From the IMG/VR virus record IMGVR_UViG_3300032306_000439, positions 1 to 64,000 of that record: a stretch of 64,000 nt of DNA; one strand, 5' to 3'. Position 1 is the first letter of the stretch; each line of letters starts with the position of its first letter. Of this stretch, positions 1 to 64,000 are shown in pieces. Origin of the DNA: a virus. Taxonomy: Duplodnaviria > Caudoviricetes. A program made the position numbers and the translations under genes. The notes under the pieces were generated by a model. That model ran no database searches. It worked only from the letters and a program-made list of their open reading frames with translations, and was not told where the DNA came from.

Positions 1-888
<888 letters not shown>

Positions 889-961
889 TTACGTGTTGGC
901 TGGTGGCTAGAGGCTATCGCCTAAACTAAGCTTAATACGAGATCGCCAGAGAGCAATGAAC

Positions 962-1282
962 TTATTTCTTAGCCGTATTTCTAGCTGTTGAGATAAGTTT
1001 TTTTAGCTCTTTGTACTCCCTGTCAACTTTTCCTAGCAGAGACAGGCTGAAAAACCTTTCCCAATCTGCGATGGACTGGCTTTTTCTCATGTCTCCCAGC
1101 ATAGAAGTCGTGTTGTTAGACAGAGACCTAAGCAAGTCCAAGGAACACCCGGAGAGGTCCAGATGTACCAAGGTATACCTACCTTTATCTTCTAGCTCTA
1201 CAACATTACCGCCAGAGGATAACAGAAGAGATGCTAGTAGTAGGTTAGTGGTTGATACGTGCTTTTCATCAGAGGACAGCAA
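962..1282 (-). CDS. Hypothetical protein
   Basis: 106-aa ORF co-oriented with and overlapping the upstream gene; start uncertain. Confidence 0.55.
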   Translation of the reverse strand: MLSSDEKHVSTTNLLLASLLLSSGGNVVELEDKGRYTLVHLDLSGCSLDLLRSLSNNTTSMLGDMRKSQSIADWERFFSLSLLGKVDREYKELKKLISTARNTAKK

Positions 1283-1718
1283 CTTCTAGCCTCATGTTTA
1301 TCAGAAGATTTCCATTGGCTACTCTGCCTAGCTGAATGACCGTCTGACCCTCTACCAAAGGGGAGGTCACAGAAACTTTGCCGGGCTCCAGCAAGGAAGC
1401 AAAAAGGAAGTTGCCGTTAACCGGTACTGCTGATCCTGAGTCCAACAGGAACTCAGTAGCCCCGGCTAACTGCAGCCTGCCGTAAGCTCCTGGAGCTACG
1501 TCAGTAGTAAGAAAGCCCATTGCCCCGGCATCCAGAGGAGACGAGGCATCCACCAGAGATAGAGAGCCCTCTGGAGTAACCCTAAGAAGAGCAAAGGCAG
1601 GCAAAGAGGCCCCAGAGTCGTTTAAATACTCCGGGCTGATAACACCAGACGACATACCTGGAATACTGACTACAGTAACCAGCTGGGTCTTAACTGGCGT
1701 TATCCTTATCCTCGTCAT
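1269..1718 (-). CDS. Hypothetical virion (decoration-like) protein
   Basis: 149-aa Gly-rich, beta-type ORF in the operon downstream of the capsid gene. Confidence 0.6.
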   Translation of the reverse strand: MTRIRITPVKTQLVTVVSIPGMSSGVISPEYLNDSGASLPAFALLRVTPEGSLSLVDASSPLDAGAMGFLTTDVAPGAYGRLQLAGATEFLLDSGSAVPVNGNFLFASLLEPGKVSVTSPLVEGQTVIQLGRVANGNLLINMRLEVAVL

Positions 1719-1965
1719 TCTGGCCTCTCTTGGGGCGACCCCTCTTACGGGCTACGGGAATCTCGGGCTGAGCTGGTACAGTAACGACGGGGGCTTGGGG
1801 AGCCCTGCACTTCCTGATTTTGCCGTTCTTTAGCGCCATCTCTACATCTAGATGGCTGAACAGCTCGTCAGGAATAAAGCTCACCTTGTTAGCAGGCAGC
1901 CTCAACTGGCCCCCGCATAATACTAGGTTGCTTGTAGTCAAATTCTCTACTGAGTGCGTTCTCAT
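1690..1965 (-). CDS. Small protein with C-terminal RKRGRPKR (AT-hook-like) motif
   Basis: 91-aa ORF coupled to its neighbours. Confidence 0.7.
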   Translation of the reverse strand: MRTHSVENLTTSNLVLCGGQLRLPANKVSFIPDELFSHLDVEMALKNGKIRKCRAPQAPVVTVPAQPEIPVARKRGRPKRGQNDEDKDNAS

Positions 1966-2435
1966 TACGCCTCTGACTTAGCAGGTCTTCCTCTACGGCG
2001 AGGCTCCGCCACAACCTCTGGCTCGGGGGCGGGCTCTGGCACTACCACAGGCTCAGGAGCAGGCTCTGGTACTACCACAGGCTCTGGCACTACCACAGGC
2101 TCAGGAGCAGGCTCTGGTACTACCACAGGCTCTGGCACTACCACAGGCTCAGGGGCAGGCTCTGGTACTACCACAGGCTCGGGGGCAGGCTCTGGTACTA
2201 CCACAGGCTCGGGGGCAGGCTCTGGTACTACCACAGGCTCGGGGGCAGGCTTGGGGGCAGGCTTAGGAGCAGGGGCAGCGCCTAGAGCCTCCATAGGAGC
2301 TAGGATTCCCTTATTAACAAAAGCCAGTAGCTCTCCGTTTAGGGAATGGAATGGGTGCGACTTTCCGGGGGCAATAGCTACTCCCCTTGACGCTACTACA
2401 ACAGCGCTACGGGACTTGTTTACTAGTACTGGCAT
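1965..2435 (-). CDS. Pro/Glu/Val repeat protein with C-terminal RRRGRPAK motif
   Basis: 156-aa ORF with [10 protein letters not shown] repeats; AGGA upstream. Confidence 0.75.
2016..2252 (-). repeat. 30/18-bp coding tandem repeat ([10 protein letters not shown] / PEPVVV)
   Basis: Repeated GGCTCTGGYACTACCACAGGCTC units on the + strand. Confidence 0.9.
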
Positions 2436-2452
2436 TTCTTTTTCCTGAAATG

Positions 2453-2480
2453 AAAAACCCCAGGGATTACTCCTCTGGGG
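2453..2480 (-). terminator. Rho-independent terminator after the major capsid gene
   Basis: Minus strand CCCCAG(A)GGA-GTAA-TCC-CTGGGG followed by TTTTT; a T-run on the other side suggests bidirectional use. Confidence 0.75.
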
Positions 2481-2536
2481 CTCTTTTTTAGTAACGTTTA
2501 CTTATCTAGTAAACTATCTAAGTAAAGAGGTCTTTA

Positions 2537-3499
2537 TTAGGCGTGGATGACGTTCGTCAGCTTGACGATTGAGTTGGCGTTACCGATACCGATACCGGGA
2601 GCCGAGTAGCTCCAGAACTCAATCATGTCCGCCTCTTGCTTGATGAACAGCGTGGCGTCCTGGAGAAGGAAGAAGTTGCCCAGGTACTCCTGAGGACCGA
2701 AGAAGTAGATGTCGTTAGACCCTACGATGTCCTCTTTGATCGTCGTAACAACGGGGAAGCCGAAGAGCTTCTGCTCGGCCTCGACACCCTCGTCGTAGTG
2801 ACGCATAGCTACCTGGTCACCAATCGTCGTGGCGGGCAGGTCGAGCACTCTGTAGTAGAGCGACTTCGACATCAGGATCTTGCCGAGAGGGATCTTGTTG
2901 GCGAGGAGCTTCTGTATTCCCAGCCTTACCGCACCACCGCTCAGCTCGCCGTTGGTTATCGGAGGCAGACCAGAAACCGAAGGGTCATCTCCGTTTATAT
3001 CAAGAGCGCAGTCAAATACGTTGTTGACCGTGGTGGCCAGAGAATCGACAGTCTCAATGAACTTGCGATCCTCCTCGTCGGCCATGTCCTTGACCGAGTT
3101 GTCCGTGAGGATCTTGCGGATGTCGTTCTGGTACGTCATCAGCTCGAACTTCGACTTCGTGAAGTGCTGTGACTCCACCTTGCCGAAGTACACTGAGTAA
3201 CGAGGACCACGGAAGATCGTCTTCTGGCCGGCGCCCTTGAACGTCACGAATGACGCTACTGAATCGGGCTCCTTCTCGATGATCTTCTTGGGCTGATCCG
3301 TGTCGACATCACGGTCGAGCTCGTCCGCGCTGATCTCAACGGGGTTGAGGATCTCACGGGCGAACGAGTCCTGGCGCATCCTTGAACGGATGAAACGCGA
3401 GCCCTCGTCCTCGGCCTCCTTGATACGACCCTGCTCAACCTTCTTCACGAAGTTCGAGTTAATGAACTGCGCGCTTAGCTTCTGGTATTCAGTCTTCAT
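2537..3499 (-). CDS. Major capsid protein
   Basis: 320 aa, strong codon bias, downstream of protease and head genes, followed by a terminator; FIRSRMRQDSFAREIL and KLFGFPVVTT segments fit an HK97-fold capsid protein. Confidence 0.8.
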   Translation of the reverse strand: MKTEYQKLSAQFINSNFVKKVEQGRIKEAEDEGSRFIRSRMRQDSFAREILNPVEISADELDRDVDTDQPKKIIEKEPDSVASFVTFKGAGQKTIFRGPRYSVYFGKVESQHFTKSKFELMTYQNDIRKILTDNSVKDMADEEDRKFIETVDSLATTVNNVFDCALDINGDDPSVSGLPPITNGELSGGAVRLGIQKLLANKIPLGKILMSKSLYYRVLDLPATTIGDQVAMRHYDEGVEAEQKLFGFPVVTTIKEDIVGSNDIYFFGPQEYLGNFFLLQDATLFIKQEADMIEFWSYSAPGIGIGNANSIVKLTNVIHA

Positions 3500-3521
3500 G
3501 GGTTATTCCTGTTTCCTTTTA

Positions 3522-4064
3522 TTAGACTACGAAGATATCGCAGGTGTCGGCATCAACGCGCAGGCAGTAGCCGATCTTGTGGACTGCCGTCAGCAGCTCA
3601 TCTAACTGCACGCCATCCGCTGGTGCGTCTGCGTCCAGGGTAGCTCCCGCCGATCCTAAGAAGGCTACTTTACCATCTACCAGCTTAACAGGAACTCCGG
3701 GGGCCAGGTCGGCTGCCGTAAACTGAGCGTTAGCAGCAACGCCGTCGTTGTAAAGCCTTACGACGTAGCCACCACCGAGAAGAACCGTTACCTTGTTAGA
3801 GAAACGCGACGAGTACTCGTCCTGCCCCTCTATGACTAGGGCCCACAGAGTAGGATGAGTTCCTATAGTGGTTGAGTCCTTAGATGCCTTGGTCTGGCTA
3901 TAAACTGTGGGGACAGCGGCTACGCCCGGATCCAGCTTTACCCAGGTACCTGAGTACAGAGGATCATGACCAGCAGCAATCGTGGGGACGTTCCAGTCCT
4001 CGGCAACCGCGCTTGAGTTGGGCCAACCGCGAAGGATGTCGAACTTTGAGTTTAGAATTGACAT
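3522..4064 (-). CDS. Capsid decoration/cement-like protein
   Basis: 180 aa immediately upstream of the capsid gene; AGGAG RBS. Confidence 0.6.
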   Translation of the reverse strand: MSILNSKFDILRGWPNSSAVAEDWNVPTIAAGHDPLYSGTWVKLDPGVAAVPTVYSQTKASKDSTTIGTHPTLWALVIEGQDEYSSRFSNKVTVLLGGGYVVRLYNDGVAANAQFTAADLAPGVPVKLVDGKVAFLGSAGATLDADAPADGVQLDELLTAVHKIGYCLRVDADTCDIFVV

Positions 4065-4077
4065 TTTCTATCTCTCC

Positions 4078-4416
4078 TTAAGAAGAAAGCCACGCCAGGA
4101 AGCGCTTGTCGGCCACGTCACTGCTCTGGCCAGCACTTGCGGTTTTGTTTCTGTTGGGACCACCAAGCTCTACTGGGCTTTCCTCTGAAGCGAGCTTGCT
4201 GATCATTCCTAAAAGATCCGTGTCAACACTGGAGAGCTTTGCGCGAACGGCTTCTTCATCCTCGCCGGTCGACAACGAAACCTTCTCAATGATGGGTGAG
4301 ATCATGCTAGCCTTGACCGAAGCGATCTTATCAGAGTCCGCCTTGGCCCTGGCATCGTACTCATCAGCCATAGCTTCGAGTACGCTAGCAACCTTATTTA
4401 GTAGTTGTGTATTCAT
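4078..4416 (-). CDS. Head scaffold/core protein (K-x-A-S motifs)
   Basis: 112 aa, helical; KVAS, KIAS, KLAS, KTAS. Confidence 0.7.
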   Translation of the reverse strand: MNTQLLNKVASVLEAMADEYDARAKADSDKIASVKASMISPIIEKVSLSTGEDEEAVRAKLSSVDTDLLGMISKLASEESPVELGGPNRNKTASAGQSSDVADKRFLAWLSS

Positions 4417-4559
4417 GACTCACCATAAATCTTACGGCGTAGCTCTTCTAAACCAATAGCCGCTACAGTTAGCGACGCACATTTTTGTCTTTTAGACTGA
4501 GTATTAGTCTTTGCAGCCTCTCTTAGAGCGGCAGCAAGCTTTCTTAGATCTTCGCTCAC
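4413..4559 (-). CDS. Small head-module protein (48 aa)
   Basis: Below the ORF-track cutoff: MSEDLRKLAAALREAAKTNTQSKRQKCASLTVAAIGLEELRRKIYGES; GTGA/ATGA overlaps with both neighbours. Confidence 0.7.
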   Translation of the reverse strand: MSEDLRKLAAALREAAKTNTQSKRQKCASLTVAAIGLEELRRKIYGES

Positions 4560-4768
4560 TTGTACTCCCTTAGAAAGGAATGCAAGTCATCGTAGCTAGG
4601 CTCTACTGATGATGACTTGAGTGAGTGTGCAAGCTTACGCATCTCATTGCCTATCTGGGTAGCAGGAGCCCTTTGGATCTCCTCTGCTACCTTCTCTAGA
4701 GATGCGGTCTTGACTTGACGAGCCTCAGTGAGGACCTCGTTGACTAGCTTTTCGAGAGCGCTACTCAT
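4556..4768 (-). CDS. Small head/core protein
   Basis: 70 aa; KTAS, KVAE, KLAH; coupled. Confidence 0.7.
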   Translation of the reverse strand: MSSALEKLVNEVLTEARQVKTASLEKVAEEIQRAPATQIGNEMRKLAHSLKSSSVEPSYDDLHSFLREYK

Positions 4769-5292
4769 TAGTACTGCTCCGGGTAGAAACCTAGCTCTGG
4801 AGAGTAGGCTCCGTAGGTATCAGAAGGCATGAAGCCCTGGTTACCCACGATTCTGTTTAGTTTACCAACGGCCCTGTTTACGCCGCCCATTATAGAGGGG
4901 GCAGCCAGGCCCGTAGCTACTCCGCCACCAAAGCCGGCTCCAAAGGACTTGAGCTTGTCAGCTCTAGCCTGCTCCTCAGCATTCTGCTTGGCTATGGCGT
5001 GGCCTATGGCCCCTGCACCTATTCCGGTAATACCGGCAGCGCCAAGAAGGGTACCTAAGCCATACCCGCTGGATTCGGCTTTGGGAGCCGCCGTCTCTAC
5101 TACATCGGCAACAACTGCTCCCGTGTTCTTTGGAGCAAAGTTCCCGAAGTCGCGCACCTTGTTCCAATCAAACAGGGGAGTGCCCGGAGAGAATAGACGC
5201 CTAAAGAATCCCGGAGAAGCTGGAACTGAAGCAAGCTTCTCCATCTTGGAGTCAAGAAGCTTGAAGTATATTTCAGATGCTCTGGGAGTCAT
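4768..5292 (-). CDS. Head/core protein with Gly-rich hydrophobic segments
   Basis: 174 aa; KLAS; GxxxG-rich helices. Confidence 0.7.
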   Translation of the reverse strand: MTPRASEIYFKLLDSKMEKLASVPASPGFFRRLFSPGTPLFDWNKVRDFGNFAPKNTGAVVADVVETAAPKAESSGYGLGTLLGAAGITGIGAGAIGHAIAKQNAEEQARADKLKSFGAGFGGGVATGLAAPSIMGGVNRAVGKLNRIVGNQGFMPSDTYGAYSPELGFYPEQY

Positions 5293-5305
5293 TTCAGGTC
5301 CTGAA

Positions 5306-5857
5306 TTAGGCTAGCTGCCTGAGAACGTCGATCGTGTCGCTGTATCCCTGGGCAGCAACCTTCTCAGCGGCTTCCTTTACCAGGTGAGCTACCTTCGTGT
5401 AGCCCTCCTCGTAGGCACCCTGAGCAGCAGCAGCGATCTTCTCGCGGGTCTCACGGTAGCCCAGCTCGGCAGCCTGCTTAACTAGCTCGGGGTTCTCCGA
5501 AGCGAACTTCTCAAAGTTATCGCCGTACGACGCGCTGGCGGTCTTGACGGCGCCCGTCTGCTCATATGAAGCCATGCGAGTCATGAAGCCGTCGCATACA
5601 GCAGCGCCGTACATCTGGGCCTCCTTGACGAGGGCCTCCTGCTCGGCAGCCGCAAGACGGTGAGCGATCTTGGTCAGGTCCTCAGCAGGCTGAGTTGCCT
5701 TGGCCGACGCCGTCTTCGTGTGGCCCACTTCCTCAACTGCTGACATAAGAGCTGCAGCCAGGCGGTCATCACTGCCGCCCTTTCGGGGGCTGGCCGACGC
5801 CGTCTTCTCTGAACCACCCTCAGAATTTAAAGCATCCAGAATTTTGGCGAGATCCAT
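5306..5857 (-). CDS. Scaffold-like head protein
   Basis: Start reassigned to MDLAKI (GGAG upstream); Ala-rich helical; KTAS three times plus many other K-x-A motifs. Confidence 0.7.
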   Translation of the reverse strand: MDLAKILDALNSEGGSEKTASASPRKGGSDDRLAAALMSAVEEVGHTKTASAKATQPAEDLTKIAHRLAAAEQEALVKEAQMYGAAVCDGFMTRMASYEQTGAVKTASASYGDNFEKFASENPELVKQAAELGYRETREKIAAAAQGAYEEGYTKVAHLVKEAAEKVAAQGYSDTIDVLRQLA

Positions 5858-5911
5858 TAAACTACTCCGATGTATTCTTTTGCGAGGACGGCGACGCCCC
5901 CACGTCAATTA

Positions 5912-7612
5912 TTAGCCTAATGATAAGAGATAACCAAGATTATTTACAAGAGCGTCCACGTTAATTCCATCCCCTAGTGCAGCCGCTGTTTTGCACAGAG
6001 AGGAGGATCCGCCAACTCTTGCCCCTACGGCCTTGGGCCTAAGAGCGTAGTTGGACGCCAAGGCTAGTGACAGTTGGGGCTCCCATGACGCCCTTCTTTC
6101 TGTGAAGTGTGTCATGGCTGAAATATTCTCCCCCTGATCAGACAGCATCCGGGGATTTGATACGGTGTGCGGTAGGGAGAGAGCTCCTGCCCCGGCCCCT
6201 AGCAAGGCTCTCATTCCACCACTAGAGACTATGGGAGTCAAAGCCAGGTACGTACCACCGGCTAGAGCTAGAGACCCCAGAAGCCCTAGGGTGTTAGCCA
6301 TAGCCATAGTCTCATCAGCTGACTCGGCGGCGTCCTCAGTTGATATATGAAGCTTGCCCGTATTTGGGTCAGTATATGTTATAGTTCTTAGTCCAGTAGA
6401 AGAGGCGACCTTTAGATTGTCCGCAGACCAAGACCTACTAGGTATGTAGGAACTCATTTTGGCTCGGACCTCGGGCAGAGGCTTGGTGTCGGGCGTACCC
6501 AGAATACCTGAGTCTAAAACGAACTCAACAATCTTGGGATTGTCGGCCATCATTCTAAACAGGTCGCCCTGCATTGAGATCAGTTTTCGTGCTAGCCCCC
6601 TAGGAGCAGGCAGCCCGGTAGCCTTCATAAAAAATATGTCTAGGAACTCAGGAGTAGATAGGAAGATTCCCATCTCGGATAGTGTAGCAAGAACCCTTGG
6701 GAAGTTTTTGCCTGACAGCCACCCTAAGTCTGCGTTATCTATGGGCTTGTAGTTAGATAGTACCTTCGGCACTACCTTGTCTACCCATTGCCCAGTCAGA
6801 CCGCCCTTGTTCCCCTCTGATCCTATTCCAACACCCGTCACTATCTTATCTATATCAGCCACCTTTTTTAGTATGGAAGCTAATACAGTGCGGCCCGCTA
6901 TTTTCTCAGCAAGCTCCGCAGAAGACCCTACAAACTCGCGGTGCTGGTAATCAGCAACCTTCTTTAGCATGTAGCCAGTCCTATCAGCCGGCCTCCATAC
7001 TACTGATATATCAAAGAAGGTAGGATCTGGGTTGTCTACGTATACAAGCCTACCGTCAGGAAGTATGTCATTTAGCTGGAACTTAGCGTGGTCGCAGTAG
7101 TCATCTCTCTTGGGGGCTTTATTACCGCAAATGCTACATACGTCGTGCTTTATGCGGCAGCCCATCGACACTGCTACCTGCTCGCCATTGTTTATCTTCT
7201 CAACTATGTCAGGAGCCTTCTCGTTATCTATCTCGAGAACTAGCTCTACTCGGTGCATGTCATTGTTGTAGAAGCTCTTCACTACCTTGCCAAAACTTTT
7301 GGCAGGGTCTTTGTTAACATGGCTCCTAAACACATGAGCGTCTGTCTCGAAGGTCTTATGCCTTCTTATCAGCTCTTCTTCTCTGAAGCCGTCGCCATTA
7401 CGGTTAGGGCCGTACCACTCAGACGCTCCCAACGCTAAGACTAGAATGTAGGTCTTACCGTCTTGGGGCCGTACACTGCGAGCCCACTCAGATGCCTCTG
7501 AAGCTGTCTTGACGCCGTTATTGTGGCCAAGCCTGAGTATCTGAACAGTAGGCTCAATTACGCTAAGTCTTCTGGAGACTAGGCGGCCATCAATATCGAC
7601 TATCTTTTCCAT
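5912..7612 (-). CDS. Putative prohead maturation protease with zinc finger
   Basis: N-terminal domain NRNGDGF...HVFRSHVNKD...GKV...VSMGC followed by CSICG...CDH resembles HK97/assemblin-fold phage prohead proteases; located upstream of the capsid gene. Confidence 0.65.
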   Translation of the reverse strand: MEKIVDIDGRLVSRRLSVIEPTVQILRLGHNNGVKTASEASEWARSVRPQDGKTYILVLALGASEWYGPNRNGDGFREEELIRRHKTFETDAHVFRSHVNKDPAKSFGKVVKSFYNNDMHRVELVLEIDNEKAPDIVEKINNGEQVAVSMGCRIKHDVCSICGNKAPKRDDYCDHAKFQLNDILPDGRLVYVDNPDPTFFDISVVWRPADRTGYMLKKVADYQHREFVGSSAELAEKIAGRTVLASILKKVADIDKIVTGVGIGSEGNKGGLTGQWVDKVVPKVLSNYKPIDNADLGWLSGKNFPRVLATLSEMGIFLSTPEFLDIFFMKATGLPAPRGLARKLISMQGDLFRMMADNPKIVEFVLDSGILGTPDTKPLPEVRAKMSSYIPSRSWSADNLKVASSTGLRTITYTDPNTGKLHISTEDAAESADETMAMANTLGLLGSLALAGGTYLALTPIVSSGGMRALLGAGAGALSLPHTVSNPRMLSDQGENISAMTHFTERRASWEPQLSLALASNYALRPKAVGARVGGSSSLCKTAAALGDGINVDALVNNLGYLLSLG

Positions 7613-8190
7613 TATAGTACCAGATCTCCCACCACGTCTGCTACGTGGGCCAGTGCGACTTGAAGAGCCTCCTCTGCAAGCTTCTTTAGCTCCTCGTCGT
7701 CTGTCTCAGACGCTACCTTTATCAAGTCAGCCGCTACCATAAACGCAGCCGATCCCTGCTTTATGAGGTCCTCAGACGCCTGCTTCCTCTGAGGGCCGGA
7801 GGCTGGAGCGCTGCTACCAAATAGCTGAGATAAACCGTACAGTCCTGCCCCAACTCCTGCAGCACCTAAAGCCGGGTATATAACGTTTTTCGCGCTGTCC
7901 TCAGCGTCATTGATCAGGTACTTGCCAGCTATCACAGCAGGGACGGCAAGGCCTGCCCCGTAACCCAAGCCCTTAAGCAAGGGCGTCTTCATAGTCTTTA
8001 GGTTCTCAATAAGCCTATTGGCCGTCTTCTCTAGCAAAGTGTATAGAGAAGCGTCGGCCGCAGCCTTCTCAGCCAGTGCCGAAGCCGCTTGGTCTCCTGA
8101 GACTACCGACGCTAGCTTACCCAGCTCTCTAGACCTGGATGCGTAGTAGTGTATTTTGGGAGCCGCAGCAAAATCCTGAAGATTATCCAT
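7612..8190 (-). CDS. Head/core protein with Gly-rich hydrophobic helices
   Basis: KLAS, KTAN, KQAS, KVAS; coupled. Confidence 0.7.
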   Translation of the reverse strand: MDNLQDFAAAPKIHYYASRSRELGKLASVVSGDQAASALAEKAAADASLYTLLEKTANRLIENLKTMKTPLLKGLGYGAGLAVPAVIAGKYLINDAEDSAKNVIYPALGAAGVGAGLYGLSQLFGSSAPASGPQRKQASEDLIKQGSAAFMVAADLIKVASETDDEELKKLAEEALQVALAHVADVVGDLVL

Positions 8191-8425
8191 TTTCAATGTC
8201 CTTCAGGGCCTTTAAGCCATTGCTAACCATACTCCACTGGGCCTTCTTCATGTAGTACTTGGCCCCTAGGGTATGTAAAGCCGTGGCTATATCGAACTCT
8301 TCAGCCGTCTTGACTCCGGCTTGTTTGGCAATGCCAAGAGCTGATAGGTGAAGCTGGCCATTCCTGGCGGCTTGAATCGCTGGGCTGTCTAGGTTAGCTT
8401 GCTTTATGAGGTCTTGTATAGTCAT
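8183..8425 (-). CDS. Small head/core protein
   Basis: 80 aa; KQAN, KQAG, KTAE. Confidence 0.7.
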   Translation of the reverse strand: MTIQDLIKQANLDSPAIQAARNGQLHLSALGIAKQAGVKTAEEFDIATALHTLGAKYYMKKAQWSMVSNGLKALKDIENG

Positions 8426-9027
8426 TAGTCGTTCCCCACTGACTTGCCGGTAACAGCCCGCTCGGCTTGGCCAAGCCCCTTAATGGTCATGTAGTCTATA
8501 CCACCGTCGTGCTGAGCAGCTTCTCTAAGGAATGACTTAGTAGCGCTAAGGTTAGTAGACAGGGTAGGGGCAAACTTGGCCATTGAGTCGTAAGCCTCTA
8601 AGAGGCTGCGCTTATCAGCGCTGCCGATTATATCGTCCGTCTTAACTAAGTGATCAAATATCTGAGCTCTCTTAGGGTCATCTACCATGTTCTTCTTGGC
8701 CTTCTTGGCTATGTCTCCCAGCAGGCCCTCTGTTATATCTGCCATTCTATCGGTGGCTCTATTTACTAGGCTGGACGCTACCATCTCATCCGCCTTGATA
8801 CGGTCCATAGTTCCGCTCACACCACCGTGGAGCTTCTTGTCTAGTTGGTACCCGTAAGTATTAAGAGCAGGCCCAAAGGGCTTTCCGAACAACTCTAGGC
8901 CTTCGTCAAGAAGACCAAGAACGTTCCCTGCCCCTATTAAACCAGGTATAGTTCCCAGGGCGGCTGTCTTGCTTAGGCTCCCTGAGGCCTGCTTCTGCCA
9001 AGCAGCTACCTTGTTCTTAAAGTCCAT
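8425..9027 (-). CDS. Head/core protein
   Basis: 200 aa; KVAA, KQAS, KTAA at the N-terminus; GAGG RBS. Confidence 0.7.
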   Translation of the reverse strand: MDFKNKVAAWQKQASGSLSKTAALGTIPGLIGAGNVLGLLDEGLELFGKPFGPALNTYGYQLDKKLHGGVSGTMDRIKADEMVASSLVNRATDRMADITEGLLGDIAKKAKKNMVDDPKRAQIFDHLVKTDDIIGSADKRSLLEAYDSMAKFAPTLSTNLSATKSFLREAAQHDGGIDYMTIKGLGQAERAVTGKSVGND

Positions 9028-9874
9028 ATGCCACCTCTAGTGACTTCTTGGCGTGATCGTACTCTTTTATCTGAGCCACCTTCTCTAAGAACTTACCCAG
9101 AAGCTGCATCTCTGGGGTCCTAGAGTCCGACAAGTGAAACTCAGAGGCTTTTTTGACCATAGAGGAGTCTGGCATCTTGTTGTACAGTGGCTTGTTCAGG
9201 CGACTTCTTACGGCGTTGAATCCGTACACAGCCTGCGGGCCGAACTGGGACAGGCCGTCCTGCTCGAACTCGGCCATCTTCTCTCTGTCGTATATGCTTC
9301 TGAACTTACCAGCAAGCTCGTTGGCAATATCTTCCGCGTCATAGTACGCGGCAGCCAGCTTGTCGGCTAAGACTTCTCTTGCCTTGTCCAGCCTTATGGA
9401 CAGCTTCTGCTTGTTTATGCTGTCTACCCTGGGCTTCCAAGAGGCCTCTTTTATCTCTGCTACTATGGGGTCTGCGCTCATGCAGCTGCAGGGGTCCACC
9501 TTCATGCCGCAGCCGCACGACGAGTTCTCGTCCGCTATGTCATCAAAGAACGAGCCGGCGGCATTGATGCTTGGGTAGCCTGACACAGATACTACAGTAG
9601 TCCCAAAGCTGTTAGGGCCTACCTCGTAGAACTTCTTTATTACCGACTCAGGGCTGGCGGTCTCGAACTCAACCATCCTGTCGTCTCCGCTCTTGTTCTT
9701 GAACATCTCAAGAAAGGCGGAGGTGTTAGCCATCTCTACGATTCGCTTGATCTGCTCTGGGTTAAGCTGATCACGAGTAGCGATATTTACAATGCCATCC
9801 TCGAGGGGTACTCCCCCGTCCAGAAAGCTGCGAACTGCTTCGTCGGCCTTCTGCTCGTAATCCGATCTATCCAC
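9017..9874 (-). CDS. Head/core protein
   Basis: 285 aa; KEAS, KKAS; GGAGA RBS. Confidence 0.7.
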   Translation of the reverse strand: MDRSDYEQKADEAVRSFLDGGVPLEDGIVNIATRDQLNPEQIKRIVEMANTSAFLEMFKNKSGDDRMVEFETASPESVIKKFYEVGPNSFGTTVVSVSGYPSINAAGSFFDDIADENSSCGCGMKVDPCSCMSADPIVAEIKEASWKPRVDSINKQKLSIRLDKAREVLADKLAAAYYDAEDIANELAGKFRSIYDREKMAEFEQDGLSQFGPQAVYGFNAVRSRLNKPLYNKMPDSSMVKKASEFHLSDSRTPEMQLLGKFLEKVAQIKEYDHAKKSLEVAYGL

Positions 9875-9884
9875 AGCGGATCTC

Positions 9885-10625
9885 CTAAGACAGAATCTCT
9901 ACTTCACCAAGTTTAGTGCGGGTGGACGTGGTATCCAAACCCTCAAGGCGAATCTTGAGCTCCTCAAGAGAATTAACTTTGTCTGGGTCCGCTTTGGTGA
10001 CCTGCTCTGCAAGCTTGATAGCGATGGGCATCCAAGCCCTAGCTTCTTTAGAGCGTTTGTCAGTGATAGAGTTGAAGATGTGTTCTCGGCTTCTCCACAG
10101 AGAATCGGCCATCAGCTTTCTCATTATTTCTACGGTACTAATAGAAGTCTGACCTCCCGTAGTCTTCCAGACTAGGTACTCCCAGCCCAGCTGAAGGCCC
10201 CACAAAAATAAAGACTTTGTCTGCTCTTCGTCTTCGTTTTTGGGATTCAGAGCCCTTACGTAGGCCATCTTTATCAGACGATTTTTAAACACACCGGCGT
10301 CGAAGAATAACTTCTCGTATGCAAGTATAGTCTGTTCTTCTACTTCGGTAGCCGAAGTCATGACAGACATAGGGGTCTTGCAGAACAACATAGCCCTAAG
10401 GGTATTCCTAGCGTATGGTATGCTGTTCAGCATACACGCGTAGTATACCTCGTCGGGAACGTTATCGTAGTTGCCTAAGAGAAACTGAGCGTAGTCTAGC
10501 TGGTACTTAATAGAGAAGGTGTCCGGACCAGGGGCGTCAGTGTGAGACGCCACCCAGTCCTGTACTTCCTGAGCCCTGTGGTCGGGCGCTAGAAGTTTTC
10601 TTCTGTCAACTACTTCAGCCATCAA
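9885..10625 (-). CDS. Hypothetical protein
   Basis: 246-aa ORF in the head operon. Confidence 0.7.
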   Translation of the reverse strand: MMAEVVDRRKLLAPDHRAQEVQDWVASHTDAPGPDTFSIKYQLDYAQFLLGNYDNVPDEVYYACMLNSIPYARNTLRAMLFCKTPMSVMTSATEVEEQTILAYEKLFFDAGVFKNRLIKMAYVRALNPKNEDEEQTKSLFLWGLQLGWEYLVWKTTGGQTSISTVEIMRKLMADSLWRSREHIFNSITDKRSKEARAWMPIAIKLAEQVTKADPDKVNSLEELKIRLEGLDTTSTRTKLGEVEILS

Positions 10626-10642
10626 TAGAAGACTACATTACA

Positions 10643-13177
10643 TCACTGCATGTAGCCAGTTCCAGGGGCCTCATTAGTGTAAAAATCACCGAACCCAGCT
10701 CCGACACCGGCCAGAGTGTGCTGGTTTAGTCTGATTATGAGCTCCCCAAGGCCACGGAACACTAGGAGAAGCTTGTTGTCCAGAGCTTGGTAGGCCTCTT
10801 GGCCAATCTCCTGCTTCAGGTCCGGGGCCTTTACTTTCATGGCTATTACTATTCTGCCAAGAGAGTCTAGGGACTTCTGAAGCGAAGGTAGGTAGCTAGC
10901 CACTAGCTCAGTCAAGGCCGGGGACTGCAACAAGGTGGCTACTGAAGCCACGTCAAATACTCCCTGGTGCTGTAGATCAGCTGCAGCGTTCAGGAACTGT
11001 GGATTTATAGGCTGGTCTACAGGCATCCCAGTGTTGGGATCTACCTGCGGGGGAGCCCCGGGAGGAGGAGCCCCTGGAACAGCTCCTGGCTGCACGGGCA
11101 TGCCCGTGGCCGGGTCTATAGGCATCCCAGTAGATGGGTCCACGGGCATACCAGTGGCGGGGTCTATGGGCATACCCGTGGCAGGATCAACCTGCGGGGC
11201 CTGCCCCTGGGCCGGTGCAGCCTGGCCCTGGGGAGCCTGAGCCGGCATCCCAGTAGCGGGGTCTATGGGCATTCCCGTAGCGGGATCGAACGGCATGCCC
11301 GAAGCAGGATCTATTGGGTAGCCCGTAGCCGGATCCACCTGCGGAGCCTGCCCTTGGGCTGGAGGTGCAGGAGGCGCGGCCTGTGACGGATCTGCAGGAG
11401 GTGCCGCCTGCCCTCCCATCATGTTCTGCATCTGCATAAACATAGCAGGAGCCATCGCTCCGGCTATCTGAGCTACCATAGCAGGATCGGCCTCAGCCAC
11501 CTTCGTGAAGATGCGGCCAAGTCTTGGCAGATTGCGAGAGTTTATTACGAAAGCCCGCTTGGTCCTGTGAGCAGGGACCTTAGAGACAAACGACAAGCTG
11601 GCCTCTGCCTCAATACCCATTGAGGCTAGCTTCTGTACAGCCTCCTTCTTAGAGTACCCGGAGTCGCCATTTACGGCGTAGTCACCTGCACCACAGTTCT
11701 TTACTGATACAAGGGCATGGGACAGCTTGGCTATGCCGCTGTTTACAAGAGCCATAACTGACGTAGCATCCGTCATAATGGTCTCTGGCCTGATGTACTC
11801 ACCACAGGGTATTGAGGTGAACGACTTCGGCAGGAATACAGTGCTGCTTCCTGGAGGGGAGTGCGGCCTGTTAACTCCAGCTTTGTCCGAGACAATAACT
11901 CCAGCCAGTACTGGCTTGCCGGACGAATCAGTATCCCACTCGTCCGTAACGTCCCCTCTCATGGTACCTGGAGACGGGCTGGCTACGTTGTCCGCAGAGA
12001 AGGGAAGAATGCCCCTCCACACGTCCTTGGTGGAGACTAGGATCTGCTTGCCGTTTCTTAGGCTGACCTTTGTCCTGCCGTCTAGCGCTCTTCTCAGAAC
12101 TCCGTCAGGAAGTGGATCGCTAGTGTGTACGGCTATAACCTTATCTAGAATCGTGTAGTTACCATTGGGGAACACTACAAGAAACTTAGATGGCGACTTT
12201 ACAGGACCGGCCTGGTAGTAGGAGCTCTCGCTGGCCTGGCCCTGGTACGAATGAACCGGCTTAGACAGCTTGTGTATGTCAGTGGGGTCAGAGAATACCG
12301 CTACTACGCTTACCTGGCCCTTGCTGTCTATTATCTTATATAGACCGCTGGATGCTATCTCGTGATAGGTAGTCGGAGTCTCTGCGTCTACAGGTATGGA
12401 CAGCTCAGCGGCCTTTCGGAAGTCCCGAACAACAGCTCCGTGTCTGGCAGCGTACTGAAACGCGCTGGTCCCCATGCCACCAAAGGCCAGCTTAAATCTA
12501 TCTGCCGAATCAGTGGAGTCAAGCACGAAATACTTGGGCTGCGGTGCGGCTGCTACCTTCTCAGCTCTGGGCTGGAGTGATTCAACAATGCGGTTACCGT
12601 GGAGCTTTACAGCAGCCTTGAAGCTCTTTGGGTTGTCCTTTAGGTACTTGGCAAAAGCCTTTTTGACCCTATTAGGCACCTCGTTTAAAAACTCAGGCAG
12701 GTCTATGTTGGCGCTGGCGTACGTAACCTTACCCGTTACTGGAGGCACGGTTATATTGGTAACGTCCAACCCCTCACCAAGGGTGCTAGGAATTTTCCCA
12801 GGTCCGCCAAGCCTAGAGGTGTCCTCTTTCTGTATCTCGTCAACCCAGTCATTGCTAAGCGGCAAGAAGCTGTCTAGATCCTTGCTGTAGAAGACTTCAG
12901 GGGGCTCTACTGAGTTCTCATTGAGAACCACAGGCACGTATATGAACGAGTTGCCCGCTTGGACTATGAACGTACCCTGAGCGCTGCCCTTGTCTATGTC
13001 AGACGTAAGTATCTTGAAGGTTACTATGCCGTCTATCAGACGAGGCACCTTATTAGAAAAAGCTGAGTAGGCCAGATTTGAGAACATGCGCTCAAAGGTG
13101 ACCTGCTCCGACGCGGGATCTCCGCCAGAAGACATGAACGCGTTGGTTCTAGGGGATACTGCGGCGAGCTTTCTCAT
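10643..13177 (-). CDS. Large head/core protein with Pro-rich DPATGMP repeats
   Basis: 844 aa; several K-x-A motifs; about 10 DPxxGxP repeats near the C-terminus. Confidence 0.75.
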   Translation of the reverse strand: MRKLAAVSPRTNAFMSSGGDPASEQVTFERMFSNLAYSAFSNKVPRLIDGIVTFKILTSDIDKGSAQGTFIVQAGNSFIYVPVVLNENSVEPPEVFYSKDLDSFLPLSNDWVDEIQKEDTSRLGGPGKIPSTLGEGLDVTNITVPPVTGKVTYASANIDLPEFLNEVPNRVKKAFAKYLKDNPKSFKAAVKLHGNRIVESLQPRAEKVAAAPQPKYFVLDSTDSADRFKLAFGGMGTSAFQYAARHGAVVRDFRKAAELSIPVDAETPTTYHEIASSGLYKIIDSKGQVSVVAVFSDPTDIHKLSKPVHSYQGQASESSYYQAGPVKSPSKFLVVFPNGNYTILDKVIAVHTSDPLPDGVLRRALDGRTKVSLRNGKQILVSTKDVWRGILPFSADNVASPSPGTMRGDVTDEWDTDSSGKPVLAGVIVSDKAGVNRPHSPPGSSTVFLPKSFTSIPCGEYIRPETIMTDATSVMALVNSGIAKLSHALVSVKNCGAGDYAVNGDSGYSKKEAVQKLASMGIEAEASLSFVSKVPAHRTKRAFVINSRNLPRLGRIFTKVAEADPAMVAQIAGAMAPAMFMQMQNMMGGQAAPPADPSQAAPPAPPAQGQAPQVDPATGYPIDPASGMPFDPATGMPIDPATGMPAQAPQGQAAPAQGQAPQVDPATGMPIDPATGMPVDPSTGMPIDPATGMPVQPGAVPGAPPPGAPPQVDPNTGMPVDQPINPQFLNAAADLQHQGVFDVASVATLLQSPALTELVASYLPSLQKSLDSLGRIVIAMKVKAPDLKQEIGQEAYQALDNKLLLVFRGLGELIIRLNQHTLAGVGAGFGDFYTNEAPGTGYMQ

Positions 13178-13794
13178 TTTTTATTTTTCCTAGGCTTATC
13201 CAGCTGTTCATTTATCTTCAGGGCACCTAAGTAAGCCCCGGCTCCGGCGAGGTCATGCAAAGCATGGCTACCAAAAGCAGGAAGAAGGGTCTTCAAGCTC
13301 TCAACTTGGTCCGGGCTGTCCATTACAACATTAGCGCTCGCCCTAGCTTCTTCCCATAGGTTAGGCGCTGCCGCTACTGTAGAAAGACCAAGAAGTGTCT
13401 TGTATACTAGCCTCTTCTTCTCCGGATCCTCTATGGTGTTACCCAAGGCTACTATAGCCGGAAGAGCGAATGTGTTGTTAAGCTTAACTGCAGTCTGACT
13501 TACGGCCAGAAGTTTTTTATATAAAGGAGACGCGCCTCTCAGAGAGGCTGCATGCTCCATCTCGTGAGCCAGTACGTCTGGGTCTCGAGATCTGACGTGT
13601 ATCACGTCGTTTATATAATCGTAAGCATCCCTATTAGAGCGGTTTACTCTAACGTTGGCTATTTCAGGATACTTCTTTACTAGGTCTTTAACTCTAGAGG
13701 ATATCTGAGATTGTCTAACAGACTCCTCAGACGGCCCGTAGGCAGACTGAACTCCGGAGATCGAAACTAGATCTTTAAACCGAAGTGGAAGCAC
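13174..13794 (-). CDS. Putative zinc metallopeptidase (HExxH)
   Basis: LAHEMEHA, hydrophobic helices, downstream EEARAS third-ligand-type motif. Confidence 0.6.
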   Translation of the reverse strand: MLPLRFKDLVSISGVQSAYGPSEESVRQSQISSRVKDLVKKYPEIANVRVNRSNRDAYDYINDVIHVRSRDPDVLAHEMEHAASLRGASPLYKKLLAVSQTAVKLNNTFALPAIVALGNTIEDPEKKRLVYKTLLGLSTVAAAPNLWEEARASANVVMDSPDQVESLKTLLPAFGSHALHDLAGAGAYLGALKINEQLDKPRKNKK

Positions 13795-13803
13795 ATGCCA
13801 GTC

Positions 13804-14985
13804 TTAGCGGCCAAGGCCTAGGCGACGGAGAATAGCAGCGGCTGACTTCTCCTCTTCCTTGGGCTCCTCTTCGCTATCTGACTCCTCGCTCTCAGAAGCC
13901 TCCATTGAGCCCTCTGACTCGTCCATCTCTTCCTCTGACTCAGCGGAGGCTTCCTCTGCGGCCTTGTAGAGTCTTCTCAGGTACGAGGCTCTCTCGTTGT
14001 TGTTCATTCCCATCATGGTGCGGATAGCCGCTACCTTGGTCCTGTTGGGAATGTGCCTGGGAAGGTAGTTACCTACCTCGGCGGCCGTCTTCCTGAATAG
14101 GTACTCGAATGCGACCTTGGTCTCTGCGCCGATCTGGGCAGCGGGATCGGTGTCGATGTTGGGCGTCGAGTCAGCCGCATAGTCGCTAGGACGCTTGGAC
14201 GCCTCTTCGTCTCCCTCTTCCGTAACGCCCGAGATGCCATCGACCGTATTGACGAATCCCGTGCCGCCGCCCGTCTGACCGATGTCAGACTCAGCGAGCT
14301 TCCTCAGGAGTCTAGCAGCCGTGCGAGTGTCGAGGTTGACTGAAGCCGACTTGCCGGGACCTGAGAAGGTTGCGAACGAGTCAATGCTCGTAGGTGCGCC
14401 TGGGTGAGGCATCTCTGCGCCAACCAGGACCGAGGGGTCCAGCTGCATTGCAGGGGCCATGTTTGCGTACGACCCTGGACGCTTCATTGCCTCAAGAGCG
14501 CCTTCCTCGGTCAGCTCTGAAGCGGCTCCATCAATGCTGGTGCTCATTCCGACAGCCGCGCCCGTGAGGTCGCTCTCAGCCATCTTCCTGTAGTAAGCGC
14601 GCTTCTGGAGCTGGCGGAAAGCTGCCGCCTTCTGCTCGAGCTCCTGCGCAGCCATACCAAGGGCGGCAGGATCCGCTGCGGGTAGGCCCTGCTGGAGTGA
14701 GTGAACCGCCTGAGCAGCCTCCTGAGCTAGGTTAGACTGGTTGGCAGCGGCTACAGCCGTCTCACCGGCGGCCTGGCTGAGCTCAACTAGCTTTGCAGCC
14801 ACGTCTGAAGTTACGCTCTCGGGGACAGCAGCCTCCTCTGGCTGAACTGCATCGGGCATCTCGGCAGCAGCCTCAGCAGCAGCCGCATCCGCCATCGCCT
14901 CGTTTGCGTACTTATGTATGGCGCCAGCCTGCACCAGAGCATGCTGAACACCGCGAGCGTAAGCTACCTTGAAGATCATTGACAT
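13804..14985 (-). CDS. Acidic Ala-rich head/core protein
   Basis: 393 aa; internal duplication (KxAESD...TEEG...KRPxxYA); many K-x-A motifs; AGGAG RBS. Confidence 0.75.
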   Translation of the reverse strand: MSMIFKVAYARGVQHALVQAGAIHKYANEAMADAAAAEAAAEMPDAVQPEEAAVPESVTSDVAAKLVELSQAAGETAVAAANQSNLAQEAAQAVHSLQQGLPAADPAALGMAAQELEQKAAAFRQLQKRAYYRKMAESDLTGAAVGMSTSIDGAASELTEEGALEAMKRPGSYANMAPAMQLDPSVLVGAEMPHPGAPTSIDSFATFSGPGKSASVNLDTRTAARLLRKLAESDIGQTGGGTGFVNTVDGISGVTEEGDEEASKRPSDYAADSTPNIDTDPAAQIGAETKVAFEYLFRKTAAEVGNYLPRHIPNRTKVAAIRTMMGMNNNERASYLRRLYKAAEEASAESEEEMDESEGSMEASESEESDSEEEPKEEEKSAAAILRRLGLGR

Positions 14986-15027
14986 TACTGACTCCTAGTG
15001 AATCGGTTAAATAATGGGTTGTTAGTA

Positions 15028-15801
15028 TTATTGTGGCAAGTAAATTTCTGGCTCAGGTGCCCCAAAACTTGCGGTATCTGGAGTTACACCAAGGTATCCT
15101 TGCAGATGCTTAGCTCCCTGTGCCGCTTTATTAGCGGCAAGACCTTTGCCGGCTATTATTACCTGCTTTTGTAGGTCTCTCTTAATATCTTCATCATCCC
15201 TCTTACTCAGCAGCCCTGCTAAGGCAGTGCCCGCAGCTCCTCCTCCCATGGCCCCTACTATACCAAAGGGGGCCCCCAGAGCCTGTCCTATAGTACTTAG
15301 GCCTTCGGAGGCTACGTCTCCTCCTGAGGCGTCCCCTCTTAGTGCCGCTGCAGCTGTCATAAGTGGCAAGCCTGCTGTGAATCCTACGTTCATCAGGCCT
15401 GTTCCACCTTCCAGAGCTATATTAGAAACGTTCTTAAGAGACCTGTCCCCTGCCTTAAACTTCTTTATGCTCTCAAACAGGGCAGGATCAAAGGCCATAT
15501 CCCCGTGCAGCACACCGCCCTTTCCAAACAGTCCTCCCTGCTGAAGTCTGGCCTTAAGAATGGCTCCTCTGTTAGGGCCTTCTCCAAATAGATTTCTGAA
15601 TATGCCCTGACCCATTCCCCCCTGCGTTAAATAGGGCTGGGTCTTTGCGTAGCCTGTGTCCGTTATGACGTGGCGTATTTTAGCCATCTCTTTGGCAGGT
15701 ATGTACTTACGCCCTACCAAAAGAGCTCTGACAGCGTCAGATACCATTCCAGCTTTTTTAATTCGCACCTTGGGCAAGGGTGCTAGGGCGGCTGCATTCA
15801 T
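15028..15801 (-). CDS. Gly-rich virion (ejection-like) protein
   Basis: 257 aa with glycine-zipper-like hydrophobic segments. Confidence 0.65.
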   Translation of the reverse strand: MNAAALAPLPKVRIKKAGMVSDAVRALLVGRKYIPAKEMAKIRHVITDTGYAKTQPYLTQGGMGQGIFRNLFGEGPNRGAILKARLQQGGLFGKGGVLHGDMAFDPALFESIKKFKAGDRSLKNVSNIALEGGTGLMNVGFTAGLPLMTAAAALRGDASGGDVASEGLSTIGQALGAPFGIVGAMGGGAAGTALAGLLSKRDDEDIKRDLQKQVIIAGKGLAANKAAQGAKHLQGYLGVTPDTASFGAPEPEIYLPQ

Positions 15802-15803
15802 GT

Positions 15804-17579
15804 TCAGTATGTCCCCCTAGGTCCTTTTCTGAGCTCTTTACCAAAGGCTATGGCGGTATAAGGGGTGTGTCCATGAAGGTTCGACTGTTCACCGTACTGG
15901 ACCGCATCCAGAAGAGTATCCTTTTGATACCTGTGGGACAACCTCTCCATCCAGTCAGGATTAAGAAGGGGAGTTCTTGACGCAGGAGCCATGACAGCCT
16001 CGACGTCTACGTCGTCCTCCGTTATCTTCACCCTCTTTAAGCCGGCAGTTTTAAAATCCTGCAGCATACTCTGAGTTATTCTAGTGCCAGGCAAGTGGTG
16101 TAGAATCGGCTCCGCCAGAGTCTTTCCAAGAGATCCAGACAGAGAAGTGTCTTTTGAGTCCGCTATGGCTGTTTGGATAAACTTGTTGTATGGGACTATC
16201 TCGCCGGGCAAGAAGTCACCTATGGAGCTATTAACCTTTACAAAGTTCAGCTGGCTCTTGGCCAAGGTCTCAAAGTGACGAGGGTCCATGTCAGTACCCT
16301 GCATCTCATAGACCTTCTTGTAGGAGTCCACTAGGTATTTTCTTCCCGCTCCAAGTCCTTTGTATTGGACTATCTCAGCCGGATTAGGAACCCCAGTTGA
16401 CACTCGGTCACCGGCCTCTACCTTATCTCCCTTGCCTACTGCCACCTTTTTTGTCGGCGGTACATAGTGGGAGGTATTACCTACGTACACATGATGGCCT
16501 CCCTGCGGGGCCGCCTCTATTTTGTCTACAACTCCATTGGTCTTGGCCAAAGTAGCTCTTCCCAAGAAGCTCGTAGGAACTTCTAAGAACTGTCTAACGG
16601 CCTTCAGACCCTCTGGACTATCGTCGTCGCCTCCTGATACTAGGCTGACTCCGTGCTTGGAGCTAAGGGCCATCTGGGTCAGGGGCTCGCCCAGGGCTTG
16701 GGAAGACCTAATCCCTACGTTCTGGCCTATCTCCGGCACCCTCCCAGTAGACTCAGTACCACGGCACTTCTGACATATGCCGCTGGACTCTTCACAGGTC
16801 ATCGGAGACCGGACCTTTATCTGGCCCTTCTTTTTTACCAGATCTGACTGCCTGCGAGAGTCTACTAACTGGTTATTACCTGCCAAGAAACGTCCAAGCA
16901 CGCCAGGATCCCCCGGGTCCATCATGATGCCGTTCTTAGTCCGGCAATCAGTGTTGCTGATAACCTGGCCCGACATCATGGTAGCCATGATCTTGCCAAG
17001 CTCTCCTGGATCGGCAGTACCTAGCTGGCCTTTAATAACCTGGCTACGGCTCTCGTCTCCGGCTATCCAAGCTTCTGCTGGCGATAAACCCTGAGAGTAG
17101 CTGCGCTCTACGAAGAAAGGTATGGGCTTGCCCTTGTAGTCTCCGATAACAACAGGGGACGTAATAGTCTTCATTAGCTGTGCGGCGTTACCTCTACCGC
17201 CAGAGTTGGCAAGAGTTGCCAGGTCGCCCGGGTGTTTCTTTGAAGCGTCTAGGAGCTTGGCCTGTGTGTCAATAAGGATGTTGTTGATATCTTTATCTGA
17301 CTTGGCCTTCTTAAGAGCGTTCTTCGCTGAATTTATTATGGGATCTCTAACGCCGTACTCGGGCGCGATGTCGTCAAGGCCGACAGAGAATCCCTCATAG
17401 GTAGCTATTGAGTCCCCTATCTTCTTAAGCTTAGGGACGTTCTTAGCATATCCTTCAGGGTCGTTTCTGGCGTAAGTTACCAGAGCCTTCCTGAGAGACT
17501 TCTTATTGACTACCCCTTCTATCTGATTGTCTTTAGGGAGTAGAGAATTTATTAGAACGTGGCCCAGAGTACCTTCCAC
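15804..17579 (-). CDS. rpoC: RNA polymerase beta' subunit, C-terminal half
   Basis: SGGRGN, SYSQGLS...TADPGEL (bridge helix), VRSPMTC...GICQKCRG (Zn site), GIRSSQALGEPLTQMALSSKH (trigger loop). Start reassigned to GTG 17579 after AAGAGGG. Confidence 0.9.
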   Translation of the reverse strand: MEGTLGHVLINSLLPKDNQIEGVVNKKSLRKALVTYARNDPEGYAKNVPKLKKIGDSIATYEGFSVGLDDIAPEYGVRDPIINSAKNALKKAKSDKDINNILIDTQAKLLDASKKHPGDLATLANSGGRGNAAQLMKTITSPVVIGDYKGKPIPFFVERSYSQGLSPAEAWIAGDESRSQVIKGQLGTADPGELGKIMATMMSGQVISNTDCRTKNGIMMDPGDPGVLGRFLAGNNQLVDSRRQSDLVKKKGQIKVRSPMTCEESSGICQKCRGTESTGRVPEIGQNVGIRSSQALGEPLTQMALSSKHGVSLVSGGDDDSPEGLKAVRQFLEVPTSFLGRATLAKTNGVVDKIEAAPQGGHHVYVGNTSHYVPPTKKVAVGKGDKVEAGDRVSTGVPNPAEIVQYKGLGAGRKYLVDSYKKVYEMQGTDMDPRHFETLAKSQLNFVKVNSSIGDFLPGEIVPYNKFIQTAIADSKDTSLSGSLGKTLAEPILHHLPGTRITQSMLQDFKTAGLKRVKITEDDVDVEAVMAPASRTPLLNPDWMERLSHRYQKDTLLDAVQYGEQSNLHGHTPYTAIAFGKELRKGPRGTY

Positions 17580-17580
17580 G

Positions 17581-17868
17581 TCACCCTCTTTGCGCCAAGC
17601 TATTAGCCAAGAAGTGGGACCCGGCTCCGCCAAGCGCGGACATCATGAGTTTGTTTTTACCGCCGAATCTCCATCCTAGACTGGCTCCAGTGCCAGTTAG
17701 AGCTCCTCGGAGAATTGGGGTGACCTGGTTGCCATCAAACTGGTCGTCTAGGATGTTAGAGTAGGCAGAGTCCATCATGGCACCTAGCATGGGGGCCCTC
17801 CAGAACGCTTCTTTAGTGAGGTCCTCTATAGCTTTAGAGGCTCCTAGCCTGTAGGCCACGTCTAACAT
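17581..17868 (-). CDS. Small Gly-rich virion protein (AYxxG leader family)
   Basis: MLDVAYRLG...KEAF N-terminus paralogous to the next genes. Confidence 0.7.
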   Translation of the reverse strand: MLDVAYRLGASKAIEDLTKEAFWRAPMLGAMMDSAYSNILDDQFDGNQVTPILRGALTGTGASLGWRFGGKNKLMMSALGGAGSHFLANSLAQRG

Positions 17869-17871
17869 ACA

Positions 17872-18588
17872 TCACCCCGCTGGATTAAAAATGTTTCTCT
17901 GGGAGATGCTTCCTAAGCCTCTTCCGAACCCAGTGCTATCGTACAAATCTGATGCCGCACTCTCTCCCATAGAAGTTCCATACATAAATCCTCCCAGCAT
18001 TCCACCAACCCCAATGGCGCCGGGAACCTTAGTAAGGGCATGCTGCCCGAAGCTGTGATTTACATTTACGGTGGGGGGCGGAGGAGGCTTAAACATCTTT
18101 CCAGCATTAGCTGGATCGGCTATGTGCTTTGCCCGCATCTCCTCCACCATTTTTCTGTACTTGGGGAGGGAGTTTGCTCCGTACTGGGAGTTTATCTTAC
18201 CGGCCCCAGACCAGATCTTTTTACCTATGCCAGTATTACCTATCCTAGAGCCAACTGCCCTGGTTATAGCGGGCAAAGCCTTGCTTGCCGCAGCGCCCAG
18301 AGCAGCCCCTCCCAGACCTCCGGCAACGCCGGTGGCAAATCCCTTTAGGCGGTCACCGGGCTCTGCCGTGGCGGCTCCTATTAGCCCTGACCCTAGGGGC
18401 ATGCCAACAAACTGGGACGTTCTACCGCCGAATCCCGCAAGCCAGCCTAGAGTTCTTAAGGCTTTGCTGCCTTGGTATATGCCTTTAAGGGCAGCAAAAA
18501 AAGCTTCCTTCTCCATCTCTGAAGAAGATAGCTTCTCGAATTCAGCAAGAGCCTGTCTCTTACCTATATCGTAGGCCCTATCTAGCAT
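17872..18588 (-). CDS. Gly-rich virion protein (AYxxG leader family)
   Basis: MLDRAYDIG...KEAF; glycine-zipper segments. Confidence 0.7.
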   Translation of the reverse strand: MLDRAYDIGKRQALAEFEKLSSSEMEKEAFFAALKGIYQGSKALRTLGWLAGFGGRTSQFVGMPLGSGLIGAATAEPGDRLKGFATGVAGGLGGAALGAAASKALPAITRAVGSRIGNTGIGKKIWSGAGKINSQYGANSLPKYRKMVEEMRAKHIADPANAGKMFKPPPPPTVNVNHSFGQHALTKVPGAIGVGGMLGGFMYGTSMGESAASDLYDSTGFGRGLGSISQRNIFNPAG

Positions 18589-18812
18589 CAGTAACCCACT
18601 GGCTTAGATAGGTCTATTTTAGACTGCCAACTTACTCCAGTACTGACGTCTCCGTCAGACCTGTTCATTGCGTCAGTCCTATCTATCTCTTCCGGTTCCT
18701 GAATAGAAGATATGGCTGCTACTAGGTTTGACACCTCTGCAGGATCTACAGGAACTCCGAGAGCCTCTTCCAGAGCCAACTTCACTCCGATGTCGTAGGC
18801 TCTCTTTAGCAT
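18588..18812 (-). CDS. Small protein (AYxxG leader family)
   Basis: MLKRAYDIGVKLAL. Confidence 0.7.
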   Translation of the reverse strand: MLKRAYDIGVKLALEEALGVPVDPAEVSNLVAAISSIQEPEEIDRTDAMNRSDGDVSTGVSWQSKIDLSKPVGY

Positions 18813-18815
18813 CTC

Positions 18816-19370
18816 TCAGGCCTTCTTGGGCTTAACCGCTCGAATTAAATCATATACCAAAGCAGATACTGGGCCAGAAGCAAATACAAAAAGAGCCTCT
18901 ATCCACGTACCGCCAGCTACTACAGCGCTAAGGAGGGCTACTACGCCACCGAGACCGGTCACCACAACGAAGCCCCAAGCCTTCTTGAACTCGTCTGAGG
19001 CGAACTTCTTAATGCCGAACATTAGCAACTGGACTAGCACTAGAGCAAAAGCCAGCCACTTGCCCGCCTTGAACAGGTCAACGAGGACAGTTACCTGGCC
19101 TACGGCCTGCTCTACCGTAGCGGGCTCAGCATGAACTGAAGCAGCCGCCGACACCGGGGCCGCTGAAGGAGTAACCGTAATCACCTGAGCGTCCGATACA
19201 GAGGCAACTACTGCGTCGCTTGCTGGTACGCCAGCGTCCGTGGCCGCTGAAACTACCGCAGGGGCCGAAGAAACGGCAGCAGGGGCCGAGGCGGGAACGG
19301 CGGCGTCTACTGATAGGAGAATCGTTGCGAGAAGGAGAACTGAATTCATGACAACCTCACTGTGGTTCAC
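18816..19370 (-). CDS. Membrane protein (signal peptide plus ~3 TM helices)
   Basis: Hydrophobic N-terminus, Ala/Ser/Pro linker, three hydrophobic segments, basic C-terminus; possibly holin-like; start may be the MNSV Met. Confidence 0.65.
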   Translation of the reverse strand: MNHSEVVMNSVLLLATILLSVDAAVPASAPAAVSSAPAVVSAATDAGVPASDAVVASVSDAQVITVTPSAAPVSAAASVHAEPATVEQAVGQVTVLVDLFKAGKWLAFALVLVQLLMFGIKKFASDEFKKAWGFVVVTGLGGVVALLSAVVAGGTWIEALFVFASGPVSALVYDLIRAVKPKKA

Positions 19371-19387
19371 TAAAATCTGGCCGAAGG

Positions 19388-22300
19388 TTAGGCCTTGGGA
19401 CCCGACTTGGCAAGTCTTACCTTCTCTCCGAGACCCACCTGGCCCTTCTCGTAGGCCGACAAAGCTTCGTTAACGTCCTTAAAGTCCTTGGTTTTCCCGT
19501 CTTTCTTACCGGCCTTAGAGGCCAGATAAACTCCTACGATTGCTTCATGGCCCGGGAACACCTGTAGTGAGTCCTGAGTCCTCTCGCCCATCAGGTTTTT
19601 TGACACCAACATGTTACGAGCGTCCTTTACGGCGTCCGCAGACGCGGGTACGTGTAGCTGCAGGGCGTCTCCGTCGTAGTCCAAGTTCATTCCCTCCTCG
19701 ATAAAGGGGTTCACCTTTACAGTTTTGCCGGGTATCAGCTTGGGGAATGCGGCCACGATGTTGTACTTGTGCAGCGAAGGGGCTCTATTTAGGAGTATTG
19801 GCCTCTCAGCAGTCTCAGCCAGCAGGGCTGTTCTAGCGGTTGGGTGCTTCTCTTCTATCATCTGCTTGGCCCTGACAGCCGGCTGCCCCGCTTTTACGAG
19901 CCTCTTCATTACGAAAGGCTTGTATGTGGACCAAGCCATGTCCTCTGGTATGCCGACCTCGTCCAGACCTAGGCTAGGATCGGGCGCTGCAGTGCCTCTG
20001 GCGGATAGATCAAGCCTGTTAGCAATGACCTTGCCGTTGAAAAATCCTGTCTTGGTGCCGACTACAGTGGTCAGAAGGCCCTTTTTACCAGTCTCGGCCG
20101 CCTTAGTGGACACCGGGTCGTTCATTCCTATGACTGCTCCGACTGCCTGAGACATGTGCTTGCGCAGATCAGCCACGTCCTCGTCAGGCATGTCCAGGTC
20201 TCTGGCCTCTTTTAACTTGTCTCGGGCTATTATGGCGTCCTTATACAGGTGATTTACGTCTGCTACCAGCATATCTCCCCTAGGTCCAGGCACTACAGGC
20301 CTGAACTGAGGGGGTAGAACAGGCAATTTTGACAGTGTCCACGCCTTATCAGGGGTCAAACCCTGCTTATCTAGGGCTTCTAGCGACTTTATCTGCTTTA
20401 CTACGTTGTCTTGCGCCGCTCCAGCAGGCATCTTATCCACCTGACGGCGCAAATCCTTAGCCATTTTGCCCGGATCTATGTCAGACAGCAGCCTTTTTAT
20501 GTGTGCTCCGCCCTTTTCAGCCTGCAATTCCTCTAATTTATTGCCTGTCATACCCAAAACGCGCTTAACGCTGTCCTGGAATACAGGGTGTACTATTGGC
20601 TCAGGCAGGTCTATGTGAGTCCATTTAGTTCCGTTAAGGCCCCCAGTGCGAGCCTCGTCGAACAATCCGCCCTTTTCCGCCTTCAAATCCTTGGCGGTAA
20701 CCATCTTGGCGTTGTCTATTGACCCTGCGGACACCTTTTTAATCTCGTCATCGGTCAATGGAGCTAAAGAAAAGAAGTCTCCATCTCTCTTCACCTTCAT
20801 TCCAGAGGCCTGAAGCAGGCCAGTGAACTTGTCGTAGGCGAAAGAGTTCTTAGGTGCAGGGGTAGGAAGGCCTAACTGAACAGCTTTCCAGTACTCAGTG
20901 TTACGAGTTCCCTTTACTACGGCGTTCTCTTTGAGCGTATCTCGAGCGTTGTAGGCAAGAAGAGCATTGATTTCCATACGTCCGGTGCCTTTTGCACCCT
21001 CCGTACCGCCCTTCGAGGGCTGCTGGTTGATATCATAGCCCTCGTTTATGCCTCTGGCAGAGTAGTTAGTGTCGGTAGACTTGAACAGCTTGTAGGTATA
21101 CTGAGGCCCTACGAAGATATTTGGTATCTCCTTGCCAGTAACTGGGTCTACTAGGGTCTCTTTGTCCTGGACACCATGCTGCTTGAGCAGGTCTTTTACG
21201 TACTTTACGTTGTCTCTCTTGGCAAAATTGGCCACAGCTATGGGCTTGCCTGTCTTCTGGGCTACTTTACCTACCGCAGTCTCTAGAATCTGCGCGGGGT
21301 TAATACGAGACAAGACGCCAGTAGAGGTCCAAAGAACGTCCATAACCTTTCCGTCTTTGGTACGGAGCATCTCTTCGTCAGGTAGTATCTTAGAAACTAC
21401 TCCCTTACCTCCGTGCCTGTTAGACATCTTGTCGCCAATTCCCATTGGCTCTTCCGACTTAACAGTGACAGCTACTCTGCCATTCGTATTAACTACGTCT
21501 ATGACTTTACCAGGCACGTCCTTGTCCCATACAAGAGAGTCGTCGCTGAACGCCCTCCTCAGGGACTTATGGATACGGCCAAACATCTGGCTCTCAGTAC
21601 TAGGAGCTGACTTCCTAACAACTGTGGCTATAGGGTCTCCCGGATTAAGTATCATCCCTGGCTTTACTACACCGTTGTCCAGCTTCTCGTACTGGTCCTT
21701 AGTGAAGGCCCTAGGGAACTGGGCCTGGTGCTTCTTCTGATCCAAGAAAGACTCGTCGTCTATCTCAGTTATCTTCTTGTACATGTGCTTGCTAGTTAAC
21801 TTCTTAGCGGCACTCTCTGATATAACTACGGCGTCGTTAGAATTGTAACCGTGGTAAGCCACGTAGGCTACGTTAAGGTTCTTACCTAACGCTAGAGCCC
21901 CGTCCCTAGTGAAGTTAGAGTCGGCCATCTTCTGGCCCTCTTTGACCTTGTCTCCTACCTTAACGTTCAGGTAGTGCTTGAGGTAGGTCTTAGAAGCCAG
22001 GGGCAGATAAGTAGCAAAGTCAGACTTGTGTATCTCACCGTCAGATCCTTTTACATGTATCTGATCCTTGGTGATCTTTACAACCTCGCCTGCCACCTTG
22101 GCCGTAGGCAGAATCTGGGAGGAGAACTGGCTCTCGTTAGAGTTGTCTCCATCTCCTCCCCTGCCTATCTCGGATTTGACTCTGACTAGAGGGGCCTCGT
22201 TGTTCTTAAGGGGAAGGGCTTGGGTAACGTGCTTTGACCCCATGATCAACCGGTTACCCTGATCGCTGTCCATGAAGGGTATCAGGTTGGTTCCGACACT

Positions 22301-23755
22301 GTATAGAGTCTCAGGGGCTATGATCTGGTAGTTAGCCTGACCCGCCTTTACCTTGCCGACCTTACCTTTGTTAAGTACGTCTACCCTGCCCTTGTCTACG
22401 TCCTGGTTGTGGAATGCTATGACCTCTTTGTCCAGCCTCTCCACAGGAACCATCTCCACGCTGGACTTCTTTATATTCCATAGTGGAGTATAGATCTTGC
22501 CATTCTCGTCTTTGTGGGCGGTGATGGCCGCCTTAACGTCTACGCCCGCGTGCGAAGACTCGGGAGTGGCAAAGGGATCCAAGATGCCCAATTGAGACGT
22601 GTCCACGTTACGGACGTCGCCTGGAATGGCGCGCTCGCTAGCGATACCGCCCTCTCCGAAACGAGTGACAGTCATAGCTCCGGCTAGCATCTCAGCCGGA
22701 TTTATCTGCCCTGGAGTAGTAGATAGCTGAGACATTGTCATGAATGTCTGAACAGCCGGAGTTAAAGAAGAGTGCGGCAGTACCTTGCTTACGCTCACGT
22801 CATTGGCAAGGTCTAGCTTTGACTTGTACTTCTTGGTTATCTCCCTGGACTTTAGAGACAGCCTTTCCTTAACGAAGTTCTCTACTGAGTGCATCGTCTG
22901 GAATTCCAAGCTGTCTCTATTGTCCTGCTCAGCCTCTCCCTTGTGTACCTTGAGCAGCTTCTGGCTAGCTGCTAGCAGGGCAGGAGCGTTCACCCTCTCA
23001 AACGGGGTACCTAGAGTTTTCTCAGTTGTTACGGCGTTAATCTTAGACGAGTCGAACACTTCATGTATGGCCTTAACTACCTCGTCCTTGCCCTGAGCCG
23101 TTCTCTTGTACTCAGGCAGTAGCTTCTCGTAGAGCTTATTTAAGTGATTGTCTCTCTTGGCATCAAAAGCTTCCTTGTTAAGGTCAGCAAGGCTACCTCC
23201 CCATGCCTTGGAAATATCATTGTGAGGCATGCCCATTCCGCGCAACACGGAATATAGAGGAATCTTGCTGGTTCCGTACTCCATTTGCAGATGGCCCTTC
23301 TCGGGGTCCATGCTGACTCTGAAGTTGGTGCCCTTCTCTAAGTTGAAGTTGGCCTCAAGGTCCCCGTTGCCACGCACGCGGGTGTACACCCCCGGCATTG
23401 TTCGTAGCTGATGCCTTACAGAGTACTCAGTACCGTTAACCACGAACGTATTCTGACCAGTAAAGTATGGCAGGCTCAGAACCGTGTGGTTCTTCTTCTG
23501 GTCTATTACCTTGCCTGTCTTGTCCCTAATTACAACGTCAGCTTTAACCGGCTCGGCTAACGTCTTGCCAGCCAATAGTGCTTCTTTGTGGTCAGTAGTG
23601 GTGAACTCTTTTTGATCCACCCTTACGTTGGTTACCTCAAGCTCCCTGTGGTCTCCGACAATCGGAAAGATGCTCTTGACGCCGTCAACAGCTGCTTGGC
23701 GGATTAGTTCCCGGCGCTGGTCCGGGGGCATAAACAGAGGCATTATCTTTGGCAT
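19388..23755 (-). CDS. rpoB: RNA polymerase beta subunit fused to the N-terminal (catalytic) half of beta'
   Basis: Beta motifs FVVNGTEY, LIPFMDSDQGNRLIMG, GYNSNDAVVIS, GDKMSNRHGGKGVV, then beta' motifs GGLFD...HIDLP, LPVLPPQFRP, LLNRAPSLH and catalytic NLDYDGD. Confidence 0.95.
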   Translation of the reverse strand: MPKIMPLFMPPDQRRELIRQAAVDGVKSIFPIVGDHRELEVTNVRVDQKEFTTTDHKEALLAGKTLAEPVKADVVIRDKTGKVIDQKKNHTVLSLPYFTGQNTFVVNGTEYSVRHQLRTMPGVYTRVRGNGDLEANFNLEKGTNFRVSMDPEKGHLQMEYGTSKIPLYSVLRGMGMPHNDISKAWGGSLADLNKEAFDAKRDNHLNKLYEKLLPEYKRTAQGKDEVVKAIHEVFDSSKINAVTTEKTLGTPFERVNAPALLAASQKLLKVHKGEAEQDNRDSLEFQTMHSVENFVKERLSLKSREITKKYKSKLDLANDVSVSKVLPHSSLTPAVQTFMTMSQLSTTPGQINPAEMLAGAMTVTRFGEGGIASERAIPGDVRNVDTSQLGILDPFATPESSHAGVDVKAAITAHKDENGKIYTPLWNIKKSSVEMVPVERLDKEVIAFHNQDVDKGRVDVLNKGKVGKVKAGQANYQIIAPETLYSVGTNLIPFMDSDQGNRLIMGSKHVTQALPLKNNEAPLVRVKSEIGRGGDGDNSNESQFSSQILPTAKVAGEVVKITKDQIHVKGSDGEIHKSDFATYLPLASKTYLKHYLNVKVGDKVKEGQKMADSNFTRDGALALGKNLNVAYVAYHGYNSNDAVVISESAAKKLTSKHMYKKITEIDDESFLDQKKHQAQFPRAFTKDQYEKLDNGVVKPGMILNPGDPIATVVRKSAPSTESQMFGRIHKSLRRAFSDDSLVWDKDVPGKVIDVVNTNGRVAVTVKSEEPMGIGDKMSNRHGGKGVVSKILPDEEMLRTKDGKVMDVLWTSTGVLSRINPAQILETAVGKVAQKTGKPIAVANFAKRDNVKYVKDLLKQHGVQDKETLVDPVTGKEIPNIFVGPQYTYKLFKSTDTNYSARGINEGYDINQQPSKGGTEGAKGTGRMEINALLAYNARDTLKENAVVKGTRNTEYWKAVQLGLPTPAPKNSFAYDKFTGLLQASGMKVKRDGDFFSLAPLTDDEIKKVSAGSIDNAKMVTAKDLKAEKGGLFDEARTGGLNGTKWTHIDLPEPIVHPVFQDSVKRVLGMTGNKLEELQAEKGGAHIKRLLSDIDPGKMAKDLRRQVDKMPAGAAQDNVVKQIKSLEALDKQGLTPDKAWTLSKLPVLPPQFRPVVPGPRGDMLVADVNHLYKDAIIARDKLKEARDLDMPDEDVADLRKHMSQAVGAVIGMNDPVSTKAAETGKKGLLTTVVGTKTGFFNGKVIANRLDLSARGTAAPDPSLGLDEVGIPEDMAWSTYKPFVMKRLVKAGQPAVRAKQMIEEKHPTARTALLAETAERPILLNRAPSLHKYNIVAAFPKLIPGKTVKVNPFIEEGMNLDYDGDALQLHVPASADAVKDARNMLVSKNLMGERTQDSLQVFPGHEAIVGVYLASKAGKKDGKTKDFKDVNEALSAYEKGQVGLGEKVRLAKSGPKA

Positions 23756-24021
23756 AGCGCTCTAAGCTTAGATTCATCTCCCGACATAATCTAGCCAAAA
23801 ATGGGCTACCGCAAAACGCGCAAATCGCGGGTTAATTTATGGCATAAGTAAGTAGCAAGGACATTAGCTCGCATTCCGCGACTAATGAAATTGCCGGCTG
23901 CCATAGCTGAAGATTCTAGGGATTCTTTTGTGAAAGGGTACGAGGTACCTCCCGCCAAAATCCGGGTAACACGAAGATCTCCTTAGGGTTCTAAGCGAAG
24001 GCATATTGCTAGGGGAATGTT

Positions 24022-24858
24022 GTGTCGAAGTTTGTCCAGAATGTGGTCCATCTCTACAACACCAACAACGGCAAGCTGTACATAAACGGCAAGCCCTACA
24101 ACAAGGCCGGGGCTCTCGTCTCGAGTATCGCCCTCGAGACGGCGGCCGTCGCCGTGGCCGTGGCCACCGTGGCCGTCGCGGCCGGGGTCTACGGCGTCAC
24201 CTACTTCCACGTCCGGAGCCTCCGGGGAGAGAAGGTGGTCCTGGGCAACCGGGCCTACGGCGAGGTCCAGGACACCGACTGGCGTCTCCGGATGAAGGTC
24301 GGCGGACAATGGCACAAGGACGACGTCAACAAGGCCTTCACCAAGAACGGAGAGGTCCTGGTCTTCTGCGACTCCTCCGTAGAGGCCGACCTGAGGGCGT
24401 CCTTGGACGCCTCGGGAAAAGCCTCGGGGGGCGCCTCCGACGACTCCTCCGGTGGTGCGGCTCCCCCGGCTGAACCTACGACGGAGGGCGGCAAGTCGGA
24501 GGGCAAGTCTGACGAGAAGTCTGACGAGAAGCCCAGGACGGCCCTGCAACTCCGGCACGAGTCGGAGGAGAACTTCGTCGCGACCGTGATGGCGGCGGAG
24601 GCGCTCGGCATCCCCGTCGAGCGGCCGTTCAAGGCTCTGCGGGACGTCTTCCTCGCGTTGTCCTGCGCGAGGGACGAGGAGGCTAAGCCGGAGGCGTTCG
24701 CCTCGCTCAACAAGGCCCGGGGCGAGGCCTTGAGAATGGTGTTCGCCATCGGATCCTCCTCCGTGCCCGAGGTGCAGGAGGCGTTCGTGGCCTACACGGT
24801 GGCGGCCGTGAAGGCGCGGGAGGAGAAGGAGAAGGGGAAGGCGGCCTCCGCAGCCTGA
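24022..24858 (+). CDS. Hypothetical protein, isolated plus-strand GC-rich gene
   Basis: 278 aa, nearly all codons end in G/C; AGGGG RBS before GTG. Confidence 0.75.
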   Translation: MSKFVQNVVHLYNTNNGKLYINGKPYNKAGALVSSIALETAAVAVAVATVAVAAGVYGVTYFHVRSLRGEKVVLGNRAYGEVQDTDWRLRMKVGGQWHKDDVNKAFTKNGEVLVFCDSSVEADLRASLDASGKASGGASDDSSGGAAPPAEPTTEGGKSEGKSDEKSDEKPRTALQLRHESEENFVATVMAAEALGIPVERPFKALRDVFLALSCARDEEAKPEAFASLNKARGEALRMVFAIGSSSVPEVQEAFVAYTVAAVKAREEKEKGKAASAA

Positions 24859-25049
24859 CAGGTGCATGGCGGGCAACCTAGGATGGGTTGCTCAAGGGTA
24901 ACTGCCATGTACCTGCAGGCTGTGAGGTACCGGCCACTGCCGGAGGACATTGTTATGGAATTCTTCCCCTTCGAGATCCCTATCCGCCCCTCAAAGAACT
25001 GAGAGACGGGTAGAGGGCCTCGTGGAGGGATAGTAGAGCAACTGCTAGA

Positions 25050-25409
25050 CTATCCCTTCTTTTTAGCTGCCACAGGCACCATCCACTCTAGGTATACTTT
25101 AAAGTCCGCGCTGCCCTTGATATCGCAGACCTCCCTCTTACCTAGCACTATCTCTCCTGACAATCCCTTGTTAAGTATGTCCTCATAGTCAGAGTTGCCA
25201 GCGCTGTCTATCAGGAACACTCTAGCGTGAGCCTTGTAAGTAGGCTCTGCAGGCTCTCCCCCAGACTTGGACTTTGCTTTTTTATCTTTGAATAGCTCTG
25301 AGAAAGTCTCCACGGGCTCATCGGGGGTCTTTGGCATAGACCTAGGGCTGTCTAGGCCTGGGTCGCCTGCCATCTGAGACATGCTTACTATTGGGTCTTT
25401 ATCAATCAT
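25050..25409 (-). CDS. Hypothetical protein coupled to portal
   Basis: 119 aa; ATGA overlap with the portal stop. Confidence 0.7.
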   Translation of the reverse strand: MIDKDPIVSMSQMAGDPGLDSPRSMPKTPDEPVETFSELFKDKKAKSKSGGEPAEPTYKAHARVFLIDSAGNSDYEDILNKGLSGEIVLGKREVCDIKGSADFKVYLEWMVPVAAKKKG

Positions 25410-27154
25410 ACTGGGGGCGCTCCTGGGGGTGGCATCTGACCCTGCATCTGACCCTGCATCTGGGCCTTCATCTGAGCGTTCTGGTCAGTCTGTATCTGCT
25501 CTAGCCTCTGTATAACAACCGAGTACATGACGTAGTCTTCTGTCTGCAGGCTGTGTAGCTGAGACCTGCGCGAAGCTTCGTCCAGAGCAGCTAGCTGGTA
25601 CGCAGTCTGATCGGCCTGAGCTATAACCATCTGCTGGTCGTAGTTAAGCCCTGTTGGGACCTGACCCATCTGCGCTTGAGCCTTGGCCTGCTCGGCTATG
25701 CTGTTCTGCAGCTTCTCCTGCTCGGTTCCTATGTCACGCTGCATACGTATGTCAGCAAGCTGCTCCTCTTTCATTCTGTCTCTTTCAGTCATGAGATCAA
25801 TACCAAAAGTTTCAGCAACAGATGTCTTAGATATAACCCCACCTTGCCACAGCTGCATCATAAGCTGCTTCTGCTGTACGTCATCAACCATCTTAAAGTC
25901 GCCCAACTCTACGTCTATAGTCTCCCAGCTAAGATACTGGCCCACCTTGTTTGATACCCATTGCAGGAAGTTATTTAGCTGGAACACAGAAGTCTCTAGC
26001 TGGTTCTCTAGCATTCTTAGCGTGACGCTAGAGCCTGTGAACGACAGCCCGCCGTAGATAAACTCCTTGGGGAAGCCCATGGCTGCTATGATGCTGTCCT
26101 CGGCCTGAGATATCTCTTGGCTTACTAGCAGAGCCCGGCCGTCTCCGCTTATCTGTGACGTGGCTACAGCAACAGGGGCCATCATTATATGATTAGGGTC
26201 TCTGTTCCACTGCTTTAAGCTGTACTCCATGTCACTCATCCACTTCTGTACTGAGATGGTAGTGATTGGGTCAGCGTTACCTGAGGTAGCGGCGGGGTGT
26301 ATTATTCTCTTGGGTACTATTCTATCGAGAGCAATCGCCTCGTTGGCCCTTCTGAGGATAGCCGCATGGTAAAATAGGGGCATGCAGGCTACTAGCTGAG
26401 GGTACCCCCATCCGCTCTCTACGCCAGCTGGAGCGTCTGACTTCATGTGCCATATTTCACCAGGGGCGAACTTAAACCTCTCATCAGAGGCCACAGTCTC
26501 TAGAACGCTCATTGGGGTAGTCATACAGATATGCCTATCCCCGTTCTTTATCCTATCAGCTAGATCCTCAGGCAACTCTAAGAAATACTCGTACTCATTG
26601 GTGATAGGATTGTAAGAGATGTCCATCTTCTTAGGATCCCATCTGATGATGTGTATCCTCTTGGGATCTACTATCTTCTTGTCTTTTACCTCAAAGACAG
26701 ATGACTTCTCACAGTTAGGACATTTCCCATTGAACTTGACTTTGTCAGGGTCGTACTTGAAATCAACGTACTTAATGTCGTGAGCGGACGAGCAGTGCTC
26801 ACATACTAGAGTACGTTTGAACGGCAACTGAACAGAGCTGAACGAGTTACCGTATACCTGAAGGTCAAGAGACACTTTGATGCAGGCTCTCTTGGCTCCG
26901 AGAACCTTTTCAAGCACCATCTGGTACTTCTCTTTTAACTTCTGATTGTCAGTCTTGTAATTAATCTCAGTGATTGGGTACTCAGCGAACTTCTTAACCC
27001 CCGCGAATATCTGCGCGGAGTTGTAGTACAGGTACTCTACCCACTTGAATAGGTTCTTTAGATCCCTAGGAGTGTGGGCATGTGCCCATAGCCGCATCGG
27101 GTCTGCGTAGACATTGTCGCTCGGCCATATATTGTCGTCGATGCCCATCAACAT
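25406..27154 (-). CDS. Portal protein
   Basis: ~580 aa; QVYGNSF, IWHMK...GWGYP, IIAAMGFPKEFIYGG segments typical of portals; CEHC/CPNC insertion; Gln-rich tail. Confidence 0.8.
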   Translation of the reverse strand: MLMGIDDNIWPSDNVYADPMRLWAHAHTPRDLKNLFKWVEYLYYNSAQIFAGVKKFAEYPITEINYKTDNQKLKEKYQMVLEKVLGAKRACIKVSLDLQVYGNSFSSVQLPFKRTLVCEHCSSAHDIKYVDFKYDPDKVKFNGKCPNCEKSSVFEVKDKKIVDPKRIHIIRWDPKKMDISYNPITNEYEYFLELPEDLADRIKNGDRHICMTTPMSVLETVASDERFKFAPGEIWHMKSDAPAGVESGWGYPQLVACMPLFYHAAILRRANEAIALDRIVPKRIIHPAATSGNADPITTISVQKWMSDMEYSLKQWNRDPNHIMMAPVAVATSQISGDGRALLVSQEISQAEDSIIAAMGFPKEFIYGGLSFTGSSVTLRMLENQLETSVFQLNNFLQWVSNKVGQYLSWETIDVELGDFKMVDDVQQKQLMMQLWQGGVISKTSVAETFGIDLMTERDRMKEEQLADIRMQRDIGTEQEKLQNSIAEQAKAQAQMGQVPTGLNYDQQMVIAQADQTAYQLAALDEASRRSQLHSLQTEDYVMYSVVIQRLEQIQTDQNAQMKAQMQGQMQGQMPPPGAPPV

Positions 27155-27208
27155 GAAGCAAGTCCTGGGGAAATTGTGTTAGAAGAATATACACTTGCGG
27201 AGGTCTAG

Positions 27209-27529
27209 ATGGAAGAGAGTATTGACCTGGCAGATATTCTTTGCAACGTGCCAGAAGAAAAGCCGCTTTGCCCCTTGTGTGGCAAGGATGGTCTGGTGAT
27301 GTTCGGGGTGAGAAAGATAGATTTCGACCTAGAAAAGGGTTCGTCCCTGAGGCACACTCTCCGGATCCAGTGCGGCGAGTGCCGCAAGTACCTAGAGAGA
27401 GACTCCACGGAGATCGAGCTCGGTGGGTACGCCATCGTTGCAGAGGGAGAAGAAGAGAAAGTATGCAACTCAGCGCCAGAAGACGGGCCGGAGGATTTCC
27501 TGTCCTATATGTCAAACAAGCTGGGCTAG
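27209..27529 (+). CDS. Zinc-ribbon protein
   Basis: CPLC...CGEC; GGAGG RBS. Confidence 0.7.
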   Translation: MEESIDLADILCNVPEEKPLCPLCGKDGLVMFGVRKIDFDLEKGSSLRHTLRIQCGECRKYLERDSTEIELGGYAIVAEGEEEKVCNSAPEDGPEDFLSYMSNKLG

Positions 27530-29514
27530 ACCTTAGAAAGGTCTACGGGGCTGTTTTAGATGGTAAAACCGGATTTTGGATGTTTCCGGGTGCCAGACCC
27601 TTCCATACGCGTGTATTAAGGGATCTAAAACAGCTTCTTCCGGGGCTTACTATAAGCCCAGAGGCACAAGAAGTACTAGACGAGCAGGATGCCGCGTCCA
27701 CGTACATGCAGGATTGCAGCCTCGATGGCTTCGAGCCCGTGTTCAAGAACTACCAGCATCAGAACGAGGCTCTCAGCTCACTGATCTGGAACCCTAGATA
27801 CGGGCTGTTTTTAGGTCGTGGCCTTGGCAAGACCAAGATTATAATCGACCTGCTGTCCTACCTAAGGACTAAGAACCCTAACGCACGGGCGCTTATTCTA
27901 GCTCTTAGGGTAAACGTCTACACTTGGGTTGACGAGTTTGCCAAGTTCACCAACGGCTCTCTGGTATGTCTGCCCCTCAAGTCCACTGGGTCAGTGAGTT
28001 CAGTCCATAAGAACACTATGGACCAGGCCAAGAAAGACTTAGAGGAGCGAGTAGCCAAAGAGATACAGAGGAAGTACGGCACTCTTGGGCCTAATGCTAC
28101 TGAAGGAATGAAGAGGGCTAGGGAGCTGGCCTTCGATAAAGCCTTCAAGAGAGCCAAGAAGAACCTGCCGACTGCAGCCGGCCTGTCTAGACAAGACCGG
28201 TTTAAGAAGCAGCTAGAAGAAATAAACCCAGCGGCGGTGGTAGTTACTTACGAAACCGCCTCAGTGTCGCTGGACGCTCTACTCGAGTACGACTACGACA
28301 TCATCATTGCTGACGAGTCGCACAAGCTTAGGGGCCACAACAGCAAGATAACCAAGACGGCAATAGCTCTTGCTGACCGAGCAGAACGACGTGTTCTTGT
28401 GACCGGCACCGCCAACCTTGGCGACCCTTTGCATCTCTGGGGTCAGCTCAGGTTCTTGGGTAAGTTTGTTGTTCCAGACTTCTGGTCTTTCAAGAAGAGG
28501 CACGTTGTTACCTCTCCATGGAACTCCCACATAATAACTGGGTACCAGAACATCGACAAACTCAACAAGCTCGTCAGCAATCTGTCCATACAGAGAGAAG
28601 CTGAGGAGTGCTTAGACTTGCCGGACAGAGTATTCCAGAGAATAAACGTAGACCCAAACCCAGAGTTAAAAGAGGTCTACAACAATCTGGTCAAAGACAA
28701 AGAGCTGGCCTACAAGGACGTCTCAGTAAATATCCAGGATAGAATAGTTGAGCTAGGAAAGTTGGCCCAGCTATCTACGGGTTTCTTTTACCTGTCTAGG
28801 AAGAACCCGAATGTCTGCGACAACTGCAGCTTGCTGACGTTCTGCACCCAGAACGAAGTACAGCCCTACACCAAGGACTGTAAGGTAGTATCCAAAGATC
28901 CAGGCAACGATGTCTACTGGATAGGAGACTCCAGTCCGGTTATCGACGCCGTGAAAGAGCTGGTGCAGGACCATTTATCCGAGGGCAAGAAGGTAATAGT
29001 CTGGGCCAAGCACGTAGAAGTTCTGGACAGGCTGTACAGAGAGCTATCGTCTTTGTGCGACCCTGATGACTTTGTGGTCAGGTACGACAGCACTACGGAG
29101 AACCCTTCAGAAGCTGAGCGCCAGTTCAACGAGAACGAGAAGGCTAGAATCATCCTGGCCCAGATCTCGATGGGTATCGGGGTTACCTTCAAAGCACCGG
29201 TAATGGTGTACGCCGAGGTAGACTGGAGACTGGACTCCTGGCTGCAGAGCCTGGACCGTAACTTCGGCATACGAGCCAAGGGCTTCACCAAGCTTCTGGT
29301 GCAGACAGTGGCCATAAAAAATAGCCTCGCAGATTTCACCATGAAACTGTTAGAAGCTAAATATAATGTCGCTGATTTATTTCAGAGACGCCCTGACTGT
29401 GGCGGCTGCGACATGTCCTTTAACTGCTTCGGTAGCGGCATTGCCCCGTTTACACCGGGCTGCAAGTACACCTCTACTGCGGCCAAAACAACGATAAGGT
29501 CCTCCTCGATATGA
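27463..29514 (+). CDS. SNF2-family helicase
   Basis: YQHQ, GLGKT, IIADESH, VTGT, LWGQLRFL, KVIVW, QSLDR; start reassigned to MQLSARR because the earlier part overlaps the zinc-ribbon gene. Confidence 0.85.
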   Translation: MQLSARRRAGGFPVLYVKQAGLDLRKVYGAVLDGKTGFWMFPGARPFHTRVLRDLKQLLPGLTISPEAQEVLDEQDAASTYMQDCSLDGFEPVFKNYQHQNEALSSLIWNPRYGLFLGRGLGKTKIIIDLLSYLRTKNPNARALILALRVNVYTWVDEFAKFTNGSLVCLPLKSTGSVSSVHKNTMDQAKKDLEERVAKEIQRKYGTLGPNATEGMKRARELAFDKAFKRAKKNLPTAAGLSRQDRFKKQLEEINPAAVVVTYETASVSLDALLEYDYDIIIADESHKLRGHNSKITKTAIALADRAERRVLVTGTANLGDPLHLWGQLRFLGKFVVPDFWSFKKRHVVTSPWNSHIITGYQNIDKLNKLVSNLSIQREAEECLDLPDRVFQRINVDPNPELKEVYNNLVKDKELAYKDVSVNIQDRIVELGKLAQLSTGFFYLSRKNPNVCDNCSLLTFCTQNEVQPYTKDCKVVSKDPGNDVYWIGDSSPVIDAVKELVQDHLSEGKKVIVWAKHVEVLDRLYRELSSLCDPDDFVVRYDSTTENPSEAERQFNENEKARIILAQISMGIGVTFKAPVMVYAEVDWRLDSWLQSLDRNFGIRAKGFTKLLVQTVAIKNSLADFTMKLLEAKYNVADLFQRRPDCGGCDMSFNCFGSGIAPFTPGCKYTSTAAKTTIRSSSI

Positions 29515-30056
29515 GAGTAGTGTGCCACACTGACGGCAGTGCTAGCCCTAACCCCGGACCTACTAGAATCGGAGTTCTGATAGAAGACTCCAATGGCGAG
29601 CCTCTGATGGCCATCTCGGACAGCACTGGGATTGGCACATCCAACACGGCCGAGTACAAGGCGATCTTAAGAGCTCTTCAGGAATCTAAAAAGCTGGGGG
29701 CTACCAAGGTCACGCTTTACACGGACTCCCAGTTGTGCGAGAGACAGCTGAACGGAATCTACTCGGTGTCAGGTCAGCTCCGAGAGCTGCACGAGAAAGT
29801 ACTCGAAGAGGCCAAGGCCTTCGAGGTTGCTCGGTTCCGATGGATTGCAAGAACCGAGGGCAAGCAGCCCCTGGTAGACACGCTAGCCGAAGGTGGTCGA
29901 AAGGCCTTCGAGATTCTAAGGAGTATAAATGATAGGCCTAGAGCTGACGGAGCGAGAAGAGAAGCAGACCCAGGCACAGAGCCAGACGACGAATCTGGAG
30001 CTGCCGGGGGGCTATTTGAGCAACAGTCGGATCCAGATGTACCAGGCTTGCCCTGA
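29511..30056 (+). CDS. rnhA: Ribonuclease HI
   Basis: HTDGSASPNPG, TSNTAEYKA, YTDSQL, WIAR...VDTLA motifs. Confidence 0.9.
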   Translation: MRVVCHTDGSASPNPGPTRIGVLIEDSNGEPLMAISDSTGIGTSNTAEYKAILRALQESKKLGATKVTLYTDSQLCERQLNGIYSVSGQLRELHEKVLEEAKAFEVARFRWIARTEGKQPLVDTLAEGGRKAFEILRSINDRPRADGARREADPGTEPDDESGAAGGLFEQQSDPDVPGLP

Positions 30057-30759
30057 GGCCTTCCGTAGGACCTACGTTGACGGTGTAAGAAGCCCTTCCA
30101 ACCCTAAGATGGCCGTAGGCAAGAGCGTACATGCTCTGGTTGAGAGGGCCCTCAAGGGAAAGATGCTTGGATCCATGCCAAGCCTAGAGCAGAGCCTGGA
30201 CGAGGCCTCCGAGGTAGTGGCCAACGAGTTTGTCGGAGTAGAAGTAAACCCAGGAGATTCCGACTCCCCGGATCCAGCAGCAAACGTGGACAAAGTACGA
30301 AGGCTGTTCAAGACCTGGATGGAGGTTAGAGCTTCTTCCATCGTACCCTTGGGGGTCGAGGAGGAGTTCAACGTCATGGTCAATGGGGTGCCTGTGAAGG
30401 GCATCATTGACCTAGTAGACGGAGCCCACGGCAAGAAGACCGTGGTTGACCTAAAGGTCACCGGCAGAAAGAAGACCGAGAGGGATCTGCGCAACAGCCT
30501 GCAGCTCTCCCTTTATTCCTACGTGAAGAAGACCCCCTACGTAGGATTCGATTCTATCGTTAACAAGGAGGTGCCTAGCGTAGAGATAGTAAGAGGAGCG
30601 TACTCACCGGAAGAGATGCAGTGGCCCGCAGAGGTTGTATTGAGCACTGCTAAGGCGATCAGCGCCGGGGTATTCCCCCATGCTGCCCCAGACAGCTGGA
30701 AGTGCAGCAAGGAGTTCTGTTCCTTTTGGAAAGACTGTCGAGGCAAGTCCCGTACCTGA
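29929..30759 (+). CDS. PD-(D/E)XK nuclease (RecB/Cas4-like)
   Basis: LSNSRI...CP, GKSVH, GIIDLV, VVDLKVT, QLSLY, C-terminal Cys cluster. Confidence 0.85.
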   Translation: MIGLELTEREEKQTQAQSQTTNLELPGGYLSNSRIQMYQACPEAFRRTYVDGVRSPSNPKMAVGKSVHALVERALKGKMLGSMPSLEQSLDEASEVVANEFVGVEVNPGDSDSPDPAANVDKVRRLFKTWMEVRASSIVPLGVEEEFNVMVNGVPVKGIIDLVDGAHGKKTVVDLKVTGRKKTERDLRNSLQLSLYSYVKKTPYVGFDSIVNKEVPSVEIVRGAYSPEEMQWPAEVVLSTAKAISAGVFPHAAPDSWKCSKEFCSFWKDCRGKSRT

Positions 30760-30813
30760 GTGTGGCAAGGTCAGGCCCTTGCCATTTCGGCAAGGTATGG
30801 GAGGAGTTAGACG

Positions 30814-31032
30814 TTGAGTATCAAAGGCATGGACAGAACCACCCTCAAGAACTACGTGAAGTACATGGATGAGGGACTCAAGATGATGAAAAGAGTCCCG
30901 TTCAAGAACCCAAAGACGGCAATCACGATTGCAGCCTTGGCTGCTGCCGTTGACGTGTTGCGCAAGGCTCTGGAAGATTCCGGGGTCCCAGGCTTGATCC
31001 TTATGGAAGGTGGAAAGACCGATGCTAATTAA
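30814..31032 (+). CDS. Hypothetical protein
   Basis: 72 aa; GGAGGAG RBS before TTG. Confidence 0.65.
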   Translation: MSIKGMDRTTLKNYVKYMDEGLKMMKRVPFKNPKTAITIAALAAAVDVLRKALEDSGVPGLILMEGGKTDAN

Positions 31033-31888
31033 TCTAGACGACATCAACATCGACGAGACCAAGAACGCCCGTTCCGACTACGGGGATCTTGACGAGTTCA
31101 AGACCCGAATCCGGGCCTTCGGACTCTGGGGCTCCGTTCAGGTCTCCAAGAGCGACAACCCTGACGGCAAGCCATGGAACCTGGAGAACGGGTTCCGCCG
31201 CCTGACGGCTGTGAAGATGCTCCTCGAGGAGGGCATCAACATGACCGACGACGGCGCGGACTTGACCCTTATCCCGGCCGAGGAGATCCCGGCTGAGATG
31301 AGCGAGCTCCGCAAGGCGGAGTTGCTGCTGGCCATCAACACCAGCGGTAAGAGCTGGACCCCCTATGAGCAGGCCCAGCAGATCCGCATCCTCTTGGACA
31401 ACGGCGTCACCCAGGCGGAGATCGAGAAGCGCTTGGGCCTGAAGAGCCTGGCGGTCACGCAGCGCTTGGCGTTGCTCAGTGCTCCCCAGGCTATCCAGGA
31501 CGCCCTCAAGGAGGACAAGATCAGCGCCACTCATGCTCGGGCCATCCTTCGGGTTCCCGACGAGGGCCTGCAGGAGCGTCTTGTCGAGGAGGTCAGCGCC
31601 TCGAAGATCGGTGTTCAGGATCTTGAGGAGCTGGTGGACGAGGCCATCGACGAGGCCGTAGAGAAGGGCGCAAAGGACCCGCGCCGCAAGAAGGCCGCCA
31701 AGGAGGCCAAGGCCGCTCCGACCCCAGCGACCCCGGCTCCCAAGAGCGGCTGGGCTTTCAAGTCGGAGGCTGAGATCCGGGCAGAGCTGGTCAAGTTCGA
31801 GAAGGACCTCGAGGACTGCAGCGACCCGATCACCACCGCAGAGCTGGCCGGCTACGTCTCGGCTCTCAAGTGGGTCCTGAATGCCTAA
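31010..31888 (+). CDS. ParB-like protein
   Basis: NAR, ENGFRRLTA (ParB GxRR box), HTH TQAEIEKRLG, ISATHARAIL; start may be ATG 31022. Confidence 0.85.
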   Translation: MERPMLINLDDINIDETKNARSDYGDLDEFKTRIRAFGLWGSVQVSKSDNPDGKPWNLENGFRRLTAVKMLLEEGINMTDDGADLTLIPAEEIPAEMSELRKAELLLAINTSGKSWTPYEQAQQIRILLDNGVTQAEIEKRLGLKSLAVTQRLALLSAPQAIQDALKEDKISATHARAILRVPDEGLQERLVEEVSASKIGVQDLEELVDEAIDEAVEKGAKDPRRKKAAKEAKAAPTPATPAPKSGWAFKSEAEIRAELVKFEKDLEDCSDPITTAELAGYVSALKWVLNA

Positions 31889-32237
31889 GCAAGTAACTAT
31901 TCACAAGGTAGTTACTGCGCTCCTGCCCGACATTGACATCCCCTTGGAGGAGATCGAGCCGGCTGAGATTTGGAAGCTGATCGACCAGATTGGCAAGGTT
32001 GTTAGGACGGAGTCTGAGTTTCTAGGATCCTCGGACGCCGACCTCAGCTGCCCAGAATGCCTTGCCAGCCTGCAAGTGCTCGTGTCCAACGGCACCATCA
32101 AGATCTTTGAGGGTCAGATGGAGTTCGAGGATGTCCAGGGAATTGAGATGTCATGCTCGGAGAACGCAGACCACAAGATCCCCGAGTCTTACGCCGAGAA
32201 GGTCAGGCTCGGCTTAAATCAAAAGACGTCGGAGTAA
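31881..32237 (+). CDS. Hypothetical protein (CPEC...C...H)
   Basis: 118 aa, coupled to the ParB-like gene. Confidence 0.65.
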   Translation: MPKQVTIHKVVTALLPDIDIPLEEIEPAEIWKLIDQIGKVVRTESEFLGSSDADLSCPECLASLQVLVSNGTIKIFEGQMEFEDVQGIEMSCSENADHKIPESYAEKVRLGLNQKTSE

Positions 32238-33043
32238 GACGTAACTCCGTCATGCTCCATCCACCTCTTGAGCTTGGCCAGGGCATCAAACTTAATCTGC
32301 CTGACTCTTTCCGAGCTAAGACCTAGGTGGGTGGAGATTTGTTTTAGCTTTAAGCCGTCTTCGTCGTTCATCATCCCGTAGTACGCCCTGAGTATGAACT
32401 GCTCTCTGACGGTAAGAAACCTAAACCACCTAGAGAACAGCTCTGAGGCCTCACCCACGCTGCGATCCATGTCGTCGTTGGGTACTAAGACAGTTCCTGA
32501 CGATAGCAGCTCGGACTCAGGGACATCAGATAAGTCTATGTACACAGGCGTGTTACGGGACCGCAGTTCTTCTGGCACCTTCTCACGAGAGTAGGAGGAC
32601 TGCATTCTAGTCCTCTTCTCTCTGGAGGTGGGGGCTACAATGTCGTTCTGCATTGTAAGCTCATTACGTATGTGCAGAAGTATCCAGAAGGAGGCGTATG
32701 AAGAGAACTTAGTGCCACGTTCAGGATCAAAGCGTTCAACGGCTTCAAGAAGGCCCACGTTACCTGAGGATATCAACCTCTTTAATGTAGACAGGTCCTT
32801 GTCCATCCAATATCGTCTAGCAAGAGAGAAGACGAGCTTGAGGCAAGATTCGACAAGGACCCTCCTAATGTCCTTGTCTTTGTTATCCCTGTACTTTATA
32901 AAGAGGTCTTTCTCCTCGTCAGCACCCAGAGTCCTGACCCTGGAGAGATCGTTGTAGTAGGCGTCCAAGGATTCATCAGATGCCGACAGGGGATTCTTTT
33001 TTCTTTTTCTCTCCACAGGCGAATTAGTGTCTTCCTTGGACAT
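32219..33043 (-). CDS. Sigma-70 family sigma factor
   Basis: Region 1.2 LDAYYNDL, region 2 GNVGLLEAVERFDPERGTKFSSYASFWI, region 4 LTVREQFIL...LGLSSERVRQI. Confidence 0.92.
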   Translation of the reverse strand: MSKEDTNSPVERKRKKNPLSASDESLDAYYNDLSRVRTLGADEEKDLFIKYRDNKDKDIRRVLVESCLKLVFSLARRYWMDKDLSTLKRLISSGNVGLLEAVERFDPERGTKFSSYASFWILLHIRNELTMQNDIVAPTSREKRTRMQSSYSREKVPEELRSRNTPVYIDLSDVPESELLSSGTVLVPNDDMDRSVGEASELFSRWFRFLTVREQFILRAYYGMMNDEDGLKLKQISTHLGLSSERVRQIKFDALAKLKRWMEHDGVTSYSDVF

Positions 33044-33135
33044 GGTATCCCCACTTTCGGTTGAATGTGCCCAACTGTGGGTGTATCTTTACACCCCCTC
33101 TACTTGCCATGGCAAGAGATAATCAAGGAGAAGCA

Positions 33136-33987
33136 ATGTCTGACATCGTTTTGGCCCAAGACTTAACGGCGCTGGCCACGCTGACCGACGACCAGCAGGA
33201 CATGCTGGCCAACATCCTGGCTCGATTCTCCGGGGCTTCCTCGGGTCCCATCGGCATTGACGTTGGTGAGGGAGAGGGCCAGCCCCTACGCTTGCCAGTC
33301 CTCAAGATCCGTCAGCGCATGACCACGGACCCCGGCTGCCCTGACACGGCCCGCGACGGCGACCTTTACACCACGGCGGGCGACCTTATCCCCCGTCCAG
33401 TCAAGTTCATGCCTCTCGCCATCTGGACTTCCCACACGAAGTTCGAGAGCGGTGGTGGTCGCAATGTCGAGTGCTACAGCCCTGACTCCAAGCAGGGCAG
33501 CACGTTTGGTAAGTGCTCGGCGTGCCCCTACGAGCCCTGGAAGGGCGGCAACAAGACGGAGTGTGACCGGACGCTCAACGCTATCATCATGACCGATAGC
33601 CTGGCGCTCTTCCACGTCCGCTTCGCCAGCATGAGCTACCCTGCGGGCAAGAACCTTATCAGGTTTGCTCGCGCCATGCCAAACCTGTGGTCCCGCTACT
33701 TCAAGCTCGAGACCTCGAGCCGCAAGAACCAGAAGGGCGAGTTCCAGGTCTTCGAGGTCAAGGCGGTCCAGGACGCCCCATCGGCTGACGTGCAGAAGGT
33801 CGGTGAGTTCGTGTGCCGACAGCTGGCCGAGTCCCGCAAGGGCATGCTCGAGAACTTCTATTCTCGGGTAAACGGAGGCGGTGCTCCCTCGGGTGACGTT
33901 CAGCCCGTGACCATCCTGAACAAGGACGGTTCGCAGGTCAAGGTCGTCACTATCGACAACGAGGAGCCTGACTTCTCCGACATGTGA
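33136..33987 (+). CDS. Putative single-stranded DNA-binding protein
   Basis: Start at ATG 33136 after AAGGAG; Cys cluster; acidic/aromatic C-terminus EEPDFSDM; first gene of the replication operon. Confidence 0.55.
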   Translation: MSDIVLAQDLTALATLTDDQQDMLANILARFSGASSGPIGIDVGEGEGQPLRLPVLKIRQRMTTDPGCPDTARDGDLYTTAGDLIPRPVKFMPLAIWTSHTKFESGGGRNVECYSPDSKQGSTFGKCSACPYEPWKGGNKTECDRTLNAIIMTDSLALFHVRFASMSYPAGKNLIRFARAMPNLWSRYFKLETSSRKNQKGEFQVFEVKAVQDAPSADVQKVGEFVCRQLAESRKGMLENFYSRVNGGGAPSGDVQPVTILNKDGSQVKVVTIDNEEPDFSDM

Positions 33988-34784
33988 GGCGGGTGGCGTA
34001 CATGACTATCTTTGCCCAGTCAGTCCTTAACTTAGCTCCATGGTCAGTCTCTAAAGCCGAGACTGCCGTGAAGTGCCCGTTAAAGTTTAGGCACCAGTAC
34101 ATCAGCAAGACCGAGGTCCCAAAGGACAAGCAGCCGGAGTTAAGCGACTCCAGCTTAAAGATCGGTAGTGCTGTTCACTACTATGCCGAGCTTCTGGCGC
34201 GAAACCTAAAGCCTGCAGACGCAGAGAGAAGGGTGCTAGAAAAGCACTCGATGCTCAGCACTGAGCAGGAAGAATTTGACCTCCTCAAGAACGGGGTCGA
34301 GGACTTCCAGTCCAGGGTTGTTACGTTCAAGCAGGCGAAGGGCTTTGATCAGGACTTAATTGAAAAGAAGCTAGCTATTAGCCCTGACTTAGCGCCAGTG
34401 GACTACTGGGACAAGGGGGCCCTGCTACGGTGGGTCGTAGACAGGGCCCTCATATCTAAAGACGGCAGGTACGCCATAATTTTAGATATCAAAACCGGCA
34501 AGTCAGCTTCGCTCAAGTGGTCCAGAGATCAGCTTAACGCATACATCTTTGGCGCCTTGGCCTACTGGCCTAAAGTTGAGATGGTCCAATGTGCTCTATA
34601 CTTTGTACCTGACAGGCAGCTCCTATGGGACGACAAGGTATGGCGTAAGGACTATAGCTTAGGTGGGGATAACCCTACCGTAGCCCTCCTCAACAAGGCC
34701 GCTGAAGAGGCTGCGTTAGAGGAGTACAGAGAAGGCAAGCACTGTAGTTGGTGCTCTTACCGCCTGATATGTCCGAGGAGCTAG
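33984..34784 (+). CDS. PD-(D/E)XK nuclease (Cas4-like)
   Basis: WSVSK...CP, GSAVH, VVDRA, LDIKTGK, QLNAY, CSWCSYRLIC. Confidence 0.85.
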   Translation: MRRVAYMTIFAQSVLNLAPWSVSKAETAVKCPLKFRHQYISKTEVPKDKQPELSDSSLKIGSAVHYYAELLARNLKPADAERRVLEKHSMLSTEQEEFDLLKNGVEDFQSRVVTFKQAKGFDQDLIEKKLAISPDLAPVDYWDKGALLRWVVDRALISKDGRYAIILDIKTGKSASLKWSRDQLNAYIFGALAYWPKVEMVQCALYFVPDRQLLWDDKVWRKDYSLGGDNPTVALLNKAAEEAALEEYREGKHCSWCSYRLICPRS

Positions 34785-34799
34785 TAGATTTGGAGGGTT

Positions 34800-37700
34800 A
34801 TGTCGACCTCGGCAAAGACGCGCTCTTTCACGGGAAAGCAGTTCAAAGAGGTATGGAGAGACATCAGCCTTGCTGACTGGCTGGTGGTTGTTTCTGAAGC
34901 GCGCCCTGACGGCGGTTGGAAGATCAAGGGAGATAGCATAGAGGGGCGTTGCCCCTTCCCAAATCACCAGGACTCTAGCCCCTCATTCAACATGAGGCCG
35001 GCTAAGGGTATAGCCAAGTGCTACGGCTGCCAGAAGGGCAGCACAAATCCGGTCCACTTCGTTGCCGACATGCGGGGAACGAGCTGGTCAGACGCGCTCC
35101 TGTATCTAAGGAGGAAGTTCAACCTTAAGTCTCTCAGTGCTAAGATGACTGACGAGCTTCAGGAACAAGAGCGTCACCTGATTATCAAGTCCTCTCTGGC
35201 CGACATGTTCGCCCGGGCGCTGGAGTTCTCTATCCAGGCCTTAGAGAGTGACCCTAACGACCCTGCCTTCCAGTACGCCACTGCGTGCGTCAAGTACTTG
35301 GAGGCCCGCAAGATCCCCATGGACTTGACGGTCATAAAGGCTCTGCCTATCGGCATCCTGCCTCCGTTGACCATTATGAAGGCGATGCTGGGCAGCAAGT
35401 ACTCTATGTGCATGCCTGCCATAGAGAAGTACATAACTGCTGACTATATAGGCAGCTTGGTCTTCGTCTACCACAACACGCCTTTCTCGGTCGGCGGTTT
35501 CAAGATAAGGGCAGACTTCCTGCGTAGCGAAGGGCGCAGGGACATTATCTACGTCAAGAACCTAGACGAATCCCCCATCGGGCTCTTCGGGCTTGGTCAC
35601 TACAAGGCTCTGCTTAGACCTTCTGGTGGTAGCGGCTCCGACGTGGTCATTGTTGAGGGCGAGTTTGACGCTCTCTCCAACATGGCTAACCAGGTAAAGA
35701 GCGGCGGGTCCTACGACGTGGTATTGGCTACTGGCGGTTCGTCAGAGCAGTACCTTGACCCTCTTCAGGACTTCGGTATCAGCAGGGCTCTGCTTGTTCC
35801 CGACGCGCCTGAGCATGGTGGAGACACCATTGCCAAAGGGTGGCTTACGTCCAACACCCTTCCGATGAAGCTCTTTACTTGGCCCGAAACCGTAAAGGCC
35901 AAGGACCCAGACGACGCCATCAAGACGTATGGGTTCGATGTATGGAGCCAGCACCTTAACGAGATTGACCCGCAGTCAGGCGACAGGAAGCACTTTTGCT
36001 TCCCGCACATCTGGGCCATAGCTGCCCTCAAAGACCGTCTATCCAAGGTGGACCCTGACGACGTTCGTCGCATCAAGCAGGAGTGCGGAGAGGTTGGCCT
36101 GGCCCTAAGAGAGGCCACGGAGCAGAGAGCTTACATAAGCGCTGCTACTCTAGCTACAGGCCTCATGCCGTCAGACATCCTGTCCATGATTATTGGCAGG
36201 GACTCTACAGAGCAGGGGTTTGTCCAGAAGATAATCTTCGCGCTCAAGCAGGAGTACTCGTTCATAGGCAGCGAGCCGTCGAAGATGGGCGGCACTCGGG
36301 TGCAGTTCTGGCACAAAGAGAAGCGCATGATACGTAGCTGCAACGTAGCCAAGCCTTCGGATATGTTCAGCACGTTCAACGTAGACCTGGGCAACTTCAT
36401 TGACTGGGTTAGGGACAACGTAGGTACGCCTGACTGGGCTCAGTACAAGCGGATTGGTAAGGCCACCATCCCGATGAGCCTCATTGAGCAGGAGGCGCTT
36501 CTAAAGAAGTACGTTGAGTTTGCTGTCACCGCGCTGCTTAAAGAGCTTCCTACACTCGACAACCTGACAGAGCTAAAGGCTGGCAGCCACTACTTGGAGC
36601 ACCGAGTAAATGGAAAGAGCCACAGGCGCTGGGTTGTAGTTAACGGCAACGACGTCTACCTAGGTATACCTGGCCAGGGTCTAGTGGAGTGGCGCAGGCT
36701 TGATGGCCCGAAGTTTGGAGACTACTTCATCAATCTTTCTCGGCCCAGATGGTCTAACGAAATAAACGAGGCCAAGGACCTGATTGACGGTAACTCCATG
36801 GATATCAAGGATGCCTACAACTTCCTTGAGGACATCCTTAATCGAGGCTGGAAGTTCCAGAACCAGATCGAGGACTGCCAGTACCTGTCCGCCGCCATGA
36901 TGCTCAACTCGGTGTGCGCCGCTCTGCCCCGGCAGCTATACACTATTATTAACGGCACTCGAGGCTCAGGTAAGTCGAGCTTCTTGTCCCTGCTGACTAG
37001 CACTAACTACGAGATGAGAGTGCTTGAGGCGTCCTTCGGTATGGACAGCTACACCGAGGCAGGTTTCCGTAAGGAGATGAACAACTGCTCTCTCGGCGCG
37101 GTACTGGACGAGTTTGAGGACACTGGCGGAGACTCCCACAGCAGGAACGTGCGGGAGATCCTCAAGGACATTAGAGGCCTTACGTCTAACCCGGAGTGCC
37201 GAATCCTCCGTGGCAACGCGGACAACAAGGAGTCCACGTCGTATACTCTGAAGTGCCAGATATGGGCAGCAGCCATCCAGTACCTGAGAGATGAGGCTGA
37301 CATAAGCCGCTTCGTTCAGGTGCATACTGTCCTGGCAGAGGGGCACCCGCCGCCGCGCATCACGCTTGGGCAGAGGTACACGGAAGAAGACTTTACCAGG
37401 GCTCGCCGCACAATAACACTTGGGCTGTTCAGGCACGTCCCCGCCCTGCTAGACGAGGTTAAGAGCCTGCGTGACAAGTACTCGAACCCTGCAGTGATGC
37501 AGGAGCTGGCCAAGCTGGCGGGGACCGAGGTGCCCTCTAGATACCTGGACGGCGTAATCATACCCGCTGCCCTCATGTCTCTCTGTGGGCGTGACCCAGT
37601 AGAGTTCATTAACAGGTTTGTAGTCGCTAAGTCGGAAGGCCTTAAGAGAGTTGTTCAGTCAACCCACACTCACTCTCTGTTCGACCACCTCATGTCGGCA

Positions 37701-38114
37701 CAGTTTGAGTTTAAGCCTACTTCTGACGCGGATGTCAGGTACACCAACCTGAGAAACTTGCTGAGCTCGTCTACCGACAGGCCCTTGATAAACAACACTA
37801 ACACTGGGGCTAGGTACGCTGAGTTCATGTCTCCCGTCACTGGAGAGCCTTGCCGGTGGCTTATAATCGTGTGGTCTGACGCAATGCTGAACCTGCTCAA
37901 GGGAGTAGGCAGCTACAGGTACGAGACTCCGTTGAGACTTAAGCAGATGTCAGACTCAGACTCTTCCATGACTGTGCCTAACAGAGCGCTGAATCTAATA
38001 CCTGGAGGCATAAAGAATTACCTGAGGATAGGCGTAAATCTAAACGACGTGACGGTCTATGACCTCACCAGCTACATCGCACAGTGGGATAATCCAAAAA
38101 CGGAACTAGTATGA
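34800..38114 (+). CDS. DnaG-type primase fused to a P-loop helicase-like domain
   Basis: CHC2 finger CPFPNH...CYGC; TOPRIM IVEGEFDAL, VPD, KDPDD; Walker A GTRGSGKS and Walker B VLDEFE. Confidence 0.85.
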   Translation: MSTSAKTRSFTGKQFKEVWRDISLADWLVVVSEARPDGGWKIKGDSIEGRCPFPNHQDSSPSFNMRPAKGIAKCYGCQKGSTNPVHFVADMRGTSWSDALLYLRRKFNLKSLSAKMTDELQEQERHLIIKSSLADMFARALEFSIQALESDPNDPAFQYATACVKYLEARKIPMDLTVIKALPIGILPPLTIMKAMLGSKYSMCMPAIEKYITADYIGSLVFVYHNTPFSVGGFKIRADFLRSEGRRDIIYVKNLDESPIGLFGLGHYKALLRPSGGSGSDVVIVEGEFDALSNMANQVKSGGSYDVVLATGGSSEQYLDPLQDFGISRALLVPDAPEHGGDTIAKGWLTSNTLPMKLFTWPETVKAKDPDDAIKTYGFDVWSQHLNEIDPQSGDRKHFCFPHIWAIAALKDRLSKVDPDDVRRIKQECGEVGLALREATEQRAYISAATLATGLMPSDILSMIIGRDSTEQGFVQKIIFALKQEYSFIGSEPSKMGGTRVQFWHKEKRMIRSCNVAKPSDMFSTFNVDLGNFIDWVRDNVGTPDWAQYKRIGKATIPMSLIEQEALLKKYVEFAVTALLKELPTLDNLTELKAGSHYLEHRVNGKSHRRWVVVNGNDVYLGIPGQGLVEWRRLDGPKFGDYFINLSRPRWSNEINEAKDLIDGNSMDIKDAYNFLEDILNRGWKFQNQIEDCQYLSAAMMLNSVCAALPRQLYTIINGTRGSGKSSFLSLLTSTNYEMRVLEASFGMDSYTEAGFRKEMNNCSLGAVLDEFEDTGGDSHSRNVREILKDIRGLTSNPECRILRGNADNKESTSYTLKCQIWAAAIQYLRDEADISRFVQVHTVLAEGHPPPRITLGQRYTEEDFTRARRTITLGLFRHVPALLDEVKSLRDKYSNPAVMQELAKLAGTEVPSRYLDGVIIPAALMSLCGRDPVEFINRFVVAKSEGLKRVVQSTHTHSLFDHLMSAQFEFKPTSDADVRYTNLRNLLSSSTDRPLINNTNTGARYAEFMSPVTGEPCRWLIIVWSDAMLNLLKGVGSYRYETPLRLKQMSDSDSSMTVPNRALNLIPGGIKNYLRIGVNLNDVTVYDLTSYIAQWDNPKTELV

Positions 38115-41100
38115 AACCAGCCGCGTGCGCGACCTGTCCGCTGTATGGCAATGCGATGGCTGCCACAGTTAGCTCAGCTAACGTGTCTGTCTTGTTTCTC
38201 CTTGGGTCTCCGTATGAGTCGATGGGTACCAATAGAGCGTCCTTGACGTTCTCTGACAGGGCCAGCGACATTATCAAGAGGGCCGTAAGAGACCTGGCTA
38301 CTGAGGAGCAGGCGTCGCTTCCTTTGTCACTCGTGCATCCTATGGCAGAGCTGAGGAGAAGCATGAGCTTCTTGTATGCTGTGCAGTGCCTTGGGTGCGA
38401 CAACACTAACAAGATAATCGAGACTTGCGCCGAGAAGTTCACCCATCACACTATCTACACCAGAAAGCCCTCTGTGATAGTGGCCATGGGCTCAGTGGCT
38501 CTTAAGAGCCTTGGGCTGCACGGAGGCATAAAGAACCTGCGTGGGTGCGTGGTCAAGGCTAAGATCTGCGGCGAAGAGTTCACCGTAGTGCCTACGATTA
38601 GCCCTCTCAATCTTCTTGGAGACGACGCAGGTCTATACTCCATTATGAAGAATGACATAGCTAGAGCGGCTAAGGTAGCCTTCGAGACTGGGTACAGAGA
38701 GACCGATATCCCAGAGCTGACAAAGGGATACTCGTACCCTAACACTATCCCGGAGCTGGCTAAGCTTGCAGATGAGTACGCTAACTACTCATTCAATGGG
38801 CAGCCTCCTGAAAACTCAATGATGTCGCTCGACACGGAGACCAATACACTAAAGCCTTGGTCTTCCACCGCTCGAGTGATCATGCTGTCCGCTGCTGTGG
38901 CCCCAGGTAAATCCACGGCCATATTCCTAGAGCACGTAAAGGCGCCTTATGATTGGCGCAAAGCTCTGCCCTACGCTCTCAAGATCACCATGTCAGACAA
39001 CCCGAAGGCATGGTGGAACTACAAGTTTGACTATCAGATGTTCAAGTTCTGTCTCATGCCCAAGCTAAGTCAGCTGTGCAGCAGCCAGAAGTACAAGACA
39101 GACTTGGAGAGGATAGTAGGCAAGAGCCTAGAGGACATACTCAAAGTCAGCGGCATCAACAATACCAAGTGGGACGGACTCCTAGGTGAGCACATGCTAG
39201 ACGAGGACAAGAAGGGCTACTACAGCTTGAAGACTGTGGTGTCCGACTACGTCCCAGAGTTCTCTGGCTATGAGGACAAGCTAAAAGAAGAGTTCAAGAA
39301 GGCGCAGGAGAACAAGCTCCTTAGCTCGGTCACGGAGTTCAAAGACCCCGTTGTCGTGCCAGTGTTTGGCATAGATGAAGAGGAACTTCCCTTCAAGATG
39401 CCGGCAGCGCCCAAGACCTGCTCGGAGTTGCTTGCTTACGCAGAGGACAAGGTCGAGAAGATAGCTGAGCTGAGGAAGGCACAGGTAAAGAAGAACTACC
39501 CTAACCTTACCTCGGCTGAGATAGCCGCCAAGAAGCTTATCCTAAAGACCAAAGAGAATAGGCTAGCCGAGTGGATAAAGAGGGAGAAGGCGGAGGTCAA
39601 GCACTACGAGAGGTTCCTGCAGGACTACGTCTCTGACGGTCGGCTCAGCTATGAGGAGAGCTCCGACAAGGAAGACGTTGTTACCTACGAGGACTTGGAC
39701 CCCAACGTCCTTCAGCAGTACGCTGCAATCGACGCAGACGTAACCTTCCAGATCTGCCGCAGACAGAGAATCAACGCCAACAAAGAGGACAAGAAGACCT
39801 CAGACCTTGGCGTCCAGAAGCTGCTAACCCTCATGGGCAGACACTACCTGCCGCTAACCGAGGCACTGTCTAACATGCAGTCCGAGGGCGTGTGGGTAGA
39901 CAAGCAGTACCTGGAAGGCCTTCACGTAAGTATCAAGGAAAGCTCAGACAAGATAGAGCAGGAGATAAGAGAGACTCTTGCCCTAGACCTTGGCATAGAC
40001 TCCTCCAAGGAGTCCTTGGTACTCAACAATCCAAAGACGCTGGCTAATATCTTTGTGGCCTACTATGGCCTGCCTGTCATCAAGAAGACAGACAAGGGTT
40101 TCTCGTCAGTAGATGAGGACACTCTACAGGCCTATGCCGATATGGGCAACGATATAGCCAAGAAGGTTCTCGTATGGAGAAAGCTAGGAAAGGCTAAGTC
40201 GACATACGTGGATAGCTTCTTGGAGCTAAGCTCTGAGGACGGAAAGATACACGGCAACATCCACATCAATGGCACGTCCACCGGACGCTGCAGCTCCTCT
40301 AATCCAAACCTGCAGAACACTCCTCACACGCTGGGCGACACCAACATCAAGAAGTCGTTCATACCTACTCCCATTCATGAGGATTCTTGGTGGGAGTCGG
40401 AGAGCAACAGAGCTCAGGCGGAGGAGTTCGGCTGGATAAAGGGAGACCGCCTAGTATGGGCTGACCTAGACTTCTCTGGGGCTGAGGTCCGAGTTCTTAC
40501 CAGGTATGCCCCTGACCAAAGCTTGATAGAGGCCCTAGTAGAAGGCCTGGATGTTCACTCGTGGATGACTTCAGAGATCCACGGCTTGGACTATGCCAAG
40601 GTAAACACAGAGAGGGCCGTAAAAGGCTCCACTATGGAGTCTCTTAGGTCGGACACTAAGAAGGTAGTGTTCGGCACTCTGTACGGAATCACTGCGCACG
40701 GCCTAAATGCTCGCATGGGGTTCACTGAGGAGAGAGCTCAGGAAATCATTGATAAGCTGATGCAGCGCTTTCCTGATATCCAAACCTACATCGAGAACAC
40801 CAAGAGAGAAATCAGCGCCAAGGGATTTGTAGTTACTCCATACGGGAGGTTCAGGCGATTCCCCATGGCAAAGGTCGGCAGGTGGATGGAGGGTAGGAAC
40901 CACCGTCAGGGTGTAAACTTCCTAATCCAGTCCTACTGCAGTGACATTGTGATGAGCTGCCTAAAGAACATAGCAGCTACCCGCAAAGAGGTAAGCCTAA
41001 GACTACTGCTGACGGTGCATGACTCGATCTGCTTCGAGATGCCACTAAGGCTTGTTAAGGACTTGCCGGATTACTTGAGCAAGGCAGTAGAAGGGCACAT

Positions 41101-41209
41101 CAAAACAGTGTTCCCTGATATGCCTGTAACCATGCCTTACGACGTTACTGTCGGGTTCTCCTACGGAGAGACAAAGGACATTAAAAAGTTCGTCCAAAAT
41201 ATGGTATGA
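38111..41209 (+). CDS. polA: Family A DNA polymerase with N-terminal uracil-DNA-glycosylase-like domain
   Basis: Exo motifs SLDTET, NYKFD, YAAIDAD; pol motifs TGRCSSSNPNLQN, DFSGAEVR, KKVVFGTLYG, TVHDS; UDG-4-like N-terminus. Confidence 0.95.
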   Translation: MKPAACATCPLYGNAMAATVSSANVSVLFLLGSPYESMGTNRASLTFSDRASDIIKRAVRDLATEEQASLPLSLVHPMAELRRSMSFLYAVQCLGCDNTNKIIETCAEKFTHHTIYTRKPSVIVAMGSVALKSLGLHGGIKNLRGCVVKAKICGEEFTVVPTISPLNLLGDDAGLYSIMKNDIARAAKVAFETGYRETDIPELTKGYSYPNTIPELAKLADEYANYSFNGQPPENSMMSLDTETNTLKPWSSTARVIMLSAAVAPGKSTAIFLEHVKAPYDWRKALPYALKITMSDNPKAWWNYKFDYQMFKFCLMPKLSQLCSSQKYKTDLERIVGKSLEDILKVSGINNTKWDGLLGEHMLDEDKKGYYSLKTVVSDYVPEFSGYEDKLKEEFKKAQENKLLSSVTEFKDPVVVPVFGIDEEELPFKMPAAPKTCSELLAYAEDKVEKIAELRKAQVKKNYPNLTSAEIAAKKLILKTKENRLAEWIKREKAEVKHYERFLQDYVSDGRLSYEESSDKEDVVTYEDLDPNVLQQYAAIDADVTFQICRRQRINANKEDKKTSDLGVQKLLTLMGRHYLPLTEALSNMQSEGVWVDKQYLEGLHVSIKESSDKIEQEIRETLALDLGIDSSKESLVLNNPKTLANIFVAYYGLPVIKKTDKGFSSVDEDTLQAYADMGNDIAKKVLVWRKLGKAKSTYVDSFLELSSEDGKIHGNIHINGTSTGRCSSSNPNLQNTPHTLGDTNIKKSFIPTPIHEDSWWESESNRAQAEEFGWIKGDRLVWADLDFSGAEVRVLTRYAPDQSLIEALVEGLDVHSWMTSEIHGLDYAKVNTERAVKGSTMESLRSDTKKVVFGTLYGITAHGLNARMGFTEERAQEIIDKLMQRFPDIQTYIENTKREISAKGFVVTPYGRFRRFPMAKVGRWMEGRNHRQGVNFLIQSYCSDIVMSCLKNIAATRKEVSLRLLLTVHDSICFEMPLRLVKDLPDYLSKAVEGHIKTVFPDMPVTMPYDVTVGFSYGETKDIKKFVQNMV

Positions 41210-41217
41210 GTAAGCAC

Positions 41218-41740
41218 GCTGACATTTAGCAGATGAACTAATTAGTTCAGAAGCAGTTACTGCTTCAGAGTAACGAACACCCCTAGCCGTCCTTCGGACG
41301 CCTAGGAGGTGAGCAACTTCTTCCACGAGACCGCCAGGCAGAGAAATTCGTGCTAGTCAGCAAACAAGAGTCGAATGCGGAGAAACTCCGCAGTGGTACT
41401 TTCGGCGCTACGCGCCGTAGCAACAAGCCCGTCCGCCGGAGGAGCTCGGACATGGGAAAATACGTGACTAGCTAGCATATAAGTTTAGGCTGGCGATACG
41501 CCAGCAACGTTATTGACTGACCGGGCTGCGCCCGTTCAGCCTCGAGATGACCAGGACATCCGGTCAAATATAAATTCGTAGCTAGTAGTTAGTGAAGACA
41601 GCAGATAAAAGTTAAAGGGCAAGCTACTTGCTCTACGTACTTAACTACTCAGCAGGCCCTCGGGCCTTCGGCCCTCGGCTGAGTAGAATTAGGCGCTCAC
41701 CAATCATCAGCTAATGTGGAATAAAATTCGTGCTGTCACT
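41218..41740 (+). ncRNA. Array of four tandem structured units (110-150 nt), retron msr-msd-like
   Basis: AAAT(T/A)CGT at 41344, 41458, 41572, 41724; closing inverted repeats; 7-bp/3-nt hairpins at 41250, 41376, 41489, 41617; no credible ORF. The repeat structure is observed; ncRNA status and strand are inferred. Confidence 0.65.
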
Positions 41741-43325
41741 TACCGTAGAACGTCAGGTTGTTAGACTTTATCCTACCAGCTATCCAAGCAAAGACTTGGG
41801 CATGTAGGGCATCGTCTGGGCAAGAGGGTTCATGCCTCCACACTCTCTTTCCCATGGCAGTTACTTCTTCGTAGACGTTCATAACGTCGTCGAAGGCAGG
41901 CATGGATATCTTCTGGGTTGGATACTCCATCTGGCCATGCTTAACCTCCATGAGGAAGTTGTCTATCATGGTGGTTCTGTCAACTAAATAACGGTCCCGA
42001 CCATTCCATCTAAACGGAGGAGCGTCTCCCTCGGAAGACCCGTACTGCACGGCCCACACTCGGTTGTCGCCGTAAAGCTGGCGTAGCTGAGCGTTTGCCA
42101 TGTGACCCTCTCCAGCATCGCAGACTATGAGAGATACTGAGTGCAAGGCCATCACTCGGGCTATCTCCTTGACCGTTACGATTGGGTTCTCTTGCTGGAA
42201 TATTCGGTACCACAAGCATCTATACCTACCCCCAGCATTGACACCCCAGATCCAAGCGGCTGTTCTGCTGTGCCCTGACGTACCACCTCCTGACCAGTCA
42301 ACTCCTCCAACAACATGAACAGAGGAGTGCTTAATGGCCCCAGAAGGCTTCTCGTCAAAGGAGTAGTCAGCGCAGGATGACAACAGCTCGTCTAGTGCTA
42401 TAAACCTAGCGCCTACAGAGTCAGAGATGCCGAGAACCTCGTTCTTAAACTGCGAGTCTCCGTACTTCTCTAGCTTGGTTCTTATTCTTCCCCAGCGCTC
42501 TGGATTGTCATTGTTCTGGGGTAAGATAATCTGTGGGATATGGAATGACTTGATACGCTGATTTGCTGGGTCAGCGGGGTCAAGGTTCTCGGGTATAGGG
42601 TTCATGTCCACCCATACTCCGTTACGTGGATCCACATTCTTTTTACACTTCAGGCATACAGGTCCAGTGTTGCCTATGCCTGCATCAGAAATGTAAAAAG
42701 AATAGGAGTTACATCCAGAGCATTTGATGCACCACTCTCCCTGAGTAGACTGTCTCCAAAGAAACTCTATGGTGTTCTCCATGGTCTTTGGGGTGCCAGT
42801 GTAGGACATAAATCCGTAAGGAGAGTTAGCTGAGCATTCGGCAATGACAGGAATGACTTCGTCGTATAGAATGTCCTGTATCTCGTCGAAGTTAATCCTG
42901 TCTGCCGTATAGCCGCGAGCTCTGTCAGGATTGTCAGAGGCGTAGCTGAAGATAAGCTCAGAGCCATTCTTCAGGATCTTCAAGAATACGTTGTCCGGGG
43001 CTGACGGAGACAAGAAGTTGTCTCTGATCAACGGACTGTGCTGAATCATCTTAGCTATTCTCGTATTGGAGAAAGCGCTGGTCTGCTTCAGGGTCGGAGA
43101 TATGTACATGGTCTTGAAGAAAGGAGTTGAAACAACATCTGCTAGGGTAAAGGCCGCAGCAGATATAGACTTTCCGACCTGACGACCGCACTTCAGTAAG
43201 GTGTTCTTCCACATGCCCCTGTAGTAAGCATCGTACATAGGGTAGTCGTGTAGGGAGAACTGGTTTCCGTCAAGAAATAGGACGCTCTCAGCGAGCGAGC
43301 GTCTGTCTGTAGAGATCAGGGTCAT
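41736..43325 (-). CDS. terL: Terminase large subunit
   Basis: KCGRQVGKS, INFDEIQD, TGTPK, CxxC ribbon, GGVDWSGG, PDDALHA; start reassigned to MTLIST. Confidence 0.9.
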   Translation of the reverse strand: MTLISTDRRSLAESVLFLDGNQFSLHDYPMYDAYYRGMWKNTLLKCGRQVGKSISAAAFTLADVVSTPFFKTMYISPTLKQTSAFSNTRIAKMIQHSPLIRDNFLSPSAPDNVFLKILKNGSELIFSYASDNPDRARGYTADRINFDEIQDILYDEVIPVIAECSANSPYGFMSYTGTPKTMENTIEFLWRQSTQGEWCIKCSGCNSYSFYISDAGIGNTGPVCLKCKKNVDPRNGVWVDMNPIPENLDPADPANQRIKSFHIPQIILPQNNDNPERWGRIRTKLEKYGDSQFKNEVLGISDSVGARFIALDELLSSCADYSFDEKPSGAIKHSSVHVVGGVDWSGGGTSGHSRTAAWIWGVNAGGRYRCLWYRIFQQENPIVTVKEIARVMALHSVSLIVCDAGEGHMANAQLRQLYGDNRVWAVQYGSSEGDAPPFRWNGRDRYLVDRTTMIDNFLMEVKHGQMEYPTQKISMPAFDDVMNVYEEVTAMGKRVWRHEPSCPDDALHAQVFAWIAGRIKSNNLTFYGK

Positions 43326-43448
43326 ATGAGATCCGGATGTTTGTGGCTGAGTATTCTTTTCATAATCATAGGCGTGGCTTTTCCAAAAGTTACGGCTGTG
43401 ATTCTTGCCGGCGCATGGTACACCGTCATGCGCCTTTTGGGGTAGATA

Positions 43449-44621
43449 ATGTCTGAGAAGTTTTGGGAAGAGATCGGCGTGCCCTTGAGCAGCATCGGCC
43501 AGGCCCGGAAGATCGTGGAGCTGGCGTTCGCCAGCGGCACGGTCCCCTGCTTGGTCGGCCACGCCGGCATCGGCAAGACCGAGACCTACAAGCAGATCGC
43601 CCGCGACCGGGGCTGGGGCTACGTGGCGCTCTACGCCCAGTTGTCCATGCCCGAGGACATCGCGGGCCTGCCCTTCCGAGCGGAGGACGGCAAGTCGTAC
43701 GACTGCCTCATCGACAAGAGACTGCGGGAGAAGGTCGAGGCCAACCCGCAGGGCGGCATCCTGGTCTTCGAGGAGGTGAACCGCGCCTCCCGTGACACGG
43801 CCAGCGCCGTCTTCGCCTTCATGGACAACCGTGGAGCCGGCTCGTGGCGCCTGCCGGACACCTGGCACATCGCCATCGCGCAGAACCCTGCCGGTGGCGA
43901 ATATGCGGTCAACGACCTCAACTCCGATCACGCCTTCAGGCGGCGTGTGACCTGGGTTGCGGTGCGTGAGGACGCCCGTGGCTGGATCGAGTACGGCGAG
44001 AAAACGGGCTTCGATAGCCGTGTGATCGAGTACGTCAAGGCCCACCCGGCCATGCTGCTCGACGCCACCACACGCACCTCCGGAAAGACCTACGCCAATC
44101 CGGCGGCGTGGGAGAAGGTGTCGAAGACCCTCACGGCTATGAAGTCCCTGGGGATCAACGACCTTGAGCTGGCTCGGGCCAAGCTCAGCGGCGACATTGG
44201 CGAGGTTGCTGCGGACGGCTTCATCGAGTACGTCAAGAACAGCGACAGCGTGATGTCCCCGCAGGAGGTCCTGTCCTACTACGCGGACAAGAACTCCGAC
44301 ATTCGTCGGAGGGTCAAGGGGAAGATCAGCGAAGGCGCACTCGACAGGGTCAGCGCCCTGGCGTCCAGCGTTGTGCAGGAGCTTGTCCGTGGCAAGCCGG
44401 AGGCGTGCAAGGAGCTGGCCGCCAACATTGGCGAGTTCCTTCTCGACTTGCCGAAGGAGCTTACGGCAGCATTCTTCAGCGAGATGTCCTCGAGCAAGAC
44501 GCCCGAGGACGCGCCGTACTTGGCCCGTGTCAACAAGTACTGCGGTCTCAACGGCAGCTACCAGAAGGCCATCAAGGGCCTGTCGAAGTCCATCGAGGCT
44601 GTCGAGGACGAGATCAGCTGA
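43449..44621 (+). CDS. MoxR-like AAA+ ATPase
   Basis: GHAGIGKT, LVFEEVNRA, AQNP, DHAFRRR, NPAAWE. Confidence 0.88.
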   Translation: MSEKFWEEIGVPLSSIGQARKIVELAFASGTVPCLVGHAGIGKTETYKQIARDRGWGYVALYAQLSMPEDIAGLPFRAEDGKSYDCLIDKRLREKVEANPQGGILVFEEVNRASRDTASAVFAFMDNRGAGSWRLPDTWHIAIAQNPAGGEYAVNDLNSDHAFRRRVTWVAVREDARGWIEYGEKTGFDSRVIEYVKAHPAMLLDATTRTSGKTYANPAAWEKVSKTLTAMKSLGINDLELARAKLSGDIGEVAADGFIEYVKNSDSVMSPQEVLSYYADKNSDIRRRVKGKISEGALDRVSALASSVVQELVRGKPEACKELAANIGEFLLDLPKELTAAFFSEMSSSKTPEDAPYLARVNKYCGLNGSYQKAIKGLSKSIEAVEDEIS

Positions 44622-44634
44622 TAGCTAAAGGGCT

Positions 44635-44663
44635 ACGGGACCCTATCCAAATCCCGTTTTTTT
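44635..44663 (+). terminator. Rho-independent terminator
   Basis: ACGGGA...TCCCGT stem followed by a T-run after the AAA gene. Confidence 0.65.
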
Positions 44664-44684
44664 AAATCCTAGCTAGAGGACCAA

Positions 44685-46493
44685 TTGTTAAAAGATCACT
44701 TTCCATTTAGCTCTCCTCCGTACAAGCATCAGCTAAAGGTGTTTAGTGCCATAGAGGAGTGTAGGAGGACTGGGCTAGGAAAGAAGTTCGTCCTCCTGCG
44801 AGGCCCAACGGGGTGCGGCAAGTCTGCCATCGCCATTACCCTTGCTCTAGAGGCAGCCTCTCAGGGCAAGTCAACTCACGTACTAGCGTCTCATAGGTTC
44901 CTGCAGTCACAATACCTGAATGACTTTGAGCAGTTTGGGCTGAGGAATCTGTGGGGTAAGAGGAACTATAACTGCAGGCTAGCCGAGGTACACGGAGTAA
45001 CCCTAAACGGAAGGACTCCTGACTGCGGCGAGTGCATGGCCTACAGGAGAGATCTGTCCAGAAAGATATCTAAGCTCTCCGGCAAGGACTTCATAGCCTC
45101 GCACTGCTCTTCAAAAGAGCCGGGGGATCTGTGCCACTACACCAAGGCTCGGATGTCTGCGTCTACCTCCAGGATAGCCCTAACTAATTACAACAGCTTT
45201 CTGGCCCACACCTTCTACACGGAGACGCTCGGTAAGAGAGACCTGCTGATAGTAGACGAGGCCCATCTTCTGGCAGACCGTTTAGCAGGCTTCCTTACCA
45301 CAGAGGTACCCCTGCTGGACGAGTGGGTGGAGGGACACAGCAACTCCAAGAACCCCAAGGATCACTTGGCCTGGCTTAACACTGTAGTTAAGAACCAGCT
45401 ACTGGCTACTGTTGAAGGAATGGCTAAGGCTATTAATCATGGCATATCCATACACATGGATGACATGTTTAACTCCTTAGTAGATAACAACCCCATGTAT
45501 GCAGAGATAGCTGCATCAGTACCCAATGGCAAAGACTCAGAAGAGGTAGACTTTGTAAAGCTGTACCAGCTCTACAAAAAGATAGAGAAGCTGCTGGAAT
45601 CAGCCACCCTTAACCCAAATTACTGGGTAGTAGACATCGTAGACAAGAACGTTCCGGGCGTAGGGGTAGAAAAAGTACTGGAGTATAAGCCTGTTAAGGT
45701 AGGAAAGATGGCTGAGACCTACCTGTTCAAGTACGCTGACGAGGTAGTCCTCATGTCAGCGACTATGAACACGGGACCTTTCCTATCTGATCTAGGCATT
45801 GAGTCGGATGACATAAAGGCATTCATAGACCTGCCTTCTGTGTTTCCTCTGTCAACTAGACCGATAATAAACATACCAGTTGGCAGTATGGCTAGGTCTA
45901 ACAGAGATGAGACTATCGTAAAGATAGCTCGTCAGCTAGAGGACTTGATACTAAACAAGCACCCAGGTGAGAAGGGAGTTATCCATCTCCACAGCTTCAA
46001 GAACGGTCATGACCTGTACAAGCTTCTTAGTTACAAGGCCCGAAGCAAGATCATCTGGCACTTAACAAGCGACAACGTTCGTATAGAAGACCTAACGGAG
46101 AAGTTCTTCAAGTCAAAGGACAGCTGGCTAGCCAGCCCGTCTATCGTTGAGGGCTTAGATGGCAAAGATGACAGAGTAAGAGTTCAGGCTCTTATAAAGG
46201 CGCCCTACCCCAACATAGGTAGCGCTCAGGTCAGTGCCAGAAGAAACCTCAAGGACGGCCATGAGTGGTACCTAGCACAAGCGGCCAACAGCCTAGTGCA
46301 GGCGTACGGTAGAGGTACACGTCACGCTAACGACTATAGCGTCATGTACGTCCTGGACTCTGAGGTGTCCAAGGCCGTAGCTAGCGCGGCAGGCGTAATA
46401 CCTAAGTGGTTTATGGACGCCTGGAATATATCGCAGCCAAGTAACTGGACTCTACAGGACGGTAGATACGTCAATAGTCCAGCGACACGTTAG
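44685..46493 (+). CDS. DinG/XPD-family helicase
   Basis: YKHQ, GPTGCGKS, GKRNYNC with Cys cluster, IVDEAH, MSAT, EGLD, QAYGRGTR. Confidence 0.88.
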   Translation: MLKDHFPFSSPPYKHQLKVFSAIEECRRTGLGKKFVLLRGPTGCGKSAIAITLALEAASQGKSTHVLASHRFLQSQYLNDFEQFGLRNLWGKRNYNCRLAEVHGVTLNGRTPDCGECMAYRRDLSRKISKLSGKDFIASHCSSKEPGDLCHYTKARMSASTSRIALTNYNSFLAHTFYTETLGKRDLLIVDEAHLLADRLAGFLTTEVPLLDEWVEGHSNSKNPKDHLAWLNTVVKNQLLATVEGMAKAINHGISIHMDDMFNSLVDNNPMYAEIAASVPNGKDSEEVDFVKLYQLYKKIEKLLESATLNPNYWVVDIVDKNVPGVGVEKVLEYKPVKVGKMAETYLFKYADEVVLMSATMNTGPFLSDLGIESDDIKAFIDLPSVFPLSTRPIINIPVGSMARSNRDETIVKIARQLEDLILNKHPGEKGVIHLHSFKNGHDLYKLLSYKARSKIIWHLTSDNVRIEDLTEKFFKSKDSWLASPSIVEGLDGKDDRVRVQALIKAPYPNIGSAQVSARRNLKDGHEWYLAQAANSLVQAYGRGTRHANDYSVMYVLDSEVSKAVASAAGVIPKWFMDAWNISQPSNWTLQDGRYVNSPATR

Positions 46494-47151
46494 ATCCCTC
46501 AAGCTGGGACTTGAGAAGGTCCTTACGTGTCTTAAGGTAGAGCGCGGCCTCCCTAAGTATGCGGGCCTGCACAGACGCTGCGTCGTCTTCGTCGTAGTAG
46601 TCTACCTTAGTAGACGTAAGGACCTTGACCAAGTCTTCCTTGAGCTTGGTAAAGTCATGCGTCTTGGACGTTATCATGTCCAAGTGCTTTGACGCAAAGG
46701 TCAGCTCTGGTGGCACCATGACCAGTCCGTTGTGCGCTAGAACGCAAGCAACGTACATAGCCGTGTCGTCTCCGTATTCCTCTGGGCCTGGGCGACCGTC
46801 GTAGTGATTAGCTACGTACCTAGCCTCAGTCGTACCCCACACAAGCTCGCCAACAGAGCACTCATTGACACTCTCTGGTAGAGCTATGCGCCCGTTGAGG
46901 GACTCCATTAGGTTGTTGTAAACCTTGTAGTCCCACAGGTGGCTGGGGCACAAGCGTATAGCCGTGACTGCTAGCAGTCTGTCTCTAGCTTCTTCGTCTG
47001 GTAGACATCCTATCTCATCCAGATACGTAAGAAGAGTGTCAAACTCCCAGGCTGCGTGCGCTCCGTTGGTGAGCGCATCACACGCTAGGGACAAAGAGAT
47101 TCCAAAAGACTCTGGGTCTTTTAGTATCGCTATGGCTTTGTCACGCAGCAC
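46471..47151 (-). CDS. Hypothetical (virion-associated) protein
   Basis: 226 aa, coupled to the upstream gene. Confidence 0.7.
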   Translation of the reverse strand: MLRDKAIAILKDPESFGISLSLACDALTNGAHAAWEFDTLLTYLDEIGCLPDEEARDRLLAVTAIRLCPSHLWDYKVYNNLMESLNGRIALPESVNECSVGELVWGTTEARYVANHYDGRPGPEEYGDDTAMYVACVLAHNGLVMVPPELTFASKHLDMITSKTHDFTKLKEDLVKVLTSTKVDYYDEDDAASVQARILREAALYLKTRKDLLKSQLEGSNVSLDY

Positions 47152-48135
47152 TTAGACCCCCAGCTGATTTACCAGCGCCTTCTGCATGTCTAGAGGTAGG
47201 GTGGGCAGTACCTCTGAGAGCTTCTGCTCGTCGATATCTCCGCCCTCACTTATCTCGGTTACTATATCAGGTCCGAGAACATCGCCATAGAAATTTACGT
47301 CTCTGGCCATGAGGGTGGACATAGGCACGCTTCTGCCTGCTAGGGTCATAGTCTCCTGCATAGCAGTCTTGGTATTGAAGACCGTCTCCTGGGGGTTGGG
47401 CAGCTTCTTACCGTAGAGACGTGCAAGGCCGAACTCTTCGTCAAGCTTAGCTATAGCGTTAGCAACCTTGATTAATTCGGACCTTTCTGTGTTATAAGAA
47501 AGTGTTCTGATTCCCTCTGCTAGCTTGCAGAATATTTTCTCTGCCTTAGGGCAGGCATGTCCACGAGCCTCTACCCACTCAGCGGCCTTTTCTAGGTCGC
47601 ACTGGGCCAGCCCAGCGTAGGCTAGAGTCTCTGTCTCAACTGACAGCCCCTTGTCGGCAGCTACCTTAACAAGAGTCGTAGCTGCCGTGGCAAGGCTAGT
47701 GGGGCTTAGCTTTCTGGCGTTCTTAATGATGGCCAGCTCAGCCTGCTTAATAGTGTCAGCGTCGATGGAGTCTAGGGGAGGCAGAGGGAACTGCTTAGTG
47801 GCCGGCAGCAAGTAAGTAACTTCAGCTGCGGCAACCTTCTGCCTGACTGGCGGAGGCATTGAGATGTCATAGATGCTTAGGGCGTTGTCAATACGCCCAC
47901 CGATCTCGGGATCGACACCTGCCTGCTTTGAGAAGTAGGCCTTTGAAAGGAGGGCATGCTCAGGGGTGTGTATTGGGAACAGTCTGTTGTAGGGGTCTGC
48001 GAAAGATGACTGAGGAAGAGAGCCCCTCACGTCCTCTCCTACAGAGGCTGTCTTAACTAGGAATGAGAAGCCTGGTCTCTCGTCCACGATGGACTTGAGT
48101 ACAGAAAAAGTGGGATCAGTGTTCTGGTCTCGCAT
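47152..48135 (-). CDS. Head/core-type protein with K-x-A motifs
   Basis: Start MRDQNTDP after AGGAG; KTAS, KQAG, KVAA, KLAE, KTAM. Confidence 0.7.
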   Translation of the reverse strand: MRDQNTDPTFSVLKSIVDERPGFSFLVKTASVGEDVRGSLPQSSFADPYNRLFPIHTPEHALLSKAYFSKQAGVDPEIGGRIDNALSIYDISMPPPVRQKVAAAEVTYLLPATKQFPLPPLDSIDADTIKQAELAIIKNARKLSPTSLATAATTLVKVAADKGLSVETETLAYAGLAQCDLEKAAEWVEARGHACPKAEKIFCKLAEGIRTLSYNTERSELIKVANAIAKLDEEFGLARLYGKKLPNPQETVFNTKTAMQETMTLAGRSVPMSTLMARDVNFYGDVLGPDIVTEISEGGDIDEQKLSEVLPTLPLDMQKALVNQLGV

Positions 48136-48164
48136 GGGTTCTCCTACGGGGAAAGGATAGTAAG

Positions 48165-49571
48165 ATGAAGTCCACATTGCCAGAAATTCTGGCGTTCCTG
48201 CAGACTGGGCGCGGAGGGGGTAACCCGTTCTTCCCCACCATCATCAACGCGCTCAAGAAGATTGAGACGCCGGGGATGGGGACGGCTGGCGTTTCGGTTA
48301 CGCCCGAGGGAAAGATGGTGCTGCGGTACGACCCGCAGCTGGTCGAGGACCTGGAGTTCCGTGAGCTCCAGTTGGTGATGATTCACGAGGTTTACCACCT
48401 CGCTCTGAACCACATCCCCCGACTGATGCGACTGATCGAGGGTCATGAGGGACTGGAGCTCAAGCGCATCATGCGCGTGGCTAACATCGCCATGGACTAC
48501 GCCGTGAATTCTCTCATGGTCCAGGCCAAAGAGGCCACGGTTCAGGACTTCAAGACCCTTGGTCCTGACATGGGAGACGGTAAGCACAAGTACGCTGGCG
48601 TCTACCCCACGGATGCCGACTTGCCTCCTTTCCAGACGTTCGAGTGGTACTTCCTGCGCATCATGGAGAATCTTCCCCAGTTCGTGAAGGTGATCGGTGT
48701 TGTGGGAAAGGGGGAAGGAGAAGGGTCCGGAGGCGGCGGGTGCGGAGAGAATGAGGGAGAGAATGGTGAGGGCAGCGGAGACAAGACCCTCAGGGCCCTT
48801 GAAGACTACATCAAGAGGAACAGCCCCACGTCAAACCTTGACGACCTCGAAGAGGCCCTCAAGGAGATGACTGCCGACCAGATCTCCGACCTGGCTAACC
48901 AGGTGGAGCGAGAGGCAAAGAAGGCTGTTGGCAAGGCTGTTGAGGCTGCCAGGAAGAGCCGTGGTACCGTCCCAGGCAATCTGCAGCAGTCCGTCGACGA
49001 GCTCCTCAAGGACAAGGAGATCCCCTGGCAGCGCCTGTTGTCGGCCTGGATCAGCAACGCTCTTCGCAAGGATCGAGAGCGAAGCAAGAGGCGTCCGAAG
49101 CGCCGCTCCATGGACGACGCTCGGATGTCTGCCTACCCAGGTAAGATCGGCCACGACCAGTACACTCTGGTCTACGCCATCGACACCTCGGGCTCCATGG
49201 GAGGAGAGGAGTTGGCGGAGGTCATGTCGGAGCTCCAGAACCTGCAGAAGGCGCAGCGCGGGATCAAGATCCACGTCCTGGAGGCGGACACGGAGATCCA
49301 CCACGAGTACGAGGTTGGGTTCTCCGACAAGCCCAGCTTCGACATCCACGGTCGAGGCGGCACGGACTTCAACTGCGTGTTCCGCAGGCTGAAGGACGGT
49401 CTGAAGGCTGACGCCTTGATCTACGCTACGGACGGCTACGCCCCGATGCCTGATCTCTCCCTCCGGCTCAACATTCCGGTCATCTGGGCAATCACGAGCC
49501 GTGGTCGTAGCCCCTGCACCGACACCGACCAATATGGCCGTACCCTGCTGATCAAGGGCAAGGACCAGTGA
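48165..49571 (+). CDS. Metallopeptidase-like + VWA domain protein (MoxR partner)
   Basis: HEVYH...NIAMDYAVN; MIDAS IDTSGSM, GRGGTDF, ATDG. Confidence 0.88.
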   Translation: MKSTLPEILAFLQTGRGGGNPFFPTIINALKKIETPGMGTAGVSVTPEGKMVLRYDPQLVEDLEFRELQLVMIHEVYHLALNHIPRLMRLIEGHEGLELKRIMRVANIAMDYAVNSLMVQAKEATVQDFKTLGPDMGDGKHKYAGVYPTDADLPPFQTFEWYFLRIMENLPQFVKVIGVVGKGEGEGSGGGGCGENEGENGEGSGDKTLRALEDYIKRNSPTSNLDDLEEALKEMTADQISDLANQVEREAKKAVGKAVEAARKSRGTVPGNLQQSVDELLKDKEIPWQRLLSAWISNALRKDRERSKRRPKRRSMDDARMSAYPGKIGHDQYTLVYAIDTSGSMGGEELAEVMSELQNLQKAQRGIKIHVLEADTEIHHEYEVGFSDKPSFDIHGRGGTDFNCVFRRLKDGLKADALIYATDGYAPMPDLSLRLNIPVIWAITSRGRSPCTDTDQYGRTLLIKGKDQ

Positions 49572-50254
49572 AGGTACTCAGCCTAAAGGCGGCGTTCTCG
49601 TTCACCCGTGGCTACATCTTCGACAAGATGTACTTTGTTAAGAAAGGAGACGAGGAAGTCATCCCTAGGATGTTCAGTACATGCCTGCAGATGAGAATCT
49701 CTGGGCCGAACATGGACTCTCTTAGGGCGATGATGGTCAACGAGATTCTCAATGAGAGGGGAGAGGTAGTAGCGCAAGAGTTCAAAGTGACGAGGGATCA
49801 GGCCCCCGAGTCACTGCCCCTTGTCCAAGAGTTCAAGAAAGATCTCACGGACAGGAACATGAACGACTGGTGGTGCGTAGTACCGATCCTCCTCAGGAGT
49901 GTAGCGTCGTCCCCCGACGAAGAAGGAGAGGAGGACGAGCTGAAGACTAGGTCCCGGCTGATGTACTTGAGAAACAAGAGCTGGGATCGAGTCCGTACAT
50001 CTGAGATGCGAAGAAAGTCTCTGGGCAAGCCGGACATCCCGGACACGGCTATTCTGCATGTGGCCGGAGATCAGATCTCTCCCCCGTGCTTGGCGTGTCC
50101 TCACCTCGACAGGCACGTAGCTGGGGGATGCACTCTAGGCATGACTTCGTGCCTCACGTCCATCGGCATCGTCCATAAGAGCCAGTTCGTGAAGAACTTG
50201 GAGAAGTACGGGAAGGAGGTTGCCGGTGCCGGGATTCAAGAAGACAACCCTTAG
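49568..50254 (+). CDS. Hypothetical protein with C-terminal Cys/His cluster, upstream of RT
   Basis: 228 aa; GTGA coupling; CLACPHLDRHVAGGCTLGMTSC. Confidence 0.75.
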   Translation: MKVLSLKAAFSFTRGYIFDKMYFVKKGDEEVIPRMFSTCLQMRISGPNMDSLRAMMVNEILNERGEVVAQEFKVTRDQAPESLPLVQEFKKDLTDRNMNDWWCVVPILLRSVASSPDEEGEEDELKTRSRLMYLRNKSWDRVRTSEMRRKSLGKPDIPDTAILHVAGDQISPPCLACPHLDRHVAGGCTLGMTSCLTSIGIVHKSQFVKNLEKYGKEVAGAGIQEDNP

Positions 50255-51326
50255 CGTAATGGAGGTCGGCCAGGTACCGGACGGAATGCCACTGGCGTTT
50301 GACGACAACACGCTGGCGTTCCATATCGGCATCAAGACCCGGACCCTGTGGCTTATGGTTATGGGCTCGGGGTTGCAGGCAGGCCAGAAAGGGTCGGCCT
50401 ACCGTTTGGGTGAAATACCCAAAAGAGGCAGGGCTGGGCAGAGGGGCGAAAAGCGTAAGCTACACATACCCTCTGACCGTCTAAAGGCGGTGCAAAGAGC
50501 TCTGTGCGCCGCGTTCGTTCAGCCACTGCCGGTGGGACCACAGGTCAAGGCGTACGAGCCGGGCTCGTCCGTTGTGGGAACCGCACAGGACATGTCTGGA
50601 GGGGGCGTGCTCATCTCCATGGACCTGAAGAACTTCTTCGGGTCCATACGAATGAGCTGGGTCAGGTCCTTCTTCATGTCCAAGGGATACAACAGGCAAG
50701 TAGCGAGCCTCTTGGCTCGCCTTTGCTGTTGCCGAGATGAGGGAGTTAACTTCCTCCCGCAGGGTACTCCTGTAAGCCCCGGGCTTGCTAATCGCATTGC
50801 CCAAGACAGAGTCGACGGGGCTGTACTGGACATCTGCAAGGAGTATGGATGGTCTTACGTCCGCTATTCCGACAACGTCTACTTCAGCCACCCTGAGGTC
50901 GTACCAGTCGACAAGACTAACGAGTTCAAGGATAAGGTTGCGGCAGCGTTCAGGAGGGGCGGCTGGGCGACACACAAGATCCTAGTGTTGCCCAAGTGGC
51001 GCAGGCAAAAGGTCCTGGGCCTGACTGTGAACGACAAGCCCAACGTTCAGAGGGAGCAGTACGCAGCGCTTCGGGCGCTGATACACAACTGCATGGTGGA
51101 GGGCTTTGAGTCTCAGGTGGAGATGTCTAAAGCCAAGATCAACCCGAGTATAAATTGCGCTGAAGACTTGATAGCGCACATCCGTGGCAAGCTCAGCTAC
51201 TTCGGTCAAGTGCTGGAGGCTAGCCGTCAAGAAAGGCTGTCCCAGGAGTTTGAGACAGCCTTGGAAACTGAAAGGCTCTCCCTTAGACAGAAATGGGAAG
51301 AGCAGGACAAGGAGGACTCCCTTTGA
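50226..51326 (+). CDS. Retron-type reverse transcriptase with atypical YSDN motif
   Basis: IPKR...RKLHIPSDRLKAVQR, AYEPG, MDLKNFFGSI, LPQGTPVSPGLAN, YVRYSDNVYFS, QKVLGLTVNDKPNV; GTG start 6 nt after GGAGG. Confidence 0.9.
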   Translation: MPGFKKTTLSVMEVGQVPDGMPLAFDDNTLAFHIGIKTRTLWLMVMGSGLQAGQKGSAYRLGEIPKRGRAGQRGEKRKLHIPSDRLKAVQRALCAAFVQPLPVGPQVKAYEPGSSVVGTAQDMSGGGVLISMDLKNFFGSIRMSWVRSFFMSKGYNRQVASLLARLCCCRDEGVNFLPQGTPVSPGLANRIAQDRVDGAVLDICKEYGWSYVRYSDNVYFSHPEVVPVDKTNEFKDKVAAAFRRGGWATHKILVLPKWRRQKVLGLTVNDKPNVQREQYAALRALIHNCMVEGFESQVEMSKAKINPSINCAEDLIAHIRGKLSYFGQVLEASRQERLSQEFETALETERLSLRQKWEEQDKEDSL

Positions 51327-52738
51327 TGAGGGCGGTATTAGCACAGGCAATGGGCGGTATCTGGTCCCACTTTCCTAGGTGGAGGGGGAACAGCTCAACC
51401 CTGCTTCCCGGTATCCTGATTCAGATGCCGGACGAGAACATCAAGAATCACGAGCAGGTCTTTGTCTCCCTGAGGAACAAGATCGAAGCGGACCTTTTTG
51501 TAATCCACCGTTGGGCTAAGGTCTTCATGACCCCCTTTGCCATCCCAGGCCCAGGGGCGTGGCTGAAGCACAGCTACGACTACGTGGTTACTGGAGAAGG
51601 CTTGGTAACAGAGCCTCTAGCAGATGTGTATCGCAACTGCATGCAGTTCGAGAAGTTCGCTAGCCCTCCGTGTCTGTCCTGTAAGTGGGACACCTGCCTA
51701 CAAGAATCAGGCAGCCCACTGGTAGTCAAGGACATGGGTATGTCATTGACGCTAGGGTGGGGGGACAACTCTAAGTACGAGTTCGGTCCCTACGACTCGT
51801 ACAACACCTGGGTAGCAGGCGCAACAGCTAGAACAGCTCACGTACCGGTACCGAGAAGCCCGATGCAGCTGGCTGTTAGCGAGGAGGCCAGCGCCCAGAT
51901 GGTTAGCAAGTTGAAGGAAGCCATCCAGGGTACGGAAGGCCTAAGCCTCGTCCCAAACAAGTGGGCGCTGTCGGACAAGGTTGGGGTGTCGGAGAATAAG
52001 ATCTACCCAATCCAGGATATCTCGCTCGAGGAAAGTGACCTGAAGAAGCGCAAGGCTGAGCTCAGTGCTAACAGCAGTAGGGCAGCGGCCACGAGAAAGG
52101 TCCGCAAGGATGTGTGCTCCCAATGCGTCATCTCGGGTACCTGCAATAAGTACCAACCCACAAAATGCTCCGGAGCTCTGACCCTAGAAGACCTACAGGA
52201 CAGGGTCAAAGACAGGGTAAAGAAAACTTTCGGGGAGGTTCCCACAAAGGATACGCCCTGGATAAAGGCGACTCTGGCGGCGTCCGGGCATTACATAGAG
52301 GGCCGAATCGGTACACGGAAAGGCAGGGCAACCACGTATACAATCTGCGGCGTGTTCCCGACTCTGGCTATGGGGGGTCCAGGGGACCTGGTTGTCAGGC
52401 TGAGGAGGAAGCGCTATGCGCTCCATCAGTTCATCCACGTAGACCTCAAGAAAGACTGGTCAACGTGGAAGCCTGAGGAGCTCCAGAAGATCTTGGATCT
52501 GCCTCACAAGGAGATCACGGACGACCAGGCAGTCTGGCTGGCGTACCTAATGTCCCTTAGCGGATGGCGTAGACCCTATGGATCCTGGGACGAGCCGTGG
52601 AGGTTCTGGGTCAAGGATGGCAAGGTGATTATGCGCACCCACCATTATCGGCACTACGAAATAGAGAACTGGGAGGACTGCAACATTCCTGGAGTCCGGC
52701 AGTTCCGTACTAACAAAACCACATGGGGGAAGGAGTAG
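51326..52738 (+). CDS. Cys-rich hypothetical protein coupled to RT
   Basis: TGATG overlap with the RT stop, AAGGAGG RBS; CLSCKWDTC and CSQCVISGTC...C motifs. Confidence 0.75.
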   Translation: MRAVLAQAMGGIWSHFPRWRGNSSTLLPGILIQMPDENIKNHEQVFVSLRNKIEADLFVIHRWAKVFMTPFAIPGPGAWLKHSYDYVVTGEGLVTEPLADVYRNCMQFEKFASPPCLSCKWDTCLQESGSPLVVKDMGMSLTLGWGDNSKYEFGPYDSYNTWVAGATARTAHVPVPRSPMQLAVSEEASAQMVSKLKEAIQGTEGLSLVPNKWALSDKVGVSENKIYPIQDISLEESDLKKRKAELSANSSRAAATRKVRKDVCSQCVISGTCNKYQPTKCSGALTLEDLQDRVKDRVKKTFGEVPTKDTPWIKATLAASGHYIEGRIGTRKGRATTYTICGVFPTLAMGGPGDLVVRLRRKRYALHQFIHVDLKKDWSTWKPEELQKILDLPHKEITDDQAVWLAYLMSLSGWRRPYGSWDEPWRFWVKDGKVIMRTHHYRHYEIENWEDCNIPGVRQFRTNKTTWGKE

Positions 52739-52742
52739 TGAC

Positions 52743-53177
52743 GTGAAGATCAGCGGAAAAGACCTTAAGGACCTGATCCCTGACGGGATCGTGTTTGAGG
52801 TAGGCGGTATCGGCCTGCACTCTAGGGACCAGAGCCTGGCGGTCCTTAACCTAGAGTGCTCTGAAGGCAGCATGTCTGTGGTTGTCTACAAGAAGGCTGT
52901 AGGCAAGCTGCTCATGAAGGTCCCGACTCCGGCGGCAGAGCCCGTTAAGCCGGTCGTCGAGGACGCTCCGGCTAGGTCGGAAGAAGAGGCCCCTGCTCAG
53001 GCTGCGGCATCCGACGACGGTGGCCGGCGCATCGGCATGACCCGCAAGAAGGACGGCAAGACCGAGACGCTCAAGGGCTTCACGGCGACCGGCAGCATCC
53101 GAGAGAAGCCGGCCAACGCAGAGCGGCGCGTCAAGCACCCGGACACGGGCGAGCTGGTGTGGCCCCTATGGGAATGA
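52743..53177 (+). CDS. Hypothetical protein
   Basis: 144 aa; AAGGAG RBS; GC-rich third positions. Confidence 0.75.
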   Translation: MKISGKDLKDLIPDGIVFEVGGIGLHSRDQSLAVLNLECSEGSMSVVVYKKAVGKLLMKVPTPAAEPVKPVVEDAPARSEEEAPAQAAASDDGGRRIGMTRKKDGKTETLKGFTATGSIREKPANAERRVKHPDTGELVWPLWE

Positions 53178-54484
53178 CGGCATGGGTGCCAAACGACATG
53201 GTCGTAACAAGGGCCATAGCGCTTCCGTCGAGGAAGGACCTGACCAAGGAGGTATCAATCCAGGCGGATATCTCTGGAGGCTCGGTTACCTTCGATCACG
53301 AATTAGTGCTACTTGGCCTGGCTCCTCGCCTATACGGGGGAAGAACTAGCAACAGCACTAACTTCCTGGTGTACGCTGGCCCATGGCGGGAAGAGTATGA
53401 CGGTTGGGTAAAGTCGAGCTACCTAGTCAACAAGAGGCTTGGTTTCGCCAGCTTGACTATGCTCGATGTCATACACGATCACCTGCATCGTATAACTCAC
53501 CGCCTAGGAATACAGCCTCCTCCTCATGCGTACGTATCTGACCCATCAGCGACAGGGTACATAAGAGGACTGACGGAGGACGACGACCTGCCCGCTGAGG
53601 CTGTGCAGCTTGACCAGCAGTTGTACATTAGAGGCCTGATAGGGCTAAGCACTGGCAGGGGGGCGTCGGACGAGGCCATAGACCTGATTCCTATGGAAGA
53701 GTACCTACTGGGTAGGGCGGTCAAAGAGGTCCTAAGCGACTGCGTATCCACAAATTCCTTCCTAGACAAGAGCGCAGTAGCGACAGCCACCAGCACCTAC
53801 CAGGTAATTGCCTCAACTCTGGAGAACCCGGAGCGCATGCGAATCCTGGACAAGGACAAGTTAAGAGAAGGCGCCCTGGAGCTGTACGAGATTCCATTTG
53901 ACCGCATCTTCTCAGTGATCAAGAAGTTCGCGGAGCCTCACAAGACCAAGTACGCTAAGGCCAGGAAAAAATACGAGAAGGACTACCACTACCACATAAA
54001 TGCCATACTAGAGACTCCACTAAAGACATACCTTGGCAAAGTAAGGCCGACCGCAAGAGCGGTTGCAGCCTCCCTTGTGTGGCTGTCAGACACTGACTTG
54101 CCTGACAACTACGCCGAGGAAGTTCTAGAGGACATTATCCGGGGCTCTAAGTACGTAGGGGAGATACCCCGGGAATTGATCCTGTCTAGCAGATCCAAGG
54201 ACAGGGCGATTCTGTATCTAAAGGAGCGCAGCAAGGAGTCTCTTGCAGAGGCCATCAAGTCTCTTGGGGACACCAGCCGAAGCGACTACTATGCTAGAGC
54301 GGCCACCCTCAAGGATGTCTTGGCTAATCTAGAACACATAGGCCCTGCGCATAGGGTGATCCTCAGAGAGAAACTCGAGGCCATAGCAGAAGCCAACATC
54401 TCTGGGGAACCGAATCCTCTGTATGTACCCAACATAGGTACCCTCAAGAAGGTTACACGTCTACTACTGAGCGAGAGCCTCTAG
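53174..54484 (+). CDS. Hypothetical protein
   Basis: ~436 aa; ATGA coupling. Confidence 0.7.
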   Translation: MTAWVPNDMVVTRAIALPSRKDLTKEVSIQADISGGSVTFDHELVLLGLAPRLYGGRTSNSTNFLVYAGPWREEYDGWVKSSYLVNKRLGFASLTMLDVIHDHLHRITHRLGIQPPPHAYVSDPSATGYIRGLTEDDDLPAEAVQLDQQLYIRGLIGLSTGRGASDEAIDLIPMEEYLLGRAVKEVLSDCVSTNSFLDKSAVATATSTYQVIASTLENPERMRILDKDKLREGALELYEIPFDRIFSVIKKFAEPHKTKYAKARKKYEKDYHYHINAILETPLKTYLGKVRPTARAVAASLVWLSDTDLPDNYAEEVLEDIIRGSKYVGEIPRELILSSRSKDRAILYLKERSKESLAEAIKSLGDTSRSDYYARAATLKDVLANLEHIGPAHRVILREKLEAIAEANISGEPNPLYVPNIGTLKKVTRLLLSESL

Positions 54485-55720
54485 GTCTGCATCTGGGCAG
54501 ACTTCCAAGAGCTCTGACGCGGCCCTGTTGGCAACAGCTTGTGCCGCGTCTTTTTTAGCTTTGGCAGTTTCTAGCGACGACAACTTAGATGCCTCAGAAG
54601 CCAGGTCAGTGTCGTACAGCGAGCCATAGTTAACGCAGTTAGATTCTGCCTCAGATTTTAGCGAAGCAAGAGCCGTAACATACCCACCAGAGCCCACCAA
54701 TGAATCAAGAGCGGCCTGCACCTTAGTTGCAGCGCTAGCCGCAGCCCCAAAGTCGTCCACAGGCAGGTAGTCAGATAGGAACCTAACCTCCCACTTGTCC
54801 CCTTCAGCCGGAGATTCTGTGAAGGGCTGTAGTAGGTTAAGAGTCGTGGTTCCGGTTATGCTCCCGATAGTTCTGACTTCCTTGTGGCCGTCAGAAAAGG
54901 TTACCACTAACAAATGGCCAGAATAGGTAGCGCTTGAGCCAGCTGGAAAAGACCCGCTAGGCGTATAAGCCTGGCTAGCTGTAGACCCGGCCTCCAGGGA
55001 CCCCTTCTTACCATTGGCTACTCTAGTACACCTGCTTAGCTGATCAGATGCTTGGTTTAGAGCATTTACTGCTATGCCCAGGGCGTAGGAAGGGCTAGCG
55101 GGAGTAGTCTCGTCCGAAGTAAGCCCGTACAGGTTAGCGAGCTTGTCACTGTAGTAACAGTGTATGTCCCTGATATCCTTATTTTTAGCTGCCTCATCTA
55201 TGGCAGTCTCGTACTCAGCCTGAGCCGCATCCTGCGCGGTCTCGGCTACCTTTCTTGCGTCTACTGCGTCCGTGTAAGCTTTTTTGTACGTGTCCTGTAC
55301 TGACAAAGACCCGCTACCTAGTGGCAGGTCAGTGACCTCGCTGTCAGTGATGAAGTCCAGGCGTGCTCTTTGCCACACTCCGACAAGAGAATTTATTCTG
55401 TCCTTGATTACAGGTACCGCAGCAATAGCAGTGTCAATATCATCGAAACTAAGAGTAGACTTACTGGTTCGATACTCAGAATGGCCTCTCTCTACAGCTA
55501 CGCTTCTTAGCGTGTGGATAAGATCCAAGTCCGCCAAGGTAGCTATGCGAGCAAAAGTGTCGCTTGACTCATTTGCTCCTATAGTCATTACGAATACGTG
55601 ATTGGGCATCCCCGTGGAACCTATTCCAGGGGATACTGAAAGCTCTATCTTGTACTTAGGAACTCCTGAGACGATCAGCGAGTACCTTCTCTGTGCTAAG
55701 ACAAGCTCTAGGTCAGACAT
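54464..55720 (-). CDS. Virion structural protein (paralogous domain plus coiled coils)
   Basis: 418 aa in the tail-side operon. Confidence 0.7.
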   Translation of the reverse strand: MSDLELVLAQRRYSLIVSGVPKYKIELSVSPGIGSTGMPNHVFVMTIGANESSDTFARIATLADLDLIHTLRSVAVERGHSEYRTSKSTLSFDDIDTAIAAVPVIKDRINSLVGVWQRARLDFITDSEVTDLPLGSGSLSVQDTYKKAYTDAVDARKVAETAQDAAQAEYETAIDEAAKNKDIRDIHCYYSDKLANLYGLTSDETTPASPSYALGIAVNALNQASDQLSRCTRVANGKKGSLEAGSTASQAYTPSGSFPAGSSATYSGHLLVVTFSDGHKEVRTIGSITGTTTLNLLQPFTESPAEGDKWEVRFLSDYLPVDDFGAAASAATKVQAALDSLVGSGGYVTALASLKSEAESNCVNYGSLYDTDLASEASKLSSLETAKAKKDAAQAVANRAASELLEVCPDADLEALAQ

Positions 55721-56399
55721 TGAAAACCTCTAAAGACGTGGGAGACGACGGCTCCACTATGGTCACATTTATAGTGGCCCTACCGTTGGCAGAGTCCTGG
55801 ACCACTATCTCACAGTTGCCAGAGTTGTTGGCTACAAACAGCCCTGTTGAACCTTCTATTATGCTCCCTGTGTAGTCCTCTCCTATTGAGTAGGAGTAAG
55901 GAGGGGAACCTCCAGAACCGGCAAACTTATGCGAGTCCAGTGGGTACATAGTATACGCCGTCCCTGTCTGACGGTAGGGAACTGGCCCAACTATTCCTAT
56001 GCTAAGAGGCGAAGTCAGGGTGGTCTCGGCGTCGAATCCTATCAAGGACTTTATTCTGGCCCTAGCATGGCGGTATGCGTAGTGAGCGTCGTCCCAAGAA
56101 GAGTAGGGAGACACTACACTGCTAGTCAGATAGAGGTGGTAGCCGCTTGAGTAGGTAATGCCAGTTGTCTCCGGGTCGTTAAAGCTGTATTTTTTTAGCT
56201 CCGACCTGCTCGCCACTCTTAGGTACGAAGGTTCTCCCCATGAAGAGCCGAAGTACTTCTTCTCTACTAAGAAGACCTTCTTAGCCAAGTTGACCGCCTG
56301 AGCAACGCTCATGGTCAGCTCCCAATACCCGGAGACTGGCTCGGGGTCACCTGGGGCACGGTAGTTTATACCGGCTGTGAGGACCAGTCTTCCCGACAT
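55713..56399 (-). CDS. Virion protein with C-terminal Ig-like domain
   Basis: GGSPPYSYSI...STGLF...IVVQDSANG...ATINVTI pattern. Confidence 0.65.
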   Translation of the reverse strand: MSGRLVLTAGINYRAPGDPEPVSGYWELTMSVAQAVNLAKKVFLVEKKYFGSSWGEPSYLRVASRSELKKYSFNDPETTGITYSSGYHLYLTSSVVSPYSSWDDAHYAYRHARARIKSLIGFDAETTLTSPLSIGIVGPVPYRQTGTAYTMYPLDSHKFAGSGGSPPYSYSIGEDYTGSIIEGSTGLFVANNSGNCEIVVQDSANGRATINVTIVEPSSPTSLEVFNV

Positions 56400-56764
56400 T
56401 AGACTGACTCCAGCTCAGTTACCGTAACTCCCTCAAAGCCTGCTATATCAGCGTAAGCCTGCACTCTCTCTAGCATTATTGACGACAGCTCGTCCTTGGC
56501 TATTTTAGCGCTGCTGACGCTGTCAAAAGTAAGGGTGCCGGAAGATTTCCTGTAGAAAGACGTAGCCTCATTCCTAGAAGTAGGATACGTAGATATCTCC
56601 CAAGGGGTGGCCACTCCGACGTAGTAGTCCTCGACCAGCACCTTGGTCTTTTTGAAGACCAATATCTCGCTGGGTATGTCCGTAGAGTCTATGATTTCTG
56701 CAAGGATGGACGCGCCGCCGTTTTCTAAAATGGAGCACGTCGTTCTTAGTGTAACTGAAGCCAT
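56399..56764 (-). CDS. Virion protein, paralog of the two downstream genes
   Basis: Shared motif series; start at MASV inferred. Confidence 0.65.
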   Translation of the reverse strand: MASVTLRTTCSILENGGASILAEIIDSTDIPSEILVFKKTKVLVEDYYVGVATPWEISTYPTSRNEATSFYRKSSGTLTFDSVSSAKIAKDELSSIMLERVQAYADIAGFEGVTVTELESV

Positions 56765-56782
56765 GCGGAGATAATACACTCT

Positions 56783-57322
56783 ATGAGCGAGGCACCCAAA
56801 GCATTTCTGGGCATTGACGCCAGCGTCAGGTCCTCGGGGGTTGTTGTGCTCAGGAGCGGATTCGCTCCGCTGCAGGTAAGGATAGCCCCTCCTGCGTCCC
56901 TTGGCGAGAAGAGCTTTGCCTATATCTACGATAACTTCGAGGCGACCATAAAACTTCTAGGTAAAGTCGACATGGCGGCTATAGAAGGCCCCTCGTTTAA
57001 TTCTTTGAACCGGCCTTTCGACATGGGCGCTGCCTACGGGGTGTTCAAAGTCCTAATGGCTAAGAACAAGATACCGTTCGTAACAGTCCCTCCAAAGAGC
57101 TTGAAGAAGTACATGACCGGCAACGGGGCCGCTAGCAAAGAAACAATGGTTCTGTACGCCAACAGCCTTGGGCTAGATAGCAAGCAAGAGGACATAGCTG
57201 ACGCCTTCGCTCTGGCCCTAGTAGCTAAAGATTGCTATCATGGCAAAGCTGAGGTAAGAACTAGGGCAAGAGAGGAAGTAGTGCAGCAAAGCCTCACTAC
57301 TCTAGTGTCCTATGCCGCTTAG
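56783..57322 (+). CDS. ruvC: Holliday junction resolvase
   Basis: LGIDAS, AIEG, LKKYMTGNGAASK, DIADAFAL. Confidence 0.88.
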   Translation: MSEAPKAFLGIDASVRSSGVVVLRSGFAPLQVRIAPPASLGEKSFAYIYDNFEATIKLLGKVDMAAIEGPSFNSLNRPFDMGAAYGVFKVLMAKNKIPFVTVPPKSLKKYMTGNGAASKETMVLYANSLGLDSKQEDIADAFALALVAKDCYHGKAEVRTRAREEVVQQSLTTLVSYAA

Positions 57323-57764
57323 CAGCTCTGTGCTCCACTTGGGGCTTAGTCAGGTAAGTCCGAGCAGGCTTCAGCCAGAGTGCGGCCCTGAGTGGGTAAG
57401 GGCCTTTACTCCATACATACAAGCCTCGGTTCCAGGGGCAGCAAGCCCAGGTCTTGTAGAGAGTAATCTCTACTCTACCCTAGGCTCCGCCATGGCGTCA
57501 CTGCCGCCGGGTACTTTCCCTAATACCTTGCAAACGGCGCTCATAGGCTTCTGGACTACGTTCATACCCATAGGCGTTCCGGGCATGACAGTCGTAGCGG
57601 CTACGCCTACCTTGGTAGGACCTCTTAGGGTGGCCATGGCGCGCGCCTCTGGCTGCTTGGACCGGCCTTCTGCTATGCTGCCTATAGCCCAAGCTATAGA
57701 CGCCTGGACCAGGACCATAATGTACGGAACCCCAGGCACGGGCCCGACTACGCCCCTATTATAA
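57312..57764 (+). CDS. Hypothetical protein
   Basis: 150 aa, overlapping the ruvC end and filling the gap. Confidence 0.55.
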   Translation: MPLSSSVLHLGLSQVSPSRLQPECGPEWVRAFTPYIQASVPGAASPGLVESNLYSTLGSAMASLPPGTFPNTLQTALIGFWTTFIPIGVPGMTVVAATPTLVGPLRVAMARASGCLDRPSAMLPIAQAIDAWTRTIMYGTPGTGPTTPLL

Positions 57765-58187
57765 AGCCCAGCCAGCAGCGAACGCTCCAGCTACAAGAAG
57801 GCTGGAGACTATAACAACCGGCCACTTGGCGCCGTCCCTTAGAGACCACCCCCTCTCTTCTTTCAGAGAGGCGTTTAGGTCGTTTATTAGGATAGAATCC
57901 TTGGCCACGCGGTCTTTTAAAGCCCAGCTCTGGCCATTTACAATATCAATAGCTGCTAGCAGATCGTTTATCCTCTGCTCTTGATACTCGGACTTCTCCT
58001 GTAGCAGGAGGCTCTTGTCCCTGTCACCTAAGCACTGAGCCTCGAAGACCTTTAGCTTCTTGGCTCCGTCTAAATCGTAGCAGGCCCCTAGGTTAGTCTC
58101 AGTCCACCTAGGAAGAGTGAAAGTATCAGCTCTGCAGATCCTTAAAGGAACGAGCAGCATTAATCCTACTAATAGCCCTCTTAACAT
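57759..58187 (-). CDS. Exported coiled-coil protein with C-terminal TM (spanin-like?)
   Basis: Signal-like N-terminus, coiled coil, C-terminal hydrophobic helix. Confidence 0.55.
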   Translation of the reverse strand: MLRGLLVGLMLLVPLRICRADTFTLPRWTETNLGACYDLDGAKKLKVFEAQCLGDRDKSLLLQEKSEYQEQRINDLLAAIDIVNGQSWALKDRVAKDSILINDLNASLKEERGWSLRDGAKWPVVIVSSLLVAGAFAAGWAL

Positions 58188-58464
58188 TGTTGTCTACCTC
58201 AGAGATCTTGTCGTCGATGGAGTTTATCTTCACAGAAGCCTGCCTGACCCTCTCAAGGGCTTTAGCCGCCTCTTTGTCGCCTTGGGCGTTTCTGAACTCC
58301 ATCTCGCTAGTCTCTTTGTTTCTGTCCTGTACCTTCTTCTCGAGCTGAAGGGCGTTGGACTTAAGCTTCAGAACGGCCACTAGAATAGTGACCGCTATGA
58401 CCAGCAGGTAGACCCACCAGGGTGACTTAGCCTTGCCTAGCTTCTCTAGAAGAAGATCGGTCAC
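58126..58464 (-). CDS. N-terminal TM plus coiled-coil protein (i-spanin-like?)
   Basis: WWVYLLVIAVTILVAVL then coiled coil; GTGA-coupled start. Confidence 0.55.
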   Translation of the reverse strand: MTDLLLEKLGKAKSPWWVYLLVIAVTILVAVLKLKSNALQLEKKVQDRNKETSEMEFRNAQGDKEAAKALERVRQASVKINSIDDKISEVDNNVKRAISRINAARSFKDLQS

Positions 58465-60113
58465 GGTATCTCTCGTACCTCTACGTATATCTGTATGCCC
58501 CCAGCTACTACGGTGCCTCCCGTCATAGTTGGGGTACAAACAAACGTGGTGGTTATCTTGGTGCCAGTCGACCCAAGATCAGGCGGTGAAAGAGAGTACA
58601 GAGTCTCCGAGACAGGAACTTCGTACTTGCCTTCTAATGGAGCGTTGAATTCACCGAACAGTTCAAACAGGGGTAGAATGTCTGTTTCTCCTACCACCAC
58701 CTCAAAGGTCAATGACTTATCAACGGCGTTTAGAGAGAATTGCTCGTCAATTACGAACCAGACCTTCGTAATCCTGTCCTTAGTGGACAGTCTAGCGTGA
58801 CCATCATAATTGAGGTCGAAGGTGATAGAGGTGCCGCTCGTTAGGTCGGAGGCGGACACTCTCTTGCTAAGGCACCTAGTTCTGCGGGCAGCCTGCTTCA
58901 CCAGCCTGTCTAGCTGGGAAGATAGAGTTCCCGACGCTAGGTTAACTCCGCCATAGCTGTCTATCTCAGAGTTGCTATCCACGTTGCCGGAAGAGCTCCG
59001 TAGAATAGACCCTATAGCAGCTGCTCCCTCGCTGCTCTCCTCCGTAGAGGCCAGTTCAGCATATGGAGACACCGGCAAGCTGAACGACAGTATGCGCGCA
59101 GGTATGTTTGGGATGTACCCTGCGCCGTGATGGAATATAAAGCCGTCACCGTCGTAGGTCACTATTGGTACTATGTTGTACCCAGAATAGTCCTTCTCGG
59201 TTATGTACCCGCCGGTCCCGGTCTTTACTGACGTGTAGTCAGCCCCAGACTTGGTGTACAAAGCCCAGCTTAGGGGAAGGTCGGTGCTCTCCCAGAGTAT
59301 TCTAAAGGGCGTAGTGCCTACTACCTCTATGAAGGTCTCCCCCACATTGGACACCTCTAGATAGTCGACATCCGCCCCAAGGGTGCCTCCTCGTCCTCCC
59401 TTTGCGAACCAACTATCCGCAGCCTCAGAAAACACGCTAGTAATGGCTACGTAAAGAGTGTTGTCTGATACAGGCACCCCGTCAGCGTCGACCAATTCCA
59501 GCCCGTCAGGGCCTAGGTCAGTCAGCAGAGTGACAGCCTCGTCTTTTATTACAGTCCTCAGGGGCAGCTTCACCAGCTGAGCCTCTGGAGACAAGTTTCC
59601 TATGGCTACATTTGGAAATTGGTAGTCATTGCCCCAAGAAAACTCCGTCCTGGAGTCAACGCCCAGATGGGGCACCTTAAGGGCGATAGTGTCGCCCTTC
59701 TTGATCATGTGGTTGTCGTTCTTGTCGGAGTTGGTGTAGAAGGTATTGAAATCCGACTCGCGGATAACAACCTTGCCTCCGGCAATAGCCGAGCTGGCCA
59801 GGACTAGCGGCGTAGCAGCGTAAGGGCTGAACTTCCATGCCGAGACCGTGGCGGGTATAGCTCCTATGGCTACGTGAGACTGCTCGGTGACGTAGCAAAC
59901 TCCGCCAAGAGAAGTTATGTAAGAGCCGGTCTCTTCGCGGTACTTCTGGTCTAGATCCAGAACGGAGGTCTTAAGAACCTCAGTTCTATTCCTAAGATTC
60001 TCGTCAGGCCTTCTAAGAGTGACCTGATTTACAGGCTCGCCATTGCTTATGGGCTGGATAGAATTTACGTTATCCTCGCCCGTGTCCCCACCCTGTTTAA
60101 AATCTACCGGCAC
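58461..60113 (-). CDS. Tail fibre/baseplate-anchored protein
   Basis: N-terminal GEPVNQVTLRRPDENLRNRTEVLK anchor-like motif; beta-rich body. Confidence 0.65.
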   Translation of the reverse strand: MPVDFKQGGDTGEDNVNSIQPISNGEPVNQVTLRRPDENLRNRTEVLKTSVLDLDQKYREETGSYITSLGGVCYVTEQSHVAIGAIPATVSAWKFSPYAATPLVLASSAIAGGKVVIRESDFNTFYTNSDKNDNHMIKKGDTIALKVPHLGVDSRTEFSWGNDYQFPNVAIGNLSPEAQLVKLPLRTVIKDEAVTLLTDLGPDGLELVDADGVPVSDNTLYVAITSVFSEAADSWFAKGGRGGTLGADVDYLEVSNVGETFIEVVGTTPFRILWESTDLPLSWALYTKSGADYTSVKTGTGGYITEKDYSGYNIVPIVTYDGDGFIFHHGAGYIPNIPARILSFSLPVSPYAELASTEESSEGAAAIGSILRSSSGNVDSNSEIDSYGGVNLASGTLSSQLDRLVKQAARRTRCLSKRVSASDLTSGTSITFDLNYDGHARLSTKDRITKVWFVIDEQFSLNAVDKSLTFEVVVGETDILPLFELFGEFNAPLEGKYEVPVSETLYSLSPPDLGSTGTKITTTFVCTPTMTGGTVVAGGIQIYVEVREIP

Positions 60114-60121
60114 GGCTCACC

Positions 60122-60721
60122 TCAAGTAAGGAAGATAGTCCAGCTGTACTCTAGCATAATGGCTTCAGTCTTCGTGACTGGAGGATGGGCCTGTCGAGCA
60201 AACATCCTAGAATCAGAAGTACCAACTGGGTCTAAAGATAAGGCACTGCCACGGGTCCACAAAGAAACTTCGGCTATAGGGTCGTCGGCGTTAGCCTTGT
60301 CGGCAGCGAACGTAGCCACGAACTTTATAGAAGAGTTAGTGGGGAAGGTTATAGAGGATATAAGGGCTGTGGCGCTCTCCTGATCATCAAGAGGAGCCAC
60401 TAAGTCAGTATCGGCCCTAGCTGCCGGAGAGTCCCCGGTGCCTACCCTCATGTACCTGACCACGTTCTTCTGAGGATCAGACACTACAGTCTGAGCTACA
60501 GCAAAGCCCCTGTCTGTATCAGCAGGATGTGAACCTTCTATGTTTATGGCCGTGCCATCATCATCAAAGTCCGATTGCACCATTAGATCCATGAGAACTA
60601 GAGGGGCAAGGTAGGTTATGGAGTTTTTGTCATGGTGCCTGTACAAGCACCTCCCATTCTTGTCCAAAACCCTAAGAAGAACTTCTCCCCTAAGGGGGAC
60701 CATGGAATCTTTAAGCAACAT
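60122..60721 (-). CDS. Baseplate/tail-fibre attachment protein
   Basis: MRVGTG...DTDL...EVSLW...MFAR...VTKT...YSWTI pattern seen in contractile-tail baseplate modules. Confidence 0.65.
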   Translation of the reverse strand: MLLKDSMVPLRGEVLLRVLDKNGRCLYRHHDKNSITYLAPLVLMDLMVQSDFDDDGTAINIEGSHPADTDRGFAVAQTVVSDPQKNVVRYMRVGTGDSPAARADTDLVAPLDDQESATALISSITFPTNSSIKFVATFAADKANADDPIAEVSLWTRGSALSLDPVGTSDSRMFARQAHPPVTKTEAIMLEYSWTIFLT

Positions 60722-63662
60722 TGATAGCCCTCACTGAACAGGGAGTGTCTGATATGTAGAAAGGCGTAGAATCTACCTCAATGGTACCGCTGTAAGCCGT
60801 GTTAGTCACTGAAATTCCATTTACAAAGTGCTTACGTACGGCTAGCTCCTCAAGAGCCAACGGCATGCCCATAGAAGATGGGGGAGTAGTTACTCTGGTA
60901 GTGTCTAGCTCGTGCCTGTCAATTAGGGGGTCCATTCCACCAACAAAGGCATTCCTGTAGGACCCGACTCCACCTAGCAGGTCACCAACGCTCGCTACTG
61001 AAGTGTAGTAGACAATTCCTCCGTTTGAGAGCTGGTAGCTGAACCCATGCCCGTAGTAGGGAGTGCCAGAAAGTAGACTGATACGAGCTCTGTTAGAATA
61101 CCCAGCCGTGGTAGACCCAGTAATCCCTGACTGAGTAGGCAATAGCCAGTTAGAGTCTATGTAGAAAGAGGTCTGGGTGATGTCGTAGCCAAGAGCGGGG
61201 TCGAGAACCCGGAACGTCTCACCTGCTATAACTACTTGCTGTCCTACTCTAAGCTCATCAATAAACCTAGTCCCTACCCCGACTACAAAGTTAGAGCCGT
61301 TGAACAGGAAGAGGGTGCCGGTTAGGTCATAAGACCCCTCGGCTATTACAGAGAACTTCTCTATCTCAAACTCGCAGTCAAGAACGTGGAGAGTGTCACC
61401 GTCCTGAACTCCTAGAGCTTCCCAAGAGTCCCCGCTTGTTGCGTCTTCAAAGTCATTGAAGTCGCGAGCTCCTACGTATACGGCGTTCTCAATGCCTATG
61501 GAGAAGTCTTCCAGGGGCAGGATTACCTTTATACCAAGATCCTCATCGTCAAAAACTTCGTAGTTATCACGAAGCTCTGACCCGGACCTAACATATGGAT
61601 AGCAGTGAGCGGGCTTGGATTGCAGTATCAAGTCCAGGACAAAGGACTGCGAGCGAGGGAAGGTAGCCGTGGCAGTGTCAAATGTCACAGCGAACATGTT
61701 CCACTTAAGGAACCTGTTCATTAATAGCCAAGCAGGCTGATGATAGTCCCCTGGGTACTCTGACAGGGTTCCCAGTGGCAGAGTACCTGTCTTACCTTGG
61801 ATTGCAAAATCTACATAGGTAGGATCTGCTATATCAGCAGCTGGTATTACGGTATCCAGCTTTATCCAGTACTTGCCTACTTCTTCTATACTGCACAGTA
61901 TAGGAGAGGTGCCTGTTATAAGCAGGTCGTCTCCAACTGCGGCCCCGAGCGAATAGAACCCTTCGGGGGCGTAAGAGTAGTGCAGGTATTGGTACCCAGC
62001 GGTGGACACATCTCCGTCTTCATCGGCTCCAACAAAGTGGCCTAGGTCTCCTACTCTGGATATGTCTCCTCCAGCATTTAAGAAGTTGCCAAGCACCGCA
62101 GAGCTTACAGTCCTTCGGTGAGGGGGTAGTCCAGGAGCAAGGGCATATGGAACTACGGAATCCTCCCACCATAGGGGGTCTTCTACGTAATCAGTAACTC
62201 TGAACACCGACGTCAGCGTATCGAAGGACTCAAACTGCTGTCCGCTGGGCAGATTCTGGGCAAAGAACCCGGCAGTTCCAGATAGCAACGGGACTCCAGG
62301 CGAGTTCTCCAAAGACCAGGCCAGGCCTGAGCCTTCCTCCGCGTCAGCTAGCTCTACCTGTATATGAGTGTTGAATACGAACTGTATGGACTTTCTAGTG
62401 GCCCCAATAACAAGCTCTGTTACCCCAGCCTCGAGCCCGTCTAGGTCTAGGAAAGACCCTATGTCTTCCAGAGAGGCCAGGTCGGAGAAGATGGTATACG
62501 ATCCATCTCTCTCAACGGAGTCGTACACCTTTGCTGCCGCTATTACCTCTGGCAGTAGTGGCGTGCCTGAGTTGAACAGGTACTCCTCGGTAAAGTCAGC
62601 GTTTGATACCGAGGTGGTTATAGTTACGTCGCCGGCACCGTTGAAACTTATGTCTTCTATAGTTTCGTAGGTGTTCCTCACTACTGGCAGTCCGGACACT
62701 ACGTTTAGGGCGGACTCTATCCTGGATAGAGAGGGACCACCAAGGTACAGATTCCATATTCCCCTAATGAAAGCCCGATACTCTTCTGTAGAGGGCTCTT
62801 TGTTAGAAGAAATTGCAGTGCCATACATCTCATATAGAGTGTAGTAGTCCTTCTTTACATCTGGAGACCATAAAGAAAGGACTCTGACTCTAGTAGCAAA
62901 AGAAGTAGACAGACATGTCAGAGCCTCGAACTTATCGAAGAAGTTCGGTGAATCGGCTCCTATATTGCAGGTTATTGTGCCCTCAGGTGGTAGAGGCGTC
63001 CTGTTTTTTACGGTTATGTACCCTGGAGATATGCCTGATACCTCAGAGTAGTAAATCCTGCCGCTGCTGGTTACTGAGCGAACAGTATCCCCAACAGCTA
63101 CAGACGTAGCCGTCCAATCAGGGACTCGCACAGACTTTAGCCTGACCGTGGAGTCAAACACGGCGGTCGTGAGGGCGAACCCAGGTATTGGGTTACCAAG
63201 CCCGTCCCAGTTAAATGGATCGGAATAGAACAGTAAGAACCACCCTGTCGTGGGCACGGAGGGATTTAACTGCGCCAACTCCCGCAGCCTTCTAGAGTCA
63301 TTCTGTATGACATCAAAATCGTAGCTCTTCTCCAGCACCCTAGTAGGAGAAAGAACTACGTTGTGCAGTAGGTCTACATCCCTAACATCGTCAGGAAGTG
63401 CGTACAGAAAGTACGATACCCCAGGCTCCCCAGTAGGTATCTCTAGTACTCGATCCTCGTACATTACTAGATTGTACCAAGGGAAGCTCTCCTCCAGTGG
63501 TACGTCCCTCAGAGACAGCCTTGTCAATGACAGCAGCATGTCTTGGTAGGCTTTTCCGGCGGCCTCTAATGAAGCCTCATGGGCCCTGACTATTACGTCC
63601 GAGTCCTTGAAGAATCTAAGCCAGAAGTCGCTAATGCCTTCTAGTAGGATCTTGCCGTTCAC
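60711..63662 (-). CDS. Large baseplate wedge-like protein
   Basis: 983 aa, acidic; EEYRAFIRG...GPS...IESAL and KPAH motifs resemble baseplate wedge proteins. Confidence 0.65.
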   Translation of the reverse strand: MNGKILLEGISDFWLRFFKDSDVIVRAHEASLEAAGKAYQDMLLSLTRLSLRDVPLEESFPWYNLVMYEDRVLEIPTGEPGVSYFLYALPDDVRDVDLLHNVVLSPTRVLEKSYDFDVIQNDSRRLRELAQLNPSVPTTGWFLLFYSDPFNWDGLGNPIPGFALTTAVFDSTVRLKSVRVPDWTATSVAVGDTVRSVTSSGRIYYSEVSGISPGYITVKNRTPLPPEGTITCNIGADSPNFFDKFEALTCLSTSFATRVRVLSLWSPDVKKDYYTLYEMYGTAISSNKEPSTEEYRAFIRGIWNLYLGGPSLSRIESALNVVSGLPVVRNTYETIEDISFNGAGDVTITTSVSNADFTEEYLFNSGTPLLPEVIAAAKVYDSVERDGSYTIFSDLASLEDIGSFLDLDGLEAGVTELVIGATRKSIQFVFNTHIQVELADAEEGSGLAWSLENSPGVPLLSGTAGFFAQNLPSGQQFESFDTLTSVFRVTDYVEDPLWWEDSVVPYALAPGLPPHRRTVSSAVLGNFLNAGGDISRVGDLGHFVGADEDGDVSTAGYQYLHYSYAPEGFYSLGAAVGDDLLITGTSPILCSIEEVGKYWIKLDTVIPAADIADPTYVDFAIQGKTGTLPLGTLSEYPGDYHQPAWLLMNRFLKWNMFAVTFDTATATFPRSQSFVLDLILQSKPAHCYPYVRSGSELRDNYEVFDDEDLGIKVILPLEDFSIGIENAVYVGARDFNDFEDATSGDSWEALGVQDGDTLHVLDCEFEIEKFSVIAEGSYDLTGTLFLFNGSNFVVGVGTRFIDELRVGQQVVIAGETFRVLDPALGYDITQTSFYIDSNWLLPTQSGITGSTTAGYSNRARISLLSGTPYYGHGFSYQLSNGGIVYYTSVASVGDLLGGVGSYRNAFVGGMDPLIDRHELDTTRVTTPPSSMGMPLALEELAVRKHFVNGISVTNTAYSGTIEVDSTPFYISDTPCSVRAINVA

Positions 63663-64000
63663 ACAAGCTCCGTAAGAGTGATCAGGTCCTCAAACGAAAC
63701 GAATCTGACGGTGTTATCGCTGACCTGCTCATTGAGTCTAGTGGTACCGTCATAGGCAGTGGAGTCTGCCAGTAGCGTCATGTCCTCAACTGTGATCTTG
63801 TTCTGAGTAACGTACTTTATCTCCCTCCCAGAAGGAGACTGCAGGTACATGCTTACTGTTATAGGCAGGGCGACTCCCTGGACATACAGATCAAAGTTGC
63901 CCATCAGGAACACTACAATGTCAGATACCTTGAGGCCTTCTGGGAACAGATTGTTATTCAGGTACGAGCATATAGCAGCCTTGGCCTCCTGCTCAGGTAG
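63659..64000 (-). CDS. C-terminus of a baseplate J-like protein (partial)
   Basis: Frame open to the window edge (LPEQEAKAAICSYLNNNLFPEGLKVSDIVVFLM...). Confidence 0.55.
   Translation of the reverse strand, partial: LPEQEAKAAICSYLNNNLFPEGLKVSDIVVFLMGNFDLYVQGVALPITVSMYLQSPSGREIKYVTQNKITVEDMTLLADSTAYDGTTRLNEQVSDNTVRFVSFEDLITLTELV

What the first reader, a model, noticed from the sequence alone, without database searches (positions are those of the whole stretch)
50226..51326. Retron-type RT with YSDN instead of YADD and no NAxxH motif
Seen: TAT TCC GAC AAC at 50865-50876 gives YSDN. The position of retron region X NAxxH reads TAQDM, and VTG reads VLG. The other motifs (DLKNFF, LPQG, GLTVNDKPNV thumb) and the reading frame are intact. 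Known: the second Asp is nearly invariant in RTs, but Asn there can be compatible with polymerisation (Ty1 D211N; GDN of mononegaviral RdRPs). Inference: a diverged RT clade with altered priming or catalysis, or a catalytically dead RNA-binding scaffold.
Basis: partly seen in the sequence, partly recalled or inferred. Interest (0 to 1): 0.78.

Follow-up and report, generated by a model that had tools for sequence, protein, structure and literature searches.

The report
Phage retron reverse transcriptase with YSDN
A large uncultured phage carries a retron-type reverse transcriptase whose catalytic YxDD box reads YSDN; the change is fixed and under purifying selection across a deep clade of phage enzymes, so it is most likely a working polymerase with an unusual active site.

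Summary
TAT TCC GAC AAC at 50865-50876 gives YSDN at motif C of an intact 366-aa retron-type RT (50226-51326). Region X reads TAQDM and region Y reads VLG.

It is neither a sequencing error nor a recent inactivation. Eight independent contigs carry Asn, as AAC or AAT. The nearest pair gives dN/dS 0.08. All 22 cluster representatives of a well-supported clade have Y[S/C]DN. A second set of nine DN sequences lies elsewhere in the same phage RT radiation.

In the core DN clade every other catalytic or dNTP-binding residue is kept. Four other changes go with Asn:
- the region X His becomes hydrophobic in 22 of 22;
- NxxKT becomes H-K, with a two-residue deletion;
- Leu becomes Arg after the LAN of motif B;
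- Thr becomes Cys at position 170.

The gene is a syntenic core gene of roughly 100-160 kb uncultured phages. Retron-like template RNAs lie about 8.5 kb upstream, and DN-clade relatives keep them too.

Best reading (0.6): an active retron RT with an Asn-containing active site, probably slower or with an altered metal preference. No msDNA or enzyme activity has been shown.

This scan had already noted the same RT on this genome, and another agent had followed up the template array.

The parts
50226..51326 (+). Retron-type reverse transcriptase gene, 366 aa from the GTG at 50226 (an in-frame TTG lies at 50220)
   Evidence: Open frame. Pfam RVT_1 and PADLOC retron RT profiles. Full-length profile match to the Ec86 RT, E 4e-62. 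AF2 model with pLDDT 93; best structural match Ec86 RT 7v9u, TM 0.81.
50865..50876 (+). Motif C, Y216-S-D218-N219 (YSDN in place of YADD)
   Evidence: Asn is encoded by AAC or AAT in 8 independent contigs. It is 100% conserved in 23 + 9 cluster representatives.
50622..50639 (+). Motif A, D135-L-K-N-F-F: first catalytic Asp and the aromatic pair at the sugar-gate position
   Evidence: D135 and F140 are invariant in all groups. The sugar-gate role is taken from general RT knowledge.
50580..50594 (+). Region X, T121-A-Q-D-M125, in place of NAxxH (His replaced by Met)
   Evidence: The position is hydrophobic in 22 of 22 core DN-clade representatives. It is His in the basal P0066, in the second DN group and in all 25 DD relatives printed.
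50790..50795 (+). N191-R192 at the end of motif B (LAN-R). Arg is specific to the DN clade; relatives have Leu
   Evidence: R 0.96 in the DN clade against L 0.75 in phage DD relatives.
50973..50978 (+). H252-K253, motif D: NxxKT shortened by two residues to H-K. His is specific to the DN clade and the Lys is kept
   Evidence: H 1.00 in the DN clade against N 0.93 in phage DD relatives. K253 is 0.96-1.00 everywhere.
51012..51020 (+). Region Y, V265-L-G267 (VLG in place of VTG)
   Evidence: L266 and G267 are invariant in the DN and phage DD groups; Thr occurs in half of the bacterial-type outgroup.
41214..41748 (+). Array of four retron-like template RNA units between polA and the 3' end of terL. 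It is on the RT strand, about 8.5 kb upstream
   Evidence: Folding z-score is -4.9. Units 2 and 3 are closed by 8-bp arms followed by G, with AAAT(T)CG before the 3' arm. The triloop hairpin covaries. Model R1 hits at 41222, 41353, 41468 and 41589. Equivalent units sit at the same place in L009, L010 and L013.
49568..50254 (+). ORF228, a Cys-containing protein of unknown family. It overlaps the RT start by 29 nt
   Evidence: Homologues lie directly upstream of the RT in all six relatives examined, at 23-39% identity. No Pfam, PHROG, PADLOC or NCBIfam hit.
51326..52738 (+). Downstream protein of unknown family, 470 aa from the ATG at 51326 (TGATG overlap with the RT stop). The longest ORF starts at 51293
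   Evidence: In L089 the next gene starts on the last base of the RT gene. Weak homologues follow the RT in relatives. No family hit and no usable Atlas hit.
48165..49571 (+). DUF2201 zincin-like plus VWA-like protein, first gene of the coupled + strand run
   Evidence: Pfam DUF2201_N 5e-21 and DUF2201 3e-14. Syntenic in relatives.
29511..30056 (+). Phage RNase H, a possible helper for trimming the RNA template
   Evidence: Pfam RVT_3 1.7e-17 and RNase_H 2.4e-10. Its link to the RT is inference only.

Best explanation
This is a catalytically active retron-type reverse transcriptase with a naturally evolved Asp-to-Asn change at the second position of the YxDD box. It is a vertically inherited core gene of a lineage of large uncultured phages. 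It probably binds the retron-like RNAs encoded about 8.5 kb upstream. It would prime on the 2'-OH of the G that follows each 5' arm and copy the short template that begins at the conserved AAAT(T)C just before the 3' arm, giving small msDNA-like products.

Asn219 probably still helps to hold the catalytic metal, but with one negative charge fewer. The enzyme is therefore expected to be slower, or to prefer a different metal, than a YADD enzyme, as Ty1 D211N does. The co-fixed changes near the active site (His252 next to the motif D Lys, Arg192, and loss of the region X His) are candidate compensations.

Shown: the motif, its conservation, purifying selection, the retron RT fold, synteny, and the structured RNAs. 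Inferred: activity, priming, the product, metal use, and any role for the phage.
For: Asn is not an error:
- Eight contigs from independent samples encode Asn, as AAC or AAT, with synonymous variation in the flanking codons.
- The window against L089 gives dS 0.123 and dN 0.010, so dN/dS is 0.08.
- The window RT sits in an SH-aLRT 99 clade of 22 representatives at 50% clustering, all Y[S/C]DN, plus a basal 23rd.

The active site is otherwise maintained:
- K68, R79, D135, F140, P180-Q-G182, N191, D199, Y216, D218, K253, G267 and N271 are 0.91-1.00 conserved in that clade.
- A second DN group of 9 representatives keeps the region X His and NxxK. So Asn is tolerated in an otherwise canonical retron RT.

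It is a true retron RT:
- Full-length profile match to the Ec86 RT, E 4e-62.
- AF2 model pLDDT 93; top structural hits are Ec86 and Eco2.

Templates are retained with DN enzymes:
- Units with 8-bp arms followed by G, and AAAT(T)CG before the 3' arm, occur in the window (4), L010 (3), L013 (2), L009 (1) and L032 (2 suggested by triloop hairpins).
- The arm sequences differ but stay complementary.
- The triloop hairpin is 97% paired with 32 double-sided changes; 0 of 500 shuffles reach this.
- Model R1 gave no match at E<0.01 outside these array regions in 1.45 Mb.

The RT is better conserved than its flanking genes and tracks the core genes.

Precedent: Ty1 RT D211N, also the second Asp of YXDD, polymerises processively in vitro. 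Its kpol is 223-fold lower and it prefers Mn2+ (PMC2148107).
Against:
- In retroviral RTs, mutation of any of the three Asp residues abolishes activity (as stated in PMC2148107). Ty1 D211N is dead in vivo.
- The region X His, described as the most conserved residue of NAxxH and possibly needed for initiation or catalysis (PMC7736814), is lost in the core clade.
- Conservation of the other active-site residues and of the RNA could also serve nucleotide or RNA binding without chemistry.
- The RT-RNA link rests on co-occurrence and retron-like anatomy, not on adjacency.
- I could not measure distances in the model, so the compensating role of His252 and Arg192 is conjecture.
Confidence: 0.6

Rival explanations
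1. Pseudo-enzyme. The DN-clade RT has lost polymerase chemistry. It survives as a scaffold that binds the structured RNAs, and perhaps the flanking Cys-rich proteins, for a phage function that needs no cDNA.
For: - The second Asp is close to invariant in RTs, and its mutation kills retroviral RTs (PMC2148107, introduction).
- The region X His, the most conserved residue of that retron motif (PMC7736814), is lost in 22 of 22 core-clade members.
- Motif D is remodelled by a two-residue deletion.
- Purifying selection would act on a scaffold as well.
Against: - Over divergence down to about 30-40% identity, all remaining catalytic and dNTP-binding residues stay fixed: D135, D218, K68, R79, Q181, F140 and K253. 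Pseudo-enzymes usually lose such residues.
- The RNAs keep the priming G context and a conserved template-start sequence next to the 3' arm, in both DN and DD phages.
- A second DN group carries Asn in an otherwise canonical site.
- Asn at this position supports processive synthesis in Ty1 RT (PMC2148107).
Confidence: 0.2
2. Active enzyme with changed chemistry rather than a merely slowed retron reaction. Possibilities are a different primer (not the 2'-OH of G), very short or untemplated products, or an obligate metal other than Mg2+. The loss of the region X His would mark a new initiation mode.
For: - Asn219 is co-fixed with loss of the region X His, gain of His252 and gain of Arg192.
- Region X is proposed to act in initiation or catalysis (PMC7736814).
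- Units are short in the DN clade, 117-163 nt, against 196-199 nt with long stems in two DD sister phages.
Against: - The junction anatomy (arm-G ... CG-arm) is the same in DN and DD phages.
- The FF pair at the sugar-gate position is kept.
- The unit-length contrast rests on only two DD phages.
Confidence: 0.15
3. Sequencing or assembly error, or a recent inactivating mutation in this one genome.
For: None found. Reads could not be examined.
Against: - Asn occurs in 8 independent contigs with both Asn codons, and in 32 of 122 cluster representatives.
- dN/dS is 0.08.
- The frame is intact in all of them.
Confidence: 0.01

Closest known systems
Retron-Eco1 (Ec86) reverse transcriptase, PDB 7v9u/7v9x
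   Same: - End-to-end homology: profile E 4e-62, residues 11-312 of the chain.
- Same fold: TM 0.78-0.81 normalised to the chain.
- Motif order 1-7 plus regions X and Y.
- Candidate template RNAs are closed by inverted arms, with a G after the 5' arm and CG before the 3' arm. From my memory of the Ec86 sequence, that junction looks the same.
   Different: - YSDN instead of YADD.
- TAQDM instead of NATPH.
- VLG instead of VTG.
- H-K instead of NxxKT.
- About 25% identity.
- Encoded by a large phage as a syntenic core gene.
- No recognisable retron effector next to it.
- Templates lie about 8.5 kb away, in a multi-unit array, instead of directly upstream.
Sister phage RT clades with YSDD or YADD (for example P0012-P0028; loci L005-L007, L014, L015)
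   Same: - Same gene neighbourhood: DUF2201/VWA, then a protein of about 230 aa, the RT, then a protein of 440-500 aa.
- Family-wide VLG.
- Detached retron-like RNA units several kb upstream.
   Different: - They keep Asp at the second position, the His of xAxxH, and NxxKT.
- The two units examined are longer, with long stems.
Ty1 reverse transcriptase mutant D211N (laboratory mutant)
   Same: The same substitution at the same position, the second Asp of YXDD. It shows that polymerisation is chemically possible (PMC2148107).
   Different: It is an engineered LTR-retrotransposon RT. Its kpol is 223-fold lower, it prefers Mn2+ and it is dead in vivo without suppressors. Here Asn is the natural, selected state and comes with co-fixed neighbouring changes.
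GDN and ADN motif C variants of viral RNA-dependent RNA polymerases (Mononegavirales L protein, birnavirus VP1); from my own knowledge, not checked here
   Same: A natural Asn at the second acidic position of palm motif C in active right-hand polymerases.
   Different: They are RNA polymerases of RNA viruses and are unrelated beyond the palm fold.

Membership tests
Reverse transcriptase (RVT_1 palm/fingers) | Match to the RT domain profile above the curated cut-off | tested here: met
   PF00078 scores 37 bits against a cut-off of 29.6; 38.5 bits in the genome search.
Reverse transcriptase (RVT_1 palm/fingers) | Three catalytic aspartates: motif A Asp plus YxDD | tested here: not met
   D135 and D218 are present. 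The third position is Asn219.
Retron RT | Full-length sequence and fold similarity to solved retron RTs, thumb included | tested here: met
   Ec86 RT E 4e-62; Ec67, Kva2, Ec83 and Ec78 follow. Foldseek ranks 1-17 are all retron RTs.
Retron RT | Region X NAxxH, with His the most conserved residue (PMC7736814) | tested here: not met
   It reads TAQDM. Ala is kept and His is replaced by Met. His is absent in 22 of 22 core-clade members.
Retron RT | Region Y VTG, with Gly the most conserved residue (PMC7736814) | tested here: inconclusive
   It reads VLG. Val and the most conserved Gly are kept; Thr is replaced by Leu in all phage relatives.
Retron (element) | Cognate ncRNA with terminal inverted repeats and a priming G, contiguous with the RT gene | tested here: inconclusive
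   RNAs with the right anatomy exist and covary. They lie about 8.5 kb from the RT and there is no room next to it. The pairing of this RT with these RNAs is inferred.
Retron (element) | Production of branched msDNA | not testable with these tools
   This needs expression and a nucleic-acid assay. Public reads could not be queried.
Retron (element) | Associated effector of a known retron type (I-XIII) | tested here: not met
   ORF228 and the downstream protein match no PADLOC, Pfam, PHROG or NCBIfam family. The best PADLOC RT profile, RT_XIII, is accompanied by no type XIII partner.
Named NCBIfam retron RT families (St85, Ec67, TIR-RT) | Score above the curated family cut-off | tested here: not met
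   St85 scores 147 bits against 235. TIR-RT scores 146 against 600. Ec67 scores 130 against 450.

The most novel reading that the evidence does not exclude
A deep, phage-only branch of retron RTs has rebuilt its active site around two carboxylates plus Asn. It lost the retron-specific region X His and gained a His next to the motif D Lys and an Arg after motif B. It uses this enzyme as an essential, vertically inherited core function of large virulent-type phages, not as a defence island, making several short DNAs from a detached multi-template RNA array. That would be a natural two-Asp reverse transcriptase and a phage-side use of retron chemistry.
Probability: 0.3. Interest if true: 0.82.

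Novelty: new variant of a known kind. Interest (0 to 1): 0.68.

Why it matters
The catalytic triad of aspartates is treated as defining for reverse transcriptases. YADD-to-YAAA mutants are the standard dead controls in retron work. A large natural clade that keeps YxDN under strong purifying selection would show that the second Asp is dispensable in a retron scaffold. It would also supply natural compensating changes that can be tested, bearing on metal use, rate and initiation at a 2'-OH. That matters for engineering retron RTs for genome editing.

The context matters as well. These are core genes of large uncultured aquatic phages, with no known effector and with detached template arrays. 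That points to a phage-side role for retron chemistry that has not been described in the papers I could search.

Tried and rejected
I did not pursue it. Independent assemblies were used instead.
- The genome search on the records behind L001-L007 failed because they are not held. The IMG/VR loci replaced them.
- Rfam at gathering thresholds found nothing in the window, and there are no tRNAs.
- The junction motif AAATTCGTGCTAG is not enriched window-wide as a loose pattern. Its degenerate form occurs once in the genome. It is therefore useful only in its structural context.
- A naive arm scan gives many chance hits. Only hits in non-coding stretches with the CG/G context were kept.
- MAFFT on whole units aligned poorly. 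Only the 5' parts were modelled.
- Independent origins of Asn: the ML tree needs at least 2 changes on well-supported branches. But an AU test does not reject a single DN clade (p 0.147). I do not claim convergence.
- ESM Atlas gave no usable hit for the downstream protein and could not read ORF228.
- Literature searches for YSDN/YCDN/YADN RTs and for phage-encoded retrons of this kind found nothing relevant.
- DGR and group II intron readings were rejected. The best matches are all retron RTs, and the group II profile scores only 35 bits.
Full report
**1. Observation**

The + strand frame from 50220 to 51326 is open. Codons 50865-50876, TAT TCC GAC AAC, read Y-S-D-N. The likely start is the GTG at 50226. 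It lies 7 nt after an AGGAGG, and homologues start at the equivalent MPxF. Region X reads TAQDM and region Y reads VLG. DLKNFF, LPQG and the thumb segment are intact. A profile of the family aligns end to end with the solved Ec86 RT. YSDN falls on YADD, TAQDM on NATPH and VLG on VTG.

**2. What the protein is**

- Pfam RVT_1 passes its cut-off.
- The best PADLOC profiles are retron RTs: RT_XIII at 5e-52, then RT_other and RT_outgroup.
- NCBIfam retron families match but stay far below their cut-offs, for example St85 at 147 against 235 bits.
- The family profile hits the Ec86 RT at E 4e-62, followed by Ec67, Kva2, Ec83 and Ec78. Group II, DRT and Abi RTs score much worse.
- An AlphaFold2 model from a 33-sequence alignment has mean pLDDT 93.1.
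- Its 17 best PDB matches are all retron RTs, led by Ec86 (TM 0.78-0.81 normalised to the chain).

So this is a retron-type RT by sequence and fold. It belongs to no named subfamily.

**3. Is the Asn real and selected?**

A word-indexed search found 49 relatives. In the alignment, P0001-P0011 (down to 41% identity) all read RYSDN. The next clade reads RYSDD, and further relatives read RYADD.

An exhaustive HMMER search against 1.84 billion representatives found 8,891 homologues. Among the 198 proteins then in hand, about 38 read Y[S/C/V/A]DN.

On a maximum-likelihood tree of 122 sequences:
- The window RT lies in an SH-aLRT 99 clade of 22 representatives, every one with Asn, plus a basal 23rd (P0066).
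- Nine more DN sequences are scattered in a neighbouring part of the same radiation.
- None of the 46 sequences in the other, bacterial-type half has Asn.
- Well-supported branches require at least two changes of state. An AU test does not reject a single DN clade (p 0.147). I leave the number of origins open.

At the DNA level:
- Eight contigs from independent samples encode Asn, six as AAC and two as AAT. (The listing of nine includes L003 and L009, which carry the same gene.)
- The flanking Arg, Tyr, Ser and Asp codons vary synonymously.
- The window against its 98%-identical relative L089 gives dS 0.123, dN 0.010 and dN/dS 0.08.
- More distant pairs with unsaturated dS give 0.11-0.15.

Error and recent inactivation are excluded.

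**4. State of the rest of the active site**

In the 23-member DN clade the following are 0.91-1.00 conserved, as in the DD relatives:
- the fingers Lys and Arg (K68, R79);
- the motif A Asp (D135) and the aromatic at the sugar-gate position (F140);
- P-Q-G (180-182), N191 and D199;
- Y216 and D218;
- the motif D Lys (K253);
- G267 and N271.

The functional labels for these residues come from general RT knowledge, not from a test here.

Positions that separate the DN clade from DD relatives are few and lie in or beside catalytic motifs:
- N219;
- H252 directly before K253, with a two-residue deletion that turns NxxKT into H-K;
- R192 after LAN;
- C170;
- P187.

The His of region X is replaced by a hydrophobic residue in 22 of 22 members of the core clade. 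It is retained in the basal P0066, in all nine members of the second DN group and in all 25 DD relatives printed in that alignment. This pattern suggests that Asn came first and the site was then remodelled, but the order is an inference from one basal sequence. Mestre et al. call His the most conserved residue of NAxxH and Gly the most conserved of VTG (PMC7736814). Here the first is lost and the second is kept.

**5. Genomic setting**

The window belongs to an IMG/VR virus record of 98,638 bp, estimated 61% complete. It encodes:
- a family A DNA polymerase, a DnaG-type primase protein, an SNF2 helicase and RNase H;
- a multisubunit RNA polymerase split into an unusual beta/beta'-N fusion and a beta'-C piece;
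- a GpA-type large terminase and a MoxR-type ATPase;
- a DinG/XPD-like helicase and a DUF2201/VWA protein.

The RT sits in a tightly coupled + strand run: DUF2201/VWA, ORF228, RT, a 470-aa protein, a 144-aa protein and a 441-aa protein. The genes overlap by 1 to 29 nt.

The same block, including the terminase, the ATPase and the minus-strand genes, is present in relatives on contigs of 68-161 kb. The RT is the best conserved gene of its run. Its identities across six relatives are 67, 48, 45, 39, 38 and 31%, against 39-23% for ORF228 and 27% or less for the downstream protein. This tracks the helicase, the ATPase and the VWA protein.

IMG/VR holds at least 108 related loci, many on viral contigs of 100-198 kb. 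The gene is therefore a vertically inherited core gene of a phage lineage, not a mobile defence cassette. Neither flanking protein matches any known family or retron effector.

**6. Template RNAs**

I checked it independently.

- The 540-nt spacer folds far better than shuffles (z = -4.9).
- It consists of four units on the RT strand. Units 2 and 3 are closed by an 8-bp stem, and units 1 and 4 by shorter or bulged stems.
- The 5' arm of each unit is followed by G (mostly A|GC). The 3' arm is preceded by AAAT(T)CG.
- The syntenic spacer holds 3 such units in L010, 1 in L009 and 2 in L013, all DN-clade phages. Their arms have different sequences but remain complementary.
- L032, another DN lineage, shows two triloop hairpins of the same kind about 4 kb upstream of its RT.
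- The YSDD sister phages L014 and L015 have one longer unit each.
- Each unit has a 7-bp hairpin with a triloop. Across 11 units it is 97% paired, with 32 double-sided changes and 6 of 7 pairs covarying. No shuffle in 500 reaches this, and slid controls fall to 43-53%.
- A covariance model of the 5' part found all training units by construction, plus one new unit next to the known one in L013. It gave nothing else at E below 0.01 in 1.45 Mb.

The arm-G ... CG-arm junction is what I recall for Ec86, but that comparison is from memory. These RNAs are the natural candidates for the RT's templates. Their retention beside DN enzymes argues that reverse transcription still happens. The link is inferred from co-occurrence and anatomy.

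**7. Mechanism**

The closest experimental precedent is Ty1 RT D211N, the same substitution at the same position. It polymerises processively in vitro with unchanged dNTP affinity. Its kpol is 223-fold lower and it switches preference from Mg2+ to Mn2+. The authors assign the side chain a role in binding the metal used for nucleophilic attack and in pyrophosphate handling (PMC2148107).

I therefore read the phage enzyme as an active retron RT in which Asn219 ligates or positions metal A less tightly. The phage tolerates or exploits this, because the templates are short and the product is needed only in catalytic amounts or at a particular time. His252 and Arg192 may have been recruited to restore geometry or charge.

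The dead-scaffold alternative remains possible (about 0.2). It explains poorly why every other catalytic residue and the template-start sequence remain fixed.

What the phage does with the product is unknown. Decoy or counter-defence DNA, competition with co-infecting phages, and a replication or packaging role are all open. The core-gene behaviour favours a function in the phage's own cycle, but only weakly.

**8. Novelty and score**

I found no paper describing natural YxDN retron RTs or this phage clade. The thing is a new variant of a known kind. It is interesting to RT enzymologists and retron biologists, and the activity question can be tested with simple constructs. It is not a new class of element. 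This scan had already noted the RT on this genome, and another agent followed up the array. The new content here is:
- the depth and selection of the Asn;
- the co-fixed active-site changes;
- the core-gene status of the RT;
- the presence of templates across DN-clade phages.

Noticed in passing
window 19388-23755 (-) and 15804-17633 (-): The phage encodes a multisubunit RNA polymerase. One 1455-aa ORF joins Rpb2 domain 6 (beta) to Rpb1 domains 1-2 (beta' N-terminal part). A separate 609-aa ORF carries Rpb1 domain 5.
   Followed up: partly
L014:2070-2272 and L015:2247-2446 against window 41214-41748, L010:200-602, L009:1196-1350, L013:975-1292: RNA units next to YSDD sister-clade RTs are about 197 nt with very long stems. 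Units in DN-clade phages are 117-163 nt with short stems and often form arrays. With only two DD phages, this is a lead and not a finding.
   Followed up: partly
P0026-P0028 (locus L006): YADD relatives in the same phage radiation carry an insertion of about 40 residues with several Cys pairs between region X and motif A.
   Followed up: no
window 41214-41748 and homologous units: A short conserved GTA(A)C-like motif follows the triloop hairpin in most units. The pair that closes the triloop is G-C in 10 of 11 units.
   Followed up: partly
window 41736-44045 (-) against 43449-44621 (+): The longest terL ORF (769 aa) overlaps the MoxR-type ATPase gene by about 600 nt. Relatives have terL of 529-542 aa and the PHROG match starts at residue 245. 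The true terL start is therefore probably near 43360.
   Followed up: partly
L007:1-578: The terminase of a YSDD-clade relative carries an intein with a LAGLIDADG domain.
   Followed up: no
L086 (IMG/VR contig of 39 kb), RT at 1-927: A more distant viral RT reads YADN and its motif A reads HADIKNFF. So Asn at this position also occurs outside the Y[S/C]DN groups.
   Followed up: no
L016, L018, L021, L037, about 7-8 kb upstream of their RTs: Other phage RT clades (YSDD and YADD) also have non-coding stretches with repeated GGCG-TAA-CGCC-type triloop hairpins. This suggests detached multi-unit RNA arrays are family-wide.
   Followed up: partly
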